Source of the DNA: an uncultured Acidobacteriota bacterium | Lineage (GTDB): Bacteria > Acidobacteriota > UBA6911 | Direction: 5' to 3' | DNA: 60,452 bases | Assembly (NCBI GenBank): GCA_964613495.1 | Contig: CAZTHE010000005.1 | Coordinates: 1 to 60,452 of the forward strand | Part shown: one piece after another, positions 1 to 60,452 of the stretch | How positions within the stretch are numbered: position 1 is the stretch's first letter | How the letters are laid out: every line of letters starts with the position of its first letter | The notes under the pieces: model-generated | The model's database searches: none | The model's input: only the letters and a program-made list of their open reading frames with translations | Told to the model about the DNA's origin: nothing | Made by a program: the position numbers and the translations under genes

Positions 1-264
1 TCCGATGATCCAGTTCTGGACGAGCGAGAGTCCCAGGACCTTGGTGTTGCGGAACACCGGTCCCATCTCCTCGTAGCGGACCTTCGCCAGCGGCGGGTAC
101 ATCATCAGGATGAGCCCGATGGCGATGGGGACCGACGTCGTCCCAACGTTGAACCGGTTCAGGAACGGAACGATGCCGGGGAAGAGGTAGCCCGCACCGA
201 CGCCCACGGCCATGGCGAGGAAAATCCAGAGAGTCAGGTAGCGGTCCAGGAAGGACAGCCTCAT
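1..264 (-). CDS. acr3: ACR3-family arsenite efflux permease, N-terminal 88 codons (gene continues past the left edge)
   Basis: Not in the ORF track (edge). Reverse strand from ATG at 262-264 reads [68 protein letters not shown], the conserved ACR3 N-terminus. Lies directly downstream of arsR. Confidence 0.85.
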
Positions 265-302
265 CGCAACCCCCGCCCCGTGGGCGGCGGAGTCCATGGA
301 AC

Positions 303-734
303 TCATCGGGCGCCTCCCGAAATGGCGTCGGACGGAATTCGGGTCCGAACGGCCCGGACGTCGCGCGCGGAATCGCCATTCGAGGCGCAGAAACCGCTCC
401 GCTTCTTCTCCCTCCGCCACGCGTCGAGCCTGGCGAGCAGATGCCCGGCATCCGCGCGTCTCGAAAGGTTTGCCTTGAGCAGCTTCAGGTGCGCGCGCGA
501 GAGATCGTCCTCGACCCTGCGGAGCGAATAGTAGGACCACAGGCCTTCCTTCCGGTCCGTCGCCAGCCCCGCGTTGCGCAGCGCGGCCAGGTGCCGCGAC
601 GCCTTGGACTGGGTGATTCCCAGCACTTCCATGAAATCGCAGACGCAGAGTTCGCGGTTGTTGAACAGCAGCCACAGCATCTTCAGCCGCGCTTCGTCGG
701 AAAGGACCTTGAAGAACCGCGCCGCGTCTTTCAT
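303..734 (-). CDS. arsR: ArsR/SmtB-family metalloregulator
   Basis: 143-aa ORF. ELCVCDF Cys pair followed by winged-helix [16 protein letters not shown]. Upstream of acr3. Confidence 0.85.
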
Positions 735-743
735 AAAAACCTC

Positions 744-767
744 CCGGATATATATTCATATATCCGG
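744..767. promoter_or_regulatory. Perfect palindrome CCGGATATAT-ATTC-ATATATCCGG, candidate ArsR operator
   Basis: 10-4-10 inverted repeat 10 nt upstream of the arsR start. Extra half-sites CGGATATAG (773-781) and GATATCCGG (914-922). Confidence 0.5.
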
Positions 768-964
768 TTAAACGGATATAGTCAAGAGGGATGTTGACGA
801 TCACCGAAGACCTAATTCACACACGCGCTTAGGTTTAGACTGCCGCATCCGGGGCGGCGGTTCGGCAGTCTTGCCTTTTCGTGTTATTCTGAATACGGTC
901 CGGGTGTTTGCGTGATATCCGGTTTCCGTTGAGGGCGCCCGGCCCCTCCTGGAGGACCCTTGAG

Positions 965-1414
965 ATGATCCGAAAATCCTGCTCGAAATATGTTCTGATT
1001 CTCGCGATGGCCGCGGCCATTGCCTGCCCGGCGCCGGACGCCGCGGCGCAACAGACGGCCGCGCCGCAGTCCGGGGCGCACAAGGTGATCGCCTATTACT
1101 TCCACACCAACGCCCGTTGCAGCACCTGCATGAAGATCGAGGCCTATTCCAAAGAGGCCATCGAACAGGGCTTCGCCGGGGAACTGAAAAGCGGGAAGCT
1201 GGAAATGCGGATCATCAACTATGAAAAGCCCGAAAACCGGCATTTCATGCAGGACTACAAACTGGTCTCCAAGTCGCTCGTCCTGGTAAACACCGTCAAC
1301 GGCAAGCAGACCGAATGGACCAACCTGAAAATGGTCTGGCAGCTGACGAAGCGGAAGGACGCCTTTCTCAACTACGTTCGCCGGGAGGTCCGGAGCTACC
1401 TGGCCAAAGGTTAG
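965..1414 (+). CDS. Secreted thioredoxin-like CxxC protein (ArsF-like family)
   Basis: Start taken at MIRKSCSKYVLILAMAAAIACPAPDAAAQQ (signal peptide). CSTC motif in YYFHTNARCSTCMKIE. Paired with the CcdA-like membrane protein. Confidence 0.6.
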   Translation: MIRKSCSKYVLILAMAAAIACPAPDAAAQQTAAPQSGAHKVIAYYFHTNARCSTCMKIEAYSKEAIEQGFAGELKSGKLEMRIINYEKPENRHFMQDYKLVSKSLVLVNTVNGKQTEWTNLKMVWQLTKRKDAFLNYVRREVRSYLAKG

Positions 1415-1419
1415 GGCGG

Positions 1420-2103
1420 ATGCAAAACCTGTCCCTGGATATCTTCTCCGCCTTCTGGCTCGGGATCCTGACCTCCATCAGCCCGTGCCCCCTGGCCACC
1501 AACATCGCGGCCGTGTCCTTCATCTCGAGGAACCTGGGCTCCTCCTCGAAGGTATTGTGGAGCGGCGTGCTGTACGCCGCGGGCCGCATGCTGGCCTATG
1601 TCGTGATCGCCGTCCTGGCGGTGGCCAGCCTTCTCTCCCTGCCGGAGGTGTCCTTCTTCCTTGAAAGGAACATGCACAAGGTCATCGGGCCGCTCCTGAT
1701 CGTCGTGGGCATCCTCCTGCTGGACGTGCTCCCGATTTCGTTTTCGACCTCGCCGGGCGGCGGTTCGATGCAGGCCCGGGCCGCAAAATGGGGTTTGTGG
1801 GGATCGGGGCTCCTGGGAATCATTTTCGCGCTGACCTTCTGCCCGCTGTCCGCCGCGCTTTTTTTCGGCAGCCTGATCCCGCTGGCCGTCGACGGGAAGT
1901 CCGCGGTCCTGATGCCGTCGGTCTATGGTGTCGGCACCGCGCTCCCGGTCGTCGCCTTCGCGTTCGTCATGGTGTTCAGCGTGAAGTCGATCGGGAAAAT
2001 ATTCGACAGGCTGACCCAGATCGAAAAATGGATGCGGAAAGGGACCGCCGTGGTTTTCATCGGCGCCGGCCTCTACATCCTGGCCAAAAACATCCTGGGA
2101 TAA
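1420..2103 (+). CDS. CcdA/DsbD-type thiol-disulfide membrane protein (ArsG-like family)
   Basis: Start at MQNLSLDIFSAF (ATG 1420). Multi-TM protein with the two membrane Cys motifs, SPCPLATN and FCPLSAALF. Confidence 0.7.
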   Translation: MQNLSLDIFSAFWLGILTSISPCPLATNIAAVSFISRNLGSSSKVLWSGVLYAAGRMLAYVVIAVLAVASLLSLPEVSFFLERNMHKVIGPLLIVVGILLLDVLPISFSTSPGGGSMQARAAKWGLWGSGLLGIIFALTFCPLSAALFFGSLIPLAVDGKSAVLMPSVYGVGTALPVVAFAFVMVFSVKSIGKIFDRLTQIEKWMRKGTAVVFIGAGLYILAKNILG

Positions 2104-2112
2104 GGAGACGCA

Positions 2113-2940
2113 ATGGCAGAAAAGAAAGTGGTGCGGGTGGTGCGCGGTCAGCGGACCGTGGACGGGGCGGGGGTGAACCTGGTGCGCGTCCTGGGACGGG
2201 AGACCGTACGGGACTTCGATCCGTTCCTGATGCTGGATTCCTTCGACAGCCTGAATCCCGCCGATTACGTGAAGGGATTCCCGCTGCACCCGCACCGCGG
2301 GATCGAGACGGTGACCTACCTGGTCCGGGGCGAGATCATCCATAAAGACAGCCTGGGAAACGCGGGCGTCATCCGCGACGGGGGAACCCAGTGGATGACG
2401 GCGGGATCCGGCATCCTGCACGAAGAAATGCCGCAGGCTTCGGAGCGCATGCTGGGAATTCAGCTCTGGCTCAACCTGCCGCGGAAGGAGAAGATGACGG
2501 AACCCAAATACTTCGACATTCGAAAACAGGATACTCGCGAAATCCAGAGAGAAGATCACGCCCTGAGGATCATCGCCGGAAGCTGGGAAGGGGAGGAAGG
2601 CGCAAGGCCGCATCACATCCAGGCGACCCTGATGGAATTCCTGCTGGAGGAGGGCAAGGAGCTGCGCATCCCGGCAAGATCCGGCGAAAACAGCTTCGTC
2701 TTCCTGCTCGAGGGGGACGCCGTGATCGCGGGCGCGCGCTATGAAGAGAAATCGGCGATCCTGTTCGGCGAGGGCGATGTGGTCCGGATCTCGGCCGGGG
2801 ACAGGCCCGTCCGGTTCGTTTTTGCGCAGGGACCCCCGCTGCGGGAACCGGTCGCCTGGGGCGGACCCATCGTGATGAACACGCAGCAGGAACTGCAACA
2901 GGCGTTTGCCGAGCTGCGCTCCGGGAATTTCATCAAATAG
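2113..2940 (+). CDS. Pirin family protein
   Basis: 275 aa. RTVDGAGVNLVRVLG ... FPLHPHRGIETVTYL cupin metal motif. Full bicupin length. Confidence 0.9.
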   Translation: MAEKKVVRVVRGQRTVDGAGVNLVRVLGRETVRDFDPFLMLDSFDSLNPADYVKGFPLHPHRGIETVTYLVRGEIIHKDSLGNAGVIRDGGTQWMTAGSGILHEEMPQASERMLGIQLWLNLPRKEKMTEPKYFDIRKQDTREIQREDHALRIIAGSWEGEEGARPHHIQATLMEFLLEEGKELRIPARSGENSFVFLLEGDAVIAGARYEEKSAILFGEGDVVRISAGDRPVRFVFAQGPPLREPVAWGGPIVMNTQQELQQAFAELRSGNFIK

Positions 2941-2962
2941 GTCGGGGGCGCCCCCGATTTTC

Positions 2963-3385
2963 TCACTCCGGATCGAGAACCTGCAGCAGCCGGTGCACCC
3001 GCGCGCGGACCTCCTCCACGGTCCGGGTGAGTTCCCGCGCCGCCGCCGCATCCATTTCGCCGTAGCCCCGCATCTTGTGCGGGTAGAGATCCTCGAGCGT
3101 GATGTCGAGCGAAGTCAGATTTGTTTTCAAAATCCAGCTCAGGGGCGCGGACGGCTCCGGCAGATCGATCTGAAACCGCTCCAGGAAGCCGTGCAGCTGC
3201 TCGCGCACCCCGCCGATGCTTTCTTCGATGCGCACGACCTGCGCCGGGGACATATCCGGAACGTTTCGGGGCCTGGGATCGGATCTGGAGCGGGCGAGAA
3301 GGTGCAGGCTCTGGCTCAGCACATCGTCGATGCGCCTGAAGGCGACCAGAATCCTGCGCTTCTGGTTTTCGTTGAGCTCCACCAT
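2963..3385 (-). CDS. Hypothetical protein
   Basis: ORF 2963..3433. Start placed at MVELNENQKRRIL. Helical and charged, with coding-like composition. No family recognised. Confidence 0.45.
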   Translation of the reverse strand: MVELNENQKRRILVAFRRIDDVLSQSLHLLARSRSDPRPRNVPDMSPAQVVRIEESIGGVREQLHGFLERFQIDLPEPSAPLSWILKTNLTSLDITLEDLYPHKMRGYGEMDAAAARELTRTVEEVRARVHRLLQVLDPE

Positions 3386-3439
3386 GCGAACGCTCCGTCC
3401 AAAAGTCAGAAAGAGGGCGACCCTCCCGGGCACTGCCGG

Positions 3440-3988
3440 TCAGGGCTGCATCTCCGGCCAGAACGCCGCCGGTTTCCCGGACCAGACCCACGCGATGAAA
3501 TCGACGAGGGGCGGCGCGACATTCAGCTCTCGCAGCCTGGTGTTCACCTGTCCCCGGTGATGCATGCTGTGCAGGACGACCTGAAACAGCGTTTCGCCCA
3601 GGTTCGGGATCGCGGGATTCCTGCCGAGGCTCGCCGCCAGCATCCGCTCCCAGGGCAGCATCACGGGACGGGCCAGGGCGTCCTCGGTCACACCCTCGAG
3701 AAATTGCCGGATTTCGCGGTGGCCGTCGCGCCCCCATTCCATCAGCTCCCTGCCCTGCAATTCGGTGCCGCGGTTGAACCACGCCTCGATATGCGACTCA
3801 TCCCCCTCGGTGAACTCTCCCCGCCAAACGGCCAGGAAGCTGCGCTGCACGAGATGGATATGGTGCAGCCTGGCCCGGACGGCGTCGTCGAAGCGGGACG
3901 CCTCGGACATGAAGACCGCCTGCCAGACCAGCGCATCCGCGCACTCCATGTGTTGAAACTGATCCTGAACGGCAAAAAGAAGACTCAT
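3440..3988 (-). CDS. DinB-family (four-helix metal-binding) protein
   Basis: Start at MSLLFAVQDQF. LHHIHLVQ and HSMHHRGQ motifs typical of the DinB/YfiT fold. Confidence 0.8.
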   Translation of the reverse strand: MSLLFAVQDQFQHMECADALVWQAVFMSEASRFDDAVRARLHHIHLVQRSFLAVWRGEFTEGDESHIEAWFNRGTELQGRELMEWGRDGHREIRQFLEGVTEDALARPVMLPWERMLAASLGRNPAIPNLGETLFQVVLHSMHHRGQVNTRLRELNVAPPLVDFIAWVWSGKPAAFWPEMQP

Positions 3989-4159
3989 GCGCACTCCCCC
4001 CATGATTACGGACCCGGCAGCGGAATCCCCTGTCAATATGCCGTCTTTCTCCGCCGAAATCCAAAGTTATTTGACGGCGCCCCACGGGTCGCCGCCGTGA
4101 AATATTTTCGCCGGGAATTGTCTAGGCGCGACGCCGGGTTTTGGTCATAATGGTCGGCC

Positions 4160-4354
4160 ATGAACGGCCGGATACGAGCGCAGATACAACCGGGGATGAA
4201 GGTCCGCGTCGTGGAGAAGCAGAACCAGCGGAGCGGGAAGCTTACGGAAGGCACCGTCCAGAGAATCCTCACCAAATCTCCGGATCATCCCCACGGAATC
4301 AAGGTAATGCTCGACAACGGAATCGTCGGACGCGTCAAGGAAATCCTCGGATAG
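4160..4354 (+). CDS. ywbE: YwbE-family small protein (DUF2196)
   Basis: 64 aa. MNGRIRAQIQPGMKVRVVEKQNQRSGKLTEGTVQRILTKSPDHPHGIKV closely matches my recollection of B. subtilis YwbE. Confidence 0.8.
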   Translation: MNGRIRAQIQPGMKVRVVEKQNQRSGKLTEGTVQRILTKSPDHPHGIKVMLDNGIVGRVKEILG

Positions 4355-4473
4355 ACCGGGGCGGCAGCGCGCCCGCCGGATTCGGGGTTCCGGAGCCCGG
4401 CCGTGGCACGGCATCCCCGGGCGGCGAGAGGCCCGAAGACGCCGCCGCGGGACTGCGTTCGGAAAGGAGCACG

Positions 4474-5031
4474 ATGCGAATCGCACAAGACAAACGGACG
4501 AAGCCGCCGTCCATCCACAACTGGAAGACCACCGACGAGGAAGAAATCGCCCGGCGGCGTTTCCGGGCCCAAACGGAACCGCTGCGGGTGCGCAACCTCG
4601 ATGCGCGCTCGCCGATTTTCTCCAATTTCGCCGTGAAGTCGGAGAGCGGGCTGACCTATACCGTGGAGATCCGCAGCGTTTCGCGCCGGCGTTTTTCCTG
4701 CAACTGCGTCGACTTTCGCATCAACGCCCTCGGCACCTGCAAGCACGTCGAGGCGGTGCTCCTTTACCTGGAGGCTCGCTGCCGGAGACCTTTCGCGCAG
4801 GCGCAAAACTCCGCCCCGGGGCGGCTGGACATCGTGCCCGACATCGCGTCGGGCGCGCTGCGCATCGAGGAATACGGCCGGCGTCTGCCCGCGGCCCTCG
4901 CACGCGTCGTGGACCCGAACGGCCTCATCCGCATCGAGGACCCGGAAGAGGCCCTGGAGTACCTGCGGAACGCCCGGATCCGCTCGCTGGCGGCGCGAAC
5001 AGGAAAGGAAGAACGCGCTCCGCGGGTATGA
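4474..5031 (+). CDS. SWIM zinc-finger protein, probable N-terminal part of the downstream SNF2 helicase
   Basis: ATG 4474 preceded by GGAAAGGAG. CNCVDFRINALGTCKHVEAV gives the CxC...CxH SWIM signature. Frame ends 8 nt before the SNF2 ORF. Confidence 0.75.
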   Translation: MRIAQDKRTKPPSIHNWKTTDEEEIARRRFRAQTEPLRVRNLDARSPIFSNFAVKSESGLTYTVEIRSVSRRRFSCNCVDFRINALGTCKHVEAVLLYLEARCRRPFAQAQNSAPGRLDIVPDIASGALRIEEYGRRLPAALARVVDPNGLIRIEDPEEALEYLRNARIRSLAARTGKEERAPRV

Positions 5032-5038
5032 GCAGAAA

Positions 5039-7180
5039 GTGCAGTCCGGGGAATGGCCGTCGCAGGAGACCCGGGTCCCCCTGTACCCGTATCAGCGCGA
5101 GGGCATGCTGCACCTGGCCTTCAGGGAACGTGCCCTGCTTGCGGACGAAATGGGCCTGGGCAAGACCATCCAGGCGATCGCCGCGTGCCGGCTGCTCCGG
5201 CGCCTGGGGAAAGCGGAGCGCGTCCTCGTGGTGGCGCCCGCCTCGCTGAAGACCGAGTGGGAAGAACAGATCCAACGGTTCACGGACCTCCCCTATCAGC
5301 TCATCTACGGGCCGCGGGCGAAACGATTGCGGATGTACGCGGCGGCGCCGTTTTTCACCATCGTGAATTACGAGCAGATGATCGCGGACACGCTCGACGT
5401 CAACCGGCAGCTTCAGCCGGACATCGTCATCCTGGACGAGGCGCAGCGAATCAAGAATTGGGGCACCAAGACCGCTCAGGCGGTCAAGCGCCTGCAGAGC
5501 CGCTACGCCTTCGTGCTGACGGGCACGCCCGTCGAGAACCGCATCGACGACATTCATTCCATCATGTCGTTTCTCGACCCTTCGGTCCTGGGACCGCTGT
5601 TCCGTTTCAACCGCGAATTCTATGAGCTGGATGAGCGCGGGCGCCCGTCGGGTTACCGGAACCTGGGACAGCTGCACGAACGCATCCGTCCCTTCCTGCT
5701 CCGCCGCCGCAAGGCGGACGTCGAGGCGGAACTCCCGGCGCGAACGGATCAGAGGCACTTCGTTCCGCTCAGCCCCGGCCAGCAGAGCAACTACGCCTCG
5801 CACGAAATGCAGGTGGCGCGCCTGATGAGTGTCGCGCAAAAGCGCCCGTTGAACCAGCAGGAATCGGACAAGCTGCAGCGGGAACTGGCCATGATGCGCA
5901 TGATCTGCGACACGAACTACATCCTCGACAGCGAGGACCGGACCTGCCCCAAGCTCGCCGAGCTGGAGAAGATACTGGACGAGTGCCGCAGCAACGAGGG
6001 CACGAAAGTCATTGTCTTCTCCGAGTGGGCGCGCATGCTGGAGCTGGTGCGGGAGCTGTGCGACCGCCTGGGGATCGGCTACGCGGTGCATACCGGCGCC
6101 GTGCCGCAAAGGCGGCGGCGGGCCGAAATCCGGATGTTCAAGGACGATCCCGACTGCCGCGTGTTCCTCAGCACCGATTCCGGAGGCACCGGGCTGAACC
6201 TGCAGAGCGCCAGCGTCGTCGTCAACTGCGACCTGCCGTGGAACCCGGCCCGGCTCGAGCAGCGGATCGCGCGCGCCTGGCGCAAGCACCAGGTGCGGCC
6301 GGTCACGGTCATTCACCTGGTCTCCGAGCACACGATCGAACACCGCATGCTCGACACGCTGTCGAGCAAGCAGGCGCTCGCCGACGGCATCCTCGACCTG
6401 CGCGGCGACCTCGGCGCCATACGGTTCCGCGGCGGAAGGCAGGCGTTCCTTTCCAGGCTGGAACAGCTGATCGCGCCTTCCCCGAAACCCGCCGCGCCCG
6501 CTGCCGCCAGGAAGACGCTCCCCGCGGACCGCGGGCTCGGATTCAGCGACGCCGCCCGGGAGCTCCTCGGTTCATCCGTCGTCCGCTGCGAGGAGCGGTA
6601 TCCTGCCGAAGGGGCCCATTCCGTGATCGTGGTCGTGGTAGACAAAGACGCGCCGGCCCATCGGGAGAAGCTGTCCGAAACGTTCGAGGAGTATTTCGGC
6701 AGGGACGTTTCCGACCCGCTGGCCCCGGTCCGCCTCGAAGTGATCGACCGCGCCACCGATGAGGCGATGGCGCGCCTCGCGGCCGCGGGACTGATCGCCG
6801 CCAGCACCCGTGCCATACGGGACCTCGGCGGCAACGGCGGGGACGCGGCATCGGGAATAAGCGAGGCCGACCGCCTGGCTGCCCTGGGATACCGGCGCCA
6901 GGCGCAACGCAAGCTGAAGATGGCGGGACTGCTGGGCAGCGGCGGGCTCGCGGAGGAGGAGCGGGACGCCCTGCTTCAGGCGGCAGCCTTTTTATCCCGA
7001 GCGTTGAGCGTCGAAAACCGGATCGCGGAGCCCGGTTCACTCGAGGACGCGCTGCGCCCGCCGCACGCGCTCGGCTGGGGCGAGAGCCTTGGCGTCATCC
7101 GGGCCTATGTGTCCGATCCGTCTGCTCCGCCGGCTCCGGCATCTGCGGCGCTGCGCGCTTTGGCGGGACCAGGCAATTGA
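5039..7180 (+). CDS. SNF2/RAD54-family DEAD/DEAH-box helicase
   Basis: LYPYQREGMLHL, ADEMGLGKT (motif I), ILDEAQRIKN (motif II), and C-terminal helicase motifs LSTDSGGTGLNLQ and QRIARAWR. Confidence 0.9.
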   Translation: MQSGEWPSQETRVPLYPYQREGMLHLAFRERALLADEMGLGKTIQAIAACRLLRRLGKAERVLVVAPASLKTEWEEQIQRFTDLPYQLIYGPRAKRLRMYAAAPFFTIVNYEQMIADTLDVNRQLQPDIVILDEAQRIKNWGTKTAQAVKRLQSRYAFVLTGTPVENRIDDIHSIMSFLDPSVLGPLFRFNREFYELDERGRPSGYRNLGQLHERIRPFLLRRRKADVEAELPARTDQRHFVPLSPGQQSNYASHEMQVARLMSVAQKRPLNQQESDKLQRELAMMRMICDTNYILDSEDRTCPKLAELEKILDECRSNEGTKVIVFSEWARMLELVRELCDRLGIGYAVHTGAVPQRRRRAEIRMFKDDPDCRVFLSTDSGGTGLNLQSASVVVNCDLPWNPARLEQRIARAWRKHQVRPVTVIHLVSEHTIEHRMLDTLSSKQALADGILDLRGDLGAIRFRGGRQAFLSRLEQLIAPSPKPAAPAAARKTLPADRGLGFSDAARELLGSSVVRCEERYPAEGAHSVIVVVVDKDAPAHREKLSETFEEYFGRDVSDPLAPVRLEVIDRATDEAMARLAAAGLIAASTRAIRDLGGNGGDAASGISEADRLAALGYRRQAQRKLKMAGLLGSGGLAEEERDALLQAAAFLSRALSVENRIAEPGSLEDALRPPHALGWGESLGVIRAYVSDPSAPPAPASAALRALAGPGN

Positions 7181-7235
7181 TTCCAGATTCCTGATTCAAG
7201 ATTCCAGATCAGAGATCGATCACAATTCCAGATCC
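7179..7235. repeat. Heptanucleotide tandem array (GATTCCN)n starting inside the SNF2 stop codon
   Basis: GATTCCA GATTCCT GATTCAA GATTCCA GATCAGA GATCGAT, then a degenerate tail. Confidence 0.8.
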
Positions 7236-7629
7236 CGGAGCTGCGATCTATTTGAAGGAAACCTGGCCCTTGAACATGGGAGGCGGCTGCGGGTTCGCGG
7301 AGAGTGCCGGAGGCGGAGTCTTCGAGGGCTCCGCCTCCGGCAGAGGGGCCGGCATTGGGGGGGGTTAGTTGGGATAAAATCGTATCTGGACCAGCTTCGT
7401 CCCGGAATTGCTCAGGTCCCAGAGGTATTCGACAAAATCGGCGATGTTGAACACCCATGTCTCGTCATAGGAGTCGAGCGTAAATGCCTCCAAATCTGCC
7501 GGAGACCGGGGGTGTCAGGGCAGAACAAACCATAGGATATACCCGCCATGATAGGCGCATGCGCCCGCGCCGCAGTGACCTGCGTCACCGATTGAATAAA
7601 TGGGGACGCAGCCGAATTGAAGGAGGCGG

Positions 7630-8646
7630 CTAGGCGGCGCAGACGAAATCCCTGCCTTCGAGAAATCCCAGCGCGACCAATTCCGCGCGCGCCGTGTTCC
7701 TGGGGCCTTCGCGGGCGACCGAGACGATTATCGGCAGCGCTTCCACGCCGGGCAGGGACTCGGGCCGAATCACCGGCGCCCCGTGAATCCTTTTGCCGAT
7801 CCTCGACGGCTTGACTTCGACGATATGGGACGGGATTTTCCCCAGTTCCGCGAGCGCCCGCCGGAGGGACCGCCCGGTGCCGCCGTATCCGCAGAGAATA
7901 TAGCGGCTGCCGCCGGACAGAAACCCGGCCGCCAGGTAGTGCGCCTTGCACGCCACGAACCGGTCCAGCGCGTAGCGCCCGTCGGTTCGGGAGTGGCGGT
8001 CCGCGCGGTCCCGCCACCATAGCAGCCGCCTGGGCACGACGCCGATCCGCATGCCGGCGCCGAGTGCGCGCAGCACGAGGTCGTAATCCTCCGGCCACCC
8101 TCGGTCCGCATAGCCCAACGCGGCCACGTCCCGGCGCATCATCAGGGACGGATGGGCGACCGGGCACTCGACGAATGCGTCGCGCGCGACATCGTCCGGC
8201 GAGCGCAGGCTGTTGAGCCACGCCTCGTATTCCCGGAGCCTCCCCGAAAGCTCCGCACGCGGAAACAGCCGCACGTGACAGCCGACGGCCGAGAGCCCGG
8301 GATCCTGTTCGAATGCGTTCGCCTGGGCGGCCAACCGGTCCCGATGCATCAGGTCGTCCGCGTCCATACGCGCGACGAGGGGAGCGCGGCAGCGGCAAAG
8401 GCCCTCGTTGAGCGCGTCGATCAGACCCGCCCCCGACGCCGGGACGACGCGAAGGCGGTCATCCCTGCCGGCGTGCGCGGAGGCGATGCCGCGCGTGCCG
8501 TCCGTAGAACCGTCGTCGACGAGAATGCACTCCCAGTCGGGGAGCGTCTGGCGCGAGATGCTCTCGAGGCACGCGCTCAGTGTAGCGGATGCATTTCGCG
8601 CGGGGAGCAGAATGGAAACGCGGGGAGCCGTCGGTCGTTCGCACAT
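7630..8646 (-). CDS. Family 2 glycosyltransferase with a C-terminal extension
   Basis: SILLPARNASATLSACLESISRQTLPDWECILVDDGSTDGT is the GT2 N-terminal signature. Start at MCERP (an alternative start is 8667). Confidence 0.85.
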   Translation of the reverse strand: MCERPTAPRVSILLPARNASATLSACLESISRQTLPDWECILVDDGSTDGTRGIASAHAGRDDRLRVVPASGAGLIDALNEGLCRCRAPLVARMDADDLMHRDRLAAQANAFEQDPGLSAVGCHVRLFPRAELSGRLREYEAWLNSLRSPDDVARDAFVECPVAHPSLMMRRDVAALGYADRGWPEDYDLVLRALGAGMRIGVVPRRLLWWRDRADRHSRTDGRYALDRFVACKAHYLAAGFLSGGSRYILCGYGGTGRSLRRALAELGKIPSHIVEVKPSRIGKRIHGAPVIRPESLPGVEALPIIVSVAREGPRNTARAELVALGFLEGRDFVCAA

Positions 8647-8703
8647 GCTTCGGCCCTTCCATGCCACGGATGTCGCGAATCCCGCCCGCTGCTCGACGGG
8701 CCG

Positions 8704-11094
8704 CTACTTCGGAAGTCCGGCGATCCGGCCCTCCAGGATCGCGATTTCTTCCGGCGAGAGCCGGACGCTTTCCAGCGTGCGCTGATACAGAGCGCGGGCC
8801 TCCCTCGTTTTCCCCTGCTTGAGATAGATCTCGCCCAGCAGGAGCGTCGCCTCGACGTGGGGCGTCTCCTGCCGGATGATCCGCCGCAGGATATCGACCG
8901 ACGCCGCCGAATCGCCGCTCCGCTCCAGGTAAAAGGCCAGGGAATAGGCGTACTGCGCATCCTCCGGTTCCAACCGGTAGGCGCGGCGCAGATAATCGAT
9001 CGCCGGACCCATCCGCTTCTGCTGCGCTTGCACCATTCCCAGGTTATAGGCCGCGACCGCGGATCCTGAATCCAGCTCGACGGCCTTCTTGAAAAAAACT
9101 TCGGCCTCCCGGATCTTTCCCATTTCCCCGAGCAGCAGACCCAGGTTCAGATTCGCCTCGAGGCTTTCCGGATACAGTTCCCGGGCCCGGCGCAGGCTCT
9201 TTTCGGCCTTGTCGTTCGACCCGAGCGCGTTGTAGGCGAAGGCGATATTCACGTAAGGCAGCAGGCCGCGCGGCTGCAGGCGGATCGCGGTCTCGTAGAA
9301 TTCGACGGCCTTCGCGTAATCCCGCTGCGAGGAATGGAAATTGCCCATATTGTAGTGCGAGGCCCAGTGGTCCGGACGGGCGTCGAGCGTCGCCTTGAAT
9401 TCCCCGATCGCCGTGTCGACTGCCGCCGCGGCCGCGGCATCGAGCCAATCCCGCGGAACGGCGGCCATGACGGAGGCGGCCCGGATGCGCACCAGCCGGG
9501 ACGGATCCCGGACGGCCGCGCCGAGCGCTTTGACCGTCTCCGGGCCGATGCGGTCCCCGAGAGATTCGGCCGCACTGGCGCGCACCAGCGGCGAAGGATC
9601 TTCCATCGTGCGCATGAGGACCGGCCATTTCCGCGGGTCCACGCAGGGCCGCATCAGTCGGATCAGCGAGGCGGCGAACACGGCGTCGCGGTCCTTGCGC
9701 TCGAGGTATTCCAGCATTGCCGGAAGTTTTTTCCAGTCCCGCTTGCGCGCCGCATCGACCAGGGACGCCCGGTGCAGCACCGGCGCCTGGTAGTCGCGCT
9801 TCCGCCACTTCCGCACCCAGCCGTCGGCCCAGGCGGCGTCCTTGTCCGTGTGGCAGACGTTGCAGGCGTTGGGCGATCGGAACTCCATCGTCGCAGCGGG
9901 CGCCGGCGGCAGCATCGAATGATCGCTGCGGCGCATCCGGGCGAATTCCGTCATCGGCATATGACAGGAAACGCACTGGCTCCCCGCGCTCCCGTCCGGG
10001 TGGTGCGAATGGCCGGACGCATCCTTGACCCTGTCGGCGTGGCAGGGCATGCACGCTTTGTTTCTCTCGTCGGCCCCGAACTGAAATCTCCCGCTCGAGG
10101 TGTGGCAGTGCAGGCAGTCCATCTGGCCCGACTGCGCGCAGGGACTCATCAGCCACTGGGTGTACGTGTAGTTTTCCCCCAGGTCCCTTCCGTCGGGGTA
10201 GTAATCCGGCTGCTCCAGAACCACCAGGTCAAAATGGTCGAAGAAATCGTCTCCGGGACGGTAGGAAACGGTCAGCGGCGACGCCTTGGCGTGGCAGACG
10301 GAGCATGCGCCGGCGGCAATTTTCCTGTCATATTTCGGAGGGCTGATCACGTCGATTTTGAGATCGGCGGGAGGCTGGCCCTTCGAGGCCTCGCGGCAGA
10401 CGCGGACGTGCTCCACGGCGGACCCGTGGCAGGCCTCGCAGTTGATGCCCGGCTCGCTCCAGACCGAGTTGTAGGTGTCGGTCTTCAGATCGTAATTGCG
10501 CGCGAACTGGCTTACGTGGCATCCGTAGCAGGAGGTGTTGAAGGTGTACTCCTGGTCCTTCCAGCCGACGGGATCTTCCTCGATGCCGTGAAAATGGCGG
10601 ATTCCGCTCGCCGCCGTGTCGAACCAGGCTTTTCGCCTCACGTCGTAGGCCAGGGGGAGGACCTGCAGGCGGCCGCGGTCCATGGGCGTGAGGAAGTAGA
10701 AGACGTTCTTGCCCCCCAGCGCGTGCATCAGCGGATACTTGGTGCTTCCGCCCGGACCCGACTCCAGGACCCACGCGCGTTTTCCGTCAAATTCCACGCG
10801 GCAGGCGGAGTCTCCGATCGTCAGCGGTTCATCATGGGCCGTGAGCCTCGTCCGGAACAGTTCTGCCGTAAACGGCTGCATCGCCAGGCCGTGATGCGAC
10901 GGGGCCCAGAGCCGGTAGAAGTTTTCGTGGCACTCGCGGCAGGACTGAGATCCGGAATAGGCGGAGCCATCCGGTCCGGTTTCTCCCGCGGACCGGAAAG
11001 ACAGGAGGCCCGGCTTGAACCGATAGAGAGCGATCCCGGCCGCGGCGAACGCCACGACGGCCAGGAGAATGACCAGAGACACTTTTTTCTTCAT
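8704..11094 (-). CDS. Multihaem c-type cytochrome fused to HEAT-like and TPR repeats
   Basis: N-terminal TM/signal sequence. Eight CxxCH motifs (CRECH, CYGCH, CEACH, CSVCH, CLHCH, CMPCH, CVSCH, CNVCH). C-terminal half has HEAT-like (VRASAAESLG, VRIRAASVMA) and TPR repeats. Confidence 0.85.
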   Translation of the reverse strand: MKKKVSLVILLAVVAFAAAGIALYRFKPGLLSFRSAGETGPDGSAYSGSQSCRECHENFYRLWAPSHHGLAMQPFTAELFRTRLTAHDEPLTIGDSACRVEFDGKRAWVLESGPGGSTKYPLMHALGGKNVFYFLTPMDRGRLQVLPLAYDVRRKAWFDTAASGIRHFHGIEEDPVGWKDQEYTFNTSCYGCHVSQFARNYDLKTDTYNSVWSEPGINCEACHGSAVEHVRVCREASKGQPPADLKIDVISPPKYDRKIAAGACSVCHAKASPLTVSYRPGDDFFDHFDLVVLEQPDYYPDGRDLGENYTYTQWLMSPCAQSGQMDCLHCHTSSGRFQFGADERNKACMPCHADRVKDASGHSHHPDGSAGSQCVSCHMPMTEFARMRRSDHSMLPPAPAATMEFRSPNACNVCHTDKDAAWADGWVRKWRKRDYQAPVLHRASLVDAARKRDWKKLPAMLEYLERKDRDAVFAASLIRLMRPCVDPRKWPVLMRTMEDPSPLVRASAAESLGDRIGPETVKALGAAVRDPSRLVRIRAASVMAAVPRDWLDAAAAAAVDTAIGEFKATLDARPDHWASHYNMGNFHSSQRDYAKAVEFYETAIRLQPRGLLPYVNIAFAYNALGSNDKAEKSLRRARELYPESLEANLNLGLLLGEMGKIREAEVFFKKAVELDSGSAVAAYNLGMVQAQQKRMGPAIDYLRRAYRLEPEDAQYAYSLAFYLERSGDSAASVDILRRIIRQETPHVEATLLLGEIYLKQGKTREARALYQRTLESVRLSPEEIAILEGRIAGLPK

Positions 11095-11469
11095 ACCGCG
11101 CTTTTCCCCTGTTCCCGAACCATGGACCCATATCGGAGCGCGCTGCCGCTCCGCATCCCGTCGGCGGGATACCGTTCCACACCGGGTGCCATACTCTGTC
11201 TGCGAAGGTGACGGGTCTGCATTGCTTTTGCATTATTGCCCGACGGCCCGATTCGGCGCAACAAATTCGGCCTCAGGGCATAATCCCCGGCAACGCGATT
11301 CGGTTTTTCCACGAGCAAGAGGTCCGGGCTTCGCCCGGACGCGGGAGCTAAACCGCCCATTTGTCGGAAGCGCTTTTTCCTGAGCCGGGCTCAAAGGTTG
11401 GCTTTGAGGCGTTTCCAAACAGGCTCTGCCACGAATTGCACGAATTTTTGCCCGCACATTCGGGCAGGG

Positions 11470-12108
11470 CTATTTCTTCGCGAGGAGGCAGTAGAAGCCG
11501 GGCTCGTCGACGAACAGGTCGATGCGCAAATCGTTTCGCCGGAACAGATCTCGCATTTCCGATTCCGCGGGGAGATGGTCGTGCATGACCGCGTCGCACG
11601 ACCCGTGGTGCTTCTTCAGTCCCTCGGACGACTCGAGGTGGGCGACCACCAGCGTCCCCCCGCGCTTCAGGATGCGCGACAGCGCCCGCAGGGTGCGCTC
11701 CTTGTCGTGAAAGTGCGGAAAGCAGGCGAAGCAGACCACCACGTCGCAGGTTTCGTCCTCCAGGGGCGCTTCCGCGGCGTCCCCGACGATGAAGCGGATA
11801 TTGTCCTCCGTGTGAAGTTTTCTGTTGGTCTCGATCATCTTCTCCGCAAAATCCAGTTCGTACAGCATCCCGGTTCGCGTGATCCGCTGCAGGATCCTGG
11901 GAACGAGAATGCCGGATCCGCAGCCGGCATCCAGCACGTGGTCCCCAGGCTTCAAAGGCAGGACGGAAAACAGCCGGTCCAGTCCCTCCCGGTGCAAGTC
12001 CAGCCGTCCGGTCTCCGGATCCCTGTAAAAGGTATCCAGCCAGGATTCCGCCCGGTCATTGAAGAACTGTTTTCTCGTCCGATAGATTTCTTCCGGAGTC
12101 CGTTTCAT
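11470..12108 (-). CDS. Class I SAM-dependent methyltransferase
   Basis: Motif I VLDAGCGSGIL, post-I YELDFAEKM, and VVCFACFPHF. Last gene of the metal-uptake operon. Confidence 0.85.
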   Translation of the reverse strand: MKRTPEEIYRTRKQFFNDRAESWLDTFYRDPETGRLDLHREGLDRLFSVLPLKPGDHVLDAGCGSGILVPRILQRITRTGMLYELDFAEKMIETNRKLHTEDNIRFIVGDAAEAPLEDETCDVVVCFACFPHFHDKERTLRALSRILKRGGTLVVAHLESSEGLKKHHGSCDAVMHDHLPAESEMRDLFRRNDLRIDLFVDEPGFYCLLAKK

Positions 12109-12952
12109 GGTCCGAATTCCTTTGAGAGCGCTTCCGGCGATGGCGCTTCGGAGAAAAGAAAAACGCCAGAGCGAAGATCGCCGTGGCCATCAGTACGATG
12201 GACGCTCCGGAGGGAAGGTCGAAGACATAGGAAAGCATCAGTCCCGATACGCAGGCGGCGATGCCCGAGGCGGCGGCGATCAGGTAAAAGAGCCGCAGGT
12301 CGTAGGCCAGCTGCATCGCGGTGGCGCCCGGCTGGATGAGCAGCGCGAAGATCAGCAGGCCGCCCACGGTCGACAGGTTCGACGACACCACCGCGCCGGT
12401 CAAAAGAAGCAAAGTGTAATAAATGACGCGTTCCGGCACGCCGCCCGACGCGGCCAGCTTCCGGTGGAAAAGCACCGCGCGGATTTCCTTGAAGAAGAGC
12501 AGGATGAACAGCAGCAGGACGGCCGTGAGGACCGCGAGCACGGCGAGGTCGCGGCGGGAAAGCGACAGCATGTTTCCCCACATCAGGCCGAGCGCCCCGG
12601 CCTTGGTCCTCGTCAGCACGCTCATGCCGAGAAACGCGATCCCCATCAGGAAGGAGAAGAAAATGCCCAGCATGTTCTCCGGCGCCATGCGCGACCGGTC
12701 GGAAAAGGGCGCGAGCACCCCCGCCACGATCAGGCACAGGGCGAATCCGCTAAGGACGGGGTTGACTCCGGCCAGCATGCCGATCACGGCGCCCGCCAGC
12801 GCGGCGTGCGACATCGACACGCCGATCAGGGGCAGCCGCATGAGGATGATGAACACGGAGAGCATGGAACAGCTCATCCCGCACAGGACGCAGGCGGCGA
12901 GGGCCCGCTGCATCGGGAGATAGGTCAGCCCTTCGAGAAAATGGTCAACCAA
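12056..12952 (-). CDS. Metal ABC transporter permease (ABC-3/ZnuB/TroC type)
   Basis: 298-aa polytopic protein. The LIGVSMSHAALAGAVIG region is typical of the ABC-3 family. 8-nt overlap with the ATPase stop. Confidence 0.85.
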   Translation of the reverse strand: MVDHFLEGLTYLPMQRALAACVLCGMSCSMLSVFIILMRLPLIGVSMSHAALAGAVIGMLAGVNPVLSGFALCLIVAGVLAPFSDRSRMAPENMLGIFFSFLMGIAFLGMSVLTRTKAGALGLMWGNMLSLSRRDLAVLAVLTAVLLLFILLFFKEIRAVLFHRKLAASGGVPERVIYYTLLLLTGAVVSSNLSTVGGLLIFALLIQPGATAMQLAYDLRLFYLIAAASGIAACVSGLMLSYVFDLPSGASIVLMATAIFALAFFFSPKRHRRKRSQRNSDHETDSGRNLSDEKTVLQ

Positions 12953-13721
12953 AGGAAACGAACCTCCTGCCGTTCCGCTCGAAAGTTTCCAGGGGATATT
13001 CGAAGAGCGCGCTCAGCATGGAACCGGTCAATGCGCGGTCCACGGACCCGTCGAAGACGATTCGCCCGTGATTCAGGAAGACGGAGCGCCGCATGCATTT
13101 GGGTATCAGGTTGAAATCGTGGGTGACGTACAGGACCGCCATCGATTCCCGCTCGTACAGGTCCGCCACCAGGTTGAGTACTTCCATCTGGACGGCGATA
13201 TCGAGGTTGGCGGTCGGCTCGTCCAAAAGGAGGATCTCCGGCCGCTGGATGATGGCGCGCGCCAGCGAAATTTTCTGCCGCTCCCCGCCCGAGAGGTGGC
13301 CGAGCGGCCGGCGGGCCAGGTGCGCGATGCGCATCATCGCCATCAGTTCCATCGCCCGCGCGCGTTCGGGTTCGCCGGGGGACCGGAACAGGCCCGTGCG
13401 GCCGTAGACGCCCGTCAGCACCGCCTCCAGCGCGAGGATCGGGAAGGACGGATCGATTTCGAACGACTGCGGGACATAGCCGACGCGCATGCGGGCGGCC
13501 CGCGCGCGCTTCCAGGTTTCGGCGCGCCCGAAAAGGCGGCACCGCCCGTCGAATCTCTCGAACCCGGCGACGACGTTCAGCAGGGTGGTCTTCCCCGCCC
13601 CGTTGGGTCCGACGATGCCCACGAACTCGTTGCGCGAAACCCGGAAATCGACCCGGTCCAGCAACACCGCGTCGGACTTTCGGACCGACACCCGGTCGAG
13701 TTCAATCACCGGATTTTCCAT
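12945..13721 (-). CDS. Metal ABC transporter ATP-binding protein
   Basis: Start at MENPVIELD (ATGA overlap with the upstream stop). Walker A GPNGAGKTT, signature LSGGERQ, Walker B LLLDEP. Confidence 0.9.
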   Translation of the reverse strand: MENPVIELDRVSVRKSDAVLLDRVDFRVSRNEFVGIVGPNGAGKTTLLNVVAGFERFDGRCRLFGRAETWKRARAARMRVGYVPQSFEIDPSFPILALEAVLTGVYGRTGLFRSPGEPERARAMELMAMMRIAHLARRPLGHLSGGERQKISLARAIIQRPEILLLDEPTANLDIAVQMEVLNLVADLYERESMAVLYVTHDFNLIPKCMRRSVFLNHGRIVFDGSVDRALTGSMLSALFEYPLETFERNGRRFVSFG

Positions 13722-14551
13722 CACATCCTTCCCGCCGCCAGTACGGCATCCACGTTCTCCTCGAGAGTGGCCAGGTACCCATTTTCGGACGGGAAGTTGG
13801 CAATGACCACGTGCGGCACCTTCAGCGCCTCGGCGATTCCCTTCCCGGCCTCCGGCCCGGACTGGAGATTGTCCACGATCAGGGCGGCGCCGCTCTCCCG
13901 GCCGATCCGTATGAGCGATGCGATTTCCCTGGCCGAGATGGATTCGGGCCTGCCGTATTCGCCCGCGATCCGGCATCCCATCCATTCCAGCGGGCCACGG
14001 AGCATGGAGGAAGCGATCACGCCCATCGGGGCAATGCCGGCGCGGCGGATCTTTTCGCCGAGCGCCCTGTCTTTTTCGGCGACCTCGCGCATGGCGCGGT
14101 CGCGTCTCTCGGCGATCCGGCCCGCATGCTCCGGGAAGCGTCCCGATAGCCTGTCCGCAAGTATCTTCATACCTTCGACGTAGAACGGCGGCGCCATCCA
14201 GTTGCGGCCCTGAGTATCGATACGGATTTCCCTGGCGGCATCCCTCTCCACATCCTGCATGAAGGGCATGTTGACGAAAGATATCACCAGGTCCGCCTTT
14301 TTGACCCTGGCCAGATCGGAAAGCTTGACGTCATAGTGGCCGGGGCACTGTCCGGGAGGCAGGATGGCGGCCGCGGTGAATGATTCGGCCGGCAGCAGCG
14401 ACTCGCACATGCCCGACAGGATGGTGTCGGACGTCACGATGCTTTTTTTGCCTTCCGCCTGCTTGTCTGGCGTATTTCCGCCGCAGCCGGCAGAGATGAA
14501 TGCGGTCAGCATCAAAACAAGGATTGCAGACGCCGTGGTTTTTGACGCCAT
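13721..14551 (-). CDS. Metal ABC transporter substrate-binding lipoprotein (TroA/ZnuA-like)
   Basis: Start at MASKTTASAILVLMLTAFISAGCGG (lipobox). Cluster-9 binding-protein size and operon context. Confidence 0.8.
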   Translation of the reverse strand: MASKTTASAILVLMLTAFISAGCGGNTPDKQAEGKKSIVTSDTILSGMCESLLPAESFTAAAILPPGQCPGHYDVKLSDLARVKKADLVISFVNMPFMQDVERDAAREIRIDTQGRNWMAPPFYVEGMKILADRLSGRFPEHAGRIAERRDRAMREVAEKDRALGEKIRRAGIAPMGVIASSMLRGPLEWMGCRIAGEYGRPESISAREIASLIRIGRESGAALIVDNLQSGPEAGKGIAEALKVPHVVIANFPSENGYLATLEENVDAVLAAGRM

Positions 14552-14589
14552 GTTCGATTTCTCTCCTCTCAGCGGCATGGCGGGCCTTT

Positions 14590-14676
14590 GATTCCGGATT
14601 CCGGATTCCGGATTGAATCCAGCCTGCCGAAAACTCATCAGCCTATCCGGAATCCGAAATCTGAAATCTGGAATCC
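14590..14676. repeat. Inverted heptamer arrays (GATTCCG)n ... (CGGAATC)n forming a long hairpin
   Basis: Left arm 14590-14623 is GATTCCG x3 plus GATTGAA. Right arm 14645-14676 is CGGAATC CGAAATC TGAAATC TGGAATC, followed by a T7 run. Confidence 0.8.
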
Positions 14677-14717
14677 TTTTTTTGTTCCCCGCCGCTCGCA
14701 CTTGCGGGTCCTGCGCA

Positions 14718-16802
14718 TTAATGAAACCGCACCTTCAACCCGGCAACAAATGTGATGCCGGGCATATCGTAGCCGACGGCATACTGGTAGTCGTCGTCGA
14801 ACAGGTTGTTCACGCCGATGTAGATCTCCGAATTTTTCATTTCCCACGACGGCCAGTCGAAACTGCGGCTCAGTTTCAAATTGACCAGCGCACTGTCGTC
14901 CAGCCGGAGGGCTTCGCCAAGGTCGGCATAGTTGAATCCCTGGGTGCGGAAACTGGTGCTCGAATATACTCCGTGCAGGTGCTGCAGGTCGGCATGCAGC
15001 CGGTATTTTTTCAGCTGCCAATCGGCCCCAACCTGCAGCTGAAACTTCGGCGTGTAGGACAGGCGTGAGGTCGTGAGGCCGTCGTTTCCGGTGGCTTCGG
15101 AATCCAGCCAGGTCACTCCGCCGAAAAGGTCTACCGTATCCACGGGCGATATCGTGCCGGTGATTTCCAGGCCGTCGATGCGGTATGAGCCGATCGGGTC
15201 GTTCCACTGGGTGGGAATAGGCCCGAACATGTATGCGCGGAACCGGTCCTTCCCGTCGTCGCGGAACATCGTCAGTCCGAGGGACGCGGCGCCCGGCAGG
15301 TTGTGCGTCAGGCTGACCTCGTAATGGTCCACCACTTCCGGTTTGATTTGAGACCAGTACTGCGCGGGATTTTCGACGGCCGAGGCGTCGAGCACGAGCG
15401 CCTGCAAAACCACGGGGCTCGGGTAATTGGCGCCCCTGGCGTAGTTGAATGCGAAGTCGGTGTCCTTCCACCCGATCACGATTCCCGCCTGCGGCGAGGA
15501 CGCGTTCTTGAATTCGCCGTGGGCATAGAAGCGATACCCGGCCGACGGGATCACATGGAAGCCCCGGGAATCGCCCATCATCTGGCTCAGCGCCACGTAG
15601 GGCGAGAAGAGCGTGATTTCGGGGAAATTCCAGACCCTTTCCGCGCGGCCGCCGTTGACTCCCGCGACGACTTCGCCGCTATTGGTCCTCTGCGTGTTCG
15701 TCAGGTCCGCCCGGTCCAGGTCGAATCCGGCCACGAGTTCCCCGCCGTCCCAGAGGCGAATTTTTTCCTTCGCGCGGATCCCGTACAGGGCGATCTCCTG
15801 CAGCGAGGAAACGCCGCCCCCACCGTAGGGGACGCCGTTGTTCAGTTCCTGCCGCAGTTGGAAGTCGGTGTCGTTCCAGTACGCCTTCACAAAACCTTCG
15901 GTGCTGTCGTAGTAGTGGTTCAGCGTCAGGGTGGCAAACGTGGTTTCGGTGTCGAATCGCTCCGCCATCGGCCAGACGACTCCGGGCACGTCTTCGGGCA
16001 TCGGCGCGAGGGTCTGGGAGTTCACGTAGCTGGCCACGAAACGCAGGTCCCATTCGCGGGTGAGGCGGAAACCCGCGTTGGCGTAATAGCTCTGCTGCTG
16101 GGAGCGGGAATGCGCGACATGGCCGTCGGTCGACGTCCAGCTCTGGGACAGGAAGAGGTCGAAGGACCCGTCGCGGTATCCCCCGTTGAGAGACTGGTCG
16201 AAGGTGCCGAAATTGCCGCCGCCGAGATCCAGCCCGAATGTCCACCCGTCTCTGGTCATGGTGCGGGGCAGGATGTTGATCGACGCGTATCCGCTGCCGA
16301 ACTCGGACGGCTGGGGGCTCTTGAAGACCTCGATCCCGCCGATGGTGGAAACGGCGGTGCCGTCGCCCAGCACCTGGCCGTAGAGCGCGCCGAAGCGCGG
16401 CACCCCGTCGAACTGGACGGCGAAATCGGAACTGGGGTGGCTCGCTCCCCGGCCGCGGATATAGACGCTGTGGCTGGTCTGGCTTCCGGCCAGGTTCCTG
16501 CTCTGGAACATGACGCCGGGCACGCTGCGCAGGGCCGATTGGAAATCCAGCGGTTCGAGCTGCCCGATCTGTTCGTCGGTGACCAGGTTGTGCTGGGTCG
16601 CGTAGCGGGTGGTGAGGGGAGTCACCGGCTTGACGTCAGGGTTGACGTAAGGCGCTTCCGTGACGGTAATCTCCTCCAGCTCGTAAGTTTTGTCCTCATC
16701 GGCTTTCCGGGAGCCCGCACCGGACTGCGCCGACGCCATGGCCGGGCATAGACAAACGGTGATGGCGAGCAGCGCAATAAGCCGGCTTCCACGCAAATTC
16801 AT
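14718..16802 (-). CDS. TonB-dependent receptor
   Basis: Signal peptide MNLRGSRLIALLAITVCLCPAMASAQ. Plug motif IGGIEVFKSPQPSEFG. C-terminal ITFVAGLKVRFH. Confidence 0.9.
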   Translation of the reverse strand: MNLRGSRLIALLAITVCLCPAMASAQSGAGSRKADEDKTYELEEITVTEAPYVNPDVKPVTPLTTRYATQHNLVTDEQIGQLEPLDFQSALRSVPGVMFQSRNLAGSQTSHSVYIRGRGASHPSSDFAVQFDGVPRFGALYGQVLGDGTAVSTIGGIEVFKSPQPSEFGSGYASINILPRTMTRDGWTFGLDLGGGNFGTFDQSLNGGYRDGSFDLFLSQSWTSTDGHVAHSRSQQQSYYANAGFRLTREWDLRFVASYVNSQTLAPMPEDVPGVVWPMAERFDTETTFATLTLNHYYDSTEGFVKAYWNDTDFQLRQELNNGVPYGGGGVSSLQEIALYGIRAKEKIRLWDGGELVAGFDLDRADLTNTQRTNSGEVVAGVNGGRAERVWNFPEITLFSPYVALSQMMGDSRGFHVIPSAGYRFYAHGEFKNASSPQAGIVIGWKDTDFAFNYARGANYPSPVVLQALVLDASAVENPAQYWSQIKPEVVDHYEVSLTHNLPGAASLGLTMFRDDGKDRFRAYMFGPIPTQWNDPIGSYRIDGLEITGTISPVDTVDLFGGVTWLDSEATGNDGLTTSRLSYTPKFQLQVGADWQLKKYRLHADLQHLHGVYSSTSFRTQGFNYADLGEALRLDDSALVNLKLSRSFDWPSWEMKNSEIYIGVNNLFDDDYQYAVGYDMPGITFVAGLKVRFH

Positions 16803-16912
16803 TTATCTCGTCCTCCTCGGGACTCTCAAGAATGGTAGTACGATTTTTAGAAACGTAACACTAACAGAGAAGAAAGGCGTTCTCAAGAAAAAACAGATCA
16901 TGCGAGCGATCA

Positions 16913-17027
16913 GGTTGGAAGGTTTGAAGGTTTGAAGGTTGGGGGGTTGGGGAGAGTTGGAGAGATTCGTGAAATCCGTGGCCCCTCCCAGCCTCAATTC
17001 ACCGGCGAGATTCGTGAAATGCGTGGC
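16913..17027 (+). repeat. Short tandem array (AGGTTTGA-like) followed by two CGTG boxes
   Basis: 16913-16963 is GGTTGGAAGGTTTGAAGGTTTGAAGGTTGGGGGGTTGGGG... CGTG boxes are GATTCGTGAAATCCGTGGC (16964-16982) and GATTCGTGAAATGCGTGGC (17009-17027). Confidence 0.8.
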
Positions 17028-17064
17028 ATTGGGTCGGGGCGGGATAATATTTTGACGGCGGGGT

Positions 17065-17970
17065 TTACGTGTTATCGTCCAACCGGAACCGGATGGCCAT
17101 GCGGGCGCGGCAGGCTATGGGGGTTCCATTTTCCATGGCGGGCTTGAATTTCCACAACCGCACCGCTTCCAGGGCAGCCTCATCGAAACCGTGGCCGGCC
17201 TTCTCGAGCACGCGGGCTTCAATCAGGCGCCCGGCTTCGTCGAGGAGAATGGAAAGCACCACCTTCCCTTCCCTCCCCATCCTGCGGGCGTATTTGGGGT
17301 AAACGGGCTTGTTCATTTTCACGAGGCGCGGACCCGTTTCCGTCCCGAGGACGCGTTCTTTTATTGCCTCGCCGCCCGCTGGACCGGGCAATCCCTTCGC
17401 GCTTCCCGTTCCCGGCGTCCCGGATCCCGAGGCGGAACCTCTGCCGGCGCCGCTTTCATGCCCGGCCCATCCATAGGAGTGTCCGCCGGCGGACATTCCG
17501 AACGACAAAAGGATCGATCCTGCCGGCAACCCGAAGCTCAACGGATCGTACGGCTCCGCATCCGGAGGCGCCGGGATGGCGGCCAGCCGAAGCGGCTCTT
17601 CATCTTCGGGGCGAACCGGGGGAGGCGGGGGTTCCGGTGCGGGCGACTGCGGCTCTTCGGGAACGACCGCCGTCCGCAGCGGGGCCGGTTCTTCCCCTCC
17701 GCGCGCCGTGTCGAGTTCCTTCGCGACGGCGAGCCGCGCATCGGCCCAGGTCATCGGGCGGACGACGAAGACGACATCCATGAGCGCCGCGTCCGCTTCG
17801 ACCAGTCGATACGAGCCGAAAATCAGCAACGCGCCAAGCGCGAGAGCATGAAACGCAACCGAGACAGACAACGCCGTCGCCCGTCGACGCCCCGTCAATG
17901 TCCGACCGTCATTTCCGCTAAACATGGAGAACCTGCCGCCCAATAGGCTTCCCACCCTGGAGTTCATCAT
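17065..17970 (-). CDS. tonB: Energy transducer TonB
   Basis: N-terminal TM segment, Pro-rich linker (PEEPQSPAPEPPPPPVRPEDEEP), and C-terminal TonB domain YPKYARRMGREGKVVLSILLDEAGRLIEARVLEKAGHGFDEAALEAVRLWKFKPA. Confidence 0.85.
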   Translation of the reverse strand: MMNSRVGSLLGGRFSMFSGNDGRTLTGRRRATALSVSVAFHALALGALLIFGSYRLVEADAALMDVVFVVRPMTWADARLAVAKELDTARGGEEPAPLRTAVVPEEPQSPAPEPPPPPVRPEDEEPLRLAAIPAPPDAEPYDPLSFGLPAGSILLSFGMSAGGHSYGWAGHESGAGRGSASGSGTPGTGSAKGLPGPAGGEAIKERVLGTETGPRLVKMNKPVYPKYARRMGREGKVVLSILLDEAGRLIEARVLEKAGHGFDEAALEAVRLWKFKPAMENGTPIACRARMAIRFRLDDNT

Positions 17971-18207
17971 CGTAACATGATTATTGCAAATGTAACACTG
18001 GGTTTCTTGCCTTCCGGCCTTCTGTCTCATTGCAGGGTTGCCGGTGTTCCAATCGAGGGTTTGAACGCAACCCTTGGTTCCCGCATCCCGGTTTCCGCGT
18101 GCATGAACTATTTAAATGAACTTTTTCGCGAATTTATTGTCTCTATAAACAACCCTTTTGTTATTCTCGGGCCTTTCCAGGATGCCAGACGGAGCGCCGG
18201 AGCGATA

Positions 18208-20667
18208 ATGCACTCGATTCGTGCCCTGCTGACGAGAGTCGGCCTGACGGCCGCGATCCTTTTCCTGGCGGCGGCGTGTGCCGCGGAGCAGGACAGCAGC
18301 AAGATCTTCACGCGGAACCCTCTCGACGAGATCCGCGACGAGCTGATGATGGTCCTCGAAGCGGCCGGAGTCCCCTTTACCGCCGAACAGCAGAAATCCG
18401 TCACGTTCGTCCTGGAGGAATCCCGCCGCGCGTCGGAGCAGCTGTTCGGCAGCGTCATGGACTTCTCTTCCGGCCCGCCGCAGGGGGAGCAGCTCGACCG
18501 AGCGATGGCGGCCATCAAGTGGATGAACGAGGACTTCGCCAAACGGATCCGCAATTACCTGACTCCCGAACAGCTCGCCGCCTGGGACGCGCACGTCAAA
18601 TCCCGCGCCGCTGCCGCGGAGCAGCCGGGAAAGACCGCCGGCACCAGCCAGCAGGTCCAGCAGATACGGGTCAACAACAACGCGTTTACGGCGGAAACCC
18701 AGTACCAGGGCTATCCCTTCAGCGGCGGCAGCTACGGCTATTCCAGCGGAGGCGGGGTTCAGGCAGTCGTCATCAACCGGGGGGGCACGGGCGCGTGGCA
18801 CGGGAATCTCCAGTTCCAAATCAAGGACGACGCCCTCGACGCGAGGAACCCCTTCGCCTCGAACAAACCGTCGTACCAGCAGCGCAACATCAATCTCGAC
18901 GCGAGCGGCCCGGCCCTGAAAAACCGTTTGACGCTCGGCGGCAGCTTCAACCAGAGCATGCAGGACAACGCCGACACCGTGAACGCCGTCACCCTCGACG
19001 GCCCGGTCCGCATCGGCTTCACCCGGCCGCAGATCTCGCGCTACGGCTACGTCGATGGGATCTACCAGCTCGCCGAAAAGCAGTCGCTGCACTTCGAGTA
19101 TTACCGCCAGCGATTTTCTATGGATAAGCAGGGGATGGGCGGACTGACGCTTCCGGAGCGCGCGGTGGACTACGCCGGCGGCGACGACTACGTCTACCTG
19201 CGGCACGTCTGGTTCGCCTCGGAAAAACTGGTCCAGGACATCTCCTTCTCCCTCGACTCCTATTTCCAGGAATCCGTCCCCGCGACCGAGGGAAGGTCCT
19301 TCAACGTGCTGGGGGCTTTTTACGGCGGGAGCTCGCAGGACCGGTCGCGGAGCGACAACTCCGGCATGTCGATCCAATCCCTCTGGCTGTATACGCTAAA
19401 GCGATGGGCCGTGCGCACTGGTGGCCGCATGTACCGCAGCATGGCGGACGAGCGTTCCGACTACAACTTCCAGGGGACTTTCACGTTTGCGGACCTGGAC
19501 TCGTACCGCGAGGGACGCCCGATCCTCTATAGCGAGGTGCGGGGGGACCCCGTCCTCGAGTATTCCCAGAACGAGTGGAGCGCCTTTTTCCAGAACGAAT
19601 TCAAGGCGACGAACCGCATCTCGCTGTTCTTCGGCCTGCGGTACGGATACCAGGGCAATCTCGACGACTTCAACAATTTCGACCCGCGCGTGGCGGCGGC
19701 CTTCGCGCTGGATAAATCCACGGTGATCCGCGCCGGGATCGGCGTGTTCAGCATGCGCGTCCCAAGCTATGTGGAGATGACGCTGGCCCGCATGGACGGG
19801 AAGCGCCAGGTGGAGATCGTTGTCAACAATCCCTCCTACCCCGACCCCTACCAGTCGGGCGAGGTGACCATCGTGCCGCCGGCGTCCCGCCGCGTGCGCG
19901 CCCCGGATCTCACGGCGCCGTATTCCATAAACGCCTCGTTCCAGATCGAGCGGAGTCTTCCGCGGAACCTTTTCGTGACGGCGTCCTACGATCACCACAC
20001 GGGATACAACATACTGCGCAGCCGGAACCTGAACGCTCCCCTGCCGGGCGAAACCGAGCGCCCGGACCCGGCGGAAGGAAACGTCTGGCAGCTGGAATCG
20101 ACGGGCAAATCGAAGTTCAAGGCGTTCCGCGCCTCGATGCGCCAGCGCTTCAGCATCTTCAACCTGAACGCGAGCTATTCGCGCGAGGTCGAGGGGAGCG
20201 TCATCACCCAGTTCGGGGCCCCGACCGACAATTTCAACCTGGACGCCGACTACGCCGAGTACGTCCGGCACCAGGCGAACATCAGCGTCAACTCGCGGTT
20301 CTTCCTGGGGACCTACGTGAATGCGGACATCACCTTCGCGAGCGGGAATCCCTATACGGTCACGACCGGGTACGACGACAACGGCGACGGGGTGACCAAC
20401 GATCGTCCCGAAGGCGTGCCGCGTTACTCCCTGCGCGGACCGCACCAGAGCAACGTGAGCTTCAACGTCTCGAAGACGTTTCCCCTGGGCGGCAAGAAGG
20501 ACACCGCCGCCGCGACCAACGTCAACGTCTTCGCCAACTTCTACAACGCCTTCAACCGCACGAACCTGGGCACGCCGATCGGCGTCCTGAGCTCGCCCTT
20601 CTTCGGCAAGTCGATCAGCGCCTACAACCCCCGCCAGATCACCATGGGAATGCGTTTCCAGTTCTGA
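18208..20667 (+). CDS. TonB-dependent-receptor-like outer-membrane beta-barrel with an atypical helical N-terminus
   Basis: Start at MHSIRALLTRVGLTAAILFLAAACAA. Barrel region from GTGAWHGNLQFQ to terminal MGMRFQF. No recognisable plug/RGP motif. Confidence 0.7.
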   Translation: MHSIRALLTRVGLTAAILFLAAACAAEQDSSKIFTRNPLDEIRDELMMVLEAAGVPFTAEQQKSVTFVLEESRRASEQLFGSVMDFSSGPPQGEQLDRAMAAIKWMNEDFAKRIRNYLTPEQLAAWDAHVKSRAAAAEQPGKTAGTSQQVQQIRVNNNAFTAETQYQGYPFSGGSYGYSSGGGVQAVVINRGGTGAWHGNLQFQIKDDALDARNPFASNKPSYQQRNINLDASGPALKNRLTLGGSFNQSMQDNADTVNAVTLDGPVRIGFTRPQISRYGYVDGIYQLAEKQSLHFEYYRQRFSMDKQGMGGLTLPERAVDYAGGDDYVYLRHVWFASEKLVQDISFSLDSYFQESVPATEGRSFNVLGAFYGGSSQDRSRSDNSGMSIQSLWLYTLKRWAVRTGGRMYRSMADERSDYNFQGTFTFADLDSYREGRPILYSEVRGDPVLEYSQNEWSAFFQNEFKATNRISLFFGLRYGYQGNLDDFNNFDPRVAAAFALDKSTVIRAGIGVFSMRVPSYVEMTLARMDGKRQVEIVVNNPSYPDPYQSGEVTIVPPASRRVRAPDLTAPYSINASFQIERSLPRNLFVTASYDHHTGYNILRSRNLNAPLPGETERPDPAEGNVWQLESTGKSKFKAFRASMRQRFSIFNLNASYSREVEGSVITQFGAPTDNFNLDADYAEYVRHQANISVNSRFFLGTYVNADITFASGNPYTVTTGYDDNGDGVTNDRPEGVPRYSLRGPHQSNVSFNVSKTFPLGGKKDTAAATNVNVFANFYNAFNRTNLGTPIGVLSSPFFGKSISAYNPRQITMGMRFQF

Positions 20668-20694
20668 TCCCTCCTTGTCCCTGCAGCGTCTCCA

Positions 20695-20736
20695 GGCAGT
20701 TGATAGTTGATAGTGGGCAGTGGGCAGTTGTGGCGG
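20695..20736. repeat. Heptanucleotide tandem array (GGCAGTN/GATAGTN)
   Basis: GGCAGTT GATAGTT GATAGTG GGCAGTG GGCAGTT GTGGCGG. Same unit family as 47312-47346. Confidence 0.75.
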
Positions 20737-20998
20737 CAGAAGTACGACGGGTCGGAAAGAAGGGTTGTGGTGCGCAGGAAAAGCCGCAAGGCCGGCCTGC
20801 TGGCCCGGCGCAAGCAGGAGCGACAGGTGGACGGAAGGTTCGTCCGGGCGAAGCCCGGACCTCGCGCGCGAGTCCTATGCACTTGATCTGCGCCGGGGGA
20901 TTGATACACTGGGCGCCGTGAACCCGGCCGGCAGGGTGAAGTCGCAGCGGGTACGGGACAAGGACCTTGCGGGCCGGAGAGATTCAGGAGACATCCCT

Positions 20999-22540
20999 AT
21001 GAAGCGTCGCATTTGTGCTTGCCTGTTTGCGTTTCTGGCCGCGGCCTATTTGTCCGCGTCGGTTCCGGCGGATGCGGCTCAATCCTGCGAAAGCCTGGCA
21101 GCCGTGCGGATGGAGAACGTGACGATCGAGTCGGCCGCGGCGATTAAGCCGCCCTGGGAGATTCCGCCCACGGCGGGCGCGTTCGGCACGCCCAGGGGCC
21201 AGATGGTGAACGCCGCCTTTTGCAGGGTGGTGGGCTTTTCCACCCCGACGAGCGAATCCCGCATCGGGTTCGAGGTGTGGCTCCCGGTCGAAAAGGAATG
21301 GAACGGCAGGCTGCTCGCCGTAGGCAATCCCGGATTCATCGGCGGCGTTTCGCGCGGCGCCCTCAAGGACATCGTGGAAAGGGGATTCGTGGCCATATCC
21401 ACCGACACCGGGCACACCGAGGAAGGGTATTCCTGGGCCGCGGAGCATCCGGAAAAACTCGTCGACTGGGGATACCGGGCGGTCCACGAAACGGCCGTGG
21501 CGGCCAAAGAGCTGATCCGTGCGCATTACGGCAAGCCGGTCCGCTACTCCTACTGGAGCAGCTGCCATAACGGCGGCAACCAGGGCCTGAACGAGGCTCA
21601 GCGCTACCCGGACGACTTCGACGGCATCGTCGCCGGAGATCCCGCCTATTACGTCTCCCGTTTGCAGGCCGGCTCGCTGTATATCGGGTGGGTCTCGCTG
21701 AAGGACGGGACGCGAGCCCCGGGATACATCTCCCCGGCGAAGTATCCGGCGATGCACCGGGCGGCCCTGGACGCCTGCGACGGCAAAGACGGCCTGGTGG
21801 ACGGGATCATCGAAAACCCTCCCGCCTGCCGGTACGATCCCGCCGTCATGCTGTGCTACGGCAGCGACCGCCCGTCGTGCCTGACCGCGGCGCAGGTGGA
21901 GACGGCGAGAAAAATCTATGCCGGGGCGAAGTTCAACGACGGCACGCCGATCTACGGCGGTTTCGAGCCGGGGACGGAGCTGGACTGGGGCATGATGGCC
22001 GGCGGACCCGAACCGCTCGGCCTCAGCACCGGGTATTTCAAGGGGATGGTCTTCAAAGACCCCAACTGGGATTATAAGACCTTCGATCCCGGCCGCGACA
22101 CGCGCCTGGCGGAAGAGCGGACGGGAGCGGCCGTGGACGGAATCGATCCCAACCTGAAACCTTTTAAGGAGAGCGGCGGCAAGCTGATCATTTACCAGTC
22201 GTGGAACGAAACCACCATCATGCCGCGCACCATCATCGACTATTACAGAAAGGTCGAAGGAGCGATGGGCGGGCCGGCGGAGACGCGGGACTTCGCGCGG
22301 CTGTTCATGGCCGCGGGCATGGGGATGTGCCCCGGATTCGGCAATGCGAAGGATTTCGACGCGCTGGACGCGATGCAGCGGTGGGTGGAGAAAGGGATTG
22401 CGCCGGACCGCATCCTGGCGCAGCACAGGGACGACAACCGCGAAGTCTTCCGCACCCGTCCCGTGTGCGCGTATCCGAAAGCGGCGAAATACAAGGGCAA
22501 AGGCGACCCGAACGACGCCGCCAATTTCGAGTGCAAATAG
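20999..22540 (+). CDS. Tannase/feruloyl-esterase-family alpha/beta-fold protein with a non-canonical active site
   Basis: Start at MKRRICACLFAFLAAAYLSA (signal peptide). Family-typical IGFEVWLPVEKEWNGRLLAVGNPGFIGG. See the finding on the motif changes. Confidence 0.8.
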   Translation: MKRRICACLFAFLAAAYLSASVPADAAQSCESLAAVRMENVTIESAAAIKPPWEIPPTAGAFGTPRGQMVNAAFCRVVGFSTPTSESRIGFEVWLPVEKEWNGRLLAVGNPGFIGGVSRGALKDIVERGFVAISTDTGHTEEGYSWAAEHPEKLVDWGYRAVHETAVAAKELIRAHYGKPVRYSYWSSCHNGGNQGLNEAQRYPDDFDGIVAGDPAYYVSRLQAGSLYIGWVSLKDGTRAPGYISPAKYPAMHRAALDACDGKDGLVDGIIENPPACRYDPAVMLCYGSDRPSCLTAAQVETARKIYAGAKFNDGTPIYGGFEPGTELDWGMMAGGPEPLGLSTGYFKGMVFKDPNWDYKTFDPGRDTRLAEERTGAAVDGIDPNLKPFKESGGKLIIYQSWNETTIMPRTIIDYYRKVEGAMGGPAETRDFARLFMAAGMGMCPGFGNAKDFDALDAMQRWVEKGIAPDRILAQHRDDNREVFRTRPVCAYPKAAKYKGKGDPNDAANFECK

Positions 22541-22568
22541 CAGCCCGAACCCTCAATGACGCAAATTG

Positions 22569-22630
22569 GCCACGGATTACACGAATTTTTTGCCTCGGTT
22601 AATCCGTGAAATGCGTGTCAATTCGTGGCA
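22569..22630. terminator. Inverted CGTG-box pair between convergent genes (hairpin, probable bidirectional terminator)
   Basis: GCCACGGATTACACGAATTT (22569-22588) faces AATCCGTGAAATGCGTGTCAATTCGTGGCA (22601-22630), with T-rich loop TTTTTGCC. Confidence 0.5.
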
Positions 22631-22644
22631 GGCGGTTCCCGCGG

Positions 22645-23106
22645 CTATTTGCCCTTGCCCCCGCGGGCGCACAGCGCGCGCCCGACGACGCCGCATCCGC
22701 CGCCGCCGGTGGGGGAAATGCTCGATCCGCCGTAGCCGAAATTGAACATCCAGGCATCGCCGAGGGTATTCTTCGACCCGGACCAGACGTTGCCCGACTG
22801 CACGTTGATGGGCTCCCTGGCCTTGTACTGCTTCTTCAGGCTCCTGTCATACAGGCCTTCCAGCTCCTCGAACGTCGGCAGCCGCCAGTCCGTGTGACCC
22901 CCCAGCGTCAACTCCTCGCAATGCGCGTTGGCCTGGTTCCAGTTCAGATCGACGCCATTGTCCTCGACGGTCCACATCAGACCGGTCGAGGTGTCCTCCC
23001 AGGTTTTTCCGGCTTCCTGGGCCACCGCCGACTGCGCCGCCGCGAAAAGCAGGAAAACCATCAATAAGGATACCGCCCGGCGATCGAGAAACCTTTGTGA
23101 GGACAT
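22645..23106 (-). CDS. DUF1566 (Lcl C-terminal, C-type-lectin-like) secreted protein
   Basis: This is the C-terminal 153 codons of the artefactual 1588-aa ORF. MSSQRFLDRRAVSLLMVFLLFAAAQSAVAQ signal peptide, then GLMWTVEDNG...HTDWRLPTFEELEGLY. Confidence 0.8.
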   Translation of the reverse strand: MSSQRFLDRRAVSLLMVFLLFAAAQSAVAQEAGKTWEDTSTGLMWTVEDNGVDLNWNQANAHCEELTLGGHTDWRLPTFEELEGLYDRSLKKQYKAREPINVQSGNVWSGSKNTLGDAWMFNFGYGGSSISPTGGGGCGVVGRALCARGGKGK

Positions 23107-23307
23107 AAAACCGCTCCTTGAAAAAAGCTGCGCCTGTTCGGCCTGCTCCGGCCGCCCAGCAGAATAAGCAATACGGGCCCGCCCTGCAATCAATTCTTTG
23201 CAGCCGCCGCCCGGCCTGATTTTATCGCATCGAATCGTGTAACATCCCGCCGTCTTTTGCCATGATATATCCCTGACAGCCTGGCGGCATTTCATCCGGG
23301 AGGACGC

Positions 23308-24957
23308 ATGTCGGGGAAAACGGCACAAGGAATGACTCGCAGATCGTTCATGAAGGGCGCGGCCTCGGGCACCGCACTCGCGGCGGCAACGGGCGTCGGA
23401 TGGGCGGCCGCAGGAACGGGCGCCGTCCCGGCCTCCCGATCCGGCGCATATTCCTTCGAAACGCCGCCGCCGCCCATCCCAGCCGGCGAAATCAAAGGCA
23501 AGGTCACGGCGGAAATCGTCGTGATCGGTGCCGGGACGTCCGGCCTTGTCTGCGCCAATGCGGCGGCGGAAAACGGGGCGAACGTCGTCGTGATCGCCTC
23601 GAGCCCGGCGCCGGTGGGCCGCGGCGGCTCCATCCACGCGTATGACAGCCGGCTGATGCGCAGCCTGGGCCTCGCGCCGGGCTCTGCCGCCGGAATCAGG
23701 GATGGGTTGAAAACCCACTCCTACAGGGTGGACCAGGAGAAGTGGTGGCTCTGGGTGCGCAAAAGCGGCGAAGCGATGGACTGGCTGATCGACAAGATGG
23801 AAGCCGCCGGATACCGGACCGTCATCGAGGTGGGAAACACCGATCCGGAAGGCGTCATGACGATGCGCCCGGGCTCGCACTCGTGGCTGGGAAAGGGCAT
23901 CAAAACGGCGGGACGCAGCCAGCAGATCGTTGCGGACACGCTGGCAGAAACCGCCCTGGCGCGCGGCGTGCGGTTCGATTACAGCACGACGGCGGCGCGG
24001 CTCATACGCGAAAACGGGAATGCCGGCAGGGTCCGCGCCGTGGTCGCCAAAACTCCGGACGACGGCTACTGCGTCTACGAAGGAACGAAGGCCGTCGTCC
24101 TCGCCACAGGAGATTTCAAGGACGAGGAGATGGTGGAGAAGTACTGTCCCTGGATGCTGCCGCTGGTGAAAGCCGGGGGAGGCATCTACGCGGGGGACGG
24201 GCACAAGATGGCCCTGTGGGCCGGCGCGGCCTGGCAGAAGACCGTCCCCAACGCCCCCATGCTGCTCGGCGGCGCCGGTCCCGGGACGCAGCCGTACAGG
24301 GCATTCACCGGCCTGGCCGTGAATAAAAACACCGTGCGCTTCGGCAACGAAGACTGCCTGCGTTCCTTCGCGGGCGCCGCCCAGATGCTGCAGCCGGATC
24401 TCACCGTTTTCGCCGTCTGGGATTCGCACTATGCCGAAAAGGCCGCGCCGTGGACGCCCATCGGGTCCTATTACGGCGGGCCCAAAGAAATTTCGGTCCA
24501 ATCCGTGATCGACGGGTGGGAGGAAAACGTCCGGTACGGCTCCATGGTCAAGGCGGACACGATCGGCGCACTCGCGGAAAAGCTCGGGCTGCCGGCCGCC
24601 GCGCTGAAGGCGACGGTCGAACGGTACAACGGGTTCTGCGCCACGGGGGAGGACGGCGATTTCGGCAAGCGGTCCGGCCTGCTCATCCCCGTCGAACGGG
24701 CGCCGTTTTACGGCGAGGTCAGCCGGTCCCCCTATCTCCTCAATATTTCGGGCGGATTGCGCACGGACGCCCGAATGCAGGTCTTGGATAAACATGACCG
24801 GGTGATTGAAGGGCTGTACGCTGTCGGCACCATGGCCGGCGACCTGTATTCGGGCATTTACACATTCCTGGAACCCGGCCACAACCTCGGCGCCGCCTGC
24901 CTCACATTCGGCTACCTCGCCGGCAAAGACATCGCGCGGTCGAAGGCCCGGGGATAG
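23308..24957 (+). CDS. Tat-exported FAD-dependent oxidoreductase (fumarate reductase/flavocytochrome flavoprotein-like)
   Basis: Twin-arginine TRRSFMKG. Dinucleotide fold VVIGAGTSGLVCA. C-terminal GLYAVGTMAGD FAD motif. Confidence 0.85.
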   Translation: MSGKTAQGMTRRSFMKGAASGTALAAATGVGWAAAGTGAVPASRSGAYSFETPPPPIPAGEIKGKVTAEIVVIGAGTSGLVCANAAAENGANVVVIASSPAPVGRGGSIHAYDSRLMRSLGLAPGSAAGIRDGLKTHSYRVDQEKWWLWVRKSGEAMDWLIDKMEAAGYRTVIEVGNTDPEGVMTMRPGSHSWLGKGIKTAGRSQQIVADTLAETALARGVRFDYSTTAARLIRENGNAGRVRAVVAKTPDDGYCVYEGTKAVVLATGDFKDEEMVEKYCPWMLPLVKAGGGIYAGDGHKMALWAGAAWQKTVPNAPMLLGGAGPGTQPYRAFTGLAVNKNTVRFGNEDCLRSFAGAAQMLQPDLTVFAVWDSHYAEKAAPWTPIGSYYGGPKEISVQSVIDGWEENVRYGSMVKADTIGALAEKLGLPAAALKATVERYNGFCATGEDGDFGKRSGLLIPVERAPFYGEVSRSPYLLNISGGLRTDARMQVLDKHDRVIEGLYAVGTMAGDLYSGIYTFLEPGHNLGAACLTFGYLAGKDIARSKARG

Positions 24958-25158
24958 AGCCCGATGGAGACGCATCCCACGGGACAAGGGCAGAATAGGA
25001 TTGCCGATGACAACGGCGACGATTCGCTGGTAAGATTCCTCTCTATTGGAGGAGGTAGAATAGTGGACACGGATCAATGCGCCTGCACGGGCAAGACACT
25101 GGCCCGGCTCGTACGCCCCGCGGTGCCGGCGCTCCTCGCCCCCGGGGGGGAAAAATCG

Positions 25159-27372
25159 ATGAGAACGAGCGGCAAATCCGATCAGTGCATGCGCATCAGG
25201 CGCCTTCTGCGCCTCTGGGCCTGCCTGATATTCCTGATCCATCCCGCCCTTGCGCAGGACGCCGGAACGGATCCGCAGAAACAGGCCGCGGGAGAGGAGC
25301 AGGCGCGCCTGACGGCCGAACACGTGACGATCACGGTCACGGCGCGGAAAGAACCCGAACCGGCGCTGTCGATCCCGCTCAGCGTTACCGCCGTCCCGGA
25401 GACCGCACTGCGGGACCAGGCCATTCGCGCCGTGAAGGACGCCGCCCTGTTCGCGCCCAACGTGATCATCAACGAATTCACGGCCAGGGCGGTCAGCAAT
25501 CCGTTCTTCAGGGGCATCGGGGGGAGCCCGGCCAATCCCGGGGTCAGCACGTTCATCGACGGCGTCCCGCAGTTGAACGGATTCTCTTCCAACATCGAAA
25601 TGGCCGACGTCGTCCAGGTGGAGTTCGTGCGCGGCCCCAGCGGATCCCTCTTCGGCCGCAACACGGCCGGCGGCCTGATCAACATCACCAGCCGCCCGGA
25701 ATCCGAAACCTGGGCTACGCAGGTCCAGGGGGCTTTTGGCAACTACGGCTACCGCGACGTCCGGGGATCGGTTGCCAGCCCGCTTCTCAAGGAGCGTTTC
25801 AGTTTCAACCTGGCGGGCGGCTATTCCGGACGGGACGGCTATACGACCAACGATCTCAACGGCGGCGATCTCGACAAACGGGCCGCCGGTTTCGGCAAGG
25901 CGCAGCTCTTCCTGAGAATAAGCGACAAATGGAAGGCCCGTTTGATCTTCACGGGCGAACGGGACCGCGACGGGGACTACGCGCTGGGAGACCTCGGATA
26001 CATCCGCGAGAATCCGAACCACGTAAGCCGCGACTTCGAGGGATTTTCGCACCGCTGCGTGGGATCGACCACGTTCCGGCTGGACCGCGAGGGAGCCTCG
26101 GTTGACTTTTCCTCCATCTCGGGAGGCCTCTGGTGGAGTAACGACGTCTTCACCGACCTGGACTACCAGACCGCCACGTTGTCGAACGGCGGCCTCTTCG
26201 CGACCAGGAAAAACCGGGAGGACCAGTACCAGTTCACCCAGGAATTCCGCTTCTCTTCCTCCGGGAGCCGCGCGATCTCCCTGGCGGATTCGGTGAGCCT
26301 GCGCTGGCAGGCGGGCCTGTTCCTCTTCGCGCAGGACTACGAGCAGGACGCGGCGAACGACATTTCCAGCATCTACGGCTTTTTCGATCCGATGGTGAGC
26401 ACCTCCGCCAGCGACCTGAACGACTGGGGATTGGGCGTCTACGGGCAGGCGCAATTCACCTTCTGGAACAGGCTGCACATCACGGCCGGGCTGCGCTTCG
26501 ACCACGAAGACAAGGAAGCGAAGCTCGGACCCTCGCGCGACCTCGCCGACAGGTTCGAGGACAGCTTCTCGGAAGCCTCGCCGACATTCAACGTCGCGTA
26601 TCAGCTTCCCGGAAGCCACATGGGCTATGTATCCGTCGCCAGGGGATACAAGGCCGGCGGCTTCAATCCGGCGCCTACGGGACTGCCGGCTCCGGCCGGA
26701 ACGGGATCCTACGGCCCGGAGCGCACCTGGAATTATGAGTTGGGACACAAGGCCCGGTGGCTCGGGAACCGTCTGGAGTCGATCGTGGCGCTCTTTTACA
26801 TCGACTGGGACAGCCTGCAGCTCAACCAGCAGATCCCTTTCAGCGGCGGGCAGTACTTCATCGGCAACGCCGGCGCCGCCAACAGCAAAGGCGTGGAAGT
26901 CGAGACGCGTTTTTACGCGTTTCCCTGGTGGGAGGTGTTCGGGATGGTCGGGTACACGCGCGCGCGCTTTCTCGGCGGCAGCACGGCGCTCAATTCGAAT
27001 CTCGGCGTGGACGAGGAGGTGGGAGGGAACACGCTTCCCTACGCGCCGACGTTCAACTCCAACATGGGGACGCAGATTTCGTGGGCGCCTTCGAACCGCG
27101 TATCGCTGTACCTGAGGACGCAGGTTTCGCTCACGGGCGATTTCCTGTATGACGCCTCCAACGCGATGGGGCAGGACACCTATTCCCTGACCAGCTTCCG
27201 CGGCGGCGTACGCGGCCGGCGCTGGTTCGCCGAGGGATGGGTCGACAACGCCTTCGACACGCGCTACGTGCCGATCGCCATTCCCTACGCCCAGTTGGGG
27301 GCGCCGTCGGGCTACGTCGGCGAGACCGGCGCTCCAGCAACCTACGGGGCGCGGGCGGGAATCCATTTTTAA
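25159..27372 (+). CDS. TonB-dependent receptor
   Basis: Start at MRTSGKSDQCMRIRRLLRLWACLIFLIHPALAQ. Plug VQVEFVRGPSGSLFGRNTAGGLINI. Terminal YGARAGIHF. Confidence 0.9.
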   Translation: MRTSGKSDQCMRIRRLLRLWACLIFLIHPALAQDAGTDPQKQAAGEEQARLTAEHVTITVTARKEPEPALSIPLSVTAVPETALRDQAIRAVKDAALFAPNVIINEFTARAVSNPFFRGIGGSPANPGVSTFIDGVPQLNGFSSNIEMADVVQVEFVRGPSGSLFGRNTAGGLINITSRPESETWATQVQGAFGNYGYRDVRGSVASPLLKERFSFNLAGGYSGRDGYTTNDLNGGDLDKRAAGFGKAQLFLRISDKWKARLIFTGERDRDGDYALGDLGYIRENPNHVSRDFEGFSHRCVGSTTFRLDREGASVDFSSISGGLWWSNDVFTDLDYQTATLSNGGLFATRKNREDQYQFTQEFRFSSSGSRAISLADSVSLRWQAGLFLFAQDYEQDAANDISSIYGFFDPMVSTSASDLNDWGLGVYGQAQFTFWNRLHITAGLRFDHEDKEAKLGPSRDLADRFEDSFSEASPTFNVAYQLPGSHMGYVSVARGYKAGGFNPAPTGLPAPAGTGSYGPERTWNYELGHKARWLGNRLESIVALFYIDWDSLQLNQQIPFSGGQYFIGNAGAANSKGVEVETRFYAFPWWEVFGMVGYTRARFLGGSTALNSNLGVDEEVGGNTLPYAPTFNSNMGTQISWAPSNRVSLYLRTQVSLTGDFLYDASNAMGQDTYSLTSFRGGVRGRRWFAEGWVDNAFDTRYVPIAIPYAQLGAPSGYVGETGAPATYGARAGIHF

Positions 27373-27431
27373 CGCCGCGGGCGGAAAGGCACGGGACTTG
27401 CGCGACCACATTCCTGCTGGGCGCCGAATCG

Positions 27432-28603
27432 GTGGATGCCCTTGGGCTGAAGGTAATTCTCATTACCCGGGGCATCCATGTCCCGTCGGAGGAGACCTAC
27501 AGGATACTGGGCGAGAGCCATCGCTTTTCGTCGAACCCTCTCGAGTGCAATTGCCTGATCCTGCCCGGCGGCGTCGTGGTTCATGCGGCCGACGCCGGCC
27601 CGGCCTCGCCTTTCCGGCTGGAGCCCGGCCTCGCGGGAAACGCGCGGCTGACCTATAACGGTGCGCCTGTCACGGACGTATCCTTTCCGGCCGCAACGGA
27701 TTTCTACCGCCGAAGCACCTCGAGCGGCAGACCTTTCCTCGGGATGGCGGTGCTGCAGGGGCTGGATGTGCTTTCCTTCCCCTATCTCTGGCCCTTCAAT
27801 TACGCGCGCGCCGGCCGTGCGTGCCAGTTCTGCCACTGCGGGGGGTTCAGCGAACAGCCCGCCCATGCGGGGAGTCCGCCCCCCCCTCCCCCACGGCCAA
27901 AGACATGGCGGATGTCGTCGAATATGCGGTCAAGCGCGAACGGCTCGCCCGCCATATCCAGATTACGGGCGGTTCGCTGGGAAGCCCGGAGGCGGAGTGC
28001 CATCTGGCGCGTGAAATGTTGAACTCCATCGGAGACATCCCCGGTTTCGATCGTTCGGCCAGGGAAATAACGGTCTTCACGTCACCGCCGGAGGATCCCG
28101 CCCAGATCGACGGGCTGTTCGAATCGGGGGCCGACCGTGTCGCGTGCGACATCGAAATCTGGGACGACGAATTGGCGGCACGCATATGCCCGGAAAAGCG
28201 CCGGCCCGGAAGCCGGGAGCGCCATCTCAGGACGCTGACGCACATCGCCGAAAAATACGGACCCAACAAGGCGTGCAGCGCCTTCGTGATCGGGCTCGAG
28301 CCGGCGGAGAGCTTTCTCGAGGGCGCGGAATTTCTCGCCGGCCGGGGGATCGTCCCGAGCCTGTCGATCTGGATGCCGCACGGCCGGCCCGTCCTGGGCA
28401 GGACCGAGGCGCCGGGACTGGACTATTACCGGAAGATCCGCGACGGGATCTCCGGGATTTTCGCCAAATACAATATCGAACCGCCCGGGGGCGCCGGGTT
28501 CAACGTCTGCATCTGCCGCGACGTGCACAATGAGAGGACGCTCGCCGGCTGGCCGCAGCATCCCCTCCACGCAATTCCTTCAAACCGAATCGTCCTCAAT
28601 TAA
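27432..28603 (+). pseudogene. Radical-SAM-like Fe-S enzyme gene interrupted by a frameshift in a poly-C tract
   Basis: Frame 3 reads ...RAGRACQFCHCGGFSEQPAHAG. After C8-T-C5 (27879-27892), frame 2 continues SPTAKDMADVVEYAVKRERLARHIQITGGS... The two ORFs overlap and read as one protein. Confidence 0.45.
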
Positions 28604-28700
28604 ACCTTTTGGCCCGCTTTTGCGCTTATAGGGATAGGAACTGCTCCATTCGACAAGGATATTCGAGATTGCCGAAGGCAATCGCCGGGAGGATATAGAC

Positions 28701-29159
28701 ATGCGAAAGACACTGCTTGTTCTGGCTGTTTTTGCGTTGACGGGTTCGCTGCTTGCGGCGGACCCGATCGTCGGAACGTGGAAGGTCAACGTCGCCAAAT
28801 CAAACTTCGGGCCAGGGGTTCAGGCGCCGATCAAGGAACAGACCAATATCGTTCAGGAGGCAGGCCCCGACCGGTACGAGGTCATAGTCACGGGCATCCT
28901 GACCAACGGAGCCGGCTTCTCATACAAGGCGGCTTACCCGAAGCAGGGCGGCGCGACCATCGGCGCCCAGACGATGCAGTCGGTATTGACGATATTGGCG
29001 CCCGGAGACTGGTGTTTCACAAGCCTGCAGGACGGGAAACAAACCGGGGTTAATCGCGTCGTCGTCGGCAAAGATGGCAAGTCCGCCGTGCAAACAGGGC
29101 TGAGCCTGGACGCTACGGGCAAACTTGTGGAAGGGATGCTCTTCTTCGAAAAGCAATAG
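28701..29159 (+). CDS. Secreted lipocalin-like hypothetical protein
   Basis: Signal peptide MRKTLLVLAVFALTGSLLAA, followed by DPIVGTWKVNVAKSNF, which is typical of lipocalin-like domains. Confidence 0.6.
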   Translation: MRKTLLVLAVFALTGSLLAADPIVGTWKVNVAKSNFGPGVQAPIKEQTNIVQEAGPDRYEVIVTGILTNGAGFSYKAAYPKQGGATIGAQTMQSVLTILAPGDWCFTSLQDGKQTGVNRVVVGKDGKSAVQTGLSLDATGKLVEGMLFFEKQ

Positions 29160-29354
29160 GCCTGTTCAGAGAAGGCAGCAGCGCCGAAGGCCCGCCGCAG
29201 CATAGCCCGGGGTGAAGGCCGCGCAGCGGCCGCAACCCCGGGTTAGATCGCACAAAGGACGCGAGTCCCGTAGAGACGGCGTCATTGCCTAGAAATGGAT
29301 TATCCGCTATACTGATATATGGATTTACGGATTATCCGCATGGAGAAGTCTACC

Positions 29355-29627
29355 ATGAGAGACGTTTATCAGGTTCAGGTGGTTCGCCGGGGAGTGATCA
29401 CCCTGCCCAAAGGCCTGCGCGACCGCAACCGCATCGGGGAAGGCGACACCCTCACGCTGATCGACCTCGGCGACGGCGTCGTTGTCATGTGTCCCAACCG
29501 CACGCAGGTCGATGCGATCGCCGACAAGCTGGCCGCCGAGTGGCGCGCGTCGGGCGAATCGCTTGAATCCATGTTGAGCACCCTGCGGGAGGTCCGCGCG
29601 GAATATGGGTTCAAGAAGCGGTCCTGA
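29355..29627 (+). CDS. AbrB/MazE/SpoVT-family antitoxin
   Basis: Start at MRDVYQVQVVRRGVITLPKGLRDRNRIGEGDTLTLIDLGDG (swapped-hairpin motif), with GGAGAAG 7 nt upstream. Overlaps the PIN gene. Confidence 0.8.
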   Translation: MRDVYQVQVVRRGVITLPKGLRDRNRIGEGDTLTLIDLGDGVVVMCPNRTQVDAIADKLAAEWRASGESLESMLSTLREVRAEYGFKKRS

Positions 29628-30060
29628 GGTTTTCCTCGATACCAGCGTCCTATTTGCGGCGGTCCTTTCGCCTTCGGGCGGCGCACGGAAGCTGTTCTAC
29701 CTGTCCGCGACCGGCCTGATCCGGCTGGTCGTGAGCCGGGACGTGCTGCGCGAATGCGAAGAAGTCGTGCGGCGCAAGTCCCCGGGCTCCCTGCCGTGGC
29801 TGGCCCGGCTGCTCGAAACGGGCGAGGTGACGGTCTCGCCGGAACCCACCCCCGGTCAGCTCCGGAAAGCCGGGAAATTGGTTCGATATCCGCCGGACGC
29901 CCGCATTCTGGCAGGCGCCATTCGTGCCCTGCCCGACTGGTTCATCACCCATGACCGGGAGCATTTCCTCAAGATGCCCGCGGGGAAGGAGCTGCCATTT
30001 AAAATCGGCACCCCCGGCGATCTGATTCAATTCCTTCGGGCCGCCTATGCATCGCGATGA
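29605..30060 (+). CDS. PIN-domain toxin
   Basis: VFLDTSVLFAAV (first acidic residue) ... ITHDREHF. 23-nt overlap with the antitoxin gene. Confidence 0.8.
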   Translation: MGSRSGPEVFLDTSVLFAAVLSPSGGARKLFYLSATGLIRLVVSRDVLRECEEVVRRKSPGSLPWLARLLETGEVTVSPEPTPGQLRKAGKLVRYPPDARILAGAIRALPDWFITHDREHFLKMPAGKELPFKIGTPGDLIQFLRAAYASR

Positions 30061-30168
30061 GGCTTCGGAAAAGGCTCGCATCCCGGCAATTAAATAGTAA
30101 TTTATGGAGTCTCGGCCCATTTATTCAGAGGCCTCCCGAATCGTGAATTTCCATGAGGCGCGATCATT

Positions 30169-31065
30169 ATGAGACACCTCGACCTGGGCGGCGTGCAGGT
30201 CTCGCGCGTGATTGAGCTGGAGGAAACCCCGCCCGTCAGGCCGCGGCAGTTGCTGCCCGATGCCGCGCCCGAAGTCATCGATTCGCACAGACACTGGCTC
30301 ATGCCGCATTTTCTCACGGCGGACGGGATGTTCACCGGGAGCATACACACCTATGTCGTTCGCACCCGCCGCCATGCCATCGTGGTCGACACCGGCGCCG
30401 GCAACGACAAAAAACGCAGTTACGCCGGCTTGAATCAGATGCACGGGCCCTACCTGGAATCCCTGGGGAAGGTCGCGGGCATCCGACCGGAACAGGTCGA
30501 TTTCGTCGTGTGCACGCATCTTCACGTCGACCATGTGGGGTGGAACACACGGCTGGCGCGCGGCAGGTGGGTCCCAACGTTCCCAAATGCAAAATATCTT
30601 TTTGTGCGGAAAGAGTGGGAATTCTGGGAACGCAAGTACAACAAAGACAAGGGCGCAGAGGACGGCGCCATCGCGGACAGCCTGATCCCGGTTTTCGAAG
30701 CCGGGAAAGCACTCCTGGTCGGAGGCGATCACGCGATCGACGATCAGGTCTTCCTGGAGCCGGCGCCGGGCCATACTCCCGGGCACATTTGCGTTCACAT
30801 CAAGGGCAGCCGAAAAGAAGCCGTGATGAGCGGGGATATCATGCACCATCCCGTACAGGTCGCGGAACCCCAATGGAGCAGCGCCTTTTGCATGGATCCC
30901 CAAATGGCCGCGGCGACGCGACGGGCGTTTCTCGAACGGAACGCCGATACCGGGAGACTGATTCTCGCGGCGCATTTTGCGACGCCGAATGCCGGAACGA
31001 TCGTCGCATCGGGCCATTCATTCCGGTTCAAAGTCGACCCGACCGTGGGCCCATGCCCGAGTTAG
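30169..31065 (+). CDS. MBL-fold metallo-hydrolase (lactonase-like)
   Basis: HLHVDHVGWN is the HxHxDH motif. Later residues include PGHTPGH and His/Asp. Confidence 0.85.
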   Translation: MRHLDLGGVQVSRVIELEETPPVRPRQLLPDAAPEVIDSHRHWLMPHFLTADGMFTGSIHTYVVRTRRHAIVVDTGAGNDKKRSYAGLNQMHGPYLESLGKVAGIRPEQVDFVVCTHLHVDHVGWNTRLARGRWVPTFPNAKYLFVRKEWEFWERKYNKDKGAEDGAIADSLIPVFEAGKALLVGGDHAIDDQVFLEPAPGHTPGHICVHIKGSRKEAVMSGDIMHHPVQVAEPQWSSAFCMDPQMAAATRRAFLERNADTGRLILAAHFATPNAGTIVASGHSFRFKVDPTVGPCPS

Positions 31066-31245
31066 CCTGCACCGTGCCTCCGGCACTACGGATCACCGCA
31101 TTGCCCAGCCACCGCAGTGCACTCCAGCACTCCGGATCGCCGCAATCCCAGTTACCGCGGTGCATCCGGCACCCGGTTCACCGCAGTGCCCCCGGCACTC
31201 CGGGCCTCAATTCTTCGTGCAATCCGCGAAATCCGTGGGCAGGCG
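31066..31245 (+). repeat. Degenerate array of GTGCCTCCGGCAC-type hairpin units ending in a degenerate CGTG box
   Basis: GTGCCTCCGGCACTACGG..., GTGCACTCCAGCACTCCGG..., GTGCATCCGGCACCCGG..., GTGCCCCCGGCACTCCGGG, then TTCGTGCAATCCGCGAAATCCGTGGGC. Confidence 0.7.
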
Positions 31246-31282
31246 CCGGGCCGTCCCAAATGGGCCGCGGCGCGGGATTTCC

Positions 31283-31822
31283 TCAGATGTCGATCTCGTC
31301 GGATTCCGCCAGAACCTCGGACAGCAGCCTGTCCAATCCCAAAGATGCGGCCAGTCGATCGATCGTCCGACGCTGGCCATTCGTCGCAATTCGCACCAGT
31401 TGGCGCAGGTCGCGGCGGTTTTTATGGCTCCCTTTGCCGACCCAGATAAGTCTTGCTATTGCAGTATCGGGAAGCGATGCGATCGGGACGGATAATCCGT
31501 CAAACAACTCGATGATATCGGATCTTTCAAGTTCGCCGGGAATGAGCTCTCTCGGATAAAGATCCAGCTTCAAGGCTTCGGCCGAATCGAGCAGTTGGAA
31601 CACCTTCTTGCGCTCCACCGCGTCCCGGAGAACCGCCTCATCGAAGAGAAAATCCGAATCGCGAAGCGTTTTGATGAATGAATCCAGTTGCCCGGCGACC
31701 GCCTCATTGTCGATGACGATGTCCACATCCTGGGTCATCCGGGGCTCGCCGTAAGCGATGCTTGTCAGGCCGCCGGTCAGATGAAATCGAATGTGAAACG
31801 ATTGAAGGATTTCAATGATTTT
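31283..31822 (-). CDS. Minimal nucleotidyltransferase-fold protein with no canonical start upstream of the conserved motif
   Basis: The track ORF starts at MTQDVDIVID. The same frame is open upstream (KIIEILQSFHIRFHLTGGLTSIAYGEPR) and supplies the GG...DxD NTase motif. Confidence 0.5.
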   Translation of the reverse strand, partial: KIIEILQSFHIRFHLTGGLTSIAYGEPRMTQDVDIVIDNEAVAGQLDSFIKTLRDSDFLFDEAVLRDAVERKKVFQLLDSAEALKLDLYPRELIPGELERSDIIELFDGLSVPIASLPDTAIARLIWVGKGSHKNRRDLRQLVRIATNGQRRTIDRLAASLGLDRLLSEVLAESDEIDI

Positions 31823-31844
31823 TTACGGAGTGGCTCGAAAGGTT

Positions 31845-32156
31845 TCAACGGGGAACATTTTCGAGAGCCCTCCGGATCAACTCCCGAGTCGTCTTATCCC
31901 CCCCGTACTGGCGCATCGCAACCATCCATTTCAATCGTTCGGGACTCATCGGTCCCGAATCGGAAAGGATTTGGCGGGCGATGCAATCCCGGGTCCATTG
32001 GAACATGGAAGCGGCTCGTGCAATGCGCTCCTTTGGCGTCAGCTGGTCCATGCGCTTCAGATATTCCGATTCAACGAGGCCCATAGGGATACCGTTTCCA
32101 TTTTGTTCGATACTAACAGCGCGCCGTTCGGCAGTAAACGGAATATTCGCAACCAT
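31845..32156 (-). CDS. Hypothetical small protein, upstream partner of the nucleotidyltransferase
   Basis: ORF 31845..32183. Start placed at MVANIPFTAERR. 20-nt gap to the next gene. No family recognised. Confidence 0.4.
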   Translation of the reverse strand: MVANIPFTAERRAVSIEQNGNGIPMGLVESEYLKRMDQLTPKERIARAASMFQWTRDCIARQILSDSGPMSPERLKWMVAMRQYGGDKTTRELIRRALENVPR

Positions 32157-32244
32157 GCGCCGCCCCCTCGGGGCTTGGCTCAATTCATCATCCCAACCGC
32201 GGGCTGAAGCCCCGCGCTACCCAGGATCGGCACTCCCGGCCGTA

Positions 32245-32320
32245 ATTCTCCGTGTAATCCGTGCAATCCGTGGCTTACTTCGGGCCTCGGACCCCGGCGA
32301 AATTCGTTGAATTCGTGGCC
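32245..32320 (+). repeat. Composite CGTG-box element (copy 1)
   Basis: ATTCTCCGTGTAATCCGTGCAATCCGTGGC, an approximately 25-nt spacer, then AAATTCGTTGAATTCGTGGCC. Confidence 0.85.
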
Positions 32321-32330
32321 GGCCGGCGAC

Positions 32331-34961
32331 TCACAGCTGAACGACATTCGCCTCGCCGACGTTGGCGTACCTTTCCGGCATGCAGGTGAACACGATGATC
32401 TGGCAGCATTTGGCCGCCCTGGACAGCACCGCCCCCACGAGGTGCAGCCTCTGCGGATCGGTGTACCCGAGCGCGTCATCCAGAATGAGCGGCGTGCCTT
32501 CCCTGTCCGCCACGATCATGGAGCAGGCCAGCCGGAAGACGAGCGAGAGCTGCTCTTTCGTGCCGCCGCTCAGCGACTCGAACGGCACGGAGACGCCGTC
32601 GAGCCTGCGGCTGGCGATCTGCAGGTCGTCGCCGATTTCCACGCCGAAGGAATCGTCGAACACCAGGCGCCCCAGCGCCTCGACTTTCTCCTTCAGCGGA
32701 GCCACATAGGCGCGGCGCACCCGGTCGCGCTCTTCGCGCATGGTCTCGAACAGGCACTTCGCCGCCTGCGCCCGCCGCGCCAGCGACGCGTTCCCGGCCG
32801 CCAGCCTTTCGGCGTTCGCCCGGGCCGCCTGCAGCTTTTCGTGCAGCCCCTCCTCTCCCTGCATCTTCAACCGCGTCTGCACTTCGGTCATTTCGGTCTG
32901 CGCGGCGCCCCGGCGCTTCTGCGTCGTCAGCAGCGATCCCCGGGCCGTGTCGTCCAGCAGCCGCACCCTCTCCGGATTCCTGGCCTCGAGCATCGCCTCG
33001 GAATCGCGCACGTTCGCCTCTTCCGCCGCCACGGCGCCGATCGCCTTCTCCAGCTCGCCGTCCACGGCTTCGTCGGCGAGGCTCTTGCGCGCCCGGCCGA
33101 GATTTTCGCCCGCCTGCTCGAGGTCGCGCGACAGCAGCTCGATCTTCACCTTCAGCTCCTGGTGCTTCCCGTTCAGCCCGTCGCGCACCGTGCGCGCCGC
33201 TTCGAACGCGTCGCGCGCGGCATCCCACGCTGCATTCGCCTCTTTGCAGAAGGACTCGGCGCCGGCCTTTTCGGCCTTCGACGCTTCCAGGTCGGGCGCG
33301 ATCGGCGGCTCCGCGGCGCGGCGCTCGAGATAGGCGGGGACGCTCTGCTGCAAACCGCGCAGTTTCCGGTCGAGTTCCTCGTAGCTGAGGTCACGCAGCG
33401 TTTCCTTTTCGACCCGCTCCAGCTCTTCCAGCTGCCGCTTCGCCTTTTCGTGTTCTTCGTAAGCCGCCTGCGCCTCTTCGGGAGTGGACACGCCCGCCTT
33501 GGCGCACGCCTTTTCCAGGGCGAGCCTGACTTCTTCCACCTTCTGCGCCAGCGCTTCGGCGCTCGAGCCGGCGGCGATTTCGATTTCGAGCAGCTCCGGC
33601 AGGCTCAGCTTCAGCTTTTCGGGCACGGAAAACGTCCGGGTTTCCCCTTGGCCGATCCGCGTCTCTTCGGAATCGACGATCAGGCGGCAATCGGCCAGGG
33701 CGCGCAGCCGGACGCCGGGCGCGGCCGTGGCGAGCTGGGCGCCGGCCATGAGCAGTTCGCGCTCGGCGTTGCGGATCGACTTGAGCTTGCGCTCGTCGAC
33801 CTTGTTGGCTGCGAGCGTCTGCCCGGCTTCGGCCGCCCGCTGCCGCGCCGCGTCGATGCGTTCCTTGCGCTCCTGCATCTGTTCGAGGTGCAGGCGGTTA
33901 TTGTAGTAGTCGAAATCGGCCCGCCGCAGCTCGAGGACCGTGTCGGCCTCCTTGCGCTCCTGTTCGGCGGCGGCAAGAACCTCCTTCGCCCGGGCGAATT
34001 CGTCCTCGGCGCGCTTCAAGGATTCGGAGGAAATCTGGAATTCCTCCTGGAGTCCCTTGCGCTCCCGGTCGGCATTGGCGACCGCATCGATGAGCCCCTT
34101 GCGGTGCTCTTTTTCCTTCCGCGCCGCCTGCGCCGTCTTCCGCGCCGACTCGAGTTTGAGCCGCGCCTCCGACAGGACCTTTTCCAGCGCGGCGATCTCT
34201 TCGAGCGACAATTTGTATCGGTCGACTTCGGCCGTCTGTTCCGCTTCCTGTTTCTTCAGCCGGGCCAGTTCCTGCTGCAGGACGGCGGCGCGTTCGATGT
34301 CCTGTTCGAGATCTGCAAGGACCCGGGCGAAACGCGCGGATTCCGCCTCGGCGGCCGCCACGGCATTGCGCGATTCGTTCAGCTCTTTCTTCTCTGCCCC
34401 GCGCTCGGTGTAGTAGCGCAGGAATTCCTCCCGCACGGTTTCGAACAGGTCCTCCTGGCGCGGATCGGCCGACTGGCCGCCGGCGGCCTTATCGAGCGCG
34501 GCGGACAGCGAGGTCTGGCTGGCGAGCGACGGCTGCCGCACCGCGTCTCCCTGCTGAATGGTCAGCGCCTTCCACAGGGTGACGTCGAGGGTCTCTTCGA
34601 GAATGGCGGCGGCGCGGTCGTGCGCCTCGCGCCCGGTGAGGTTTTCGGCTTTTGGCCGGGCGATGGCCAGCCGCGTCTCCGGCTTTTTGTGGAACCGCTT
34701 GAAATAGGTGAAGCGGTAGGGCCCGCTCTCGGCCTCGAGCTCGATTTCGGCCCCTTCGTCGCGGTGGACGGGGCGGACGGCTTCGACCGCGCGGTGTTTG
34801 CTGTTGTCGGGGTATTCGAACAGGAGCCCGATGGCCTCGCCGAGGCTCGTCTTGCCGGCCTCGTTGGGCCCCTGGATGAGGGTGATGCCGAGCGGGCTGA
34901 AGCGCACTTCGGCGGAAGGCACGCCGCGGTAGTTGGCGATGCGGAGCCGGAGGAATTTCAT
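32331..34961 (-). CDS. SbcC/YhaN-like SMC-type ATPase
   Basis: Walker A GPNEAGKTS. Approximately 600 aa of coiled coil. Signature FESLSGGTKEQ. Walker B LILDDALGYTD. Confidence 0.85.
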   Translation of the reverse strand: MKFLRLRIANYRGVPSAEVRFSPLGITLIQGPNEAGKTSLGEAIGLLFEYPDNSKHRAVEAVRPVHRDEGAEIELEAESGPYRFTYFKRFHKKPETRLAIARPKAENLTGREAHDRAAAILEETLDVTLWKALTIQQGDAVRQPSLASQTSLSAALDKAAGGQSADPRQEDLFETVREEFLRYYTERGAEKKELNESRNAVAAAEAESARFARVLADLEQDIERAAVLQQELARLKKQEAEQTAEVDRYKLSLEEIAALEKVLSEARLKLESARKTAQAARKEKEHRKGLIDAVANADRERKGLQEEFQISSESLKRAEDEFARAKEVLAAAEQERKEADTVLELRRADFDYYNNRLHLEQMQERKERIDAARQRAAEAGQTLAANKVDERKLKSIRNAERELLMAGAQLATAAPGVRLRALADCRLIVDSEETRIGQGETRTFSVPEKLKLSLPELLEIEIAAGSSAEALAQKVEEVRLALEKACAKAGVSTPEEAQAAYEEHEKAKRQLEELERVEKETLRDLSYEELDRKLRGLQQSVPAYLERRAAEPPIAPDLEASKAEKAGAESFCKEANAAWDAARDAFEAARTVRDGLNGKHQELKVKIELLSRDLEQAGENLGRARKSLADEAVDGELEKAIGAVAAEEANVRDSEAMLEARNPERVRLLDDTARGSLLTTQKRRGAAQTEMTEVQTRLKMQGEEGLHEKLQAARANAERLAAGNASLARRAQAAKCLFETMREERDRVRRAYVAPLKEKVEALGRLVFDDSFGVEIGDDLQIASRRLDGVSVPFESLSGGTKEQLSLVFRLACSMIVADREGTPLILDDALGYTDPQRLHLVGAVLSRAAKCCQIIVFTCMPERYANVGEANVVQL

Positions 34962-36085
34962 GCCACCCTCCTTGCCAGCCGCAGCAGCAGCATCAGGGCG
35001 TCGCGGGCCGCCGGAGGCGCGTCGCCTCCCGCCTGGATGGAGGCGCGCAGCCGCTCTACGGTCGCGTCGGCGAAGCCCGAGAAGCCGAGGTCGGCGAAAT
35101 CGGCGTCTTCGGGCACGGCCACAAGCCCTTCGTCCCGCACCTCGAAGGCGGCGAACAGATCTCCGGCGGCGGCCAGGCTCCTATCGAGCGCCTCCCGCGC
35201 GGACAGGGCGAGCGACCCGGCGAGTTCCAGCCGGACGACCGTCCGCTCTTTGTTTTCGATCGCCTCGAGCCACGCGGCCAGGAGCGCCACGTCTTCGGCC
35301 GCATTGACTTCCGCCTCGTGCCGGAGGAATTGCCACTGGCCGACCCGGACTTCCCTGGCAGCGGCGCCGGCGGCATCGACGTCGACGACGAGGGCGTAGC
35401 CGGACCGTATCTCGGAAAAGTCGGTCGTCTCGGGCGTCCCGGAGTACCAGACCCGGCCGTTTTCGCTCAGGCCCGTAGCGGAATGCCGGTCGCCCAGCGC
35501 CGCGTAATGGATCCGCCCGTCGGCGAGAGCGGCGTCGAGCGCCGCCAGTTCGATGACGCCGGCCGCCTCGGGATCCGGCGCGAGCCGGTCGACGGCGCCG
35601 TGGGCCGCGCAGATGCGCACGACATCGTTTGCCGGGGCGAGCGCCTCGAGGGCTTCCGCGGCGGGGTTGACGACGGGCCGCTTGGAGGTCCAGACGCCGC
35701 CCACCAGTTCGACGTCGTCCGCCGGGCGGACGGGGAGGGCTTTTTCGAGGATATGGACGTGCGCCGGCTTGCGTTCGAGGAAGGCGCCCGAGCGGTAGAC
35801 GGACGCGGCGTTGAGCGGATCGTGGTTTCCCGGCAGGATGTAGACGGGCACGGGGACGTCCTTGAGCGCTTCGAGCGCGCGCGCCACGGTCCTGCGGTCC
35901 ACCTGGTTCGATTCGAACGCGTCGCCGCAGACAAGCAGGAACCGGCAGTTCTCCTCTTTTGCGACGCGCCCCATCGCCCGGATGGCGTCGAATCGCGCCT
36001 GCGCGTACCGCTCCTGCGCCCCTTCGGACAGGAACCGCCGCGTCATCCCCAACTGCCAATCGCTCGTATGCAAGAATCGCGTCAT
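34958..36085 (-). CDS. SbcD/YhaO-like metallophosphoesterase nuclease
   Basis: Start at MTRFLHTSDWQLG, preceded by GGGGAGGGG. Motifs CGDAFES and LPGNHD. ATGA overlap with the ATPase gene. Confidence 0.85.
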   Translation of the reverse strand: MTRFLHTSDWQLGMTRRFLSEGAQERYAQARFDAIRAMGRVAKEENCRFLLVCGDAFESNQVDRRTVARALEALKDVPVPVYILPGNHDPLNAASVYRSGAFLERKPAHVHILEKALPVRPADDVELVGGVWTSKRPVVNPAAEALEALAPANDVVRICAAHGAVDRLAPDPEAAGVIELAALDAALADGRIHYAALGDRHSATGLSENGRVWYSGTPETTDFSEIRSGYALVVDVDAAGAAAREVRVGQWQFLRHEAEVNAAEDVALLAAWLEAIENKERTVVRLELAGSLALSAREALDRSLAAAGDLFAAFEVRDEGLVAVPEDADFADLGFSGFADATVERLRASIQAGGDAPPAARDALMLLLRLARRVA

Positions 36086-36129
36086 CGCAACCCCCCTCCC
36101 CGGCCGTGCCCCCAGCTTATTACACCCCA

Positions 36130-36146
36130 GTGACATCCGGGGTCAC
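36130..36146 (-). promoter_or_regulatory. Shared promoter/operator motif GTGAC-N7-GTCAC (copy 1, drives the sbcDC-like operon)
   Basis: The reverse complement contains TGACCCCGGATGTCAC. TAATAA (36117-36122, minus strand) lies 18 nt downstream, then an RBS and ATG 36085. Confidence 0.55.
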
Positions 36147-36292
36147 AGCACAGGACGATTCCTGATAGATGATTTTAACTTGCCAGCACCCACTTGCGGC
36201 CTGCGCTTCTGCAATACACGATAGATTACGACACTAAATAATATTTTGCTTTAATCCCCAAGCAAGGCAATTATATTAGGATCGTGGAAATT

Positions 36293-38293
36293 ATGTATCC
36301 AAACCAAGACGCAATCATATCGCCGCTGCGCGCTTGGTATAGCGCCAGAATAGCAGATTTCATGCTTTGCCGCCCCGAATCCGTTCTTGGATGCCTTGCA
36401 GGGCATTCCGATTTTGCCTTGAATGAGAACCAGCGGGATGCCTGGATCGCGGAGATCAGGATTCTGCATGCCGAACTGAGGGGAATCGAGGGCCACCTAT
36501 TTCTCGAATTCAGTATTCCGCGCATGGGTCGACGCGCGGACGCGGTGCTAATTGTCAATCAGGCAATATTCGTCATTGAGTTCAAAATTGGACAAAGGCA
36601 CTTCGAGCGATCAGCCCTTAATCAGGTCTGGGATTACGCGTTGGACCTTAAAAACTTTCATCAGGGCAGTCATGATGCCGCCATCTTTCCCATATTGGCT
36701 ATTGATAAATCGAGAAGCGCTCAACCCACCGAGTTTTGTAGAGATCCCGATGGCGTATTCCATCCCATTCCGACTGTTTCGTCGAATCTGCGGACGGTTC
36801 TGTTTTCAGCCCTCAGAAACGCGAGCGGGCCTGCGCTGAATGCCGCCGAATGGGCCGGAGCACCCTACCATCCGACGCCTACTATAATTGAGGCCGCGCG
36901 AGCGCTTTACTCACAGCATTCTGTTGAAGCCATTGCGCGTTTCGATGCCGGCGCGAAGAACCTGCAAACTACCTCAGGCAGAATCGAGGAGTTGTCTCAT
37001 GAAGCCCGCAGTAGAAAACGCAAGTTGATCTGTTTTGTTACAGGCGTACCGGGCGCAGGAAAGACCCTGGTTGGATTGAACCTGGCTGCGAAAAGAGAGG
37101 ATTTGAGTTCATCGCATGCGGTTTTTCTTTCAGGGAATGGCCCGCTGGTTGCCGTGCTGCGGGAAGCGTTGACTCGTGACGAGTATCAGCGGCGGAAGAG
37201 CTTGGGAGAACGCACACGAAAGGGCGTGATCAAGGAGAGCGTAAAGAGCTTTATTCAAAATGTTCACCACTTTCGCGACGAGGGTTTGATCGATGACCGC
37301 GCGCCAAATGAGCATATCGTCATATTTGATGAGGCCCAGCGGGCGTGGAATTTGAAAAAGACAGCCGATTTCATGAACCGGAAAAAGCGGCGGCCGGGCT
37401 TTTCGCAGTCAGAGGCGGAGTTCCTTATTTCCTGTATGGACAGGCACAGCGACTGGGCCGTTATTGTCTGCCTGGTTGGGGGAGGTCAGGAAATCAATAC
37501 CGGCGAAGCCGGGATCGAAGAATGGGTAAGCGCTATTCACCGGAATTTTCCGGAGTGGCGCATGTTTATATCTGACAGGCTCACGGATTCTGAATATGCC
37601 GCCGGAAAGACGCTGGAGATTATCCAGAAACGCCCGTCCACGCACTTTGACAATTCGCTCCATCTTGCCGTTTCCATGCGTTCTTTCCGCGCAGAACATG
37701 TATCTCAATTCGTCAAAGCGCTGCTCGACTGCGAACAGTCTGAGGCCCGGAAGGTTTTCGAAATGATAGATGCGCGCTACCCCATCGCTGTTACGCGCAA
37801 CCTTGATTCTGCGAAGCAATGGATCCGAAGTCATGCCAGAGGTTCCGAAAGATATGGTCTTATGGCTTCATCCAAAGCCATGAGGCTGAAACCTCACGCC
37901 ATCGATATCAGGGTGAATGTCGATCCTGTTCACTATTTCCTGAACCAGCCGGAAGATCCGCGGTCGAGTTTTTATCTTGAAGATGCGGCTACGGAATTCC
38001 AGGTTCAAGGCTTGGAACTGGATTGGACGTGCGTCACCTGGGACGGCGATTTCCGGTTTAACGGATCCGGGTGGAATTTCCATGACTTTCGCGGCCATCG
38101 ATGGGTCAATATGGCCAATGCGGATAACAAGACCTATCTTCGCAACGCCTATCGGGTTCTTCTTACGCGCGCCCGGCAAGGCATGGTGATCTTTGTCCCA
38201 CCGGGAGACTCCCGGGATCCGACTCGCCCTCCCGGCTTTTATGGTCCCACTTTCAAATACCTGAGAGATTTGGGAATTCCTGAAATCGGATAA
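36293..38293 (+). CDS. DUF2075-type protein: PD-(D/E)XK nuclease-like N-terminus plus P-loop SF1-like helicase/ATPase
   Basis: RRADAVLIVNQAIFVIEFK (D...ExK), Walker A GVPGAGKT, Walker B VIFDEAQRAW, and C-terminal YRVLLTRARQGMVIFVP. AT-richer than the flanks. Confidence 0.8.
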   Translation: MYPNQDAIISPLRAWYSARIADFMLCRPESVLGCLAGHSDFALNENQRDAWIAEIRILHAELRGIEGHLFLEFSIPRMGRRADAVLIVNQAIFVIEFKIGQRHFERSALNQVWDYALDLKNFHQGSHDAAIFPILAIDKSRSAQPTEFCRDPDGVFHPIPTVSSNLRTVLFSALRNASGPALNAAEWAGAPYHPTPTIIEAARALYSQHSVEAIARFDAGAKNLQTTSGRIEELSHEARSRKRKLICFVTGVPGAGKTLVGLNLAAKREDLSSSHAVFLSGNGPLVAVLREALTRDEYQRRKSLGERTRKGVIKESVKSFIQNVHHFRDEGLIDDRAPNEHIVIFDEAQRAWNLKKTADFMNRKKRRPGFSQSEAEFLISCMDRHSDWAVIVCLVGGGQEINTGEAGIEEWVSAIHRNFPEWRMFISDRLTDSEYAAGKTLEIIQKRPSTHFDNSLHLAVSMRSFRAEHVSQFVKALLDCEQSEARKVFEMIDARYPIAVTRNLDSAKQWIRSHARGSERYGLMASSKAMRLKPHAIDIRVNVDPVHYFLNQPEDPRSSFYLEDAATEFQVQGLELDWTCVTWDGDFRFNGSGWNFHDFRGHRWVNMANADNKTYLRNAYRVLLTRARQGMVIFVPPGDSRDPTRPPGFYGPTFKYLRDLGIPEIG

Positions 38294-38341
38294 GATAAAC
38301 CGAGGGCGCAGGCGTCAAGCCAAAGGCGTCCGAATACTGTT

Positions 38342-40009
38342 TCAGGGGCTCCACCGGTCGATTCCTCGCTGATGGGCCGTAACCTCCACTGATTCCAGCA
38401 TCACATCGAATGTCTTTGACAAATCAAATGTCGGCCCGGCCGTGAAGCGAAGGGATTCCCTTTCGAATCTCTTCGGATACGCCCGGTGCAGGGCATCCCA
38501 GTAATCCAGGACGACGCTTCTCCTCTTCCTGAGGAGAGAATTGCTGGGGAGCCGGTCCGCCTTTGCACGGTTGGCGCTCGAGGCGGCGGGAAGCAGGTTC
38601 CAGAGATCGTTATTGCGCCAGAGCGAGAAGGGGAGCACGTGGTCCACTTCAAATGAGCGAGACAGCGGAACACCAGTCCATACGCATTCTTTGGACGGCA
38701 GATCCCGGTAAATGTTCCTGGCTTCCGTGACACTGCGGTCGAATGTGGGAATGCGCAGGAGCCGGTCGATGATCTGGCTTGGGCTGAGGGCTTGTCCTGA
38801 GATCTCGGACGTCAGTTCGCTCCAGCGAAGCAGAAGCGCGTCCTGGATCCAGTGACCGGAAAGGCATAGTTCCCGCCAAACGTCGGCGCCCATGAGCAGA
38901 CGCCGCGTACGGCGGTCATAGGTGAATATGTTACTGTTCGTGCTGGAAGAGCGGCCCGCATGCGTCACGGGGCCCTGGATGATGGTCGCGGTCAGCTTAC
39001 TGCAGACCCGATCCTGAAGCGATTTCTCCTCGGCATTGAGCGCGTCGTTTCTGACGGCAGCGGCGAAAGCGTCGAGCCCGCCGGTTCGCCGGAAGGAGTC
39101 AATCATCGTCTCGAGATCGCGGCGGAAGGCGATGGGCTTCCGGCTGCCGCGGATTTCGCCTCGGATCTGCGGGATGAACGCTTCAGCGTTATCCATCAGC
39201 GGCCAGTAGTAATAGATCCAACGTTCGGCGATCTCGCGCATCGGCACGCCCACCGTGCCGTCCGCATTCCATGTCGCCGCATGATAATTGGTCAGTGCGA
39301 TGTCGCATAGCGCCCGGAACAAGGCGAGCTTGTAGGTGGCTGTTTTCTTATCCCGGTTCAGTATTCCCTCGATCCGGTCGATGGGGCGCAGCACATCGTC
39401 CGATCGCAGGGCGAAAAGCAGCGTCGTCCAGCGGACGTTCCGGCCAAGAGTGTCCTGATTGTCCCATCGGCCGATACGCTGAAACCCGAGTCGCTCAAAG
39501 AGGAGTTCCACTGATTCCGGAACCAGTGGAGTGTAAAGGCGGCCCTTCTCGTCGCGGCCATCTTCACCCACGCCGGGCCGTTCTCCCGGGAAGGAGAGGA
39601 GCAATCGACCGCTGGGTTTAAGGAGGTTACGGAGGTCGAAGGCCGCGTCGAACTGTCTCTCCGCGGGAAGATGCTGAAATACGGCGGAGCAAAGAATGCC
39701 ATCAAATTTTCTTTGTATGTTCGCAGACAGGTCCGGGAGGGCGGCCGACCAGATGCGCTCGGACATTTCCGGGTGTTTCGACAGGTAGAGGGAGCGCATG
39801 CCGGCGCTCGGCTCAGTGCCGTAGATTGCGTACTCCTCTTTGACCAGAATATCGAGATCGCGTCCCGATCCGGAACCGACATCGAGAATTTGCGCTCCCG
39901 GAGGAAAAGCCAGCCGAAAATATTGCTCCACGCCGCCGCGGGCGGATTCGTAAAGACTGGAAACCTCCCCGGCGTTGTCGTCGTAATAGCGGATCGTGCG
40001 TTCGTCCAT
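38342..40009 (-). CDS. Fusion protein: class I SAM methyltransferase, unknown central domain, HNH nuclease
   Basis: Motif I ILDVGSGSGRD (39861-39900). Central KKTATYKLALFRALCDIA region. C-terminal EVDHVLPFSLWRNNDLWNLLPAASSANRAKADRLP. An alternative TTG start is at 40069. Confidence 0.75.
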   Translation of the reverse strand: MDERTIRYYDDNAGEVSSLYESARGGVEQYFRLAFPPGAQILDVGSGSGRDLDILVKEEYAIYGTEPSAGMRSLYLSKHPEMSERIWSAALPDLSANIQRKFDGILCSAVFQHLPAERQFDAAFDLRNLLKPSGRLLLSFPGERPGVGEDGRDEKGRLYTPLVPESVELLFERLGFQRIGRWDNQDTLGRNVRWTTLLFALRSDDVLRPIDRIEGILNRDKKTATYKLALFRALCDIALTNYHAATWNADGTVGVPMREIAERWIYYYWPLMDNAEAFIPQIRGEIRGSRKPIAFRRDLETMIDSFRRTGGLDAFAAAVRNDALNAEEKSLQDRVCSKLTATIIQGPVTHAGRSSSTNSNIFTYDRRTRRLLMGADVWRELCLSGHWIQDALLLRWSELTSEISGQALSPSQIIDRLLRIPTFDRSVTEARNIYRDLPSKECVWTGVPLSRSFEVDHVLPFSLWRNNDLWNLLPAASSANRAKADRLPSNSLLRKRRSVVLDYWDALHRAYPKRFERESLRFTAGPTFDLSKTFDVMLESVEVTAHQRGIDRWSP

Positions 40010-40082
40010 TGGGACCCGATTGTACTGCCTCCGGCCTGAGGCTCGCAAGCGGAGAGGAATTTCCGGCAAAGCAGGGGAAGCG

Positions 40083-41039
40083 TCAGATTTCCGATTCCAG
40101 TTTGTCGACCTCGTCCATAAGAAGCTGCTTTTCGCGCGGGCCGGGCATTTCGCCTTTGTGGATCATGTCGTTGCGCACCTGGCGGAGGGACTGCCAGACG
40201 GCCTTTCGCACCGGGGTGACCGGACCGTAGTTCGGGAGGGCGTCGATCACCTCCTCGAGCGAAACCTGCGCGCCCGCCTCCGGGAGGTGCAGCTGCGCCG
40301 CAAGCCTGCGGATCAATGTCTCGAAACAATGGCAGGCCACGAGGACGGCGATGTCCGGCTTCACCGCGGACAGCGCCTTCGCCAGCTTCGCGTCGGAAAG
40401 CTCCGCGAGCGGCGCCACCAGGTTGTTCGCCCGCAGCTGCAGCATGAAATTGTCCTCGCGGTACATCCTTAAAATCTCCGGGTTCCGGTACTGGCCGAAA
40501 CATTTCTCGTGCAGCACCCACAACGCCATGTCCGCGTCCGCCACGCGCGCAAAACCCGCGTGCCGCCGGATCTCGCGCAGGTTGCCGAGATAGGCCAGGT
40601 ACGTCTCCACCAGGTCGCGGCCGTGCCGGATGTCCAGCATGTGCTGGATCGGCGAGCTGAAAATCGCATAGTGCTCCGGACGGATGAACCTCAGGATGAT
40701 CGAGGTCAGCTCGATCGATTTGAATATGTGCAGCAGCTGGCGGACCGTCTCCGGTTCGTTGCTTTCCGGCAGATTCCAGAAATCGAACGTCGCCTGCGTG
40801 AGCGCCGGCTCGATCTTCTCCCTGGGCGGAAATACCCAGAAGCGCTTGAACCACCAGTGCTCGGGCGATTCGAAATATTCCAGGTCGGAATACCTCAAGG
40901 GCGTGCTGCGCCGCAACCCGCGGACCTTCTCCTCCACCGAGGCGAGGTCGAAGTCGGCGCCGTATTTCATCCTGCAGACCGCGGCGAAATCATTCAGACA
41001 TGATTGCAGGTAGTTCCCTGCCAGGCCGTCCGGCGGCAT
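40083..41039 (-). CDS. Hypothetical protein with a C-terminal HEPN-like R-x4-H motif
   Basis: SLRQVRNDMIHKGE, with the R codon at 40173-40175 and the H codon at 40158-40160. N-terminal approximately 200 aa unassigned. Upstream gene of the pair. Confidence 0.55.
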   Translation of the reverse strand: MPPDGLAGNYLQSCLNDFAAVCRMKYGADFDLASVEEKVRGLRRSTPLRYSDLEYFESPEHWWFKRFWVFPPREKIEPALTQATFDFWNLPESNEPETVRQLLHIFKSIELTSIILRFIRPEHYAIFSSPIQHMLDIRHGRDLVETYLAYLGNLREIRRHAGFARVADADMALWVLHEKCFGQYRNPEILRMYREDNFMLQLRANNLVAPLAELSDAKLAKALSAVKPDIAVLVACHCFETLIRRLAAQLHLPEAGAQVSLEEVIDALPNYGPVTPVRKAVWQSLRQVRNDMIHKGEMPGPREKQLLMDEVDKLESEI

Positions 41040-41101
41040 ACGCACCTCGATGATTCATTCATCGGCAATCGACCGCGAAATGTGACAATTCTAATGCCAA
41101 A

Positions 41102-41117
41102 TGACCCCGGATGTCAC
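41102..41117 (+). promoter_or_regulatory. Shared promoter/operator motif (copy 2, drives the Zn-ribbon/DUF2779 operon)
   Basis: Exact TGACCCCGGATGTCAC. GATAAA at 41126-41131, RBS GAGGAGG, ATG 41175. Confidence 0.55.
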
Positions 41118-41174
41118 CCCTGTGCGATAAAGTGGTTATCTGGGAGTGCCTAAAACTGCGAGAGGAGGATTTCC

Positions 41175-41408
41175 ATGAGTGAAAATGTCCACACGACCTG
41201 TAATTGGTGCGGTAAAGATATTGCCTACGGGAATGCCCAGGTCACAATTAACCGCAATATTGAACAGATGGACAGCACGGAGGAATATCCGGAGGGAGAG
41301 GTCACGGTAATTCAAAGCGACGTCCTGCTGGAACTGTGCGCCGAGTGCGGGAATAAACTCGACACCGAGACGATCACCAAAATATTGCTTGCCATAAAGC
41401 CGAAATAG
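41175..41408 (+). CDS. Small zinc-ribbon protein
   Basis: 77 aa with two CxxC pairs (CNWC and CAEC). Strong GAGGAGG RBS. Confidence 0.6.
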   Translation: MSENVHTTCNWCGKDIAYGNAQVTINRNIEQMDSTEEYPEGEVTVIQSDVLLELCAECGNKLDTETITKILLAIKPK

Positions 41409-41465
41409 TCGATGCTGGGGAGACAGGCAATCAAATATTCCGGTCCTGGCAGGGGACAGCCCAAA

Positions 41466-42935
41466 ATGCCTTATAAAAAGCATTTGCTGACGAAAAGCGC
41501 CTTCATCAACGCCCTCAATTGCGAGCGGTTTTTCTGGGTGTACCAGAACGAGCGGGAGCGGTTGCAGGAGCCCGATGAGGCCCAGCAGGCCCTCTTCGAT
41601 CAGGGACACAAGGTCGGCGACATGGCAAAAATGCTGTACCCCGACGGTATCGAGATCGACTGGGACGCCGGGCACGAGGCCGGCATCGCGCAGACCGCCG
41701 GTGTTCTCGGGCAGCGACGGCCCGTCTTCGAGGCCGGATTCCAGCACCGGCTGACCCATGCGCGCGCCGACATCCTCGCGCCTTCCTCCAACGGCAGATG
41801 GGACCTCATCGAGGTCAAGAGTTCCACCGGGGTCAAAGAAGAACACCTCGACGACGTGGCTTTTCAAAAGCACGTCTACAACGCCGCGGGCATCCGCATC
41901 GGCCGGTGCTTCGTGATGCATGTGGACAAGGGCTATGTGCGCAGGGGGGAACCGGATCCAAAGGCCCTGTTTGCGCGAACGGATGTTACGACCGAAATCA
42001 AGCCGCTGGCCGGCGATATGCCCGCGCGGATCAAAAGGCTGCTTTCCATAATGTCCAAGGCCAAAGCCCCGGCCCCCAACCTCGGGACCCATTGCGCCAA
42101 ATGCCCGCTCTACGACGAATGCTGGTTCTTTCTGCCCGAGCGCCACGTTTTTCAACTGAACCGCGCCCGGCAGAAGGCCTATCAACTTATGGAGGAGGAC
42201 ATCCTGGCCATCCGGGACATCCCGGATGACTATCCGCTGACGGCCAGGCAATCCATTCAAGTCGCATGCGAGAAGGCCGGGAAACCGCACGTTCAACCCC
42301 GGCAGATCCAGGCGTTTTTAGGCTTGCTGAAATACCCGCTTCATTTCCTCGACTTCGAGACTTTCATGGCGGCGATCCCCCCGTATGACGAATCGAGACC
42401 CTACGAACAGGTGCCGTTTCAATACTCGCTTCACGTCATCCCGGCCCCGGGGCGGCGGGCGACGCATTATTCGTACCTGTCCGACGGGAAAGCCGATCCG
42501 CGGCCGGAGGTCCTCTCCACGCTCAAAAAACGGCTCGGACGCACCGGCTCGATCGTCGCCTACAATGCCGCATTCGAAATGCGCGTGCTGCGATCGTGCG
42601 CCGGCCATTTCGACAAATATGCCGCCTGGTGCGAGTCGCTGATGCCCCGCTTCGCCGATCTGATGGCGCCCTTTCGCGATTTCCACTACTATCACCCCGA
42701 TCAGGAGGGAAGTGCATCGCTGAAAGCCGTCCTGCCGGCGATGACCGGGAAGTCCTACGATAATCTTGCGATATCCGACGGCGCGACCGCCGGCCTCAGG
42801 TTCTGCGAAATGGCATTCGGCGGCGCGGCGGAACCCGGGAAGAAGCAAATCCGCAGGGCCCTGGAAGCCTACTGCCGCCAGGACACCCAGGGCATGATCG
42901 ATATCCTCAAAAAGCTGCGAAACCTGGGCAAATAA
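41466..42935 (+). CDS. DUF2779 protein: Cas4-like Fe-S PD-(D/E)XK nuclease plus DEDD/RNase-H-like exonuclease domain
   Basis: C...CAKCPLYDEC cysteine set, RADIL...WDLIEVK nuclease motif, then HFLDFETF, AYNAAFE and CRQDTQGM exonuclease-like motifs. Confidence 0.8.
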   Translation: MPYKKHLLTKSAFINALNCERFFWVYQNERERLQEPDEAQQALFDQGHKVGDMAKMLYPDGIEIDWDAGHEAGIAQTAGVLGQRRPVFEAGFQHRLTHARADILAPSSNGRWDLIEVKSSTGVKEEHLDDVAFQKHVYNAAGIRIGRCFVMHVDKGYVRRGEPDPKALFARTDVTTEIKPLAGDMPARIKRLLSIMSKAKAPAPNLGTHCAKCPLYDECWFFLPERHVFQLNRARQKAYQLMEEDILAIRDIPDDYPLTARQSIQVACEKAGKPHVQPRQIQAFLGLLKYPLHFLDFETFMAAIPPYDESRPYEQVPFQYSLHVIPAPGRRATHYSYLSDGKADPRPEVLSTLKKRLGRTGSIVAYNAAFEMRVLRSCAGHFDKYAAWCESLMPRFADLMAPFRDFHYYHPDQEGSASLKAVLPAMTGKSYDNLAISDGATAGLRFCEMAFGGAAEPGKKQIRRALEAYCRQDTQGMIDILKKLRNLGK

Positions 42936-42967
42936 TTCCTGATATTTATAGAGCGGGCCTACGGCCC

Positions 42968-43051
42968 TCCTCCGTGTAATCCGTGCAATCCGTGGCTAAT
43001 AAAGGCTTTGCGCCTTCCGGCCCAGCCGCAAAATTCGTGCAATTCGTGGCC
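42968..43051 (+). repeat. Composite CGTG-box element (copy 2)
   Basis: CTCCTCCGTGTAATCCGTGCAATCCGTGGC, spacer, then AAAATTCGTGCAATTCGTGGCC. The 28-nt core is identical to copy 1. Confidence 0.85.
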
Positions 43052-43180
43052 ACAGTAGATTATGCCCTCCGGACTTCGGCAACGGCGTTCATGAATGTGG
43101 GTTCGAGGTCACACCGTGGGTGAGAAAGAGGACGCCGAATTAACATTTCGCCGGAATGGCATTATCGACAAGTAGTCTAT

Positions 43181-43567
43181 TCAAGGCGCAGAGGGACTTC
43201 CGGGCTTGCGGCTGATGCGGATGTGTCCGGGTTGCACGACAACAAAAGAGTCCGGGAGAGTGATTTTGTTCTCGCGGATAACCCGGACAACAGATTGAAC
43301 CATGGACTGACGGGAATTGCCAGGAAAACGAATAAGTATGACTCCCGCCGATTCAGCGCGGCTGACAAAAACCAGCCAGCCGAAATCCTTGTCTTCCGTC
43401 AGCAAAATGCGCTTTTCTACATGGGCAAGGTTTATCAAGGTTCGGTCATCAGAGCGGGGCATAGCTTCGCTGACGGCCACGACATCGCAACCCTCGGCTC
43501 GCAAAGCCCGTACAACGGCAAAATCGCAGCTTTCATCGGCCAGGAAACGCAGAGAGGCGGGCATCAT
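43181..43567 (-). CDS. DUF5615-family PIN-like toxin
   Basis: LRFLADESCDFAVVRALRAEGCDVV ... LLTEDKDFG. Overlaps the upstream DUF433 gene. Confidence 0.8.
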   Translation of the reverse strand: MMPASLRFLADESCDFAVVRALRAEGCDVVAVSEAMPRSDDRTLINLAHVEKRILLTEDKDFGWLVFVSRAESAGVILIRFPGNSRQSMVQSVVRVIRENKITLPDSFVVVQPGHIRISRKPGSPSAP

Positions 43568-43791
43568 GCGGTGTGGAACACGATAGTTTCGTGGGCGAGA
43601 GAATCGGCGGCAAAGGCCAGAGCTGCCTGGATGTCGGCGGCTGTAAGGTTTGGATAAGCATCCAGCAGGTCGGCTTCCGTGGCGCCCTCACTCAATTTAC
43701 GCAGAATGAGTTCGACTGGGATGCGGGTCCCGCGTATAACGGGTTTCCCGAGCATTACCTCCGGATTAACCTCCACTCTATCATTCACCAT
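43564..43791 (-). CDS. DUF433-family antitoxin
   Basis: Start at MVNDRVEVNPEVMLGKPVIRGTRIPVELIL, the DUF433 signature. Confidence 0.8.
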   Translation of the reverse strand: MVNDRVEVNPEVMLGKPVIRGTRIPVELILRKLSEGATEADLLDAYPNLTAADIQAALAFAADSLAHETIVFHTA

Positions 43792-43908
43792 AGGCTCAAC
43801 TCCAGAATGGAAACACTCCATGAATTATAATGCGAAATTAATGTCCCGCAAACGGTTATCGTGGTTGAAGGGAATTCCGGGAACCGACGAAAAAACTTCA
43901 GGGTGAAT

Positions 43909-43924
43909 TGACCCCGGATGTCAC
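43909..43924 (+). promoter_or_regulatory. Shared promoter/operator motif (copy 3, drives the TPR genes)
   Basis: Exact TGACCCCGGATGTCAC preceded by T (TTGACC). GTTTAT at 43932-43937, RBS GGGAGG, ATG 43960. Confidence 0.55.
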
Positions 43925-43959
43925 GCCTCCCGTTTATCCTGCGCGCATGGGAGGCGGAC

Positions 43960-44904
43960 ATGTCAGATTCGAATGAAAACGATAAATCCCCGATAGAATC
44001 GGAACCACGCATCAAGCTCAAGTCCCCGGCGCTGCGGCGCTGCGAACGGGCCGTCCGGCAGAATCCCGACGACGCCCATAACTGGTTCAATCTGGGCAAG
44101 TTACTTCTGGATTCCGGCCGGAACCCGGAGGCCGAGGCCGCCCTGCGGCAGGCCCTGGACCGGGAGCCCGGATCGGCCAACTACCGCTATTACCTGGCCA
44201 ATGCCCTCGGAAACACCGGCAAATTCGCCGAGGCCGCCGTCGAGTTCACGCGCCTCGCGGCCATCGATCCCCAGCTGCAGGACCCGATGTCCACGGTCGG
44301 CCTCTCCGTGTTGACAGACCTCGCATATTGCCTGGGGGAAATGGGCGACTGGCAGGCGGCCTTTGATGTCCTGCAGCCCGCCGCCGCCCTCGCCCTGTCG
44401 GTCATCGGAGACCTCGCGGCGTTCAAAACCAATGCGAAGGAATACGACCTCGCGTGCTTTCTCTATTCGACCGCCCTCCTCCTCGCGCCGCAGGACGCCG
44501 AGCTGCAGCACGGCGCGGGCCACTGTCACCTGAAATCCGGCAGGCTGCGGGAGGCGCTGACACACCTGAAAAAAGCCAGCAAGGCCGATCCGAAGGACCC
44601 GGACATCTGGTACGACTTCGGCCTCGCCCTGTCCACGATGCGGAAAGGGCGGCAGGCGCGGCCGTGTTTCCGGAAGGCGCTGCAGCTGGATCCGAAGCAT
44701 TTCTGGGCCTGGTACGACCTCGCGTGCCTGGACGCGCTGGGGAAAAAGCCGGATGCGGCCTTCCGGAACCTGTATAAGTCCATCGAATGCGGGTTTGCCA
44801 ATCGCGAGCACATGGCGGGGGATGCGGATCTGCGGGGTCTGCACAAGGATCCGCGGTGGAAACTGGCGCTGGAGAGTGTTTCCGGCAGCGGCGCCGTGAA
44901 CTGA
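43960..44904 (+). CDS. TPR-repeat protein
   Basis: Start at MSDSNENDK, because the upstream ATG at 43918 would lie inside the promoter motif. Repeated W/Y-x-LG-x-L-x-x-G-x-x-EA pattern. Confidence 0.75.
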   Translation: MSDSNENDKSPIESEPRIKLKSPALRRCERAVRQNPDDAHNWFNLGKLLLDSGRNPEAEAALRQALDREPGSANYRYYLANALGNTGKFAEAAVEFTRLAAIDPQLQDPMSTVGLSVLTDLAYCLGEMGDWQAAFDVLQPAAALALSVIGDLAAFKTNAKEYDLACFLYSTALLLAPQDAELQHGAGHCHLKSGRLREALTHLKKASKADPKDPDIWYDFGLALSTMRKGRQARPCFRKALQLDPKHFWAWYDLACLDALGKKPDAAFRNLYKSIECGFANREHMAGDADLRGLHKDPRWKLALESVSGSGAVN

Positions 44905-44959
44905 CCAGCTGTGCCGCCCCTTCGGGGCTCGACCTTATGGATCAACCTCTACGGGAGAT

Positions 44960-45676
44960 ATGCGCGTGAACGAAGAGAACGATTTTGACGGTTTCATCAC
45001 CGAAGACGGAACGATGATCCCCATCGAGGACGTCGAAAGAGTGTCGGCCCTGTTCCTCCAGGCCACGACGGTGGACGACGCCGTGACCACCCTGCGGCGC
45101 CTCACGTCGGACTGCCTCGACATGGGACGCCTGGACGCGGCGAGAGGCTACTACGAGAAAATTCTCCTGCTGGTGGATTCCCCGGAAGAAAAGGCCGAGT
45201 GCTTTCTCGTCATGGGAGGCATCCTGGAAAACCTGAGCAAATACCGTGAAGCCGAGGAAACCTACGCGCGGGCATTCGACCTGCCGCAGGAGTCCAACCA
45301 TGACTGGTATTTCCTCAACAACAACCGCGGCTATTGCCTCAACCAGACCGGACGCCACACTGAAGCCGCGGTGTTCTGCCTGGACGCGATCCGGATCGAT
45401 CCCGAGCGGCACAACGCTTACAAAAACCTGGGGATCGCTCTCATGCGCCTCGGCAGATACGCCGAAGCCGCCCAAAACCTGGTGCGGGCCACCGAGCTGT
45501 GCCCGGCCGATCCGCGCGCCCTGGCCATCCTGGACGAGATCTATGTCGGACACAGGGAGAGGGTCCGGGAGATGCCGGATTTCCCGGCGCAATTGTTCCG
45601 GTGCCACGAGCTGGTGCAGGATGCGCAGAAAAAGGCGGCGGAACGCGCGCCCAAACGAGGCGCCGGGAACGGGTGA
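44960..45676 (+). CDS. TPR-repeat protein
   Basis: 238 aa. TPR-like AYKNLGIALMRLGRYAEAAQNLVRATELCPADP. Confidence 0.7.
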   Translation: MRVNEENDFDGFITEDGTMIPIEDVERVSALFLQATTVDDAVTTLRRLTSDCLDMGRLDAARGYYEKILLLVDSPEEKAECFLVMGGILENLSKYREAEETYARAFDLPQESNHDWYFLNNNRGYCLNQTGRHTEAAVFCLDAIRIDPERHNAYKNLGIALMRLGRYAEAAQNLVRATELCPADPRALAILDEIYVGHRERVREMPDFPAQLFRCHELVQDAQKKAAERAPKRGAGNG

Positions 45677-45836
45677 AGCAGGTAAACCAAAGGCCGGGGG
45701 CCCGGCCATTGCGGATCCGCAGATTTGGCCGCAAATTGCACCGATTCGGGGGCAGCCTAAAATCGGCCATAGGTGACAAAACAGCTATCCAAGACCTTGT
45801 CCGTCTAATATAATCGGCTGGAGGAGGGATATACGG

Positions 45837-47312
45837 ATGGTGAATTGTACCCATGGTTTGGTTCAAATAGGCAGGCGTGATTTCATCAGAACAACGGCGA
45901 TCGCGGGAGTGGCGGGCGCGATCCCGACGGTTTCCGCACTCGCCCAGGAGGCCCCGGGACCGGTCCGGCCGGCATACACGGGTAAACAGAGAAAGGTGCT
46001 CCTCCTGAGCAGCAACCCGGAGGCGCACGGCTCGCTGATCCAGGCAATCAAGGGCATCAAGGAGTTCGACGTCGCCGTCGAGACCGTCAAGGCCGACTAC
46101 CGCAACCCGAAAGACATCCGCAAATACATCCAGGGCAAGGAAGCCCACGTGCTCTTCATGTGCCTGACGGGCGCCGGCCTCAACTCGGGGATCTATGCCG
46201 AATACATGGGCACGCTGGACATGCCCGTGATCCTTCTCCCCGTGAACCTCGACCTGATCATGCTCGAAGCCGACGTGGCCGCCACATTCCGCTCCAAAGG
46301 CACGACCGCCATGCTCGCCAACTCCGAGCAGCACGCGGTCGAACTTGTGAAATTCGCCGCGGCGCCGATGCTGCTCGAAGGCAAGAAAGCCGTCATCTTC
46401 GGACGCCCCTACGATTCCACCAGCGTCCCGATGCCCAACCTGAACGCGGACTACATTTATAAGCACACGGGCGTCCACCTGGCATACAGGCCGATCGACG
46501 AGCTAAGGGCGGGCCTTGCCGGAGTCGACGAAGCCAAAGCCCGGAAAGAGATGGAGCGGTGGAAAAAAGAGGCCGTCAAGGTCACCGAAGCCACCGACCA
46601 GGCCATTCTCGACGCCTGCAAGCTCTACCTCCTCATGCGATCCATCGTGGAAAAGGAGGGCCTGTCGGGCATCTCGATCGACTGCCTGAGCTTCACCTTC
46701 ACCCCCAAGCCGACGCTTCCCTACCCCTGCCTCGCCTTCACGCGCCTGCGCGACGACGGATACGCCGTGCCGTGCGAAGCCGATGTCTGCGGCATGATCA
46801 CGTCCATGTTCCTGCAGGAAATCAGCCGGAAGCCTTCCTATTTCTATAATCCTTCTTCGGTGGACACCGGAAGATCCACCACCGTGCTGCGGCACTGCGT
46901 GGCCCCCGTGCGTTTCATGGGACGCGACGCCGATCCGCTCCCCTACATCATCCGCGATTACCACGGGATGGGGGGAGCCACGCCGGAAGTCCAGTTCCCC
47001 ATCGGGGCCGAAGTCACCCTGGGCGGGTTCAGCAAGGACCTCAAAAATTTCCTCATGTGGCCCGGGAGGATCCAGGAAGGGGTGAAGGACACCAATCGCC
47101 CGTCGTTCGAGAATTCTCCGTCCAAGATGCGCCGATACTGCACCAACCGGGCGGAAGTGAAGCTGAAGGACATCGGGCGGTTCCTGCAGAATATCGCCGG
47201 CATCCACCAGGTCATGGTCGCGGGCAGCTATACCGATGCGATCCAGCAGGCGCTGCTGCGGATGAACGTCACCATCACCAGCCCGGCGGATTCGACGCCG
47301 CCGGCCGCATAG
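45837..47312 (+). CDS. Tat-signal hypothetical protein
   Basis: GRRDFIRTTAIAGVAGAIPTVSALAQ twin-arginine leader. 491 aa with coding-like composition. No secure family. Confidence 0.6.
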   Translation: MVNCTHGLVQIGRRDFIRTTAIAGVAGAIPTVSALAQEAPGPVRPAYTGKQRKVLLLSSNPEAHGSLIQAIKGIKEFDVAVETVKADYRNPKDIRKYIQGKEAHVLFMCLTGAGLNSGIYAEYMGTLDMPVILLPVNLDLIMLEADVAATFRSKGTTAMLANSEQHAVELVKFAAAPMLLEGKKAVIFGRPYDSTSVPMPNLNADYIYKHTGVHLAYRPIDELRAGLAGVDEAKARKEMERWKKEAVKVTEATDQAILDACKLYLLMRSIVEKEGLSGISIDCLSFTFTPKPTLPYPCLAFTRLRDDGYAVPCEADVCGMITSMFLQEISRKPSYFYNPSSVDTGRSTTVLRHCVAPVRFMGRDADPLPYIIRDYHGMGGATPEVQFPIGAEVTLGGFSKDLKNFLMWPGRIQEGVKDTNRPSFENSPSKMRRYCTNRAEVKLKDIGRFLQNIAGIHQVMVAGSYTDAIQQALLRMNVTITSPADSTPPAA

Positions 47313-47346
47313 GCAGTCGGCAGTCGATAGTCGGTAGTCGGCAGTA
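47312..47346. repeat. Heptanucleotide tandem array starting at the last base of the stop codon
   Basis: GGCAGTC GGCAGTC GATAGTC GGTAGTC GGCAGTA. Confidence 0.8.
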
Positions 47347-47405
47347 AATTCGTGAAATTCGTGGCCTTTCTTCGGACCTGCCACGAATTTCACGAATTTT
47401 TTTTG
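47346..47405. terminator. Perfect palindromic CGTG-box doublet followed by a T-run (bidirectional intrinsic terminator)
   Basis: AAATTCGTGAAATTCGTGGC (47346-47365), loop CTTTCTTCGGACCT, GCCACGAATTTCACGAATTT (47380-47399), then TTTTTT. Lies between convergent genes. Confidence 0.75.
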
Positions 47406-47409
47406 TGGC

Positions 47410-48390
47410 TTACGCGTAAAGCCCGGCGCGGCCGACGGTGTAATGGAAGATGGGCCTTTTGACGTTTTTCACCGTCAGAGGCCCGTGCTCCACCCCTTCG
47501 GGGATGATGGCGGCAAAACTCCTGTCGATATCGTACCTCTTCCCCTCCACCCATAATTCGACTTCGCCGTGCAGCCTGTGGATGTCGCCGAAATCGGATC
47601 CGAAAAAGCCGATGATTTCCGGGAACGCGTGCGTATGCGGATCCACGAAAGTCACCGCCCGCCCCCGGAGCCCGGACCTCTCTTCCGGCCATATCCACGA
47701 GGTCTCGGCGTGAAAGCCGGAACCGGGCACGACGTCGCTGTCGATGTGCGCGACACGGTGGATGAATTCGGCGGGCACTCTCCGCCTGTAAGACGGCGTT
47801 TTCCTCGCCGGCTTGTCGCCGGAAACCAGGTATTTGCGGATGTTCTTTTCTCCGGCGTAATGCCCGCTCTTTTCGCCGACCACGGTATGTTCGTAGGACG
47901 GGGTGAACCCCATGCTGAAATGGAATATGGGGCCGTCCTGCCGCTTCGTGTTCAAAGGGCAGTGCTTCATCCCGGCGGGGATATTCACGATACAGCTCTT
48001 GTCGAAGGTCACGGGCTGGTCTTCCAACCAGAACTCAATTTCGGCGCCCAGGTCGGAAGGATCGTCGAAATTGCAGCCGAAAAACGTGAAGAGCTCGTCG
48101 AACGGGTGGATGTGCGGCTTCGGCCCGAGTTGGACGCCGGGCTCGAGCTTCTCCATCGTCTCGGCCGCCCTCTGCGCGGCGATCGGGCTGACCATGTCCT
48201 GCGGGAAGAACCAGAGGCATTCGGAATAAAAAGTGCCCGGCCCGACCTCGCCGTCGATGTAAAGCACGTGTTCCATCGACCGGTTCTCGCCCGGTACGTA
48301 TTCGTCGAGAGGCGTACCTGGCATGCCCCAGGCCAGGACCACGTTCTTCTTCATTTCCGTGACGATGTATTCCGGTTTGAATTTCGCCAT
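47410..48390 (-). CDS. Bicupin-like hypothetical protein (internal duplication)
   Basis: Two homologous halves: PHIHPFDELFTFFGCNFDD...AEIEFWLED...IPAGMKHCPL and PHTHAFPEIIGFFGSDFGD...GEVELWVEG...IPEGVEHGPL. Confidence 0.6.
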   Translation of the reverse strand: MAKFKPEYIVTEMKKNVVLAWGMPGTPLDEYVPGENRSMEHVLYIDGEVGPGTFYSECLWFFPQDMVSPIAAQRAAETMEKLEPGVQLGPKPHIHPFDELFTFFGCNFDDPSDLGAEIEFWLEDQPVTFDKSCIVNIPAGMKHCPLNTKRQDGPIFHFSMGFTPSYEHTVVGEKSGHYAGEKNIRKYLVSGDKPARKTPSYRRRVPAEFIHRVAHIDSDVVPGSGFHAETSWIWPEERSGLRGRAVTFVDPHTHAFPEIIGFFGSDFGDIHRLHGEVELWVEGKRYDIDRSFAAIIPEGVEHGPLTVKNVKRPIFHYTVGRAGLYA

Positions 48391-48501
48391 TTTCGCTCCC
48401 TCTCCTGCGGCCGAGAGGCGGTGGAGGCGACGATATCCCCGGCGCCCAGGCCTTGTTTAGGCCATTGTAATTCAAACGCGTCCCTGAAGCCTCCTTTCTC
48501 T

Positions 48502-49203
48502 CTAGGATTTGAGAAGCACCTCACGCGTCAGGGAAAAAGACAGCTTCCGTTCCGCGGAGAACGTCACGTCCTTCTTCCCGGTTGCCAGTGCTCCCGCCGT
48601 GCCTGCTCCGGCGCCTGACGCGGCGCCGATCGCCGCGCCTTTGCCGCCTCCCGCGATGCCGCCGATAATCGCCCCGACGCCCGCGCCTCCGCCAATGAGG
48701 GCCGCATTGCGCTTTGCATGGCTTCCGCCCTTGGCGGAAACAGAAGTCGTTTCGATATCCACCCAGTCCCCGTTTTCGGCCTGGACGCTTTCAAGGGTCA
48801 ACTTGAGTATTCCGGGATCCTGCAGTCTGCCGGAAGACCGGGCGGTCACGACCAGGCCGCGTACGCGCGCGCCTTTCGGAAAGGCGGTCTTTCCATCGAC
48901 CGTGATCGGAGATGCGAGTTCCGCCTCAAACTCGTCTCCCGACTGCGCAGAACTGCTGCTGACGGAATGAAGCAGCCGGACCGGAATTTCCGTGCCCGCC
49001 GGAATGGCGAGCGTCGCCTTCTTCAGACCCACTTTCTCCAAAAGTCCTTCGGCGGCCTGTTCGGTCTCCGTTTCCTGACCGGCCGATGTAGTTTGGTCGG
49101 CCGCGCAGTTAATAAACAAAAACGAAGACAGAATCAGCACTCCCGAAAACAGGATGCCGGCATAGCGTTTTGAAAGAGTTAGAAAAACCGTTTGCTTCCG
49201 CAT
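48502..49203 (-). CDS. Lipoprotein with a C-terminal glycine-zipper region
   Basis: Hydrophobic leader ending INCAAD. GGGAGVGAIIGGIAGGGKGAAIGAASGAGAGTAGA. Confidence 0.6.
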   Translation of the reverse strand: MRKQTVFLTLSKRYAGILFSGVLILSSFLFINCAADQTTSAGQETETEQAAEGLLEKVGLKKATLAIPAGTEIPVRLLHSVSSSSAQSGDEFEAELASPITVDGKTAFPKGARVRGLVVTARSSGRLQDPGILKLTLESVQAENGDWVDIETTSVSAKGGSHAKRNAALIGGGAGVGAIIGGIAGGGKGAAIGAASGAGAGTAGALATGKKDVTFSAERKLSFSLTREVLLKS

Positions 49204-49445
49204 GATCGTCTTTCTCCTTTTCCGGGGGGGGGCCGCCGAAACTATAATCCGTTAGCTATGGATATTGGATGCAAAAGGCGTTCCTGGAAAGCGGAGAGTA
49301 GAGGTATTCAATTATTTATCAACATGTTATGACTCATGACCGGGATCGCCGCCGCCGTTGATTTCCGCCTCGTGCGGGGAAATTTTCCCTGATTTAATGC
49401 CGAAGATTGCCCTACCTCGAAACCCGGTTGAGCATTGGGGGTATG

Positions 49446-49565
49446 CGGACGTTCCAGCGCCGCAGGCGCTGCATCGTCCCTTCAGGACTCGGCTTCTTTA
49501 CTAATCCACACCCGGGATTCCGTCGCCCGCTTCGCGGGCTCCGTCATCCCGGGCTTTGCTGTATC
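49446..49565 (+). repeat. 5-prime module of the composite intergenic element (copy A)
   Basis: GCTGCATCGTCCCTTCAGGACTC...ACCCGGGATTCCGTCGCCCGCTTCGCGGGCTCCGTCATCCCGGGCTTTGCTGT. About 80 percent identical by eye to 52874-52980. Confidence 0.8.
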
Positions 49566-49830
49566 GTGCCTCCGGCACTCTGCCCCGGCGTTACACCGAT
49601 CGATGCTTCACTTCATCATGCCTCCGGCACTCTACGGCGGCGTTACACCGATTGACGCCTCACGCCACCGTGCCTCCGGCACTCTGCCCCGGCGTTACAC
49701 CGATCGATGCTTCACTTCATCATGCCTCCGGCACTCTACGGCGGCGTTACACCGATTGACGCCTCACGCCACCGTGCCTCCGGCACTCTACGGCGGCGTT
49801 ACACCGATCGATGCTTCATGGCAACGCCCC
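49566..49830 (+). repeat. Tandem repeat, five 52-bp units (A-B-A-B-B')
   Basis: GCCTCCGGCACTCT starts at 49568, 49620, 49672, 49724 and 49776. The 104-bp A-B pair is duplicated essentially perfectly. Confidence 0.9.
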
Positions 49831-49833
49831 TCG

Positions 49834-49923
49834 GGCACTCCCGGCCCCATTCTCCGTGTAATCCGTGAAATCCGTGGCTCCCTCCGCGCCTTGGACCCCT
49901 GCGAAATTCGTGGAATTCGTGGC
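49834..49923 (+). repeat. Composite CGTG-box element (copy 3)
   Basis: GGCACTCCCGGCCCCATTCTCCGTGTAATCCGTGAAATCCGTGGC, spacer, then AAATTCGTGGAATTCGTGGCC. Confidence 0.85.
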
Positions 49924-50010
49924 CGATCCCAAAAAACGCCGCGCCGCGGCGACGGACACCCCGCGCCCCGCCGGTTGACGAACGGGCCGCGGGACGTTAT
50001 GTTTCAGGCA

Positions 50011-50036
50011 TATACCCCTCCCCGGGTGGGGTGTAT
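50011..50036. promoter_or_regulatory. Candidate CsoR operator upstream of copA
   Basis: TATACCCCTCCCCGGGTGGGGTGTAT, i.e. ATACCCC ... GGGGTGTAT, a GC-rich pseudo-palindrome of the CsoR-box type, 13 nt before the copA ATG. Confidence 0.5.
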
Positions 50037-50048
50037 GGGGAGCCCTGG

Positions 50049-52592
50049 ATGAAAAAGGAATACGACGTCTCCGGCATGACCTGTTCCTCGTGCGCCCTGC
50101 ACGTGGAGAAAGGGGTGCGCAAGATCGCAGGCCTCGGGGATGTCCGGGTCAACCTGCTGGCCAACACCCTGACCGTCGAACTGCCCGACGGCATGCCGGA
50201 TGCGGACGCGTCGATCGTCAAGGCGGTCGAAGACGCCGGCTACGGCGCAAAACCGAGACCAGGCGCCAGCGTCGCCGAAGCGGCCCCAGCCGTCCACGAC
50301 CCCAGGATCCATATCGCCGCGGAACTGGACTCGATGCGCAGACGCGTCCTCGTCTCCTTCGCCTTCTCCGTCCCGCTGGTCTACCTGGCCATGGGGCACA
50401 TGTTCGGCTGGCCGCTGCCCGCCTGGTTCCACGGGACGGCCCACGCGATGAACTTCGCCTTTACCCAGTTCCTTCTCGCCATCCCCGTATTCATCGTCAA
50501 CGGGCAGGTCTTCCGCGGCGGCTTCAAGACCCTCGTCAAGCGCGCCCCGACCATGGACTCACTGATCGCCCTCGGCTCGTCGGCGGCCATGGCCTACGGC
50601 GTCTACGCCATCTACCGCATCGGCGCGGGACTGGGAAGCGGCGACGAAGCGGCGGTCCGGCGCTTTTCCATGGACCTCTACTTCGAATCGGCGGCCATGA
50701 TCCTCTCGCTGGTCATGCTGGGCAAGTACCTGGAACTCCGGGCCAAGCGAAGGACCGGCGACGCCGTGTCGAAACTGATCGACCTCTCCCCGAAGACGGC
50801 CACGGTAGTGCGCGGCGGCGGCGAGATCGAAATACCGGCCGAGCGGGTCGCCGTCGGCGATTCGGTCGTCGTGCGCCCCGGCGGACGTTTTCCCGTCGAC
50901 GGCACCGTCCTCTCGGGCGAGTCGGCCGTCGACGAGTCGGCCCTGACCGGCGAGAGCCTGCCGGTGGAGAAGCGGAAGGGCGATCCCGTGCTCAGCGCCA
51001 GCATCAACACCACCGGGCGCCTGGTCTACCGCGCGGACCGGGTCGGCGAGGACACCACCCTGGCCCGGATCATCAGACTAGTGGAAGAAGCCGGCTCGTC
51101 CAAGGCCCCCATCGCCAGGCTGGCCGACCGGATCAGCGCCGTGTTCGTACCGATCGTCATCGTCATCGCCGCGGCCGCCACGGCCGCCTGGCTCGCCGCG
51201 GGACACAGCGTGGAATCGGCGCTGGCCTTCGGCATCGCCGTCCTGGTGATCAGCTGTCCCTGCGCCCTCGGCCTCGCCACGCCGACGGCCATTATGGTCG
51301 GCACGGGGAAAGGCGCCGAGCACGGCATCCTGATACGCTCGGCGGAAGCGCTCGAAACCGCGCACTCGATCGACACGGTCGTCCTGGACAAGACGGGGAC
51401 CATCACCGCCGGCAAACCGCAGGTCACCGATATCGTGGCGGCCGATGGAATCGAGGAACGCCGCCTGCTGCTCCTGGCCGGATCGCTGGAGGCCGCGAGC
51501 GAGCACCCGCTCTCGCAGGCGGTCCTCGAGCGGGTGCGGCGCGAAGGGATCCCTCTGGAAGAAGTCTCGGCCTTCGCCTCCGTTCCCGGCAAAGGCCTCC
51601 GCGGCGTCGTCGCGGGCGAAGAGGTCGCCGGGGGAAACGGCGGCTTCATGCGCGAGTCGGGAATCGACGCCGGGCCTTTGGCCAAGGAAGCAGAGCAGCT
51701 GGCCGCGGAGGGCAAGACGCCGCTCTTCTTCGGCGCCTCGCATACACTGCTGGGCCTGATCGCCGTGGCCGATGTCGTCAAGGAAACGAGCGCCGGCGCG
51801 ATCGGAAGGCTGAAGCGAATAGGACTCGACGTGGTCATGCTCACCGGCGACAACGAGCGGACGGCCCACGCGATCGCCCAAAGGGTCGGCATCGGGCGCA
51901 CCTTCGCGTCCGTCCTGCCCGATGGCAAGGAGGCGGTGGTGCGGCGCCTGCAGCAGGAGGGCCGGAAGGTGGCCATGGTCGGCGACGGCATCAACGACGC
52001 CCCGGCACTGGCGCGGGCCGACGTCGGCATGGCCATCGGGGCCGGCGCCGACATCGCGATCGAGTCGGCCGACATCATCCTCGTGCGCAGCGACCTCGAG
52101 GACGTGCCGACGGCCGTTTCCCTCAGCAGGGCCACGCTGCGAAACATCAAACAGAATCTCTTCTGGGCCTTGTTCTACAACGTCCTGGGCATTCCGCTCG
52201 CGGCGGGCGTGTTCTTCCCGCTTTTCGGCTGGCGGCTGAACCCGATGTTCGCCGCCGCGGCGATGAGCCTGAGCAGCATCTTCGTGGTGACAAATGCGCT
52301 GAGATTAAAACGTTTCGCCGCCCACACGAAACAAGTACCGTCGGGGGCCGCAACCGGCCCGAAAGGAGATGAACCGATGATCAAGACGATCCGGATCGAG
52401 GGAATGACCTGCGCGCACTGCTCGGGGCGCGTTGAAAAGGCGCTGAACGCCCTGGAGGGGGTCCGGGCGAAAGTCGACCTGGAAGGGAAGAAGGCCGAAG
52501 CCGTCGTGGGGCCGGGGGTGACCGACGCCATGCTGCGCGACGCGGTGACGCAGGCCGGCTACGAAGTCGTCGGCATCACCGGGAAGGAGTGA
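50049..52592 (+). CDS. copA: Copper-translocating P1B-type ATPase with N- and C-terminal HMA domains
   Basis: GMTCSSC (N-terminal HMA), CPC in [24 protein letters not shown], and a C-terminal [18 protein letters not shown]. Confidence 0.92.
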
Positions 52593-52593
52593 G

Positions 52594-52860
52594 ATGAAGG
52601 CCGATCACAAGCGGGTCGCCCAGGCGCTCAAGACGGCGCGGGGCCAGTTGGACGGGATTTTGCGCATGGTCGAGGAAGACCGGTATTGCGTCGACATATC
52701 GAACCAGCTCCTCGCCACGGAGGCGCTGCTGAGGAAGACCAACAAGATCGTGTTGGAGGCGCATTTGAAAAGCTGCGTGCGCGAATCGTTCAAGACGGGC
52801 GTCGACGCGGACAGGAAAATCGAGGAAATCCTCAGCCTGCTCGACAAGACGGGCAGGTGA
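52594..52860 (+). CDS. csoR: CsoR/RcnR-family metal-sensing repressor
   Basis: 88 aa. LKTARGQLDGILRMVEEDRYCVDISNQLLATEALL...HLKSC gives the C-H-C ligand pattern. Starts 1 nt after the copA stop. Confidence 0.88.
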   Translation: MKADHKRVAQALKTARGQLDGILRMVEEDRYCVDISNQLLATEALLRKTNKIVLEAHLKSCVRESFKTGVDADRKIEEILSLLDKTGR

Positions 52861-52869
52861 GGGTACGGT

Positions 52870-53075
52870 CATTCATACGCCGGGCTGCATCGTCCTTGCA
52901 GGACTCTACCTATTTCCTATTCGATACCCGGGGTTCCGTCGCCCGCTCCGCGGGCTCCGTCACCCCGGGCTTTGCTGTTGCGTGCCTTCGGCACTCCACG
53001 CCGGCATTACCTCCGATTGATACATCACGGCATCTTCGGCACTCTGCGCCGGCGCAAATTCGTGTAATTCGTGGC
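52870..53075 (+). repeat. Composite intergenic element (copy B): 5-prime module, two hairpin units, one CGTG box
   Basis: GCTGCATCGTCCTTGCAGGACTC...ACCCGGGGTTCCGTCGCCCGCTCCGCGGGCTCCGTCACCCCGGGCTTTGCTGT...GTGCCTTCGGCAC...AAATTCGTGTAATTCGTGGC. Confidence 0.8.
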
Positions 53076-53264
53076 TGATTCGGGAAAGCCAGCGCCGAAA
53101 CGGCCCCTGCGAAAGCCGTCCCACAGGCTGAGGAGGCTGCCTCCCAACACGAGATTCATCAGGATGACGTGAAGCAGGAAGGTTGCCAGCAGCAGGATCT
53201 GGAACCACCGCCAGTTCACCGGGATGCTGTCCGCCAAGGGAATCAGCTGATCATGCATGGGCAT
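53025..53264 (-). pseudogene. Possible 5-prime remnant of a membrane-protein gene running into the repeat element
   Basis: MPMHDQLIPLADSIPVNWRWFQILLLATFLLHVILMNLVLGGSLLSLWDGF looks like a genuine TM N-terminus. The last approximately 20 codons are translated repeat sequence. Confidence 0.3.
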
Positions 53265-53687
53265 TTCCGCCGATGAAAAAGTTGCGGGATTCGATTTTCA
53301 GACAGCCCGCCGGTACGCGGCCATCCGGCCCGGGTCCGATTTTACTACCTAAACCGCCGAAGGAAATAAAAATTCCCGCCGGAGACGCCCTGCCGCCGAT
53401 CCCGTGCTGCTCGAATGGCGGCGCGTTGCCAACGGTTTCGAAAAAAATATCGCATAACTCGGTCCCCGCTCCCGGAAGGAAGAGCGGCAGGAGCGTCGCC
53501 GGAATGCGCGGCCGCCTGGTGAATAGAAATACAGTCGATATCATAAACTTACATATTCGGCACAAAAGTGCCAAAATAGGACCTTCCGCCGGCGTTCCGG
53601 GGGCGCCTCGATGGGAAGGATCGCCAGGCAGGTTCGGCGGATGCCGCAGGGCTTTTGCCGGGCGCCGGGCAATTGGAGATGGAGAAG

Positions 53688-54557
53688 ATGATTCGGACAA
53701 AGAAAAACGGATGCCGCCCGGGGCGCGCATCCTTGCTTTTGCTTTTTATCCTCGGCATTGCATCGGCCGGCGTTTCCGGCCACGCGGCGAACCTGTACCT
53801 GATCGGGATGGGGCCGGGGGATCCCGACCTGGCGACCGTGAAGGCCATGCGGCTCGTGCGGGAGGCGGACATCATCTATGTATTGAGCCGGGATCTTCTC
53901 GAACGATTCGAGCAGCAGCTGCGGGGCAAGGACGTCCGGGATCTTTCGGGCCAATCCGTCACACGCTACTACACGCGCAAGGCGAAACCGGGCGCCGTCA
54001 AGGATAAAGGAGCGGGTGCGAAAATCGGAGAGGCCAACCGGCAGGCTCTGATACGGGATGTGAAAGAGGCCGTCTCGAAGGAAAAGACGGTGGTGTTCCT
54101 CGACAGCGGAGACCCTCTGATTTTCGGGCCCTGGGTCTGGCTGCTGCGGGAGTTCGGCGAAACGGGCATGGAAGTGGTCCCCGGGGTCAGCTCATTCAAC
54201 GCCGGGCTGGCCGCGGTCAGGCATGACCCGACGTGGGCGCCGAACAGCCATTCCGTGATCCTGACCGCCGACCGCACCCATAGCAGCGACCGTCTGGAGG
54301 CGCTCGCGGCTCACGGGTGCAGCCTCGTTCTCTTCACGCACCGGAGCGATTTTTCGCAAACGGTCGGCAAGCTGAAAACCCGGTACCCGCCGGAAACGCC
54401 CGTCGCCGTCGTGTTCTATGCCGGCTACCAGGACAAACAGCGGGTCGTTCGCGGCACTCTCGAATCGATCGCGTCGATGATCGATCCGCAGAATCTCCCG
54501 CTCGAACACATTATCTTTGTCGGGGGCTTTCTGACTTACGACCCGGATAAGGAATAG
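53688..54557 (+). CDS. Tetrapyrrole (corrin/porphyrin) methylase-family protein with an N-terminal signal/anchor sequence
   Basis: MIRTKKNGCRPGRASLLLLFILGIASAGVSGHAA, then LYLIGMGPGDPDLATVKA, DSGDPLIFG and VPGVSSFNAGLAAV (CbiF/CobM-like motifs). Confidence 0.7.
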   Translation: MIRTKKNGCRPGRASLLLLFILGIASAGVSGHAANLYLIGMGPGDPDLATVKAMRLVREADIIYVLSRDLLERFEQQLRGKDVRDLSGQSVTRYYTRKAKPGAVKDKGAGAKIGEANRQALIRDVKEAVSKEKTVVFLDSGDPLIFGPWVWLLREFGETGMEVVPGVSSFNAGLAAVRHDPTWAPNSHSVILTADRTHSSDRLEALAAHGCSLVLFTHRSDFSQTVGKLKTRYPPETPVAVVFYAGYQDKQRVVRGTLESIASMIDPQNLPLEHIIFVGGFLTYDPDKE

Positions 54558-54559
54558 CC

Positions 54560-55228
54560 ATGCATAAGACGCTGATGTTTTCTCTCATGGTTGCGGTCCT
54601 GTTCTGTTTCGCCATTCCGCTTTCGGCAAGCGAATGCAGCACCTGTCACCAGGCGAAAGGCGTCCGCCCGGCGGATCCGCCGGCGGCCCCCATCGTGCTC
54701 CGGGATGGCAGCCGCACCGAGACCATTTCACTCGCGGAAGCGTTCCGTTTTCACGGCCACGAGTGTCCCGGGATGACGACCACGTTCCTCGCCCTGCAGT
54801 ACGGATTAAAGCTCCTGTTCGGCGGGGAGACGCCGGACCGCAAAGACCTGATGATCGTTTCGCGGACGCCCGTGGATGGCGGTCTGGATATGATCGACCT
54901 GCTCATGTTCGGGAAAAACCGCAAGGCGAGGACGTCGCCCCCCGAAGGCATGCAGCCCGGACGGGATAAATTCGGCTACACGATCTACCGGAAATCGAAC
55001 GGTACGGCGGTGGATGTCCAGTTGAAGCCGGAGCATTTCCCGGGCGATTTTTATCAGTACAAGAAAAAGCAGTCGCAGAAGGCCCTGTCCGAGCAGGAGT
55101 GGCAGGTGCTTCACGGCTACATGAAAGACATCATAGTGAAGTTTCCCAAAATGTCCCCGGAGAGCCTGTTCGGGAAGCCCGGCCCCTACAAGGCCGTTTT
55201 CTGGGGAGCGCCGATGCCGGCGCATTAG
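54560..55228 (+). CDS. Exported FmdE-domain protein with a CxxCH haem-binding motif
   Basis: Signal peptide MHKTLMFSLMVAVLFCFAIPLSAS, CSTCH directly after it, and the FmdE signature FRFHGHECPGMTT. Confidence 0.7.
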   Translation: MHKTLMFSLMVAVLFCFAIPLSASECSTCHQAKGVRPADPPAAPIVLRDGSRTETISLAEAFRFHGHECPGMTTTFLALQYGLKLLFGGETPDRKDLMIVSRTPVDGGLDMIDLLMFGKNRKARTSPPEGMQPGRDKFGYTIYRKSNGTAVDVQLKPEHFPGDFYQYKKKQSQKALSEQEWQVLHGYMKDIIVKFPKMSPESLFGKPGPYKAVFWGAPMPAH

Positions 55229-55447
55229 TTCTCCCTCTCTTTATTCCAGCCCACGGGCTGCTTCGTACCCGCGGCACGCTGCGTCGGCGTAAATTCGTGG
55301 CGGTTCGGATACGCTGGAGAAAAAGGGCCGTTTAGGCCTATAATCCCCCCAAGCAACCGTCGCTCTCACTCCGGGAAGGCCGGCACGATGCCGGCCTTCC
55401 CGGAACCGGCGGAAGCATGCCATTGAATTCTCAATCTTGGAGCCGTC

Positions 55448-56914
55448 GTGGAAAAATTCCGGATGTGGATCGATGGGAAATGGGTGGATGCCGACTCCGG
55501 CAGGACTTTTCGGACCTACAACCCGCACAACGGGGACGCAATCGCCGAAGTGCCGCTCGCGGGCAAGTCCGATGTGGACAAGGCCGTGGCCGCGGCGCGC
55601 AGGGCATTTCCGGCGTGGTCCAGAAAGACCCAGGAAGACCGCTCGGCCTGCGTGGCCCAGATCGCGGCGGCCCTGAGGGAAAATGGGGATGACCTGATCC
55701 GGTTGGAAATCTCGGAACACGGGGCGACCGCCAGGCACGCCCCCATCATGATCCGCTTCGCAACCGCGAACCTGGAACTCGCCGCATCGGCCGCCCGGGT
55801 GCTCATGGGCAAGGTCCTCCCGGCGACTCCCAGCAAGGGCGCCCCCCCGGGCACGTCCAACACCCTGTGCTACCTGAAATACGAACCGTTCGGCGTCTGC
55901 GCGCTGATCACGCCGTGGAACGTGCCGACCCTGCTGCTCGCCACCAAGATCGGGCCCGCGCTCGCCGTAGGCAACACCTGCGTCGTGAAGCCGCCGAGCA
56001 TCAATTCCGGCATCGGCCTCAAGATCGCCGAAATCATCGGAAGGCTCGACCTGCCCCCCGGCGTCATCAACTTCGTCACCGGCCCGGGGAGCACCATCGG
56101 CAACGACCTGTCCTCGCATCCGGGCATCGACTTCATCAGCTTCACCGGCAGCTCCGAAGTGGGCAAGACCATCCTCGCCAACGCGAGCCGGACGGTGAAG
56201 ACCACCATGATGGAACTGGGCGGCAAGAACCCCGCCATCATCCTGGAAGACGCCGACGTCGAGGCGGCGGCCGAAGAGCTTTGCGGCATCACCTTCGAAA
56301 ACGTCGGCCAGAACTGCGCACAGCCTTCGAGGTTCTACGTCCACGAGAAGGTGCACGACCGGTTCGTGCAAAAATTCGTCGAGACGGCCAACAGGATCAA
56401 GGTGGGAGACCCTGCCGACCCGGACACGGTCATGGGACCCGTAGTCAGCAAGGAGCAGCGCAGCACGATCGAGCGCTACATCAAGTCGGCGATCGACGAA
56501 GGCGCGACGCTCGTTTGCGGCGGCAAGCGGCCCTCCGGCCCGGCCTACCACAAGGGGTTTTACCTGACGCCGACCGTCTTCACGAACCTGACCGCGGACA
56601 TGACCATCGCGCGCGAAGAGGTGTTCGGGCCCGTGGTCGGCTTCTTCAAATTTTCTTCGGACGACGCGGTCCTGGAAGCGGCCAACGACAGCGTCTTCGG
56701 CCTGTGCGCCTCGGTCTGGACCAGGGATTATGCCCGGGGGCTCCGTTTCGTCAACGAGCTGCAGGCGGGCTCCGTCTGGATCAACCAGCACATGAACCTG
56801 GTCGCCGAGACTCCCTGGGGCGGATTCAAGGAGAGCGGACTGATGAAGGAAGGCGGCGTCATCGGCCCCGAAGGATACGCGCAGCTGAAATACGTGTGCA
56901 TCAAGCACGTCTGA
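55448..56914 (+). CDS. Aldehyde dehydrogenase family protein
   Basis: ITPWNVP, ELGGKNP, and catalytic Cys in GQNCAQPSRFYVH. Confidence 0.9.
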   Translation: MEKFRMWIDGKWVDADSGRTFRTYNPHNGDAIAEVPLAGKSDVDKAVAAARRAFPAWSRKTQEDRSACVAQIAAALRENGDDLIRLEISEHGATARHAPIMIRFATANLELAASAARVLMGKVLPATPSKGAPPGTSNTLCYLKYEPFGVCALITPWNVPTLLLATKIGPALAVGNTCVVKPPSINSGIGLKIAEIIGRLDLPPGVINFVTGPGSTIGNDLSSHPGIDFISFTGSSEVGKTILANASRTVKTTMMELGGKNPAIILEDADVEAAAEELCGITFENVGQNCAQPSRFYVHEKVHDRFVQKFVETANRIKVGDPADPDTVMGPVVSKEQRSTIERYIKSAIDEGATLVCGGKRPSGPAYHKGFYLTPTVFTNLTADMTIAREEVFGPVVGFFKFSSDDAVLEAANDSVFGLCASVWTRDYARGLRFVNELQAGSVWINQHMNLVAETPWGGFKESGLMKEGGVIGPEGYAQLKYVCIKHV

Positions 56915-56993
56915 AAAAGCGCGGCGAATTTCACGAATTTTCGGTACGGCCCGCAGGGGCGTGCACATTCAAAACAACCATTCGGAGAATTCC

Positions 56994-58439
56994 ATGCAGA
57001 CCTACAAAATGTACATCAACGGCAAGTGGGTGGACGCCCTGTCGGGCAGGACGTTCGCGACGGTCAACCCCAGCACGGGCGAGGAACTCGGCAGAGTCCC
57101 CTACGCGGGCAGAGAGGACGTCGACCTGGCGGCCAGGGCCGCGAACGAAGCGCTGCCCGGGTGGGCGAAGACCAACCAGTCGGACCGCGCGAAAGCCATC
57201 CTGCGCTTCGCCGCCCAGGTCAAGGAGCATGCAAAGGAACTGGTCGACCTCGAGGTGAACGAGCACGGCACGCCCGTCATGCTCGCGAGAGGATTCGCGG
57301 CCGCCGCCGTGGATCAGCTCGAGTACATCGCGTCCATCAGCCGCGGCATCATGGGCCAGGTGCTGCCGCAGTCCATGCCGAACACCGTCGGCTATCTCCA
57401 GAGAGTGCCGATCGGGGTGTGCGCCGTCATCACGCCGTGGAACGTCCCCCTGATGATGATGCTGAGCATGGTCGGCCCGGCGGTCGTGACGGGCAACACG
57501 TGCATCCTCAAGCCCGCCAGCGTCAACTCCATCCTCGGCGTCAAGTTCATGGAGATCCTGGAAAAGGCGGACTTCCCGAAAGGCGTCGTCAACCTCGTGA
57601 CCGGCCCGGGCGGGCTCGTGGGCGACGCGCTGGCCACGCACCCGGCCATCGACATGATCCGATTCACCGGGGCGACGGATACGGGACAGGTGATTCTCAA
57701 GGCCGCCAGCCAGACCGTCAAGAAGTGCGTCATGGAACTGGGCGGCAACAACCCCGTCATCGTCTGCGAGGACGCCGACGTCGAGAAGGCCGCCCGGCTG
57801 CAGGCGGGCAGGCACTACGGCAACAGCGCCCAGAACTGCTCGACGCCCGGCCGCTATTACGTCCACGAAAAGGTCTATGACAGGTTCGTGGAAGTCTTCG
57901 TGGAGGAAGTGAAGAAAATCCGCATGGGATTGCCGTGGGAAGAGTCCACCATGATGGGGCCGATGGCCAATCTCGGGCAGCTCGAGAAGGTGGAATACTA
58001 CATCCAGACGGCGCGGGAGGAAGGCGCCCGGATCGTGTGCGGCGGCGCGAGGCCGGCCACGCCCCCGCTCGACAAGGGATATTTCCTGATGCCGACCGTC
58101 GTCGCGGACTGCAGGCACGACATGACCATCGTGAGAGAAGAGATCTTCGGGCCGGCCGCGCCCATCCTGAAATTCTCTTCCGAAGAGGAAGCGGTCCGGA
58201 TGGCCAACGATTCCACCTACGGGCTGTGCGCCGGCGTCTGGACGAAGGACGGGAGCAAGGCGCTGCGGATCACGGGCGAGCTCCGCGTCGACAGCGTCTT
58301 CATCAACATGCCCCGCATGATGACGCCCGAATTCCCGTGGGGCGGCAATGTCCGCGGGAGCGGCATCGGCAAGTCGGACTCCGTGTGCGGCATGGAGGAA
58401 TTCACCGACCTGAAGTTCATCTGCACGTCGTACGCCTGA
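56994..58439 (+). CDS. Aldehyde dehydrogenase family protein (tandem paralogue)
   Basis: Start at MQTYKMYINGKW. ITPWNVP, ELGGNNP, and AQNCSTPGRYYVH. Confidence 0.9.
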   Translation: MQTYKMYINGKWVDALSGRTFATVNPSTGEELGRVPYAGREDVDLAARAANEALPGWAKTNQSDRAKAILRFAAQVKEHAKELVDLEVNEHGTPVMLARGFAAAAVDQLEYIASISRGIMGQVLPQSMPNTVGYLQRVPIGVCAVITPWNVPLMMMLSMVGPAVVTGNTCILKPASVNSILGVKFMEILEKADFPKGVVNLVTGPGGLVGDALATHPAIDMIRFTGATDTGQVILKAASQTVKKCVMELGGNNPVIVCEDADVEKAARLQAGRHYGNSAQNCSTPGRYYVHEKVYDRFVEVFVEEVKKIRMGLPWEESTMMGPMANLGQLEKVEYYIQTAREEGARIVCGGARPATPPLDKGYFLMPTVVADCRHDMTIVREEIFGPAAPILKFSSEEEAVRMANDSTYGLCAGVWTKDGSKALRITGELRVDSVFINMPRMMTPEFPWGGNVRGSGIGKSDSVCGMEEFTDLKFICTSYA

Positions 58440-58598
58440 TGTGCCGCCCCTTGCGGGGCTCATTCCGTGACTCGTGTGGACCCCGGGCTTGCGCCCGGGG
58501 CTACTCACTGCCGCGCCTTCGGCGCTGTCAGGCCCGAAGGGCCGGTATTGAATAGGCCCGGCCGTCAGGCCGGGAGTTGCGAACCAAACCCACGTCTG
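58440..58598. repeat. Cluster of GC-rich hairpins between convergent genes
   Basis: GCCCCTTGCGGGGC, CCCCGGGCTTGCGCCCGGGG, GCGCCTTCGGCGC, GGCCCGAAGGGCC, and GGCCCGGCCGTCAGGCCGGG. Confidence 0.7.
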
Positions 58599-59858
58599 TC
58601 ACGCGCAGCGCAGGACGCCGCGGGCCCAGAGGCAGTCGCCGCAGACGGGGAAAGGATTGCCCTGGCAATCCGTCTCGTTCGTCTCCGCGAATTCACAGCC
58701 GCCGCAATCTGTGCACGGTGAAAAATCGAATCGGCGCACACGCTCCCGGAAGGCGGTGTAATCGGGCTGCGTCCAGATCGACTTCAGGGACCTTTCCTTC
58801 AGATTGCCGTATTCGCAGCGGCGGAAAAACTTCCGCCGGTCCCGTATGTAGCAGGTGTACGAATGCAGCAGCGGCGGGCAGGGGCTCACGCCGCCGTGGC
58901 AGGACACGGCCAGGCTTCCCGGCTGGATGAAGGGGCAGTAGTTGTTCCGCTGGTTCAGGTTGATGTCGAGGTAACTCAGGTTCGCCTGCCGGCTCGCGAT
59001 GGCGCCGATCGATTCCAGCGTGTCCCGGTTCCAGTCCATCTTCGGGAAGATCCAGTGCGGATGGAGATCGCTCCCCTGCCCCTCGTAGCTGGTCGGCTCG
59101 AGGCTGTAGAGGATTTCGTCCTGAAGCCCGGCGGTATAGGGCAGCACGTTCGAAACGATGATGACGGACGCCCGTATGTTTTCGGCGATTTTCTGCAGGC
59201 CGGGCAGTTCGTGGATGTTGCTCCTCATCGCGACGAACTCGATTCCTATGCGCAGCGCGTTCGAAGGCGCGGAAGGCGGCACACCCCGGAAGGAGAATTC
59301 GCCGTCCATCCGGTCGAGCTGCGCCAGGGTCGTGCCGTCCAGGTCCTTCATGCGCTCCCGGAATTCCCTCCTGATGAGGGCCTCGCCGCCGTCCGCGGGC
59401 GTGCGCTTCGCGACGCTCCTCTGGCCGAGGTATTTCACGTTCTCCGTGATCGCATCCAGCGACGCCCCGGGCCGGACGGCGCCGTGCGATTCGCTCGACG
59501 TGCCGTCGATGGAGACCGTGAATTGGTCCAGGCCGGCGTCGATCAGCCGGTCGGCCATCGACGCGGTGAGGAGCATGGCGTTGCTCGTCATCTCGGTCCG
59601 CAGTCCCCGGGAGTGGGCGAGAGCGACCATGTCAGGGAAGCGCGGGTGCGTCAGGGGTTCGCCGAAACCGGCGAAGGCGATCGTTTTCGCGTCGGGGAAA
59701 TCGCCCAGGCCGTCGATGAGGGCCCCGTAATCGGGCCAGGACAGGTTTTCGAATTTTTCGTCCCAGGAGTGGCGGATGCAGGTGACGCAGTTCAGGTTGC
59801 AGCGGGTGGTCGGTTCGACGTAGAGTTTGGTCAGGGGATCGGCGGAGCGGTGCGGCAT
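58599..59858 (-). CDS. Radical SAM/SPASM-domain maturase (tungsten-cofactor oxidoreductase maturase-like)
   Basis: CNLNCVTC is a Cx3Cx2C motif. C-terminal Cys-rich SPASM region (CPFIQ...CHGGVSPC...CTDCGGC...CGDC). Adjacent to MoaD-like and AOR genes. Confidence 0.8.
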   Translation of the reverse strand: MPHRSADPLTKLYVEPTTRCNLNCVTCIRHSWDEKFENLSWPDYGALIDGLGDFPDAKTIAFAGFGEPLTHPRFPDMVALAHSRGLRTEMTSNAMLLTASMADRLIDAGLDQFTVSIDGTSSESHGAVRPGASLDAITENVKYLGQRSVAKRTPADGGEALIRREFRERMKDLDGTTLAQLDRMDGEFSFRGVPPSAPSNALRIGIEFVAMRSNIHELPGLQKIAENIRASVIIVSNVLPYTAGLQDEILYSLEPTSYEGQGSDLHPHWIFPKMDWNRDTLESIGAIASRQANLSYLDINLNQRNNYCPFIQPGSLAVSCHGGVSPCPPLLHSYTCYIRDRRKFFRRCEYGNLKERSLKSIWTQPDYTAFRERVRRFDFSPCTDCGGCEFAETNETDCQGNPFPVCGDCLWARGVLRCA

Positions 59859-59991
59859 TGCTTATCCCGGCATTGCGTGACGGCGAAAACAGGCGCGCCA
59901 CGCCACGCACGAACGATGCGTCAAACGTTCAACGATGCGGAGGAGCGCCGAAGGCGCGGGCCGGCCGCCCGCGCCAAACGGTATCTTACGG

Positions 59992-60216
59992 CTATCCACC
60001 TTCCAGGAAGGGATAGAGCTGAACCAGGTCGCCGTCTTTTATGATGCTGTCCGGCGGCGCCCAGTTTTTATTGATGAGCAGCATGCCCACGTCGCCGTCG
60101 TTCAGCCCGAGCCTCTCTACCAGCCGCGGCAGGCTGATGGACTCGCCGATGTCGAGCCTGTCCCGCTTTTTTCCCACCCGCAGCGCCAGGTTCAGGTTGA
60201 GTTCTACTTCGATCAT
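59992..60216 (-). CDS. MoaD/ThiS-family sulfur-carrier protein
   Basis: 74 aa ending in ...LYPFLEGG (C-terminal Gly-Gly). Confidence 0.8.
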   Translation of the reverse strand: MIEVELNLNLALRVGKKRDRLDIGESISLPRLVERLGLNDGDVGMLLINKNWAPPDSIIKDGDLVQLYPFLEGG

Positions 60217-60239
60217 GCCTTTCTCCAGAAGGCCGCAGG

Positions 60240-60452
60240 CTAGTTCAGCCGGCCTTTCTGCATTTCCTCGTCGGAAAGGTCGAAGACGGAATTGGTCGGC
60301 GGCAGCGGGATCCTGTACATGTACTCCGGCACCTTGTCCTGCGCCGGGGAAATGCCGGCCTTTTCGTTGAACCGGTATTCCAGGCGCGCGGTCTCGTGTC
60401 CCTGCTCCCAGAACTCCTCCACCGTCATCTTGTCGCCGCAGATGCCGTAGGC
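60240..60452 (-). CDS. Aldehyde:ferredoxin oxidoreductase-family protein, C-terminal end (gene continues past the right edge)
   Basis: Frame is open to the window edge. ...GHETARLEYRFNEKAGISPAQDKVPEYM resembles the conserved AOR-family C-terminal G-x-R-x-x-x-L-x-R-x-F-N segment. Confidence 0.65.
   Translation of the reverse strand, partial: AYGICGDKMTVEEFWEQGHETARLEYRFNEKAGISPAQDKVPEYMYRIPLPPTNSVFDLSDEEMQKGRLN

Follow-up and report, generated by a model that had tools for sequence, protein, structure and literature searches.

Three operons in the window, that is, in the whole 60,452-nt stretch of DNA that was analysed, are each preceded by the same 16-mer (Table 1). The first operon codes for SbcD/Mre11-like and SbcC/Rad50-like proteins, whose NCBIfam sbcd and Rad50 matches fell under the cut-offs of those models, the second for a zinc-ribbon protein and a DUF2779/Cas4-like PD-(D/E)XK nuclease, and the third for two TPR proteins. 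The window shares 79% nucleotide identity with an Acidobacteriota MAG, which, together with an Rfam match to Acido-Lenti-1 RNA, is the best clue to its taxonomy; none of its genes yielded a decisive NCBIfam marker, and looking up the exact DUF2779 protein returned no record. Rfam gave no match at any of the three box sites, and no tRNA gene was found in the window.

Table 1 Features at and around the three 16-mer copies; promoter elements and transcription starts are predictions
Feature	Position	Strand	Basis and remarks
Operon 1	32331..36085	-	Pfam; SbcC/Rad50-like ATPase gene 32331-34961 (AAA_23 and SMC_N), SbcD/Mre11-like metallophosphoesterase gene 34958-36085 (Metallophos)
Predicted transcription start, operon 1	~36107	-	ATG at 36085-36083
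-10-like hexamer TAAGCT	36114..36119	-	Sequence, N10-TAnnnT rule; 10 nt past box 1
Candidate WYL box copy 1, TGACCCCGGATGTCAC	36130..36145	-	Exact match, sequence, alignment
DUF4145 gene	40083..41045	-	Weak Pfam match; divergent from box 2
Possible canonical divergent promoter GTGACA-N18-TAGAAT	41088..41117	-	Promoter scan, 10/12 matches; faces DUF4145 gene
Candidate WYL box copy 2	41102..41117	+	Exact match, sequence, alignment; between divergent DUF4145 and Zn-ribbon genes
-10-like hexamer TAAAGT	41128..41133	+	Sequence, N10-TAnnnT rule; 10 nt past box 2
Predicted transcription start, operon 2	~41140	+	ATG at 41175
Operon 2	41175..42935	+	Pfam; Zn-ribbon gene 41175-41408 (77 aa), DUF2779/Cas4-like nuclease gene 41412-42935
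Candidate WYL box copy 3	43909..43924	+	Exact match, sequence, alignment
-10-like hexamer TATCCT	43935..43940	+	Sequence, N10-TAnnnT rule; 10 nt past box 3
Predicted transcription start, operon 3	~43947	+	ATG at 43960
Operon 3	43960..45676	+	Pfam; TPR1 43960-44904, TPR2 44960-45676

The triplicate 16-mer had been picked out in an earlier, sequence-only reading of this DNA, and our search bore this out: TGACCCCGGATGTCAC occurs in exactly three exact copies, with no fourth in the window when up to three mismatches were permitted. The earlier interval for the first copy, 36130-36146, was 17 nt long and took in one extra base, the G at 36146. With this G, box 1 forms the full inverted repeat GTGAC-N7-GTCAC, and the repeat previously described is complete in this copy only; in copies 2 and 3 the base before the TGAC is A and T, respectively. 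Among the matches listed, G precedes the box at 33/46 cross-phylum sites. When the window was simulated 200 times with a third-order Markov model, a single simulation contained any 16-mer three times, in agreement with the earlier statement that chance would not be expected to produce it.

The window also harbours other, unrelated repeat families, both short dispersed and tandem, and these could invite the view that the 16-mer recurs by chance or is a small mobile element of the REP or MITE type, without regulatory role. Yet when the three copies were aligned with 55-70 nt per side, the 16-mer and a T-A-N3-T beginning 10 nt later were invariant and nothing else was; since the flanks are otherwise unrelated, the box is not a piece of a longer repeat. 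It is always promoter-positioned and oriented, with TAnnnT at N10, and it is conserved in orthologous promoters whose proteins share 55-63% identity. A near-identical strain (contig L162) retains box 1, and box 3 is kept in the orthologous TPR promoters of contigs L226 and L134, where the flanks have diverged and conservation is confined to the box and the TA...T. A phage element was likewise considered and rejected: 0/11 viral-contig matches have TAnnnT at N10, and 10 of the 11 lie in long open reading frames. The repeat reading, including the mobile repeat outside promoters that had been named earlier as a check, is thus of negligible probability and, within the reach of sequence evidence, has been refuted. 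The placement of the copies in promoter position and facing three operons was upheld; a divergent intergenic location applies to copies 1 and 2, the gene call upstream of copy 3 being uncertain. We also rejected an upstream open reading frame starting at an ATG within the box. The downstream gene shares the frame of this ATG in copies 1 and 3 but not in copy 2, and the ATG precedes the -10 element, so that it should not be transcribed.

In all three copies the 16-mer is followed by exactly 10 nt, the hexamer TAnnnT, a ribosome-binding site and a start codon. TAnnnT is the signature of the housekeeping -10. The -10 hexamers proposed earlier (TAATAA, GATAAA and GTTTAT) are 2-3 nt off the conserved ones. 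The proposal that TGACC serves as a -35 did not survive, since it stands 20-21 nt from the -10 hexamer, too far for a sigma-70 -35: nTGACC to TAnnnT measures 21 nt in all copies, against a canonical spacer of 16-18 nt. The bases at 17-nt spacing, the true -35 position, are an invariant CCCCGG with 0/6 matches to TTGACA, and in a sigma-70 promoter scan none of the three boxes gave a forward promoter. Each copy has a GAC-N7-GTC pseudo-palindrome and GTC-N12-TAnnnT spacing and is without a -35. In the architecture that we propose, (G)TGAC-CCCGGAT-GTCAC would occupy about -38 to -23, as predicted for box 1 on the sbcD-like promoter, with the promoter-proximal GTC 12 nt before TAnnnT and no -35 element.

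The unit of 16-mer, N10 and TAnnnT (general form TGAC-N7-GTCAC-N10-TAnnnT) recurs at no fewer than 128 distinct intergenic promoter-type sites, a lower bound, in Nitrospirota, Acidobacteriota, Methylomirabilota and Binatia. The spacing is equally apparent in a genome scan made without any -10 requirement: among the matches listed for Nitrospirota, Acidobacteriota, NC10 and Binatia, TAnnnT stands at an offset of exactly 10 in 30/43 sites and at any other offset in at most 2/43. In other taxa, the matches listed have TAnnnT at offset 10 in 1/81 cases, and 70/81 lie inside long open reading frames; we set these 16-mers aside as unrelated, as they encode L-T-P-D-V-T, for example in genes for ribosomal protein L1 and in AtuA-like genes.

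The genes beside the boxes include cas3, cas6, HsdM, ARPP-1 and PD-(D/E)XK nucleases, and counterparts of the operons in the window recur among them. The box likewise precedes SbcD genes in L162 and L127, homologues of both operon 2 genes adjoin it in five loci (L164, L156, L123, L231 and L186), and TPR1 orthologues lie downstream of it in four (L153, L226, L134 and L188). In L156 the box is followed by a TPR2 homologue and then by DUF2779. The earlier suggestion that nuclease and TPR operons are co-regulated, in a regulon of the damage or infection type, is supported.

Near the box lies a conserved 327-aa protein with the Pfam domains HTH_11, WYL and WCX. Its orthologues (58-83% identity) are close by in 35 motif loci among the matches listed, and in at least 12 loci the regulator gene ends inside the box, which often begins with the TGA stop codon of that gene. 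In related contig L226, the orthologue of the DUF4145 gene (66% identity, tblastn) is directly followed by the gene for this regulator. A search that started from the protein gave the same association, with 5/6 homologues having the box or a variant with one or two mismatches within about 1.3 kb, usually ahead of cas3/cas6 operons; the remaining homologue, P0091, has no box within 10 kb. No homologue was found in the 60-kb window by tblastn with eight orthologues, and we assume that the regulator is encoded elsewhere in this genome. In about 8.3 million papers searched literally, neither the 16-mer nor its reverse complement nor any of the shorter cores turned up, and we found no earlier description there of WYL proteins linked to these phyla or to CRISPR.

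This linkage bears on two other explanations. It is highly improbable that the 16-mer and TAnnnT are the -35 and -10 of an alternative ECF-type sigma factor, with the WYL protein a mere neighbour. Sigma-specific promoters do look similar, with a very strongly conserved element set at a fixed distance from a downstream one, but the -10 is of the housekeeping kind, the half-sites GAC-N7-GTC have the two-fold symmetry of dimeric WYL sites, and it is the WYL gene, not a sigma factor gene, that recurs beside the boxes. The possibility raised in the sequence-only reading, a LexA/SOS operator from a non-model phylum, fares slightly worse. An SbcCD-like operon and nucleases would suit an SOS regulon, and in Binatia-type loci (L252-L255) a LexA-like gene (HTH_3 and Peptidase_S24) is found about 1.1-1.5 kb upstream of the WYL gene. 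The lexA and recA genes of the source genome lie outside the window. However, the neighbour that recurs across phyla is the WYL protein and not LexA, and the box geometry fits WYL activator promoters. The LexA box of Acidobacterium capsulatum is reportedly GTTC-N7-GTTC, which also counts against this reading.

Among proteins of known structure, the regulator is closest to activators. A profile search against PDB sequences placed PafBC (6e-22) and DriD (3e-17, full length) far ahead of BrxR (4e-3) and CapW (6e-2), both of which matched in the WYL domain only, and Foldseek ranked DriD first (3e-17), followed by PafBC and then by CapW and BrxR (~1e-7). The AlphaFold model of the regulator is of low confidence (pLDDT 68, pTM 0.35). 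The counterparts of DriD R37 and R41 in the recognition helix are R41 and R45 of the regulator, which do not vary among 33 homologues, and the conserved WYL-domain arginines of the regulator align with those of PafBC. We read the regulator as a WYL activator because the co-occurring protein across four phyla is of the wHTH-WYL-WCX type, because its nearest solved relatives, DriD and PafBC, are activators rather than repressors such as BrxR and CapW, and because activator promoters of PafBC and DriD have the same strict GTC-N12-TAnnnT spacing.

DriD of Caulobacter crescentus, which binds ATACGAC-N7-GTCGTAT, is the best structural match. Like it, the linked regulator, of about 327 aa, is a wHTH-WYL-WCX protein of the homodimer type that aligns to DriD over the full length. 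In the DriD box, CGAC-N7-GTCG, the bases G2, C4, G12 and C14 are read by Arg37 and Arg41 (PMC10853764); these bases, within the shared GAC-N7-GTC core, are kept here, as are the two arginines that read them. The didA promoter likewise has GTC-N12-(-10), DriD promoters are without a -35, and the site overlaps the position expected for one. The two systems nonetheless differ in several respects. Protein identity is only 22-24%, the outer half-site base is T/A here and C/G in the DriD box, and DriD Glu40, the reader of the outer C, is replaced by an invariant Arg, Arg44, in this regulator. Where DriD acts on recA, didA, recJ and dnaG, the targets here are cas operons together with conflict or nuclease genes, and the carriers of the box belong to different phyla. 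The centre of the box, CCCGGAT, is GC-rich and nearly invariant, whereas DriD prefers an AT-rich centre and binds 20-fold less well when the centre is GC-rich (PMC10853764), which counts against our reading. DdaA of Acinetobacter also binds CGAC-N7-GTCG (PMC13010146).

With PafBC, the best sequence match in the PDB, the likeness lies in the promoter: PafBC acts by sigma adaptation at the '-26 element' of mycobacterial RecA-NDp promoters, whose consensus tGTCgg(N10)tA(N3)T has the identical GTC to TAnnnT spacing and a housekeeping -10 and is without a -35 (PMC8635444). PafBC, however, is a heterodimer or fusion that reads one half-site of a non-palindromic motif, whereas the box described here has another half-site, TGAC, on the upstream side and a further 10 conserved bases; nor did we see any pafA or proteasome gene context around the boxes. 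SiwR of Mycobacterium smegmatis is, from its published description, similar in being a homodimeric WYL activator on an imperfect palindrome, in its case of 19 bp and between the -35 and -10 regions (PMC10693628). Unlike the regulon suggested here, that of SiwR is local, consisting of adjacent dinB-like genes, and its site has a different sequence.

The same regulator could in principle work at the same site with the opposite sign, sitting on the promoter at rest and leaving upon binding ssDNA, as a repressor like CapW of CBASS or BrxR of BREX. These share the wHTH-WYL-WCX architecture and a gene position beside defence operons, and they respond to ssDNA (PMC11662680). That the known defence-linked WYL regulators, BrxR and CapW, are repressors counts against an activator, and the defence-type targets (cas3, cas6, HsdM, ARPP-1 and PD-(D/E)XK nucleases) resemble theirs. 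Moreover, the reverse strand of box 2 supplies the -35 (GTGACA) of a good canonical divergent promoter, and L102, L063, L069 and L089 share this layout, with TAGAAT or TACAAT; in L102 the gene under this promoter is that of the WYL regulator itself. As the box overlaps the divergent -35, binding there should repress. We nevertheless consider a repressor unlikely. The forward promoters lack a -35, so that there is no obvious promoter to repress, the divergent box 2 promoter being the exception; strict 10-nt phasing to the -10 typifies activators that touch RNA polymerase, whereas the operators of CapW and BrxR are not phased to the -10; and the regulator is far nearer to DriD and PafBC by sequence and fold, its similarity to CapW and BrxR being weak and limited in sequence to the WYL domain. 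Of the dimeric repressor site suggested earlier, the dimeric helix-turn-helix site with inverted half-sites is supported, and the repressor is not.

The most likely explanation is that the 16-mers are putative docking sites, just upstream of the -10, for a WYL activator, predicted to sense DNA damage, of nuclease and defence genes in Acidobacteria, Nitrospira and related bacteria of soil and water. With a probability of roughly 0.7, judged from sequence comparisons, they would be the DNA sites of a homodimeric wHTH-WYL-WCX activator of the DriD/PafBC kind, in hybrid promoters responsive to ssDNA or DNA damage. By homology, ssDNA arising from DNA damage or phage attack would bind the WYL domains and so free the HTH domains to bind the box. 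The bound factor may then recruit or adapt the RNA polymerase-sigma-A holoenzyme, replacing the missing -35 contact, and the SbcCD-like, Zn-ribbon/DUF2779 and TPR operons would be induced jointly. When bound at box 2, this protein would additionally cover the -35 of the divergent canonical promoter.

More tentatively, the regulator and its 16-bp box may form a portable induction module, present in at least four phyla, in which box-bearing cassettes are joined to one ssDNA-sensing activating circuit. If so, nuclease, CRISPR-Cas or conflict cassettes with the box and -10 would respond to DNA damage or phage, and defence islands would be activator-induced rather than de-repressed; horizontal transfer of ready-wired cassettes would then account for the invariance of the box across phyla and for the 58-83% identity of the regulator. 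The main reading, for its part, would carry the PafBC/DriD promoter design beyond Actinobacteria and Proteobacteria into Acidobacteriota, Nitrospirota, Methylomirabilota and Binatia, phyla for which almost no regulons are known experimentally. Type I CRISPR-Cas operons and several conflict systems that are still poorly understood (ARPP-1, DUF2779 and TPR pairs) are predicted to be induced by an ssDNA-sensing regulator. The general pattern given above is a precise one with which a stress or defence regulon can be mapped in uncultured bacteria of soil and water, nitrite-oxidising Nitrospira among them. The box and -10 unit may also offer a compact inducible promoter for organisms without genetic tools.

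The 16-mer TGACCCCGGATGTCAC (the box) occurs exactly three times in the window, with no further site of up to three mismatches elsewhere in it. Only 1 of 200 third-order Markov simulations of the window held any 16-mer in triplicate, which bears out the claim of the sequence-only reading that such repetition exceeds chance. The inverted repeat GTGAC-N7-GTCAC noted in that reading is complete in copy 1, while copies 2 and 3 lack its leading G; because this G was included, the first interval had been drawn as 36130-36146, or 17 nt. When the flanks of the three copies were aligned, the sole invariant block was the 16-mer plus T-A-N3-T (TAnnnT) starting 10 nt downstream. Hence no longer repeat surrounds the motif, and a mobile repeat, the alternative that the earlier reading had held against itself, is unlikely.

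Features of the window: the boxes, their surroundings and other elements
Feature	Positions	Strand	Description
Box copy 1	36130-36145	-	exact match; SbcD/Mre11-like phosphoesterase, then SbcC/Rad50-like ATPase
-10-like hexamer, copy 1	36119-36114	-	tggggtgtaa-TAAGCT; RBS GGAGGGG; start codon 36085
Box copy 2	41102-41117	+	exact match; 77-aa Zn-ribbon protein, then DUF2779/Cas4-like nuclease
-10-like hexamer, copy 2	41128-41133	+	ccctgtgcga-TAAAGT; RBS GAGGAGGA; start codon 41175
Box copy 3	43909-43924	+	exact match; two TPR proteins
-10-like hexamer, copy 3	43935-43940	+	gcctcccgtt-TATCCT; RBS GGGAGG; start codon 43960
Helicase, Schlafen/DUF2075-type	36284-38293	+	PADLOC candidate defence system PDC-S41, E = 4e-274
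Methyltransferase-HNH fusion	38342-40069	-	adjoins the helicase
Acido-Lenti-1 RNA match	58481-58526	+	51.5 bits (gathering score 37)
Acido-Lenti-1 RNA match	58530-58575	-	40.7 bits (gathering score 37)
52/104-nt tandem repeat	49563-49840		5.3 copies, 82-98% matches; intergenic, upstream of CopA-type ATPase gene
Repeat array	31074-31191		hairpin-forming core GTGCCTCCGGCAC in common with the 52/104-nt repeat
7-9-nt tandem repeats	7179-7209, 14590-14614, 16912-16940, 32249-32272, 42971-42994, 47312-47345, 49853-49876		intergenic
7-9-nt tandem repeats, further positions	47346/47384/56925 and 11428/43030		units of all: GATTCCA, GATTCCG, AGGTTTGA, TCCGTGCAA, GGCAGTC, AAATTCGTG

If the -10 hexamer is placed at -12 to -7, the box would lie at about -38 to -23. 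TGACC had been taken for a -35, yet it stands 20-21 nt from the -10, the bases at the normal -35 position are CCCCGG, and a sigma-70 consensus scan found no forward promoter at boxes 1-3; the A/T hexamers first named (TAATAA, GATAAA, GTTTAT) are 2-3 nt off from those in the table. An alternative-sigma promoter is an unlikely explanation of this anatomy. We conclude that the 16-mer is a real, regulatory feature, as originally proposed, with that -35 and those hexamers set aside.

A scan in which a single genome represented each species found the bare 16-mer at at least 120 loci, and its sites, among the matches listed, formed two cleanly separate classes. In Nitrospirota, Acidobacteriota, Methylomirabilota (NC10) and Binatia, TAnnnT followed at an offset of exactly 10 in 30 of 43 listed sites, any other offset occurring at no more than two. 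In all other taxa this held for 1 of 81 listed sites, 70 of which lay inside long ORFs where the 16-mer encodes L-T-P-D-V-T. Among 46 listed sites unconditioned on the -10, G preceded the box at 33, and positions 27, 28 and 32 from its start were T, A and T at 36, 43 and 39. A metagenome scan for 16-mer-N10-TAnnnT yielded at least 120 loci in at least 114 distinct contexts, with an RBS and start codon coming next in almost all of them. Sequences related to the window were among the loci (L162, 97.9% identity over 3.6 kb; L153, 91.6% over 1.26 kb with a 98% identical TPR protein; L060, an Acidobacteriota MAG, 79% over one gene), and in orthologous TPR promoters (proteins 55-63% identical) box and TA...T alone were retained. 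Viral contigs gave only 11 box matches, 10 of them in long ORFs and none of promoter type.

The sequence also occurs in other settings. In Ilumatobacteraceae (L023, L081, L114) it makes up the right arm of a nearly perfect 31-nt palindrome, GTGACAnCTGGGGTC-TGACCCCGGATGTCAC, without TAnnnT at N10, which is a different use of the sequence in Actinomycetota. In three Dactylosporangium species (L021, L045, L056) it is embedded in roughly 100 nt of sequence conserved among them that lacks the -10 element, possibly an unrelated stretch of conserved non-coding DNA. A single box near 7390 of contig L143 has G at -1 and TAnnnT at N10 on both strands, and might thus be shared by a pair of divergent promoters.

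Genes downstream of at least 149 sites were tallied by family. Among the matches listed, a small secreted repeat protein of Nitrospira led with 40 sites, followed by ARPP-1 proteins (14), a small Zn-ribbon protein (9), Cas3 (7), TPR proteins (5) and HsdM (4). Smaller families comprised ORF6N, SDH-type protease, Cas6-like proteins, an ADP-ribosylglycohydrolase-phosphatase fusion, PD-(D/E)XK nucleases, SbcD, DUF2779 and a RuvC-like protein. All three operons of the window come from recurrent families of this set. The Nitrospira protein (L015, L044, L079, L101, L106 and about 30 metagenome loci) has a signal peptide, N-P-rich repeats (GFDEKYQRDFNIFNPINQYQP...) and no Pfam match, and is often multicopy per genome.

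The region around the boxes looks like a defence island, which also encodes a DUF4145 protein. The PDC-S41-type helicase gene has a low third-position GC of 0.57. In the related contig L226 the DUF4145 orthologue is followed directly by a WYL regulator gene where the window has the methyltransferase-HNH fusion, so the helicase and fusion pair may be a recent insertion. Several of the 7-9-nt repeats stand right behind stop codons, including those of the SbcC-like and DUF2779 genes, and TTCACG-type repeats resembling them lie upstream of many Nitrospira boxes. The two adjacent, opposed Acido-Lenti-1 matches lie between convergent genes and jointly form one long palindrome. Taken with the 79% match to the Acidobacteriota MAG L060, these RNAs point to an acidobacterial origin of the window.

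Orthologues of this WYL regulator (58-83% identity) recur in at least 35 motif loci, each just a few kb long; the 60-kb window encodes no homologue. The protein has about 327 aa, HTH_11, WYL and WCX domains, and the C-terminus ...ELVGWILSFGSGVRVLxP..LR.KVREEARKI. At at least 12 loci (L006, L024, L102, L149, L204, L224, L226, L252-L258, L263) the 16-mer opens with the TGA stop codon of the gene that ends at the box; the regulator coding sequence, stopping within the next operon's box, thus overlaps its own predicted DNA site. Because motif-first loci carry ascertainment bias, we also searched from the protein, which gave 2029 clusters of homologues at E <= 1e-30, with generic names only, and examined the contigs of six for the box. 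Five have it at or near their own stop codon, preceding type I cas operons of differing subtypes or a small gene: exact for P0029, and as TGACCCTGGATGTCAC (P0018), TGACCTCGGATGTCAC (P0064), TGACCTCAGATGTCAC (P0085) and TGACCCCACATGTCAC (P0108), variants changed in the centre that retain half-sites TGAC and GTCAC. The sixth, P0091, has no box within 10 kb. The recognition helix, R41-T-I-R44-R45-D, is invariant in 33 homologues. That the box is instead a LexA box, in keeping with the SOS-like regulon once thought possible, is unlikely. Binatia-type contigs L252-L255 have a LexA-like gene (HTH_3 + Peptidase_S24) some 1.1-1.5 kb upstream of the regulator and cas3; an SOS circuit may adjoin the WYL circuit in these contigs.

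Among proteins of solved structure, PafBC, PafC and DriD match the regulator best by sequence. A 33-sequence profile gave E-values of 6e-22 for PafBC and 3e-17 for DriD (full length), against 4e-3 for BrxR and 6e-2 for CapW, both aligned across the WYL domain only; the fold that AlphaFold predicted with modest confidence (pLDDT 68) matched DriD best (3e-17), then PafBC, with CapW and BrxR behind at about 1e-7. Promoters of the PafBC type follow the consensus tGTCgg(N10)tA(N3)T without a -35, and act via sigma adaptation, using a '-26 element' located between -23 and -28 (PMC8635444). DriD promoters also lack a -35 and fix the box-to-(-10) distance (PMC13004042); in the DriD site, ATACGAC-N7-GTCGTAT, Arg37 and Arg41 read G2, C4, G12 and C14, and Glu40 reads C1 (PMC10853764). 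Acinetobacter DdaA has the same CGAC-N7-GTCG core (PMC13010146), and the SiwR site is a 19-bp imperfect palindrome between the -35 and -10 regions (PMC10693628). The window box, TGAC-N7-GTCAC, has equal G2, C4, G12 and C14, and its GTC-N12-TAnnnT spacing equals that of PafBC promoters and of didA, whose GTC-to-(-10) gap is 12 nt. In the alignment, regulator residues R41 and R45 correspond to R37 and R41 of DriD, whereas Arg44 replaces Glu40, a swap that would fit an outer pair of T:A in place of C:G; unlike in DriD sites, the box centre is GC-rich and invariant. Every defining feature of a WYL-activator promoter that can be tested in sequence is present in the box and its linked regulator.

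We propose, with a probability of roughly 0.7, that a DriD-like homodimer activated by ssDNA would bind the box, stand in for the missing -35 contact and induce the three window operons together. The main rival, a repressor of the CapW/BrxR kind, would suit the defence type of the target genes and the reverse strand of box 2, which is the -35 of a good divergent promoter (GTGACA-N18-TAGAAT) where a bound protein would repress; it seems rather improbable, since the strict phasing of box to -10, the lack of a -35 at the forward promoters and the regulator's protein relationships all speak against it. Our literature search found no earlier description of a WYL-activator regulon in these phyla. 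The WYL-activator promoter class, to which the window boxes belong as judged from their sequence, is now seen in phyla for which no such regulon had been described.

Follow-up and report, generated by a model that had tools for sequence, protein, structure and literature searches.

RAZR (PD-T7-4) is a single-protein abortive-infection RNase in which a zinc finger is joined to a HEPN domain of the DUF4145 type (PMC13017515). DUF4145, itself assigned to the HEPN superfamily, frequently occurs in fusion with defence domains (PMC3710099), and the HEPN-fusion Abi proteins, which include AbiJ-like proteins and fusions of DUF4145 to restriction or helicase domains, combine a variable N-terminus with a C-terminal HEPN domain in defence contexts (Anantharaman et al. 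2013, PMC3710099). Methyltransferase and nuclease are united in one polypeptide in the type IIG/IIL fusions and in mad2 of MADS, and Ambrosia consists of an N6 DNA methylase and a type IV HNH enzyme under two-component control, encoded by five separate genes (bioRxiv 10.1101/2025.09.30.679545).

Here we consider two neighbouring genes in a stretch of DNA of 60,452 nucleotides from an uncultured Acidobacteriota bacterium, the whole of which we call the window. A check of the open reading frames found both genes on the minus strand; the original prediction had read them as one operon-encoded two-gene system.

40083..41039, minus strand: gene 1, open reading frame of 318 aa with a predicted alpha-helical N-terminal domain and a DUF4145-type HEPN C-terminal domain
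40010..40082, minus strand: spacer between gene 1 and gene 2, 73 nt
38342..40009, minus strand: gene 2, open reading frame for a 555-aa fusion of methyltransferase, central domain and HNH

Like RAZR, gene 1 encodes a single chain in which a non-catalytic N-terminal domain is followed by a DUF4145-type HEPN domain with a conserved R...H dyad. However, its N-terminus is a helical region of 200 aa without CxxC pairs rather than a Cys4 zinc ribbon, and the dyad is spaced R-x4-H, as against R146/H154 in RAZR. Since the Cys4 zinc finger is absent and no PADLOC family matches at E <= 0.1, we rejected membership of gene 1 in RAZR/PD-T7-4. With the HEPN-fusion Abi proteins it shares both the variable N-terminus ahead of a C-terminal HEPN domain and the defence contexts, but its N-terminal domain differs in having no Pfam, NCBIfam or PADLOC match, AbiJ-NTD and DpnII/MboI-NTD not having been compared specifically.

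The C-terminus of the gene 2 protein resembles the Cas9-type HNH (HNH_4), with the D-H...N...N pattern of a beta-beta-alpha-metal nuclease and alignments at E 1.8e-4 to 1e-5; the remainder of the protein is unrelated to Cas9, however, and has neither RuvC, nor guide-RNA-binding lobes, nor a CRISPR context. As in the type IIG/IIL fusions and mad2, methyltransferase and nuclease share one polypeptide, but the nuclease core of gene 2 also occurs without the methyltransferase. Gene 2 differs further from these in that its methyltransferase is of the small-molecule class I type without DNA-methylase motifs, its nuclease is HNH rather than PD-(D/E)XK, and no target-recognition domain was identified. 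PADLOC returned a weak mad2 match restricted to the methyltransferase domain (aa 51-166 against profile positions 284-402 of 492, E 8e-9); because this match is not full-length and no scanned protein in or beside the locus matches other mad models, we rejected MADS membership. Ambrosia also links a methyltransferase to an HNH enzyme outside a classical protective pair, and an HNH_2 gene is found in 19% of gene 2 loci, but its five separate genes, DNA N6-methylase and histidine kinase with response regulator are all absent here. In agreement with the original prediction that neither protein belongs to a named system, neither as a whole matches a PADLOC-DB v2 family, and for the gene 2 family we found no entry in that database or in the literature searched.

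Reading frames, spacer and setting

Read from its ATG, gene 1 spans 40083-41039 (318 aa), and a GTG start would extend it to 41045. Gene 2 spans 38342-40009 (555 aa) from its ATG and would extend to 40069 from a TTG; these co-directional genes are separated by 13 nt if gene 2 begins at the TTG, or by 73 nt if it begins at the ATG, in line with the original prediction. All 34 aligned homologues of gene 2 start at an MDxxT equivalent to the window ATG, and in a 97%-identical relative the start is called at the same position; judged from these starts, the true start is the ATG and the true gap is 73 nt. No terminator-like hairpin is predicted in the spacer, which contains a sigma-70-like site (TTGCGA-18-TACAAT at 40048-40019) by consensus match alone (9 of 12 positions). 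Given that the genes are co-directional and 73 nt apart, with no predicted terminator between them, they may be co-transcribed in the window. Both belong to large families: gene 2 has more than 1347 homologous proteins and gene 1 has 173, and we therefore regard both as real genes.

The GC content is 0.556-0.579 at 36-44 kb and 0.60-0.67 elsewhere in the window, which bears out the earlier remark that the locus is AT-richer than its flanks. The island of nuclease, helicase and toxin-antitoxin genes described with it is likewise present, with an SbcCD-like pair, a DUF2075 helicase, a DUF2779/Cas4-like nuclease and a DUF5615 toxin. The genes flanking the pair are:

36284..38293, plus strand: DUF2075 / Schlafen-group-3-type helicase, PADLOC candidate PDC-S41 (PDC-S41 E 4e-274, SLFN-g3_helicase E 5e-81), convergent with gene 2
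41175..41408, plus strand: zinc-ribbon-like (CxxC) small open reading frame, divergent from gene 1
41412..42935, plus strand: DUF2779/Cas4-like nuclease, from Pfam, divergent from gene 1

The zinc-ribbon-like frame and the DUF2779 gene fall in a 2.7-kb block, between gene 1 and a TPR gene, that is missing from the closest relatives: at 93-97% DNA identity these have about 300 nt in its place, with breakpoints at window positions 41123 and 43870 in blastn comparisons to L004 and L005. Because close relatives differ by such a block, we take the island to be under reshuffling. As regards a partner of the HEPN-MNT kind, no nucleotidyltransferase match was found in gene 2, the zinc-ribbon frame or the DUF2779 gene, and we rejected a HEPN-MNT toxin-antitoxin pair on this ground.

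Gene 1, a putative HEPN ribonuclease

40440..41039, minus strand: N-terminal domain, aa 1-200, with no family match in profile searches
40086..40439, minus strand: HEPN (DUF4145-like) domain, aa 201-318, PF13643 match
40158..40175, minus strand: RNDMIH, the R-x4-H motif (R289...H294), aa 289-294, read from the sequence

The motif RNDMIH lies where the original prediction had placed it and has the form expected of HEPN proteins (R-x4-6-H with a polar residue after the arginine). Among the homologues that cover the site, the arginine is present in 61/61, the next residue is N or D in 61/61, and the histidine is found in 58 of the 61. The window protein matches PF13643 (DUF4145, HEPN clan) over aa 243-313 at E 1.9e-4 with 21.9 bits, just below the Pfam cutoff of 23.1 bits; among 35 family members scanned, 16 match this profile at E <= 0.01 (best 1e-7) and one matches HepT-like. 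The AF2 model (pLDDT 89.8) is all-alpha and places RNDMIH at the end of helix 276-295. Foldseek searches with the whole chain gave non-significant matches to HEPN structures (5yep_C, probability 0.47, E 8; Csm6, E 6.6-8). Because of the R-x4-H dyad and the DUF4145 profile match, we read gene 1, as had been proposed for its C-terminus, as a HEPN-superfamily protein of the DUF4145 type and a putative RNase.

The N-terminal domain has no sequence match in Pfam, NCBIfam, PADLOC or PDB, and the Foldseek matches to helix-hairpin-helix glycosylases (AGOG, OGG and MutY, E 2-9) are non-significant. It contains well conserved residues, with R117 and P121 retained in 80-81 of 81 homologues and E110, D170 and W174 in 74-77, and we regard it as a candidate sensor or nucleic-acid-binding domain. 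In a distant branch of the family (30-38% identity), some of whose members lack the HEPN histidine, gene 1 homologues form a conserved same-strand cluster with RNase II (RNB) and a DAO-type FAD oxidoreductase at 9 loci.

Gene 2, a methyltransferase-HNH fusion

39395..40009, minus strand: class I SAM-dependent methyltransferase domain, aa 1-205, from Pfam and Foldseek
38690..39394, minus strand: central domain of about 235 aa, aa 206-440
38342..38689, minus strand: HNH (beta-beta-alpha-metal) nuclease domain, aa 441-555, HNH_4 match

All three parts of this protein stand much as first described: a small-molecule-type class I methyltransferase without DNA-methylase motifs, a central region outside known families and a Cas9-like HNH. 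Residues 54-197 match the Pfam families Methyltransf_23/12/11/25 (E 1e-10 to 6e-7), and with the AF2 model (pLDDT 87.1) Foldseek finds the SAM-bound small-molecule methyltransferases 3h2b, 3e23 and 5ufm at E 8e-10 to 1.6e-8, with a TM of 0.75-0.80 over the target. The domain thus has the Rossmann fold, motif I and the acidic residue after strand 2 of class I SAM methyltransferases. Among 81 homologues, drawn from different species, 80 have D43, all 81 have G45, 78 each have G47 and G49, and all 81 have E or D at position 66. The methyltransferase matches are confined to the small-molecule/tRNA-type class I group (TehB, toxoflavin methyltransferase, METTL6, cg3271), and no match to N6_Mtase, DNA_methylase or MethyltransfD12 was found in the Pfam, NCBIfam and PADLOC searches. 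Where DNA amino-methyltransferases have D/NPPY, the protein reads FDGILCSAV (FDGxLC in the family). Because D/NPPY, PCQ and any DNA-methylase profile match are lacking, we rejected gene 2 as the DNA methyltransferase of a restriction-modification system of types I-III or IIG.

The central domain has no Pfam match at E <= 5 and no PDB sequence match (best E 1.6). It carries the conserved motifs TATYKLAL, YYWP, PQxxGE and GPV..AG, with Y226 and K227 present in 81/81 homologues, and it occurs in 899 proteins among 50%-identity cluster representatives. In the HNH domain, aa 471-508 match HNH_4 (E 4e-7) and aa 440-545 match Cas9 HNH chains in PDB. The segment EVDHVLPF...DRLP corresponds to 38650-38546, numbered from the ATG, and D456-H457 is encoded at 38639-38644; the D-H pair and the two downstream asparagines of an HNH nuclease are all present, D456, H457, N471 and N480 each being found in 81/81 homologues. 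The predicted catalytic motifs (SAM motif I, the acidic residue and the HNH D-H...N...N) are thus conserved in 78-81 of 81 homologues.

By sequence, gene 2 is a member of a large, widespread, unnamed stand-alone family whose core is the 235-aa domain plus the Cas9-like HNH. Most members, including the window protein, have a class I SAM-binding methyltransferase as an N-terminal fusion to this core. The fused form occurs patchily, in 301 of about 185,000 GTDB species (0.16%), and the family extends over Acidobacteriota, Chloroflexota, the PVC group, Spirochaetes, Proteobacteria, Firmicutes, Actinobacteria, Bacteroidota and one archaeon; it is also found on plasmids. The core also exists as a genuine stand-alone gene without the methyltransferase (P0247, 357 aa), methyltransferase-less relatives are found on Nostoc, Deinococcus and Tolypothrix plasmids, and forms of about 750 aa have a C-terminal LexA-like S24 peptidase (Peptidase_S24).

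Conservation of the pair and its neighbours

We scanned 80 species-level gene 2 loci, up to 10 kb on each side and 65 of them at least 5 kb long, and observed a gene 1 homologue (E <= 1e-5) in none. Conversely, a full gene 2 homologue was found in 0 of 79 non-redundant gene 1 loci outside the clade that is at least 95% identical to the window, an absence that is less secure since only 34 of these contigs reach 5 kb. We found the full pair nowhere but in L004, L005 and a single Logan contig, all belonging to that clade. Gene 1 relatives at 79-66% identity (L010-L013) have no gene 2 downstream, and in L011-L013 a WYL regulator takes its place; gene 2 relatives at 74-66% identity (L089, L092) are preceded by other genes, a WYL regulator in the case of L092.

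A remote, methyltransferase-less relative of gene 2 lies near gene 1 at only two independent loci, L006 and L016 (= L027). In L006, the gene 1 homologue is 10 nt upstream of this relative on the same strand, with a NERD/DUF2075-type (SLFN-g3) helicase directly upstream in turn. In L016 the two are 3 kb apart, and an opposite-strand DUF2779 gene and an HNH_2 gene lie between them. The scans of nearest neighbours revealed no dominant partner, the commonest family accounting for 5 of 150 neighbours of gene 2 and 4 of 149 of gene 1. Given that adjacency of the full pair is confined to the clade of at least 95% identity and gene 1 is absent from all 80 gene 2 loci, we rejected a conserved two-gene operon system. 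This was the central part of the original prediction, which had itself named a lack of conserved adjacency elsewhere as grounds for refutation.

Defence genes nevertheless recur around both families in unrelated genomes, a qualitative association that indicates residence in defence islands. Gene 2 loci contain HNH_2 (15/80, 19%) and a type IV-like PLD-helicase-DUF3427 enzyme (9/80), and further neighbours include McrBC, type I restriction enzymes, SspD, DrmMII, PDC-S41, NERD and toxin-antitoxin genes. Of the 79 gene 1 loci, 9 have a flanking WYL-WCX regulator, and TPR (5 loci) and DUF2779 (4/79) genes also lie near gene 1, in varying orientation; DUF2779 is found in 4/80 gene 2 loci as well. 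The DUF2075 helicase is not a conserved companion of either gene (5/80 gene 2 loci, 1/79 gene 1 loci). Both families also have ordinary metabolic genes among their neighbours.

Interpretation

From these observations, we consider it probable that gene 1 and gene 2 are two independent single-gene modules of a variable defence island, recently juxtaposed in one lineage. They are best read as separate candidate immunity genes rather than as one system because they lie side by side only in the closest relatives, and we infer that each acts as an immune effector. By analogy with RAZR/PD-T7-4 and AbiJ-like proteins, in which a single chain holds a sensor domain and HEPN, the N-terminal domain of gene 1 would detect an infection cue, whereupon HEPN dimers would cleave RNA and arrest the infected cell. 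In gene 2, the HNH would cut DNA, the central domain would bind the nucleic-acid target and the swappable terminal domains would regulate the nuclease; for the methyltransferase, we favour a SAM-dependent licensing or modifying module over a classical host-protecting DNA methylase.

We stress that this negative result removes a tempting 'new two-gene system' candidate, and that genes brought together recently in a defence island can look like an operon. Gene 2 becomes a concrete single-gene candidate for immunity, from a phylogenetically wide family in which about 900 clusters at 50% identity carry the central domain and natural domain-deletion and domain-addition variants exist; with gene 1, the DUF4145 HEPN effectors gain a further, new kind of N-terminal domain.

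It is unlikely, in our judgement, that the two genes cooperate, perhaps together with the DUF2075 helicase, in a two- or three-gene system that is facultative, ancient and often lost or rearranged; gene 1 would then be a sensor or back-up RNase and the HNH protein the DNA effector. Three independent lineages (the window clade, L006 and L016 = L027) do place the gene 1 family near the core-HNH family, in the first two as immediately adjacent genes on the same strand, the helicase upstream of gene 1 in L006 echoes the one beside gene 2 in the window, and no terminator is predicted between the window genes. However, besides the count of 0/80 among gene 2 loci, any core-HNH relative is present in only 2 of the 79 other gene 1 loci; WYL, TPR and DUF2779 genes accompany gene 1 no less often, and its varied neighbours and orientations form a pattern of defence-island co-residence. 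The intervening genes in L016 and the promoter-like site inside the 73-nt spacer also argue against cooperation.

We regard as improbable that gene 2 works on its own as a novel type of restriction-modification enzyme, comparable to the type IIG/IIL fusions, whose methyltransferase would mark host DNA and whose HNH would cut unmarked incoming DNA. The covalent union of methyltransferase and DNA nuclease, with both sets of catalytic residues conserved, is consistent with such an enzyme, as are the frequent restriction genes nearby and the presence of the family on plasmids. Against this, the methyltransferase resembles only small-molecule/tRNA-type class I families and structures, with FDGxLC in place of D/NPPY and no N6_Mtase or DNA_methylase match, and the stand-alone nuclease cores would be lethal if methylation were the sole protection. 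HNH_2 enzymes are typically modification-dependent, and their presence in 19% of loci makes them awkward neighbours for a promiscuous DNA methylase.

Equally doubtful is the proposal that gene 2 represents a new class of single-protein immune nucleases in which the small-molecule-type SAM methyltransferase serves as an infection switch. The methyltransferase might sense the cellular SAM pool, such as a collapse of that pool caused by phage SAM lyases, or might make a non-canonical methyl mark that licenses the HNH; the recurrent grouping of helicase, gene 1 and core-HNH in the window clade and L006 would in that case be a multi-gene form of the system, present as an option.

That one or both genes serve housekeeping nucleic-acid metabolism (RNA modification, repair or turnover), with an incidental location in the island, is very improbable: the RNase II and FAD oxidoreductase cluster of the distant gene 1 branch, the likeness of the gene 2 methyltransferase to tRNA and small-molecule enzymes and the metabolic genes among the neighbours favour it, but the distribution is sparse and patchy across many phyla, the low-GC island is variable, near-identical strains differing in it by indels, restriction, toxin-antitoxin and WYL-regulator genes are repeatedly adjacent, and catalytic residues of the HNH and HEPN kind are characteristic of toxic effectors.

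Gene boundaries and genomic context

Gene 1, encoding the putative HEPN protein, and gene 2, encoding a fusion of a methyltransferase, a central domain and an HNH domain, are two adjacent minus-strand open reading frames (ORFs) lying exactly where the original prediction had placed them, and the RNDMIH motif of gene 1 is likewise found at its predicted location. The features of the locus are as follows.

36284-38293, plus strand: DUF2075/Schlafen-group-3 helicase, matching PADLOC candidate PDC-S41 nearly end to end (E 4e-274)
38342-40009, minus strand: gene 2, ORF from ATG, 555 aa
40083-41039, minus strand: gene 1, ORF from ATG, 318 aa
40175-40158, minus strand: RNDMIH motif of gene 1, read from the sequence
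41123-43870: variable 2.7-kb block between gene 1 and the TPR gene
41175-41408: small CxxC (zinc-ribbon) ORF in the 2.7-kb block
41412-42935: DUF2779/Cas4-like nuclease gene in the 2.7-kb block
43181-43567: DUF5615 toxin in the 2.7-kb block

An alternative TTG start of gene 2 at 40069, which would add 20 residues, was rejected: all 34 of the 34 aligned homologues begin at an MDxxT sequence that matches the ATG, and a 97%-identical relative is called from the position equivalent to the ATG. With the ATG as the true start of gene 2, the true spacer between the genes is therefore 73 nt, and the 13-nt spacer offered as an alternative with the TTG start falls away. The spacer holds a match to a promoter-like site, and a search of it for a terminator-like hairpin returned none; gene 1 and gene 2 may be co-transcribed in the window. 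The locus is indeed richer in AT than its flanks, with a GC content of 0.556-0.579 at 36-44 kb versus 0.60-0.67 in the rest of the window.

The flanking genes comprise the DUF2075 helicase, which is convergent with gene 2 (48 nt between them), the zinc-ribbon ORF with the DUF2779 gene, an SbcCD-like pair, the DUF5615 toxin and a TPR protein. The island around gene 1 and gene 2 is under reshuffling: in L004 and L005, the closest relatives of the window locus (93-97% DNA identity), about 300 nt take the place of the 2.7-kb block, and the TPR gene lies just about 430 nt from gene 1. The SbcCD-like pair (32331-36136, minus strand; a 392-aa Metallophos protein and an 876-aa AAA_23/SMC_N ATPase) has a GC content of 0.67-0.71, well over that of the neighbouring island, and such a pair adjoins the gene-2 homologue of an Acidimicrobiia genome (L155).

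Conservation of the gene pair

Six-frame ORFs of 80 species-level loci containing gene 2 and 79 metagenome loci containing gene 1 were searched with domain HMMs from the homologue alignments A1 and A2. We found a gene-1 homologue in none of the 80 gene-2 loci, of which 65 span at least 5 kb (at least 1.2 kb upstream is present in 67 of 82 loci, including two look-up loci), and a full gene-2 homologue in none of the 79 gene-1 loci, of which 52 have at least 600 bp downstream. The full pair is limited to L004, L005 and one further contig, whose proteins are about 96-97% and whose DNA is 93-97% identical to the window. Downstream of the next gene-1 relatives (L010-L013, 79-66% identity) gene 2 is absent, with a WYL regulator in its place in L011-L013. 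Upstream of the next gene-2 relatives (L089 and L092, 74-66% identity) lie genes unrelated to gene 1 or a WYL regulator.

When HMM thresholds were relaxed and jackhmmer and hhalign were applied for greater sensitivity, relatives of the gene-2 core that lack the methyltransferase (hereafter core-HNH) came to light near gene-1 homologues in two further places. In L006 the relative lies directly downstream of the gene-1 homologue with a 10-nt gap, and hhalign aligns it with the central and HNH domains of gene 2 (probability 96.6%, E 6e-10); in L016, of which L027 is the same sequence, the distance is 3 kb. Including the window clade, this makes three independent co-localisations in about 45 gene-1 loci with usable flanks. 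That number exceeds random expectation, and the association is no stronger than that of gene 1, in varying orientation, with WYL-WCX regulators (nine loci), TPR proteins (five) or DUF2779 nucleases (four). No dominant partner of either family emerged among the two nearest neighbours per side, the commonest neighbour family accounting for 5 of 150 neighbours of gene 2 and 4 of 149 of gene 1. Given that the full pair is absent from the other loci searched, that neither family has a dominant partner and that the island is reshuffled, we conclude that gene 1 and gene 2 became neighbours recently and do not form a conserved functional unit; the two-gene defence system originally proposed is not supported.

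An apparent downstream partner of gene 1 in 20 loci (cluster 368) was discarded as artefactual, the ORFs concerned being alternative reading frames of GC-rich DNA. Six same-strand genes run through L006 (4384-12537), encoding in order a NERD and SLFN-g3-type helicase, the gene-1 homologue, the core-HNH protein, Fic, PLD/ResIII and DUF3427; L006 is the sole locus beyond the window clade to repeat the trio of helicase, gene 1 and HNH.

The commonest neighbours of gene 2 are HNH_2 (PF13391) endonucleases of about 300-320 aa, present in 15 of 80 loci (L097, L107, L114, L125, L140, L154, L158, L160, L165, L168 and others) and directly beside gene 2, on either side, in about ten; the window has none. 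PLD-helicase-DUF3427 enzymes are present in nine of the 80 loci and homologues of the DUF2075 helicase in five, the copy in L092 being directly downstream on the same strand. Small nucleotide-hydrolase genes lie immediately upstream of core-HNH genes in L016 (4052-5588), where the product is a HIT-family protein with an HAHIHIIP motif, and in L103 (9629-9997; same sequence as L002), where a NUDIX protein precedes a full gene-2 homologue.

Domain structure and distribution of the gene-2 family

Gene 2 was predicted to join a class I methyltransferase to a Cas9-like HNH domain, and both assignments hold. Four class I methyltransferase families of Pfam match residues 54-197 (E 1e-10 to 6e-7) and HNH_4 matches residues 471-508 (E 4e-7); PADLOC returns mad2 for the methyltransferase domain, Cas9 models for the HNH domain and nothing else, and all the small-molecule methyltransferase matches in NCBIfam are sub-threshold. 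Motif I (D43, G45, G47, G49), the acidic residue 66 and the HNH residues D456, H457, N471 and N480 are kept in 78-81 of 81 homologues. DNA-methylase motif IV is absent, as predicted, with FDGILCSAV at that position. The AlphaFold2 (AF2) model (pLDDT 87.1, pTM 0.57) consists of a Rossmann methyltransferase, a mostly helical centre and the HNH domain, and as a whole it retrieves with Foldseek solely SAM-bound small-molecule/tRNA methyltransferases (cg3271, RPA2492, toxoflavin N-methyltransferase, METTL6, TehB). The central domain (235 aa) belongs to no known family: it has no Pfam match, and its profile gave a chance match alone among PDB sequences (E 1.6). A comparison by hhalign detected no resemblance between this domain and the HNH_2 proteins that often neighbour the family (probability 0.1).

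The family is large and widely distributed. A non-redundant collection of 5.8 billion sequences clustered at 90% identity contains more than 1347 homologues of gene 2; the best 120 nearly all share its length and architecture and are at most named 'methyltransferase domain-containing protein'. With one genome scanned for each GTDB species, the family was detected in 301 species, spanning Acidobacteriota, Chloroflexota, Planctomycetota, Verrucomicrobiota, Lentisphaerae, Spirochaetes, Alpha-, Beta-, Gamma- and Deltaproteobacteria, Clostridia, Actinobacteria, Bacteroidota, Synergistetes and one Methanomethylovorans archaeon. The central-domain profile matches 899 proteins among 1.84 billion 50%-identity cluster representatives, and the matches listed are mostly of about 555 aa, some of about 750 aa and some of about 360-390 aa that start at the central domain. 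The short forms, e.g. P0247 in a 35-kb contig, are true genes in which the methyltransferase is missing. About a fifth of the gene-2 homologues, mostly from PVC-group bacteria, are about 750 aa long (L102, L109, L112, L115, L121, L124, L127-L131, L133, L137, L150, L159; P0245), and P0245, the long form scanned, carries a C-terminal LexA-like Peptidase_S24 domain, which hints at activation by self-cleavage in forms bearing S24. Methyltransferase-less relatives occur on plasmids of Nostoc PCC 7120, Deinococcus and Tolypothrix, and full-length relatives (28-31% identity) on plasmids of Roseomonas, Azospirillum, Sphingobium and Pseudoalteromonas, where their neighbours include McrBC, VapC, dGTPase and a NERD protein. 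Searches of INPHARED phages and of IMG/VR returned no member of either the gene-1 or the gene-2 family.

We infer that the HNH domain of gene 2 acts as a DNA nuclease effector and that the central domain, its constant companion, probably positions the substrate for it; the terminal domains of the family (methyltransferase, S24 peptidase) would then be regulatory add-ons. The nuclease core persists as a stand-alone gene lacking the methyltransferase, which makes it unlikely that the nuclease is kept harmless by protective self-methylation; we therefore favour, with low confidence in the specifics, a role in SAM-dependent licensing or in non-canonical modification over classical restriction-modification.

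Gene 1 as a candidate HEPN RNase

Residues 243-313 of gene 1 match DUF4145, a member of the HEPN clan, slightly below the gathering score (E 2e-4), and 16 of 35 members of its family match it too (best 1e-7). R289 is present in 61 of 61 and H294 in 58 of 61 homologues covering the site, N or D directly follows R289 in every one of these, and E240 is invariant. None of the 173 homologues is named. The AF2 model (pLDDT 89.8) is all-helical; Foldseek returned no match at E < 0.6 in PDB and BFVD, the top match by probability being the HEPN toxin SO_3166 (5yep_C; 0.47, non-significant), with Csm6 also among the matches. Against PDB sequences, the gene-1 sequence gave one chance match (E 0.14) and its profile none. 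The faint glycosylase likeness noted originally is echoed by weak Foldseek similarity of the N-terminal part to AGOG/OGG/MutY helix-hairpin-helix glycosylases (E 2-9), a relationship that is not established. The family is absent from PLSDB plasmids.

DUF4145 HEPN domains are known as fusions to many defence modules (PMC3710099). The nearest characterised analogue of gene 1 is RAZR/PD-T7-4, in which a zinc finger is joined to a DUF4145 HEPN domain and which is activated by phage proteins to cleave RNA (PMC13017515); unlike RAZR, gene 1 has no zinc finger, and it matches nothing in PADLOC. Gene 1 may encode an abortive-infection RNase in which the HEPN domain is coupled to a sensor.

A distant gene-1 branch (30-38% identity; L071, L074, L078, L079, L081-L083, L085, L088) lies directly downstream of, and on the same strand as, an RNase II (RNB) gene and a DAO-type FAD oxidoreductase. 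The branch includes members reduced to the N-domain (about 231 aa) and members from which the HEPN histidine has been lost. These features hint at an RNA-related role for the gene-1 N-terminal domain.

Relation to known systems

In keeping with the claim of novelty, PADLOC, NCBIfam and Pfam place neither protein in a named system, and the literature searched describes no methyltransferase-HNH fusion defence gene; its sole match to 'MTase and HNH', Ambrosia, is a different, five-gene system. Both proteins follow known design principles, namely the attachment of a variable N-terminal domain to a HEPN effector in gene 1 and of swappable accessory domains to an HNH effector in gene 2, and mechanistically there is nothing surprising in them yet. 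As a single-gene candidate for defence, the gene-2 family is good and testable, but it is one among very many.

Other features of the window

A 1588-aa ORF (22645-27411, minus strand), whose sole domain match is a C-terminal Lcl_C, adjoins a gene for a 260-aa radical SAM protein (27821-28603, plus strand). At 58481-58575 we observed two overlapping-palindrome matches to the Acido-Lenti-1 RNA motif (RF01687), on opposite strands (51.5 and 40.7 bits); this motif and the closest gene-2 relatives are both consistent with an Acidobacteriota host.
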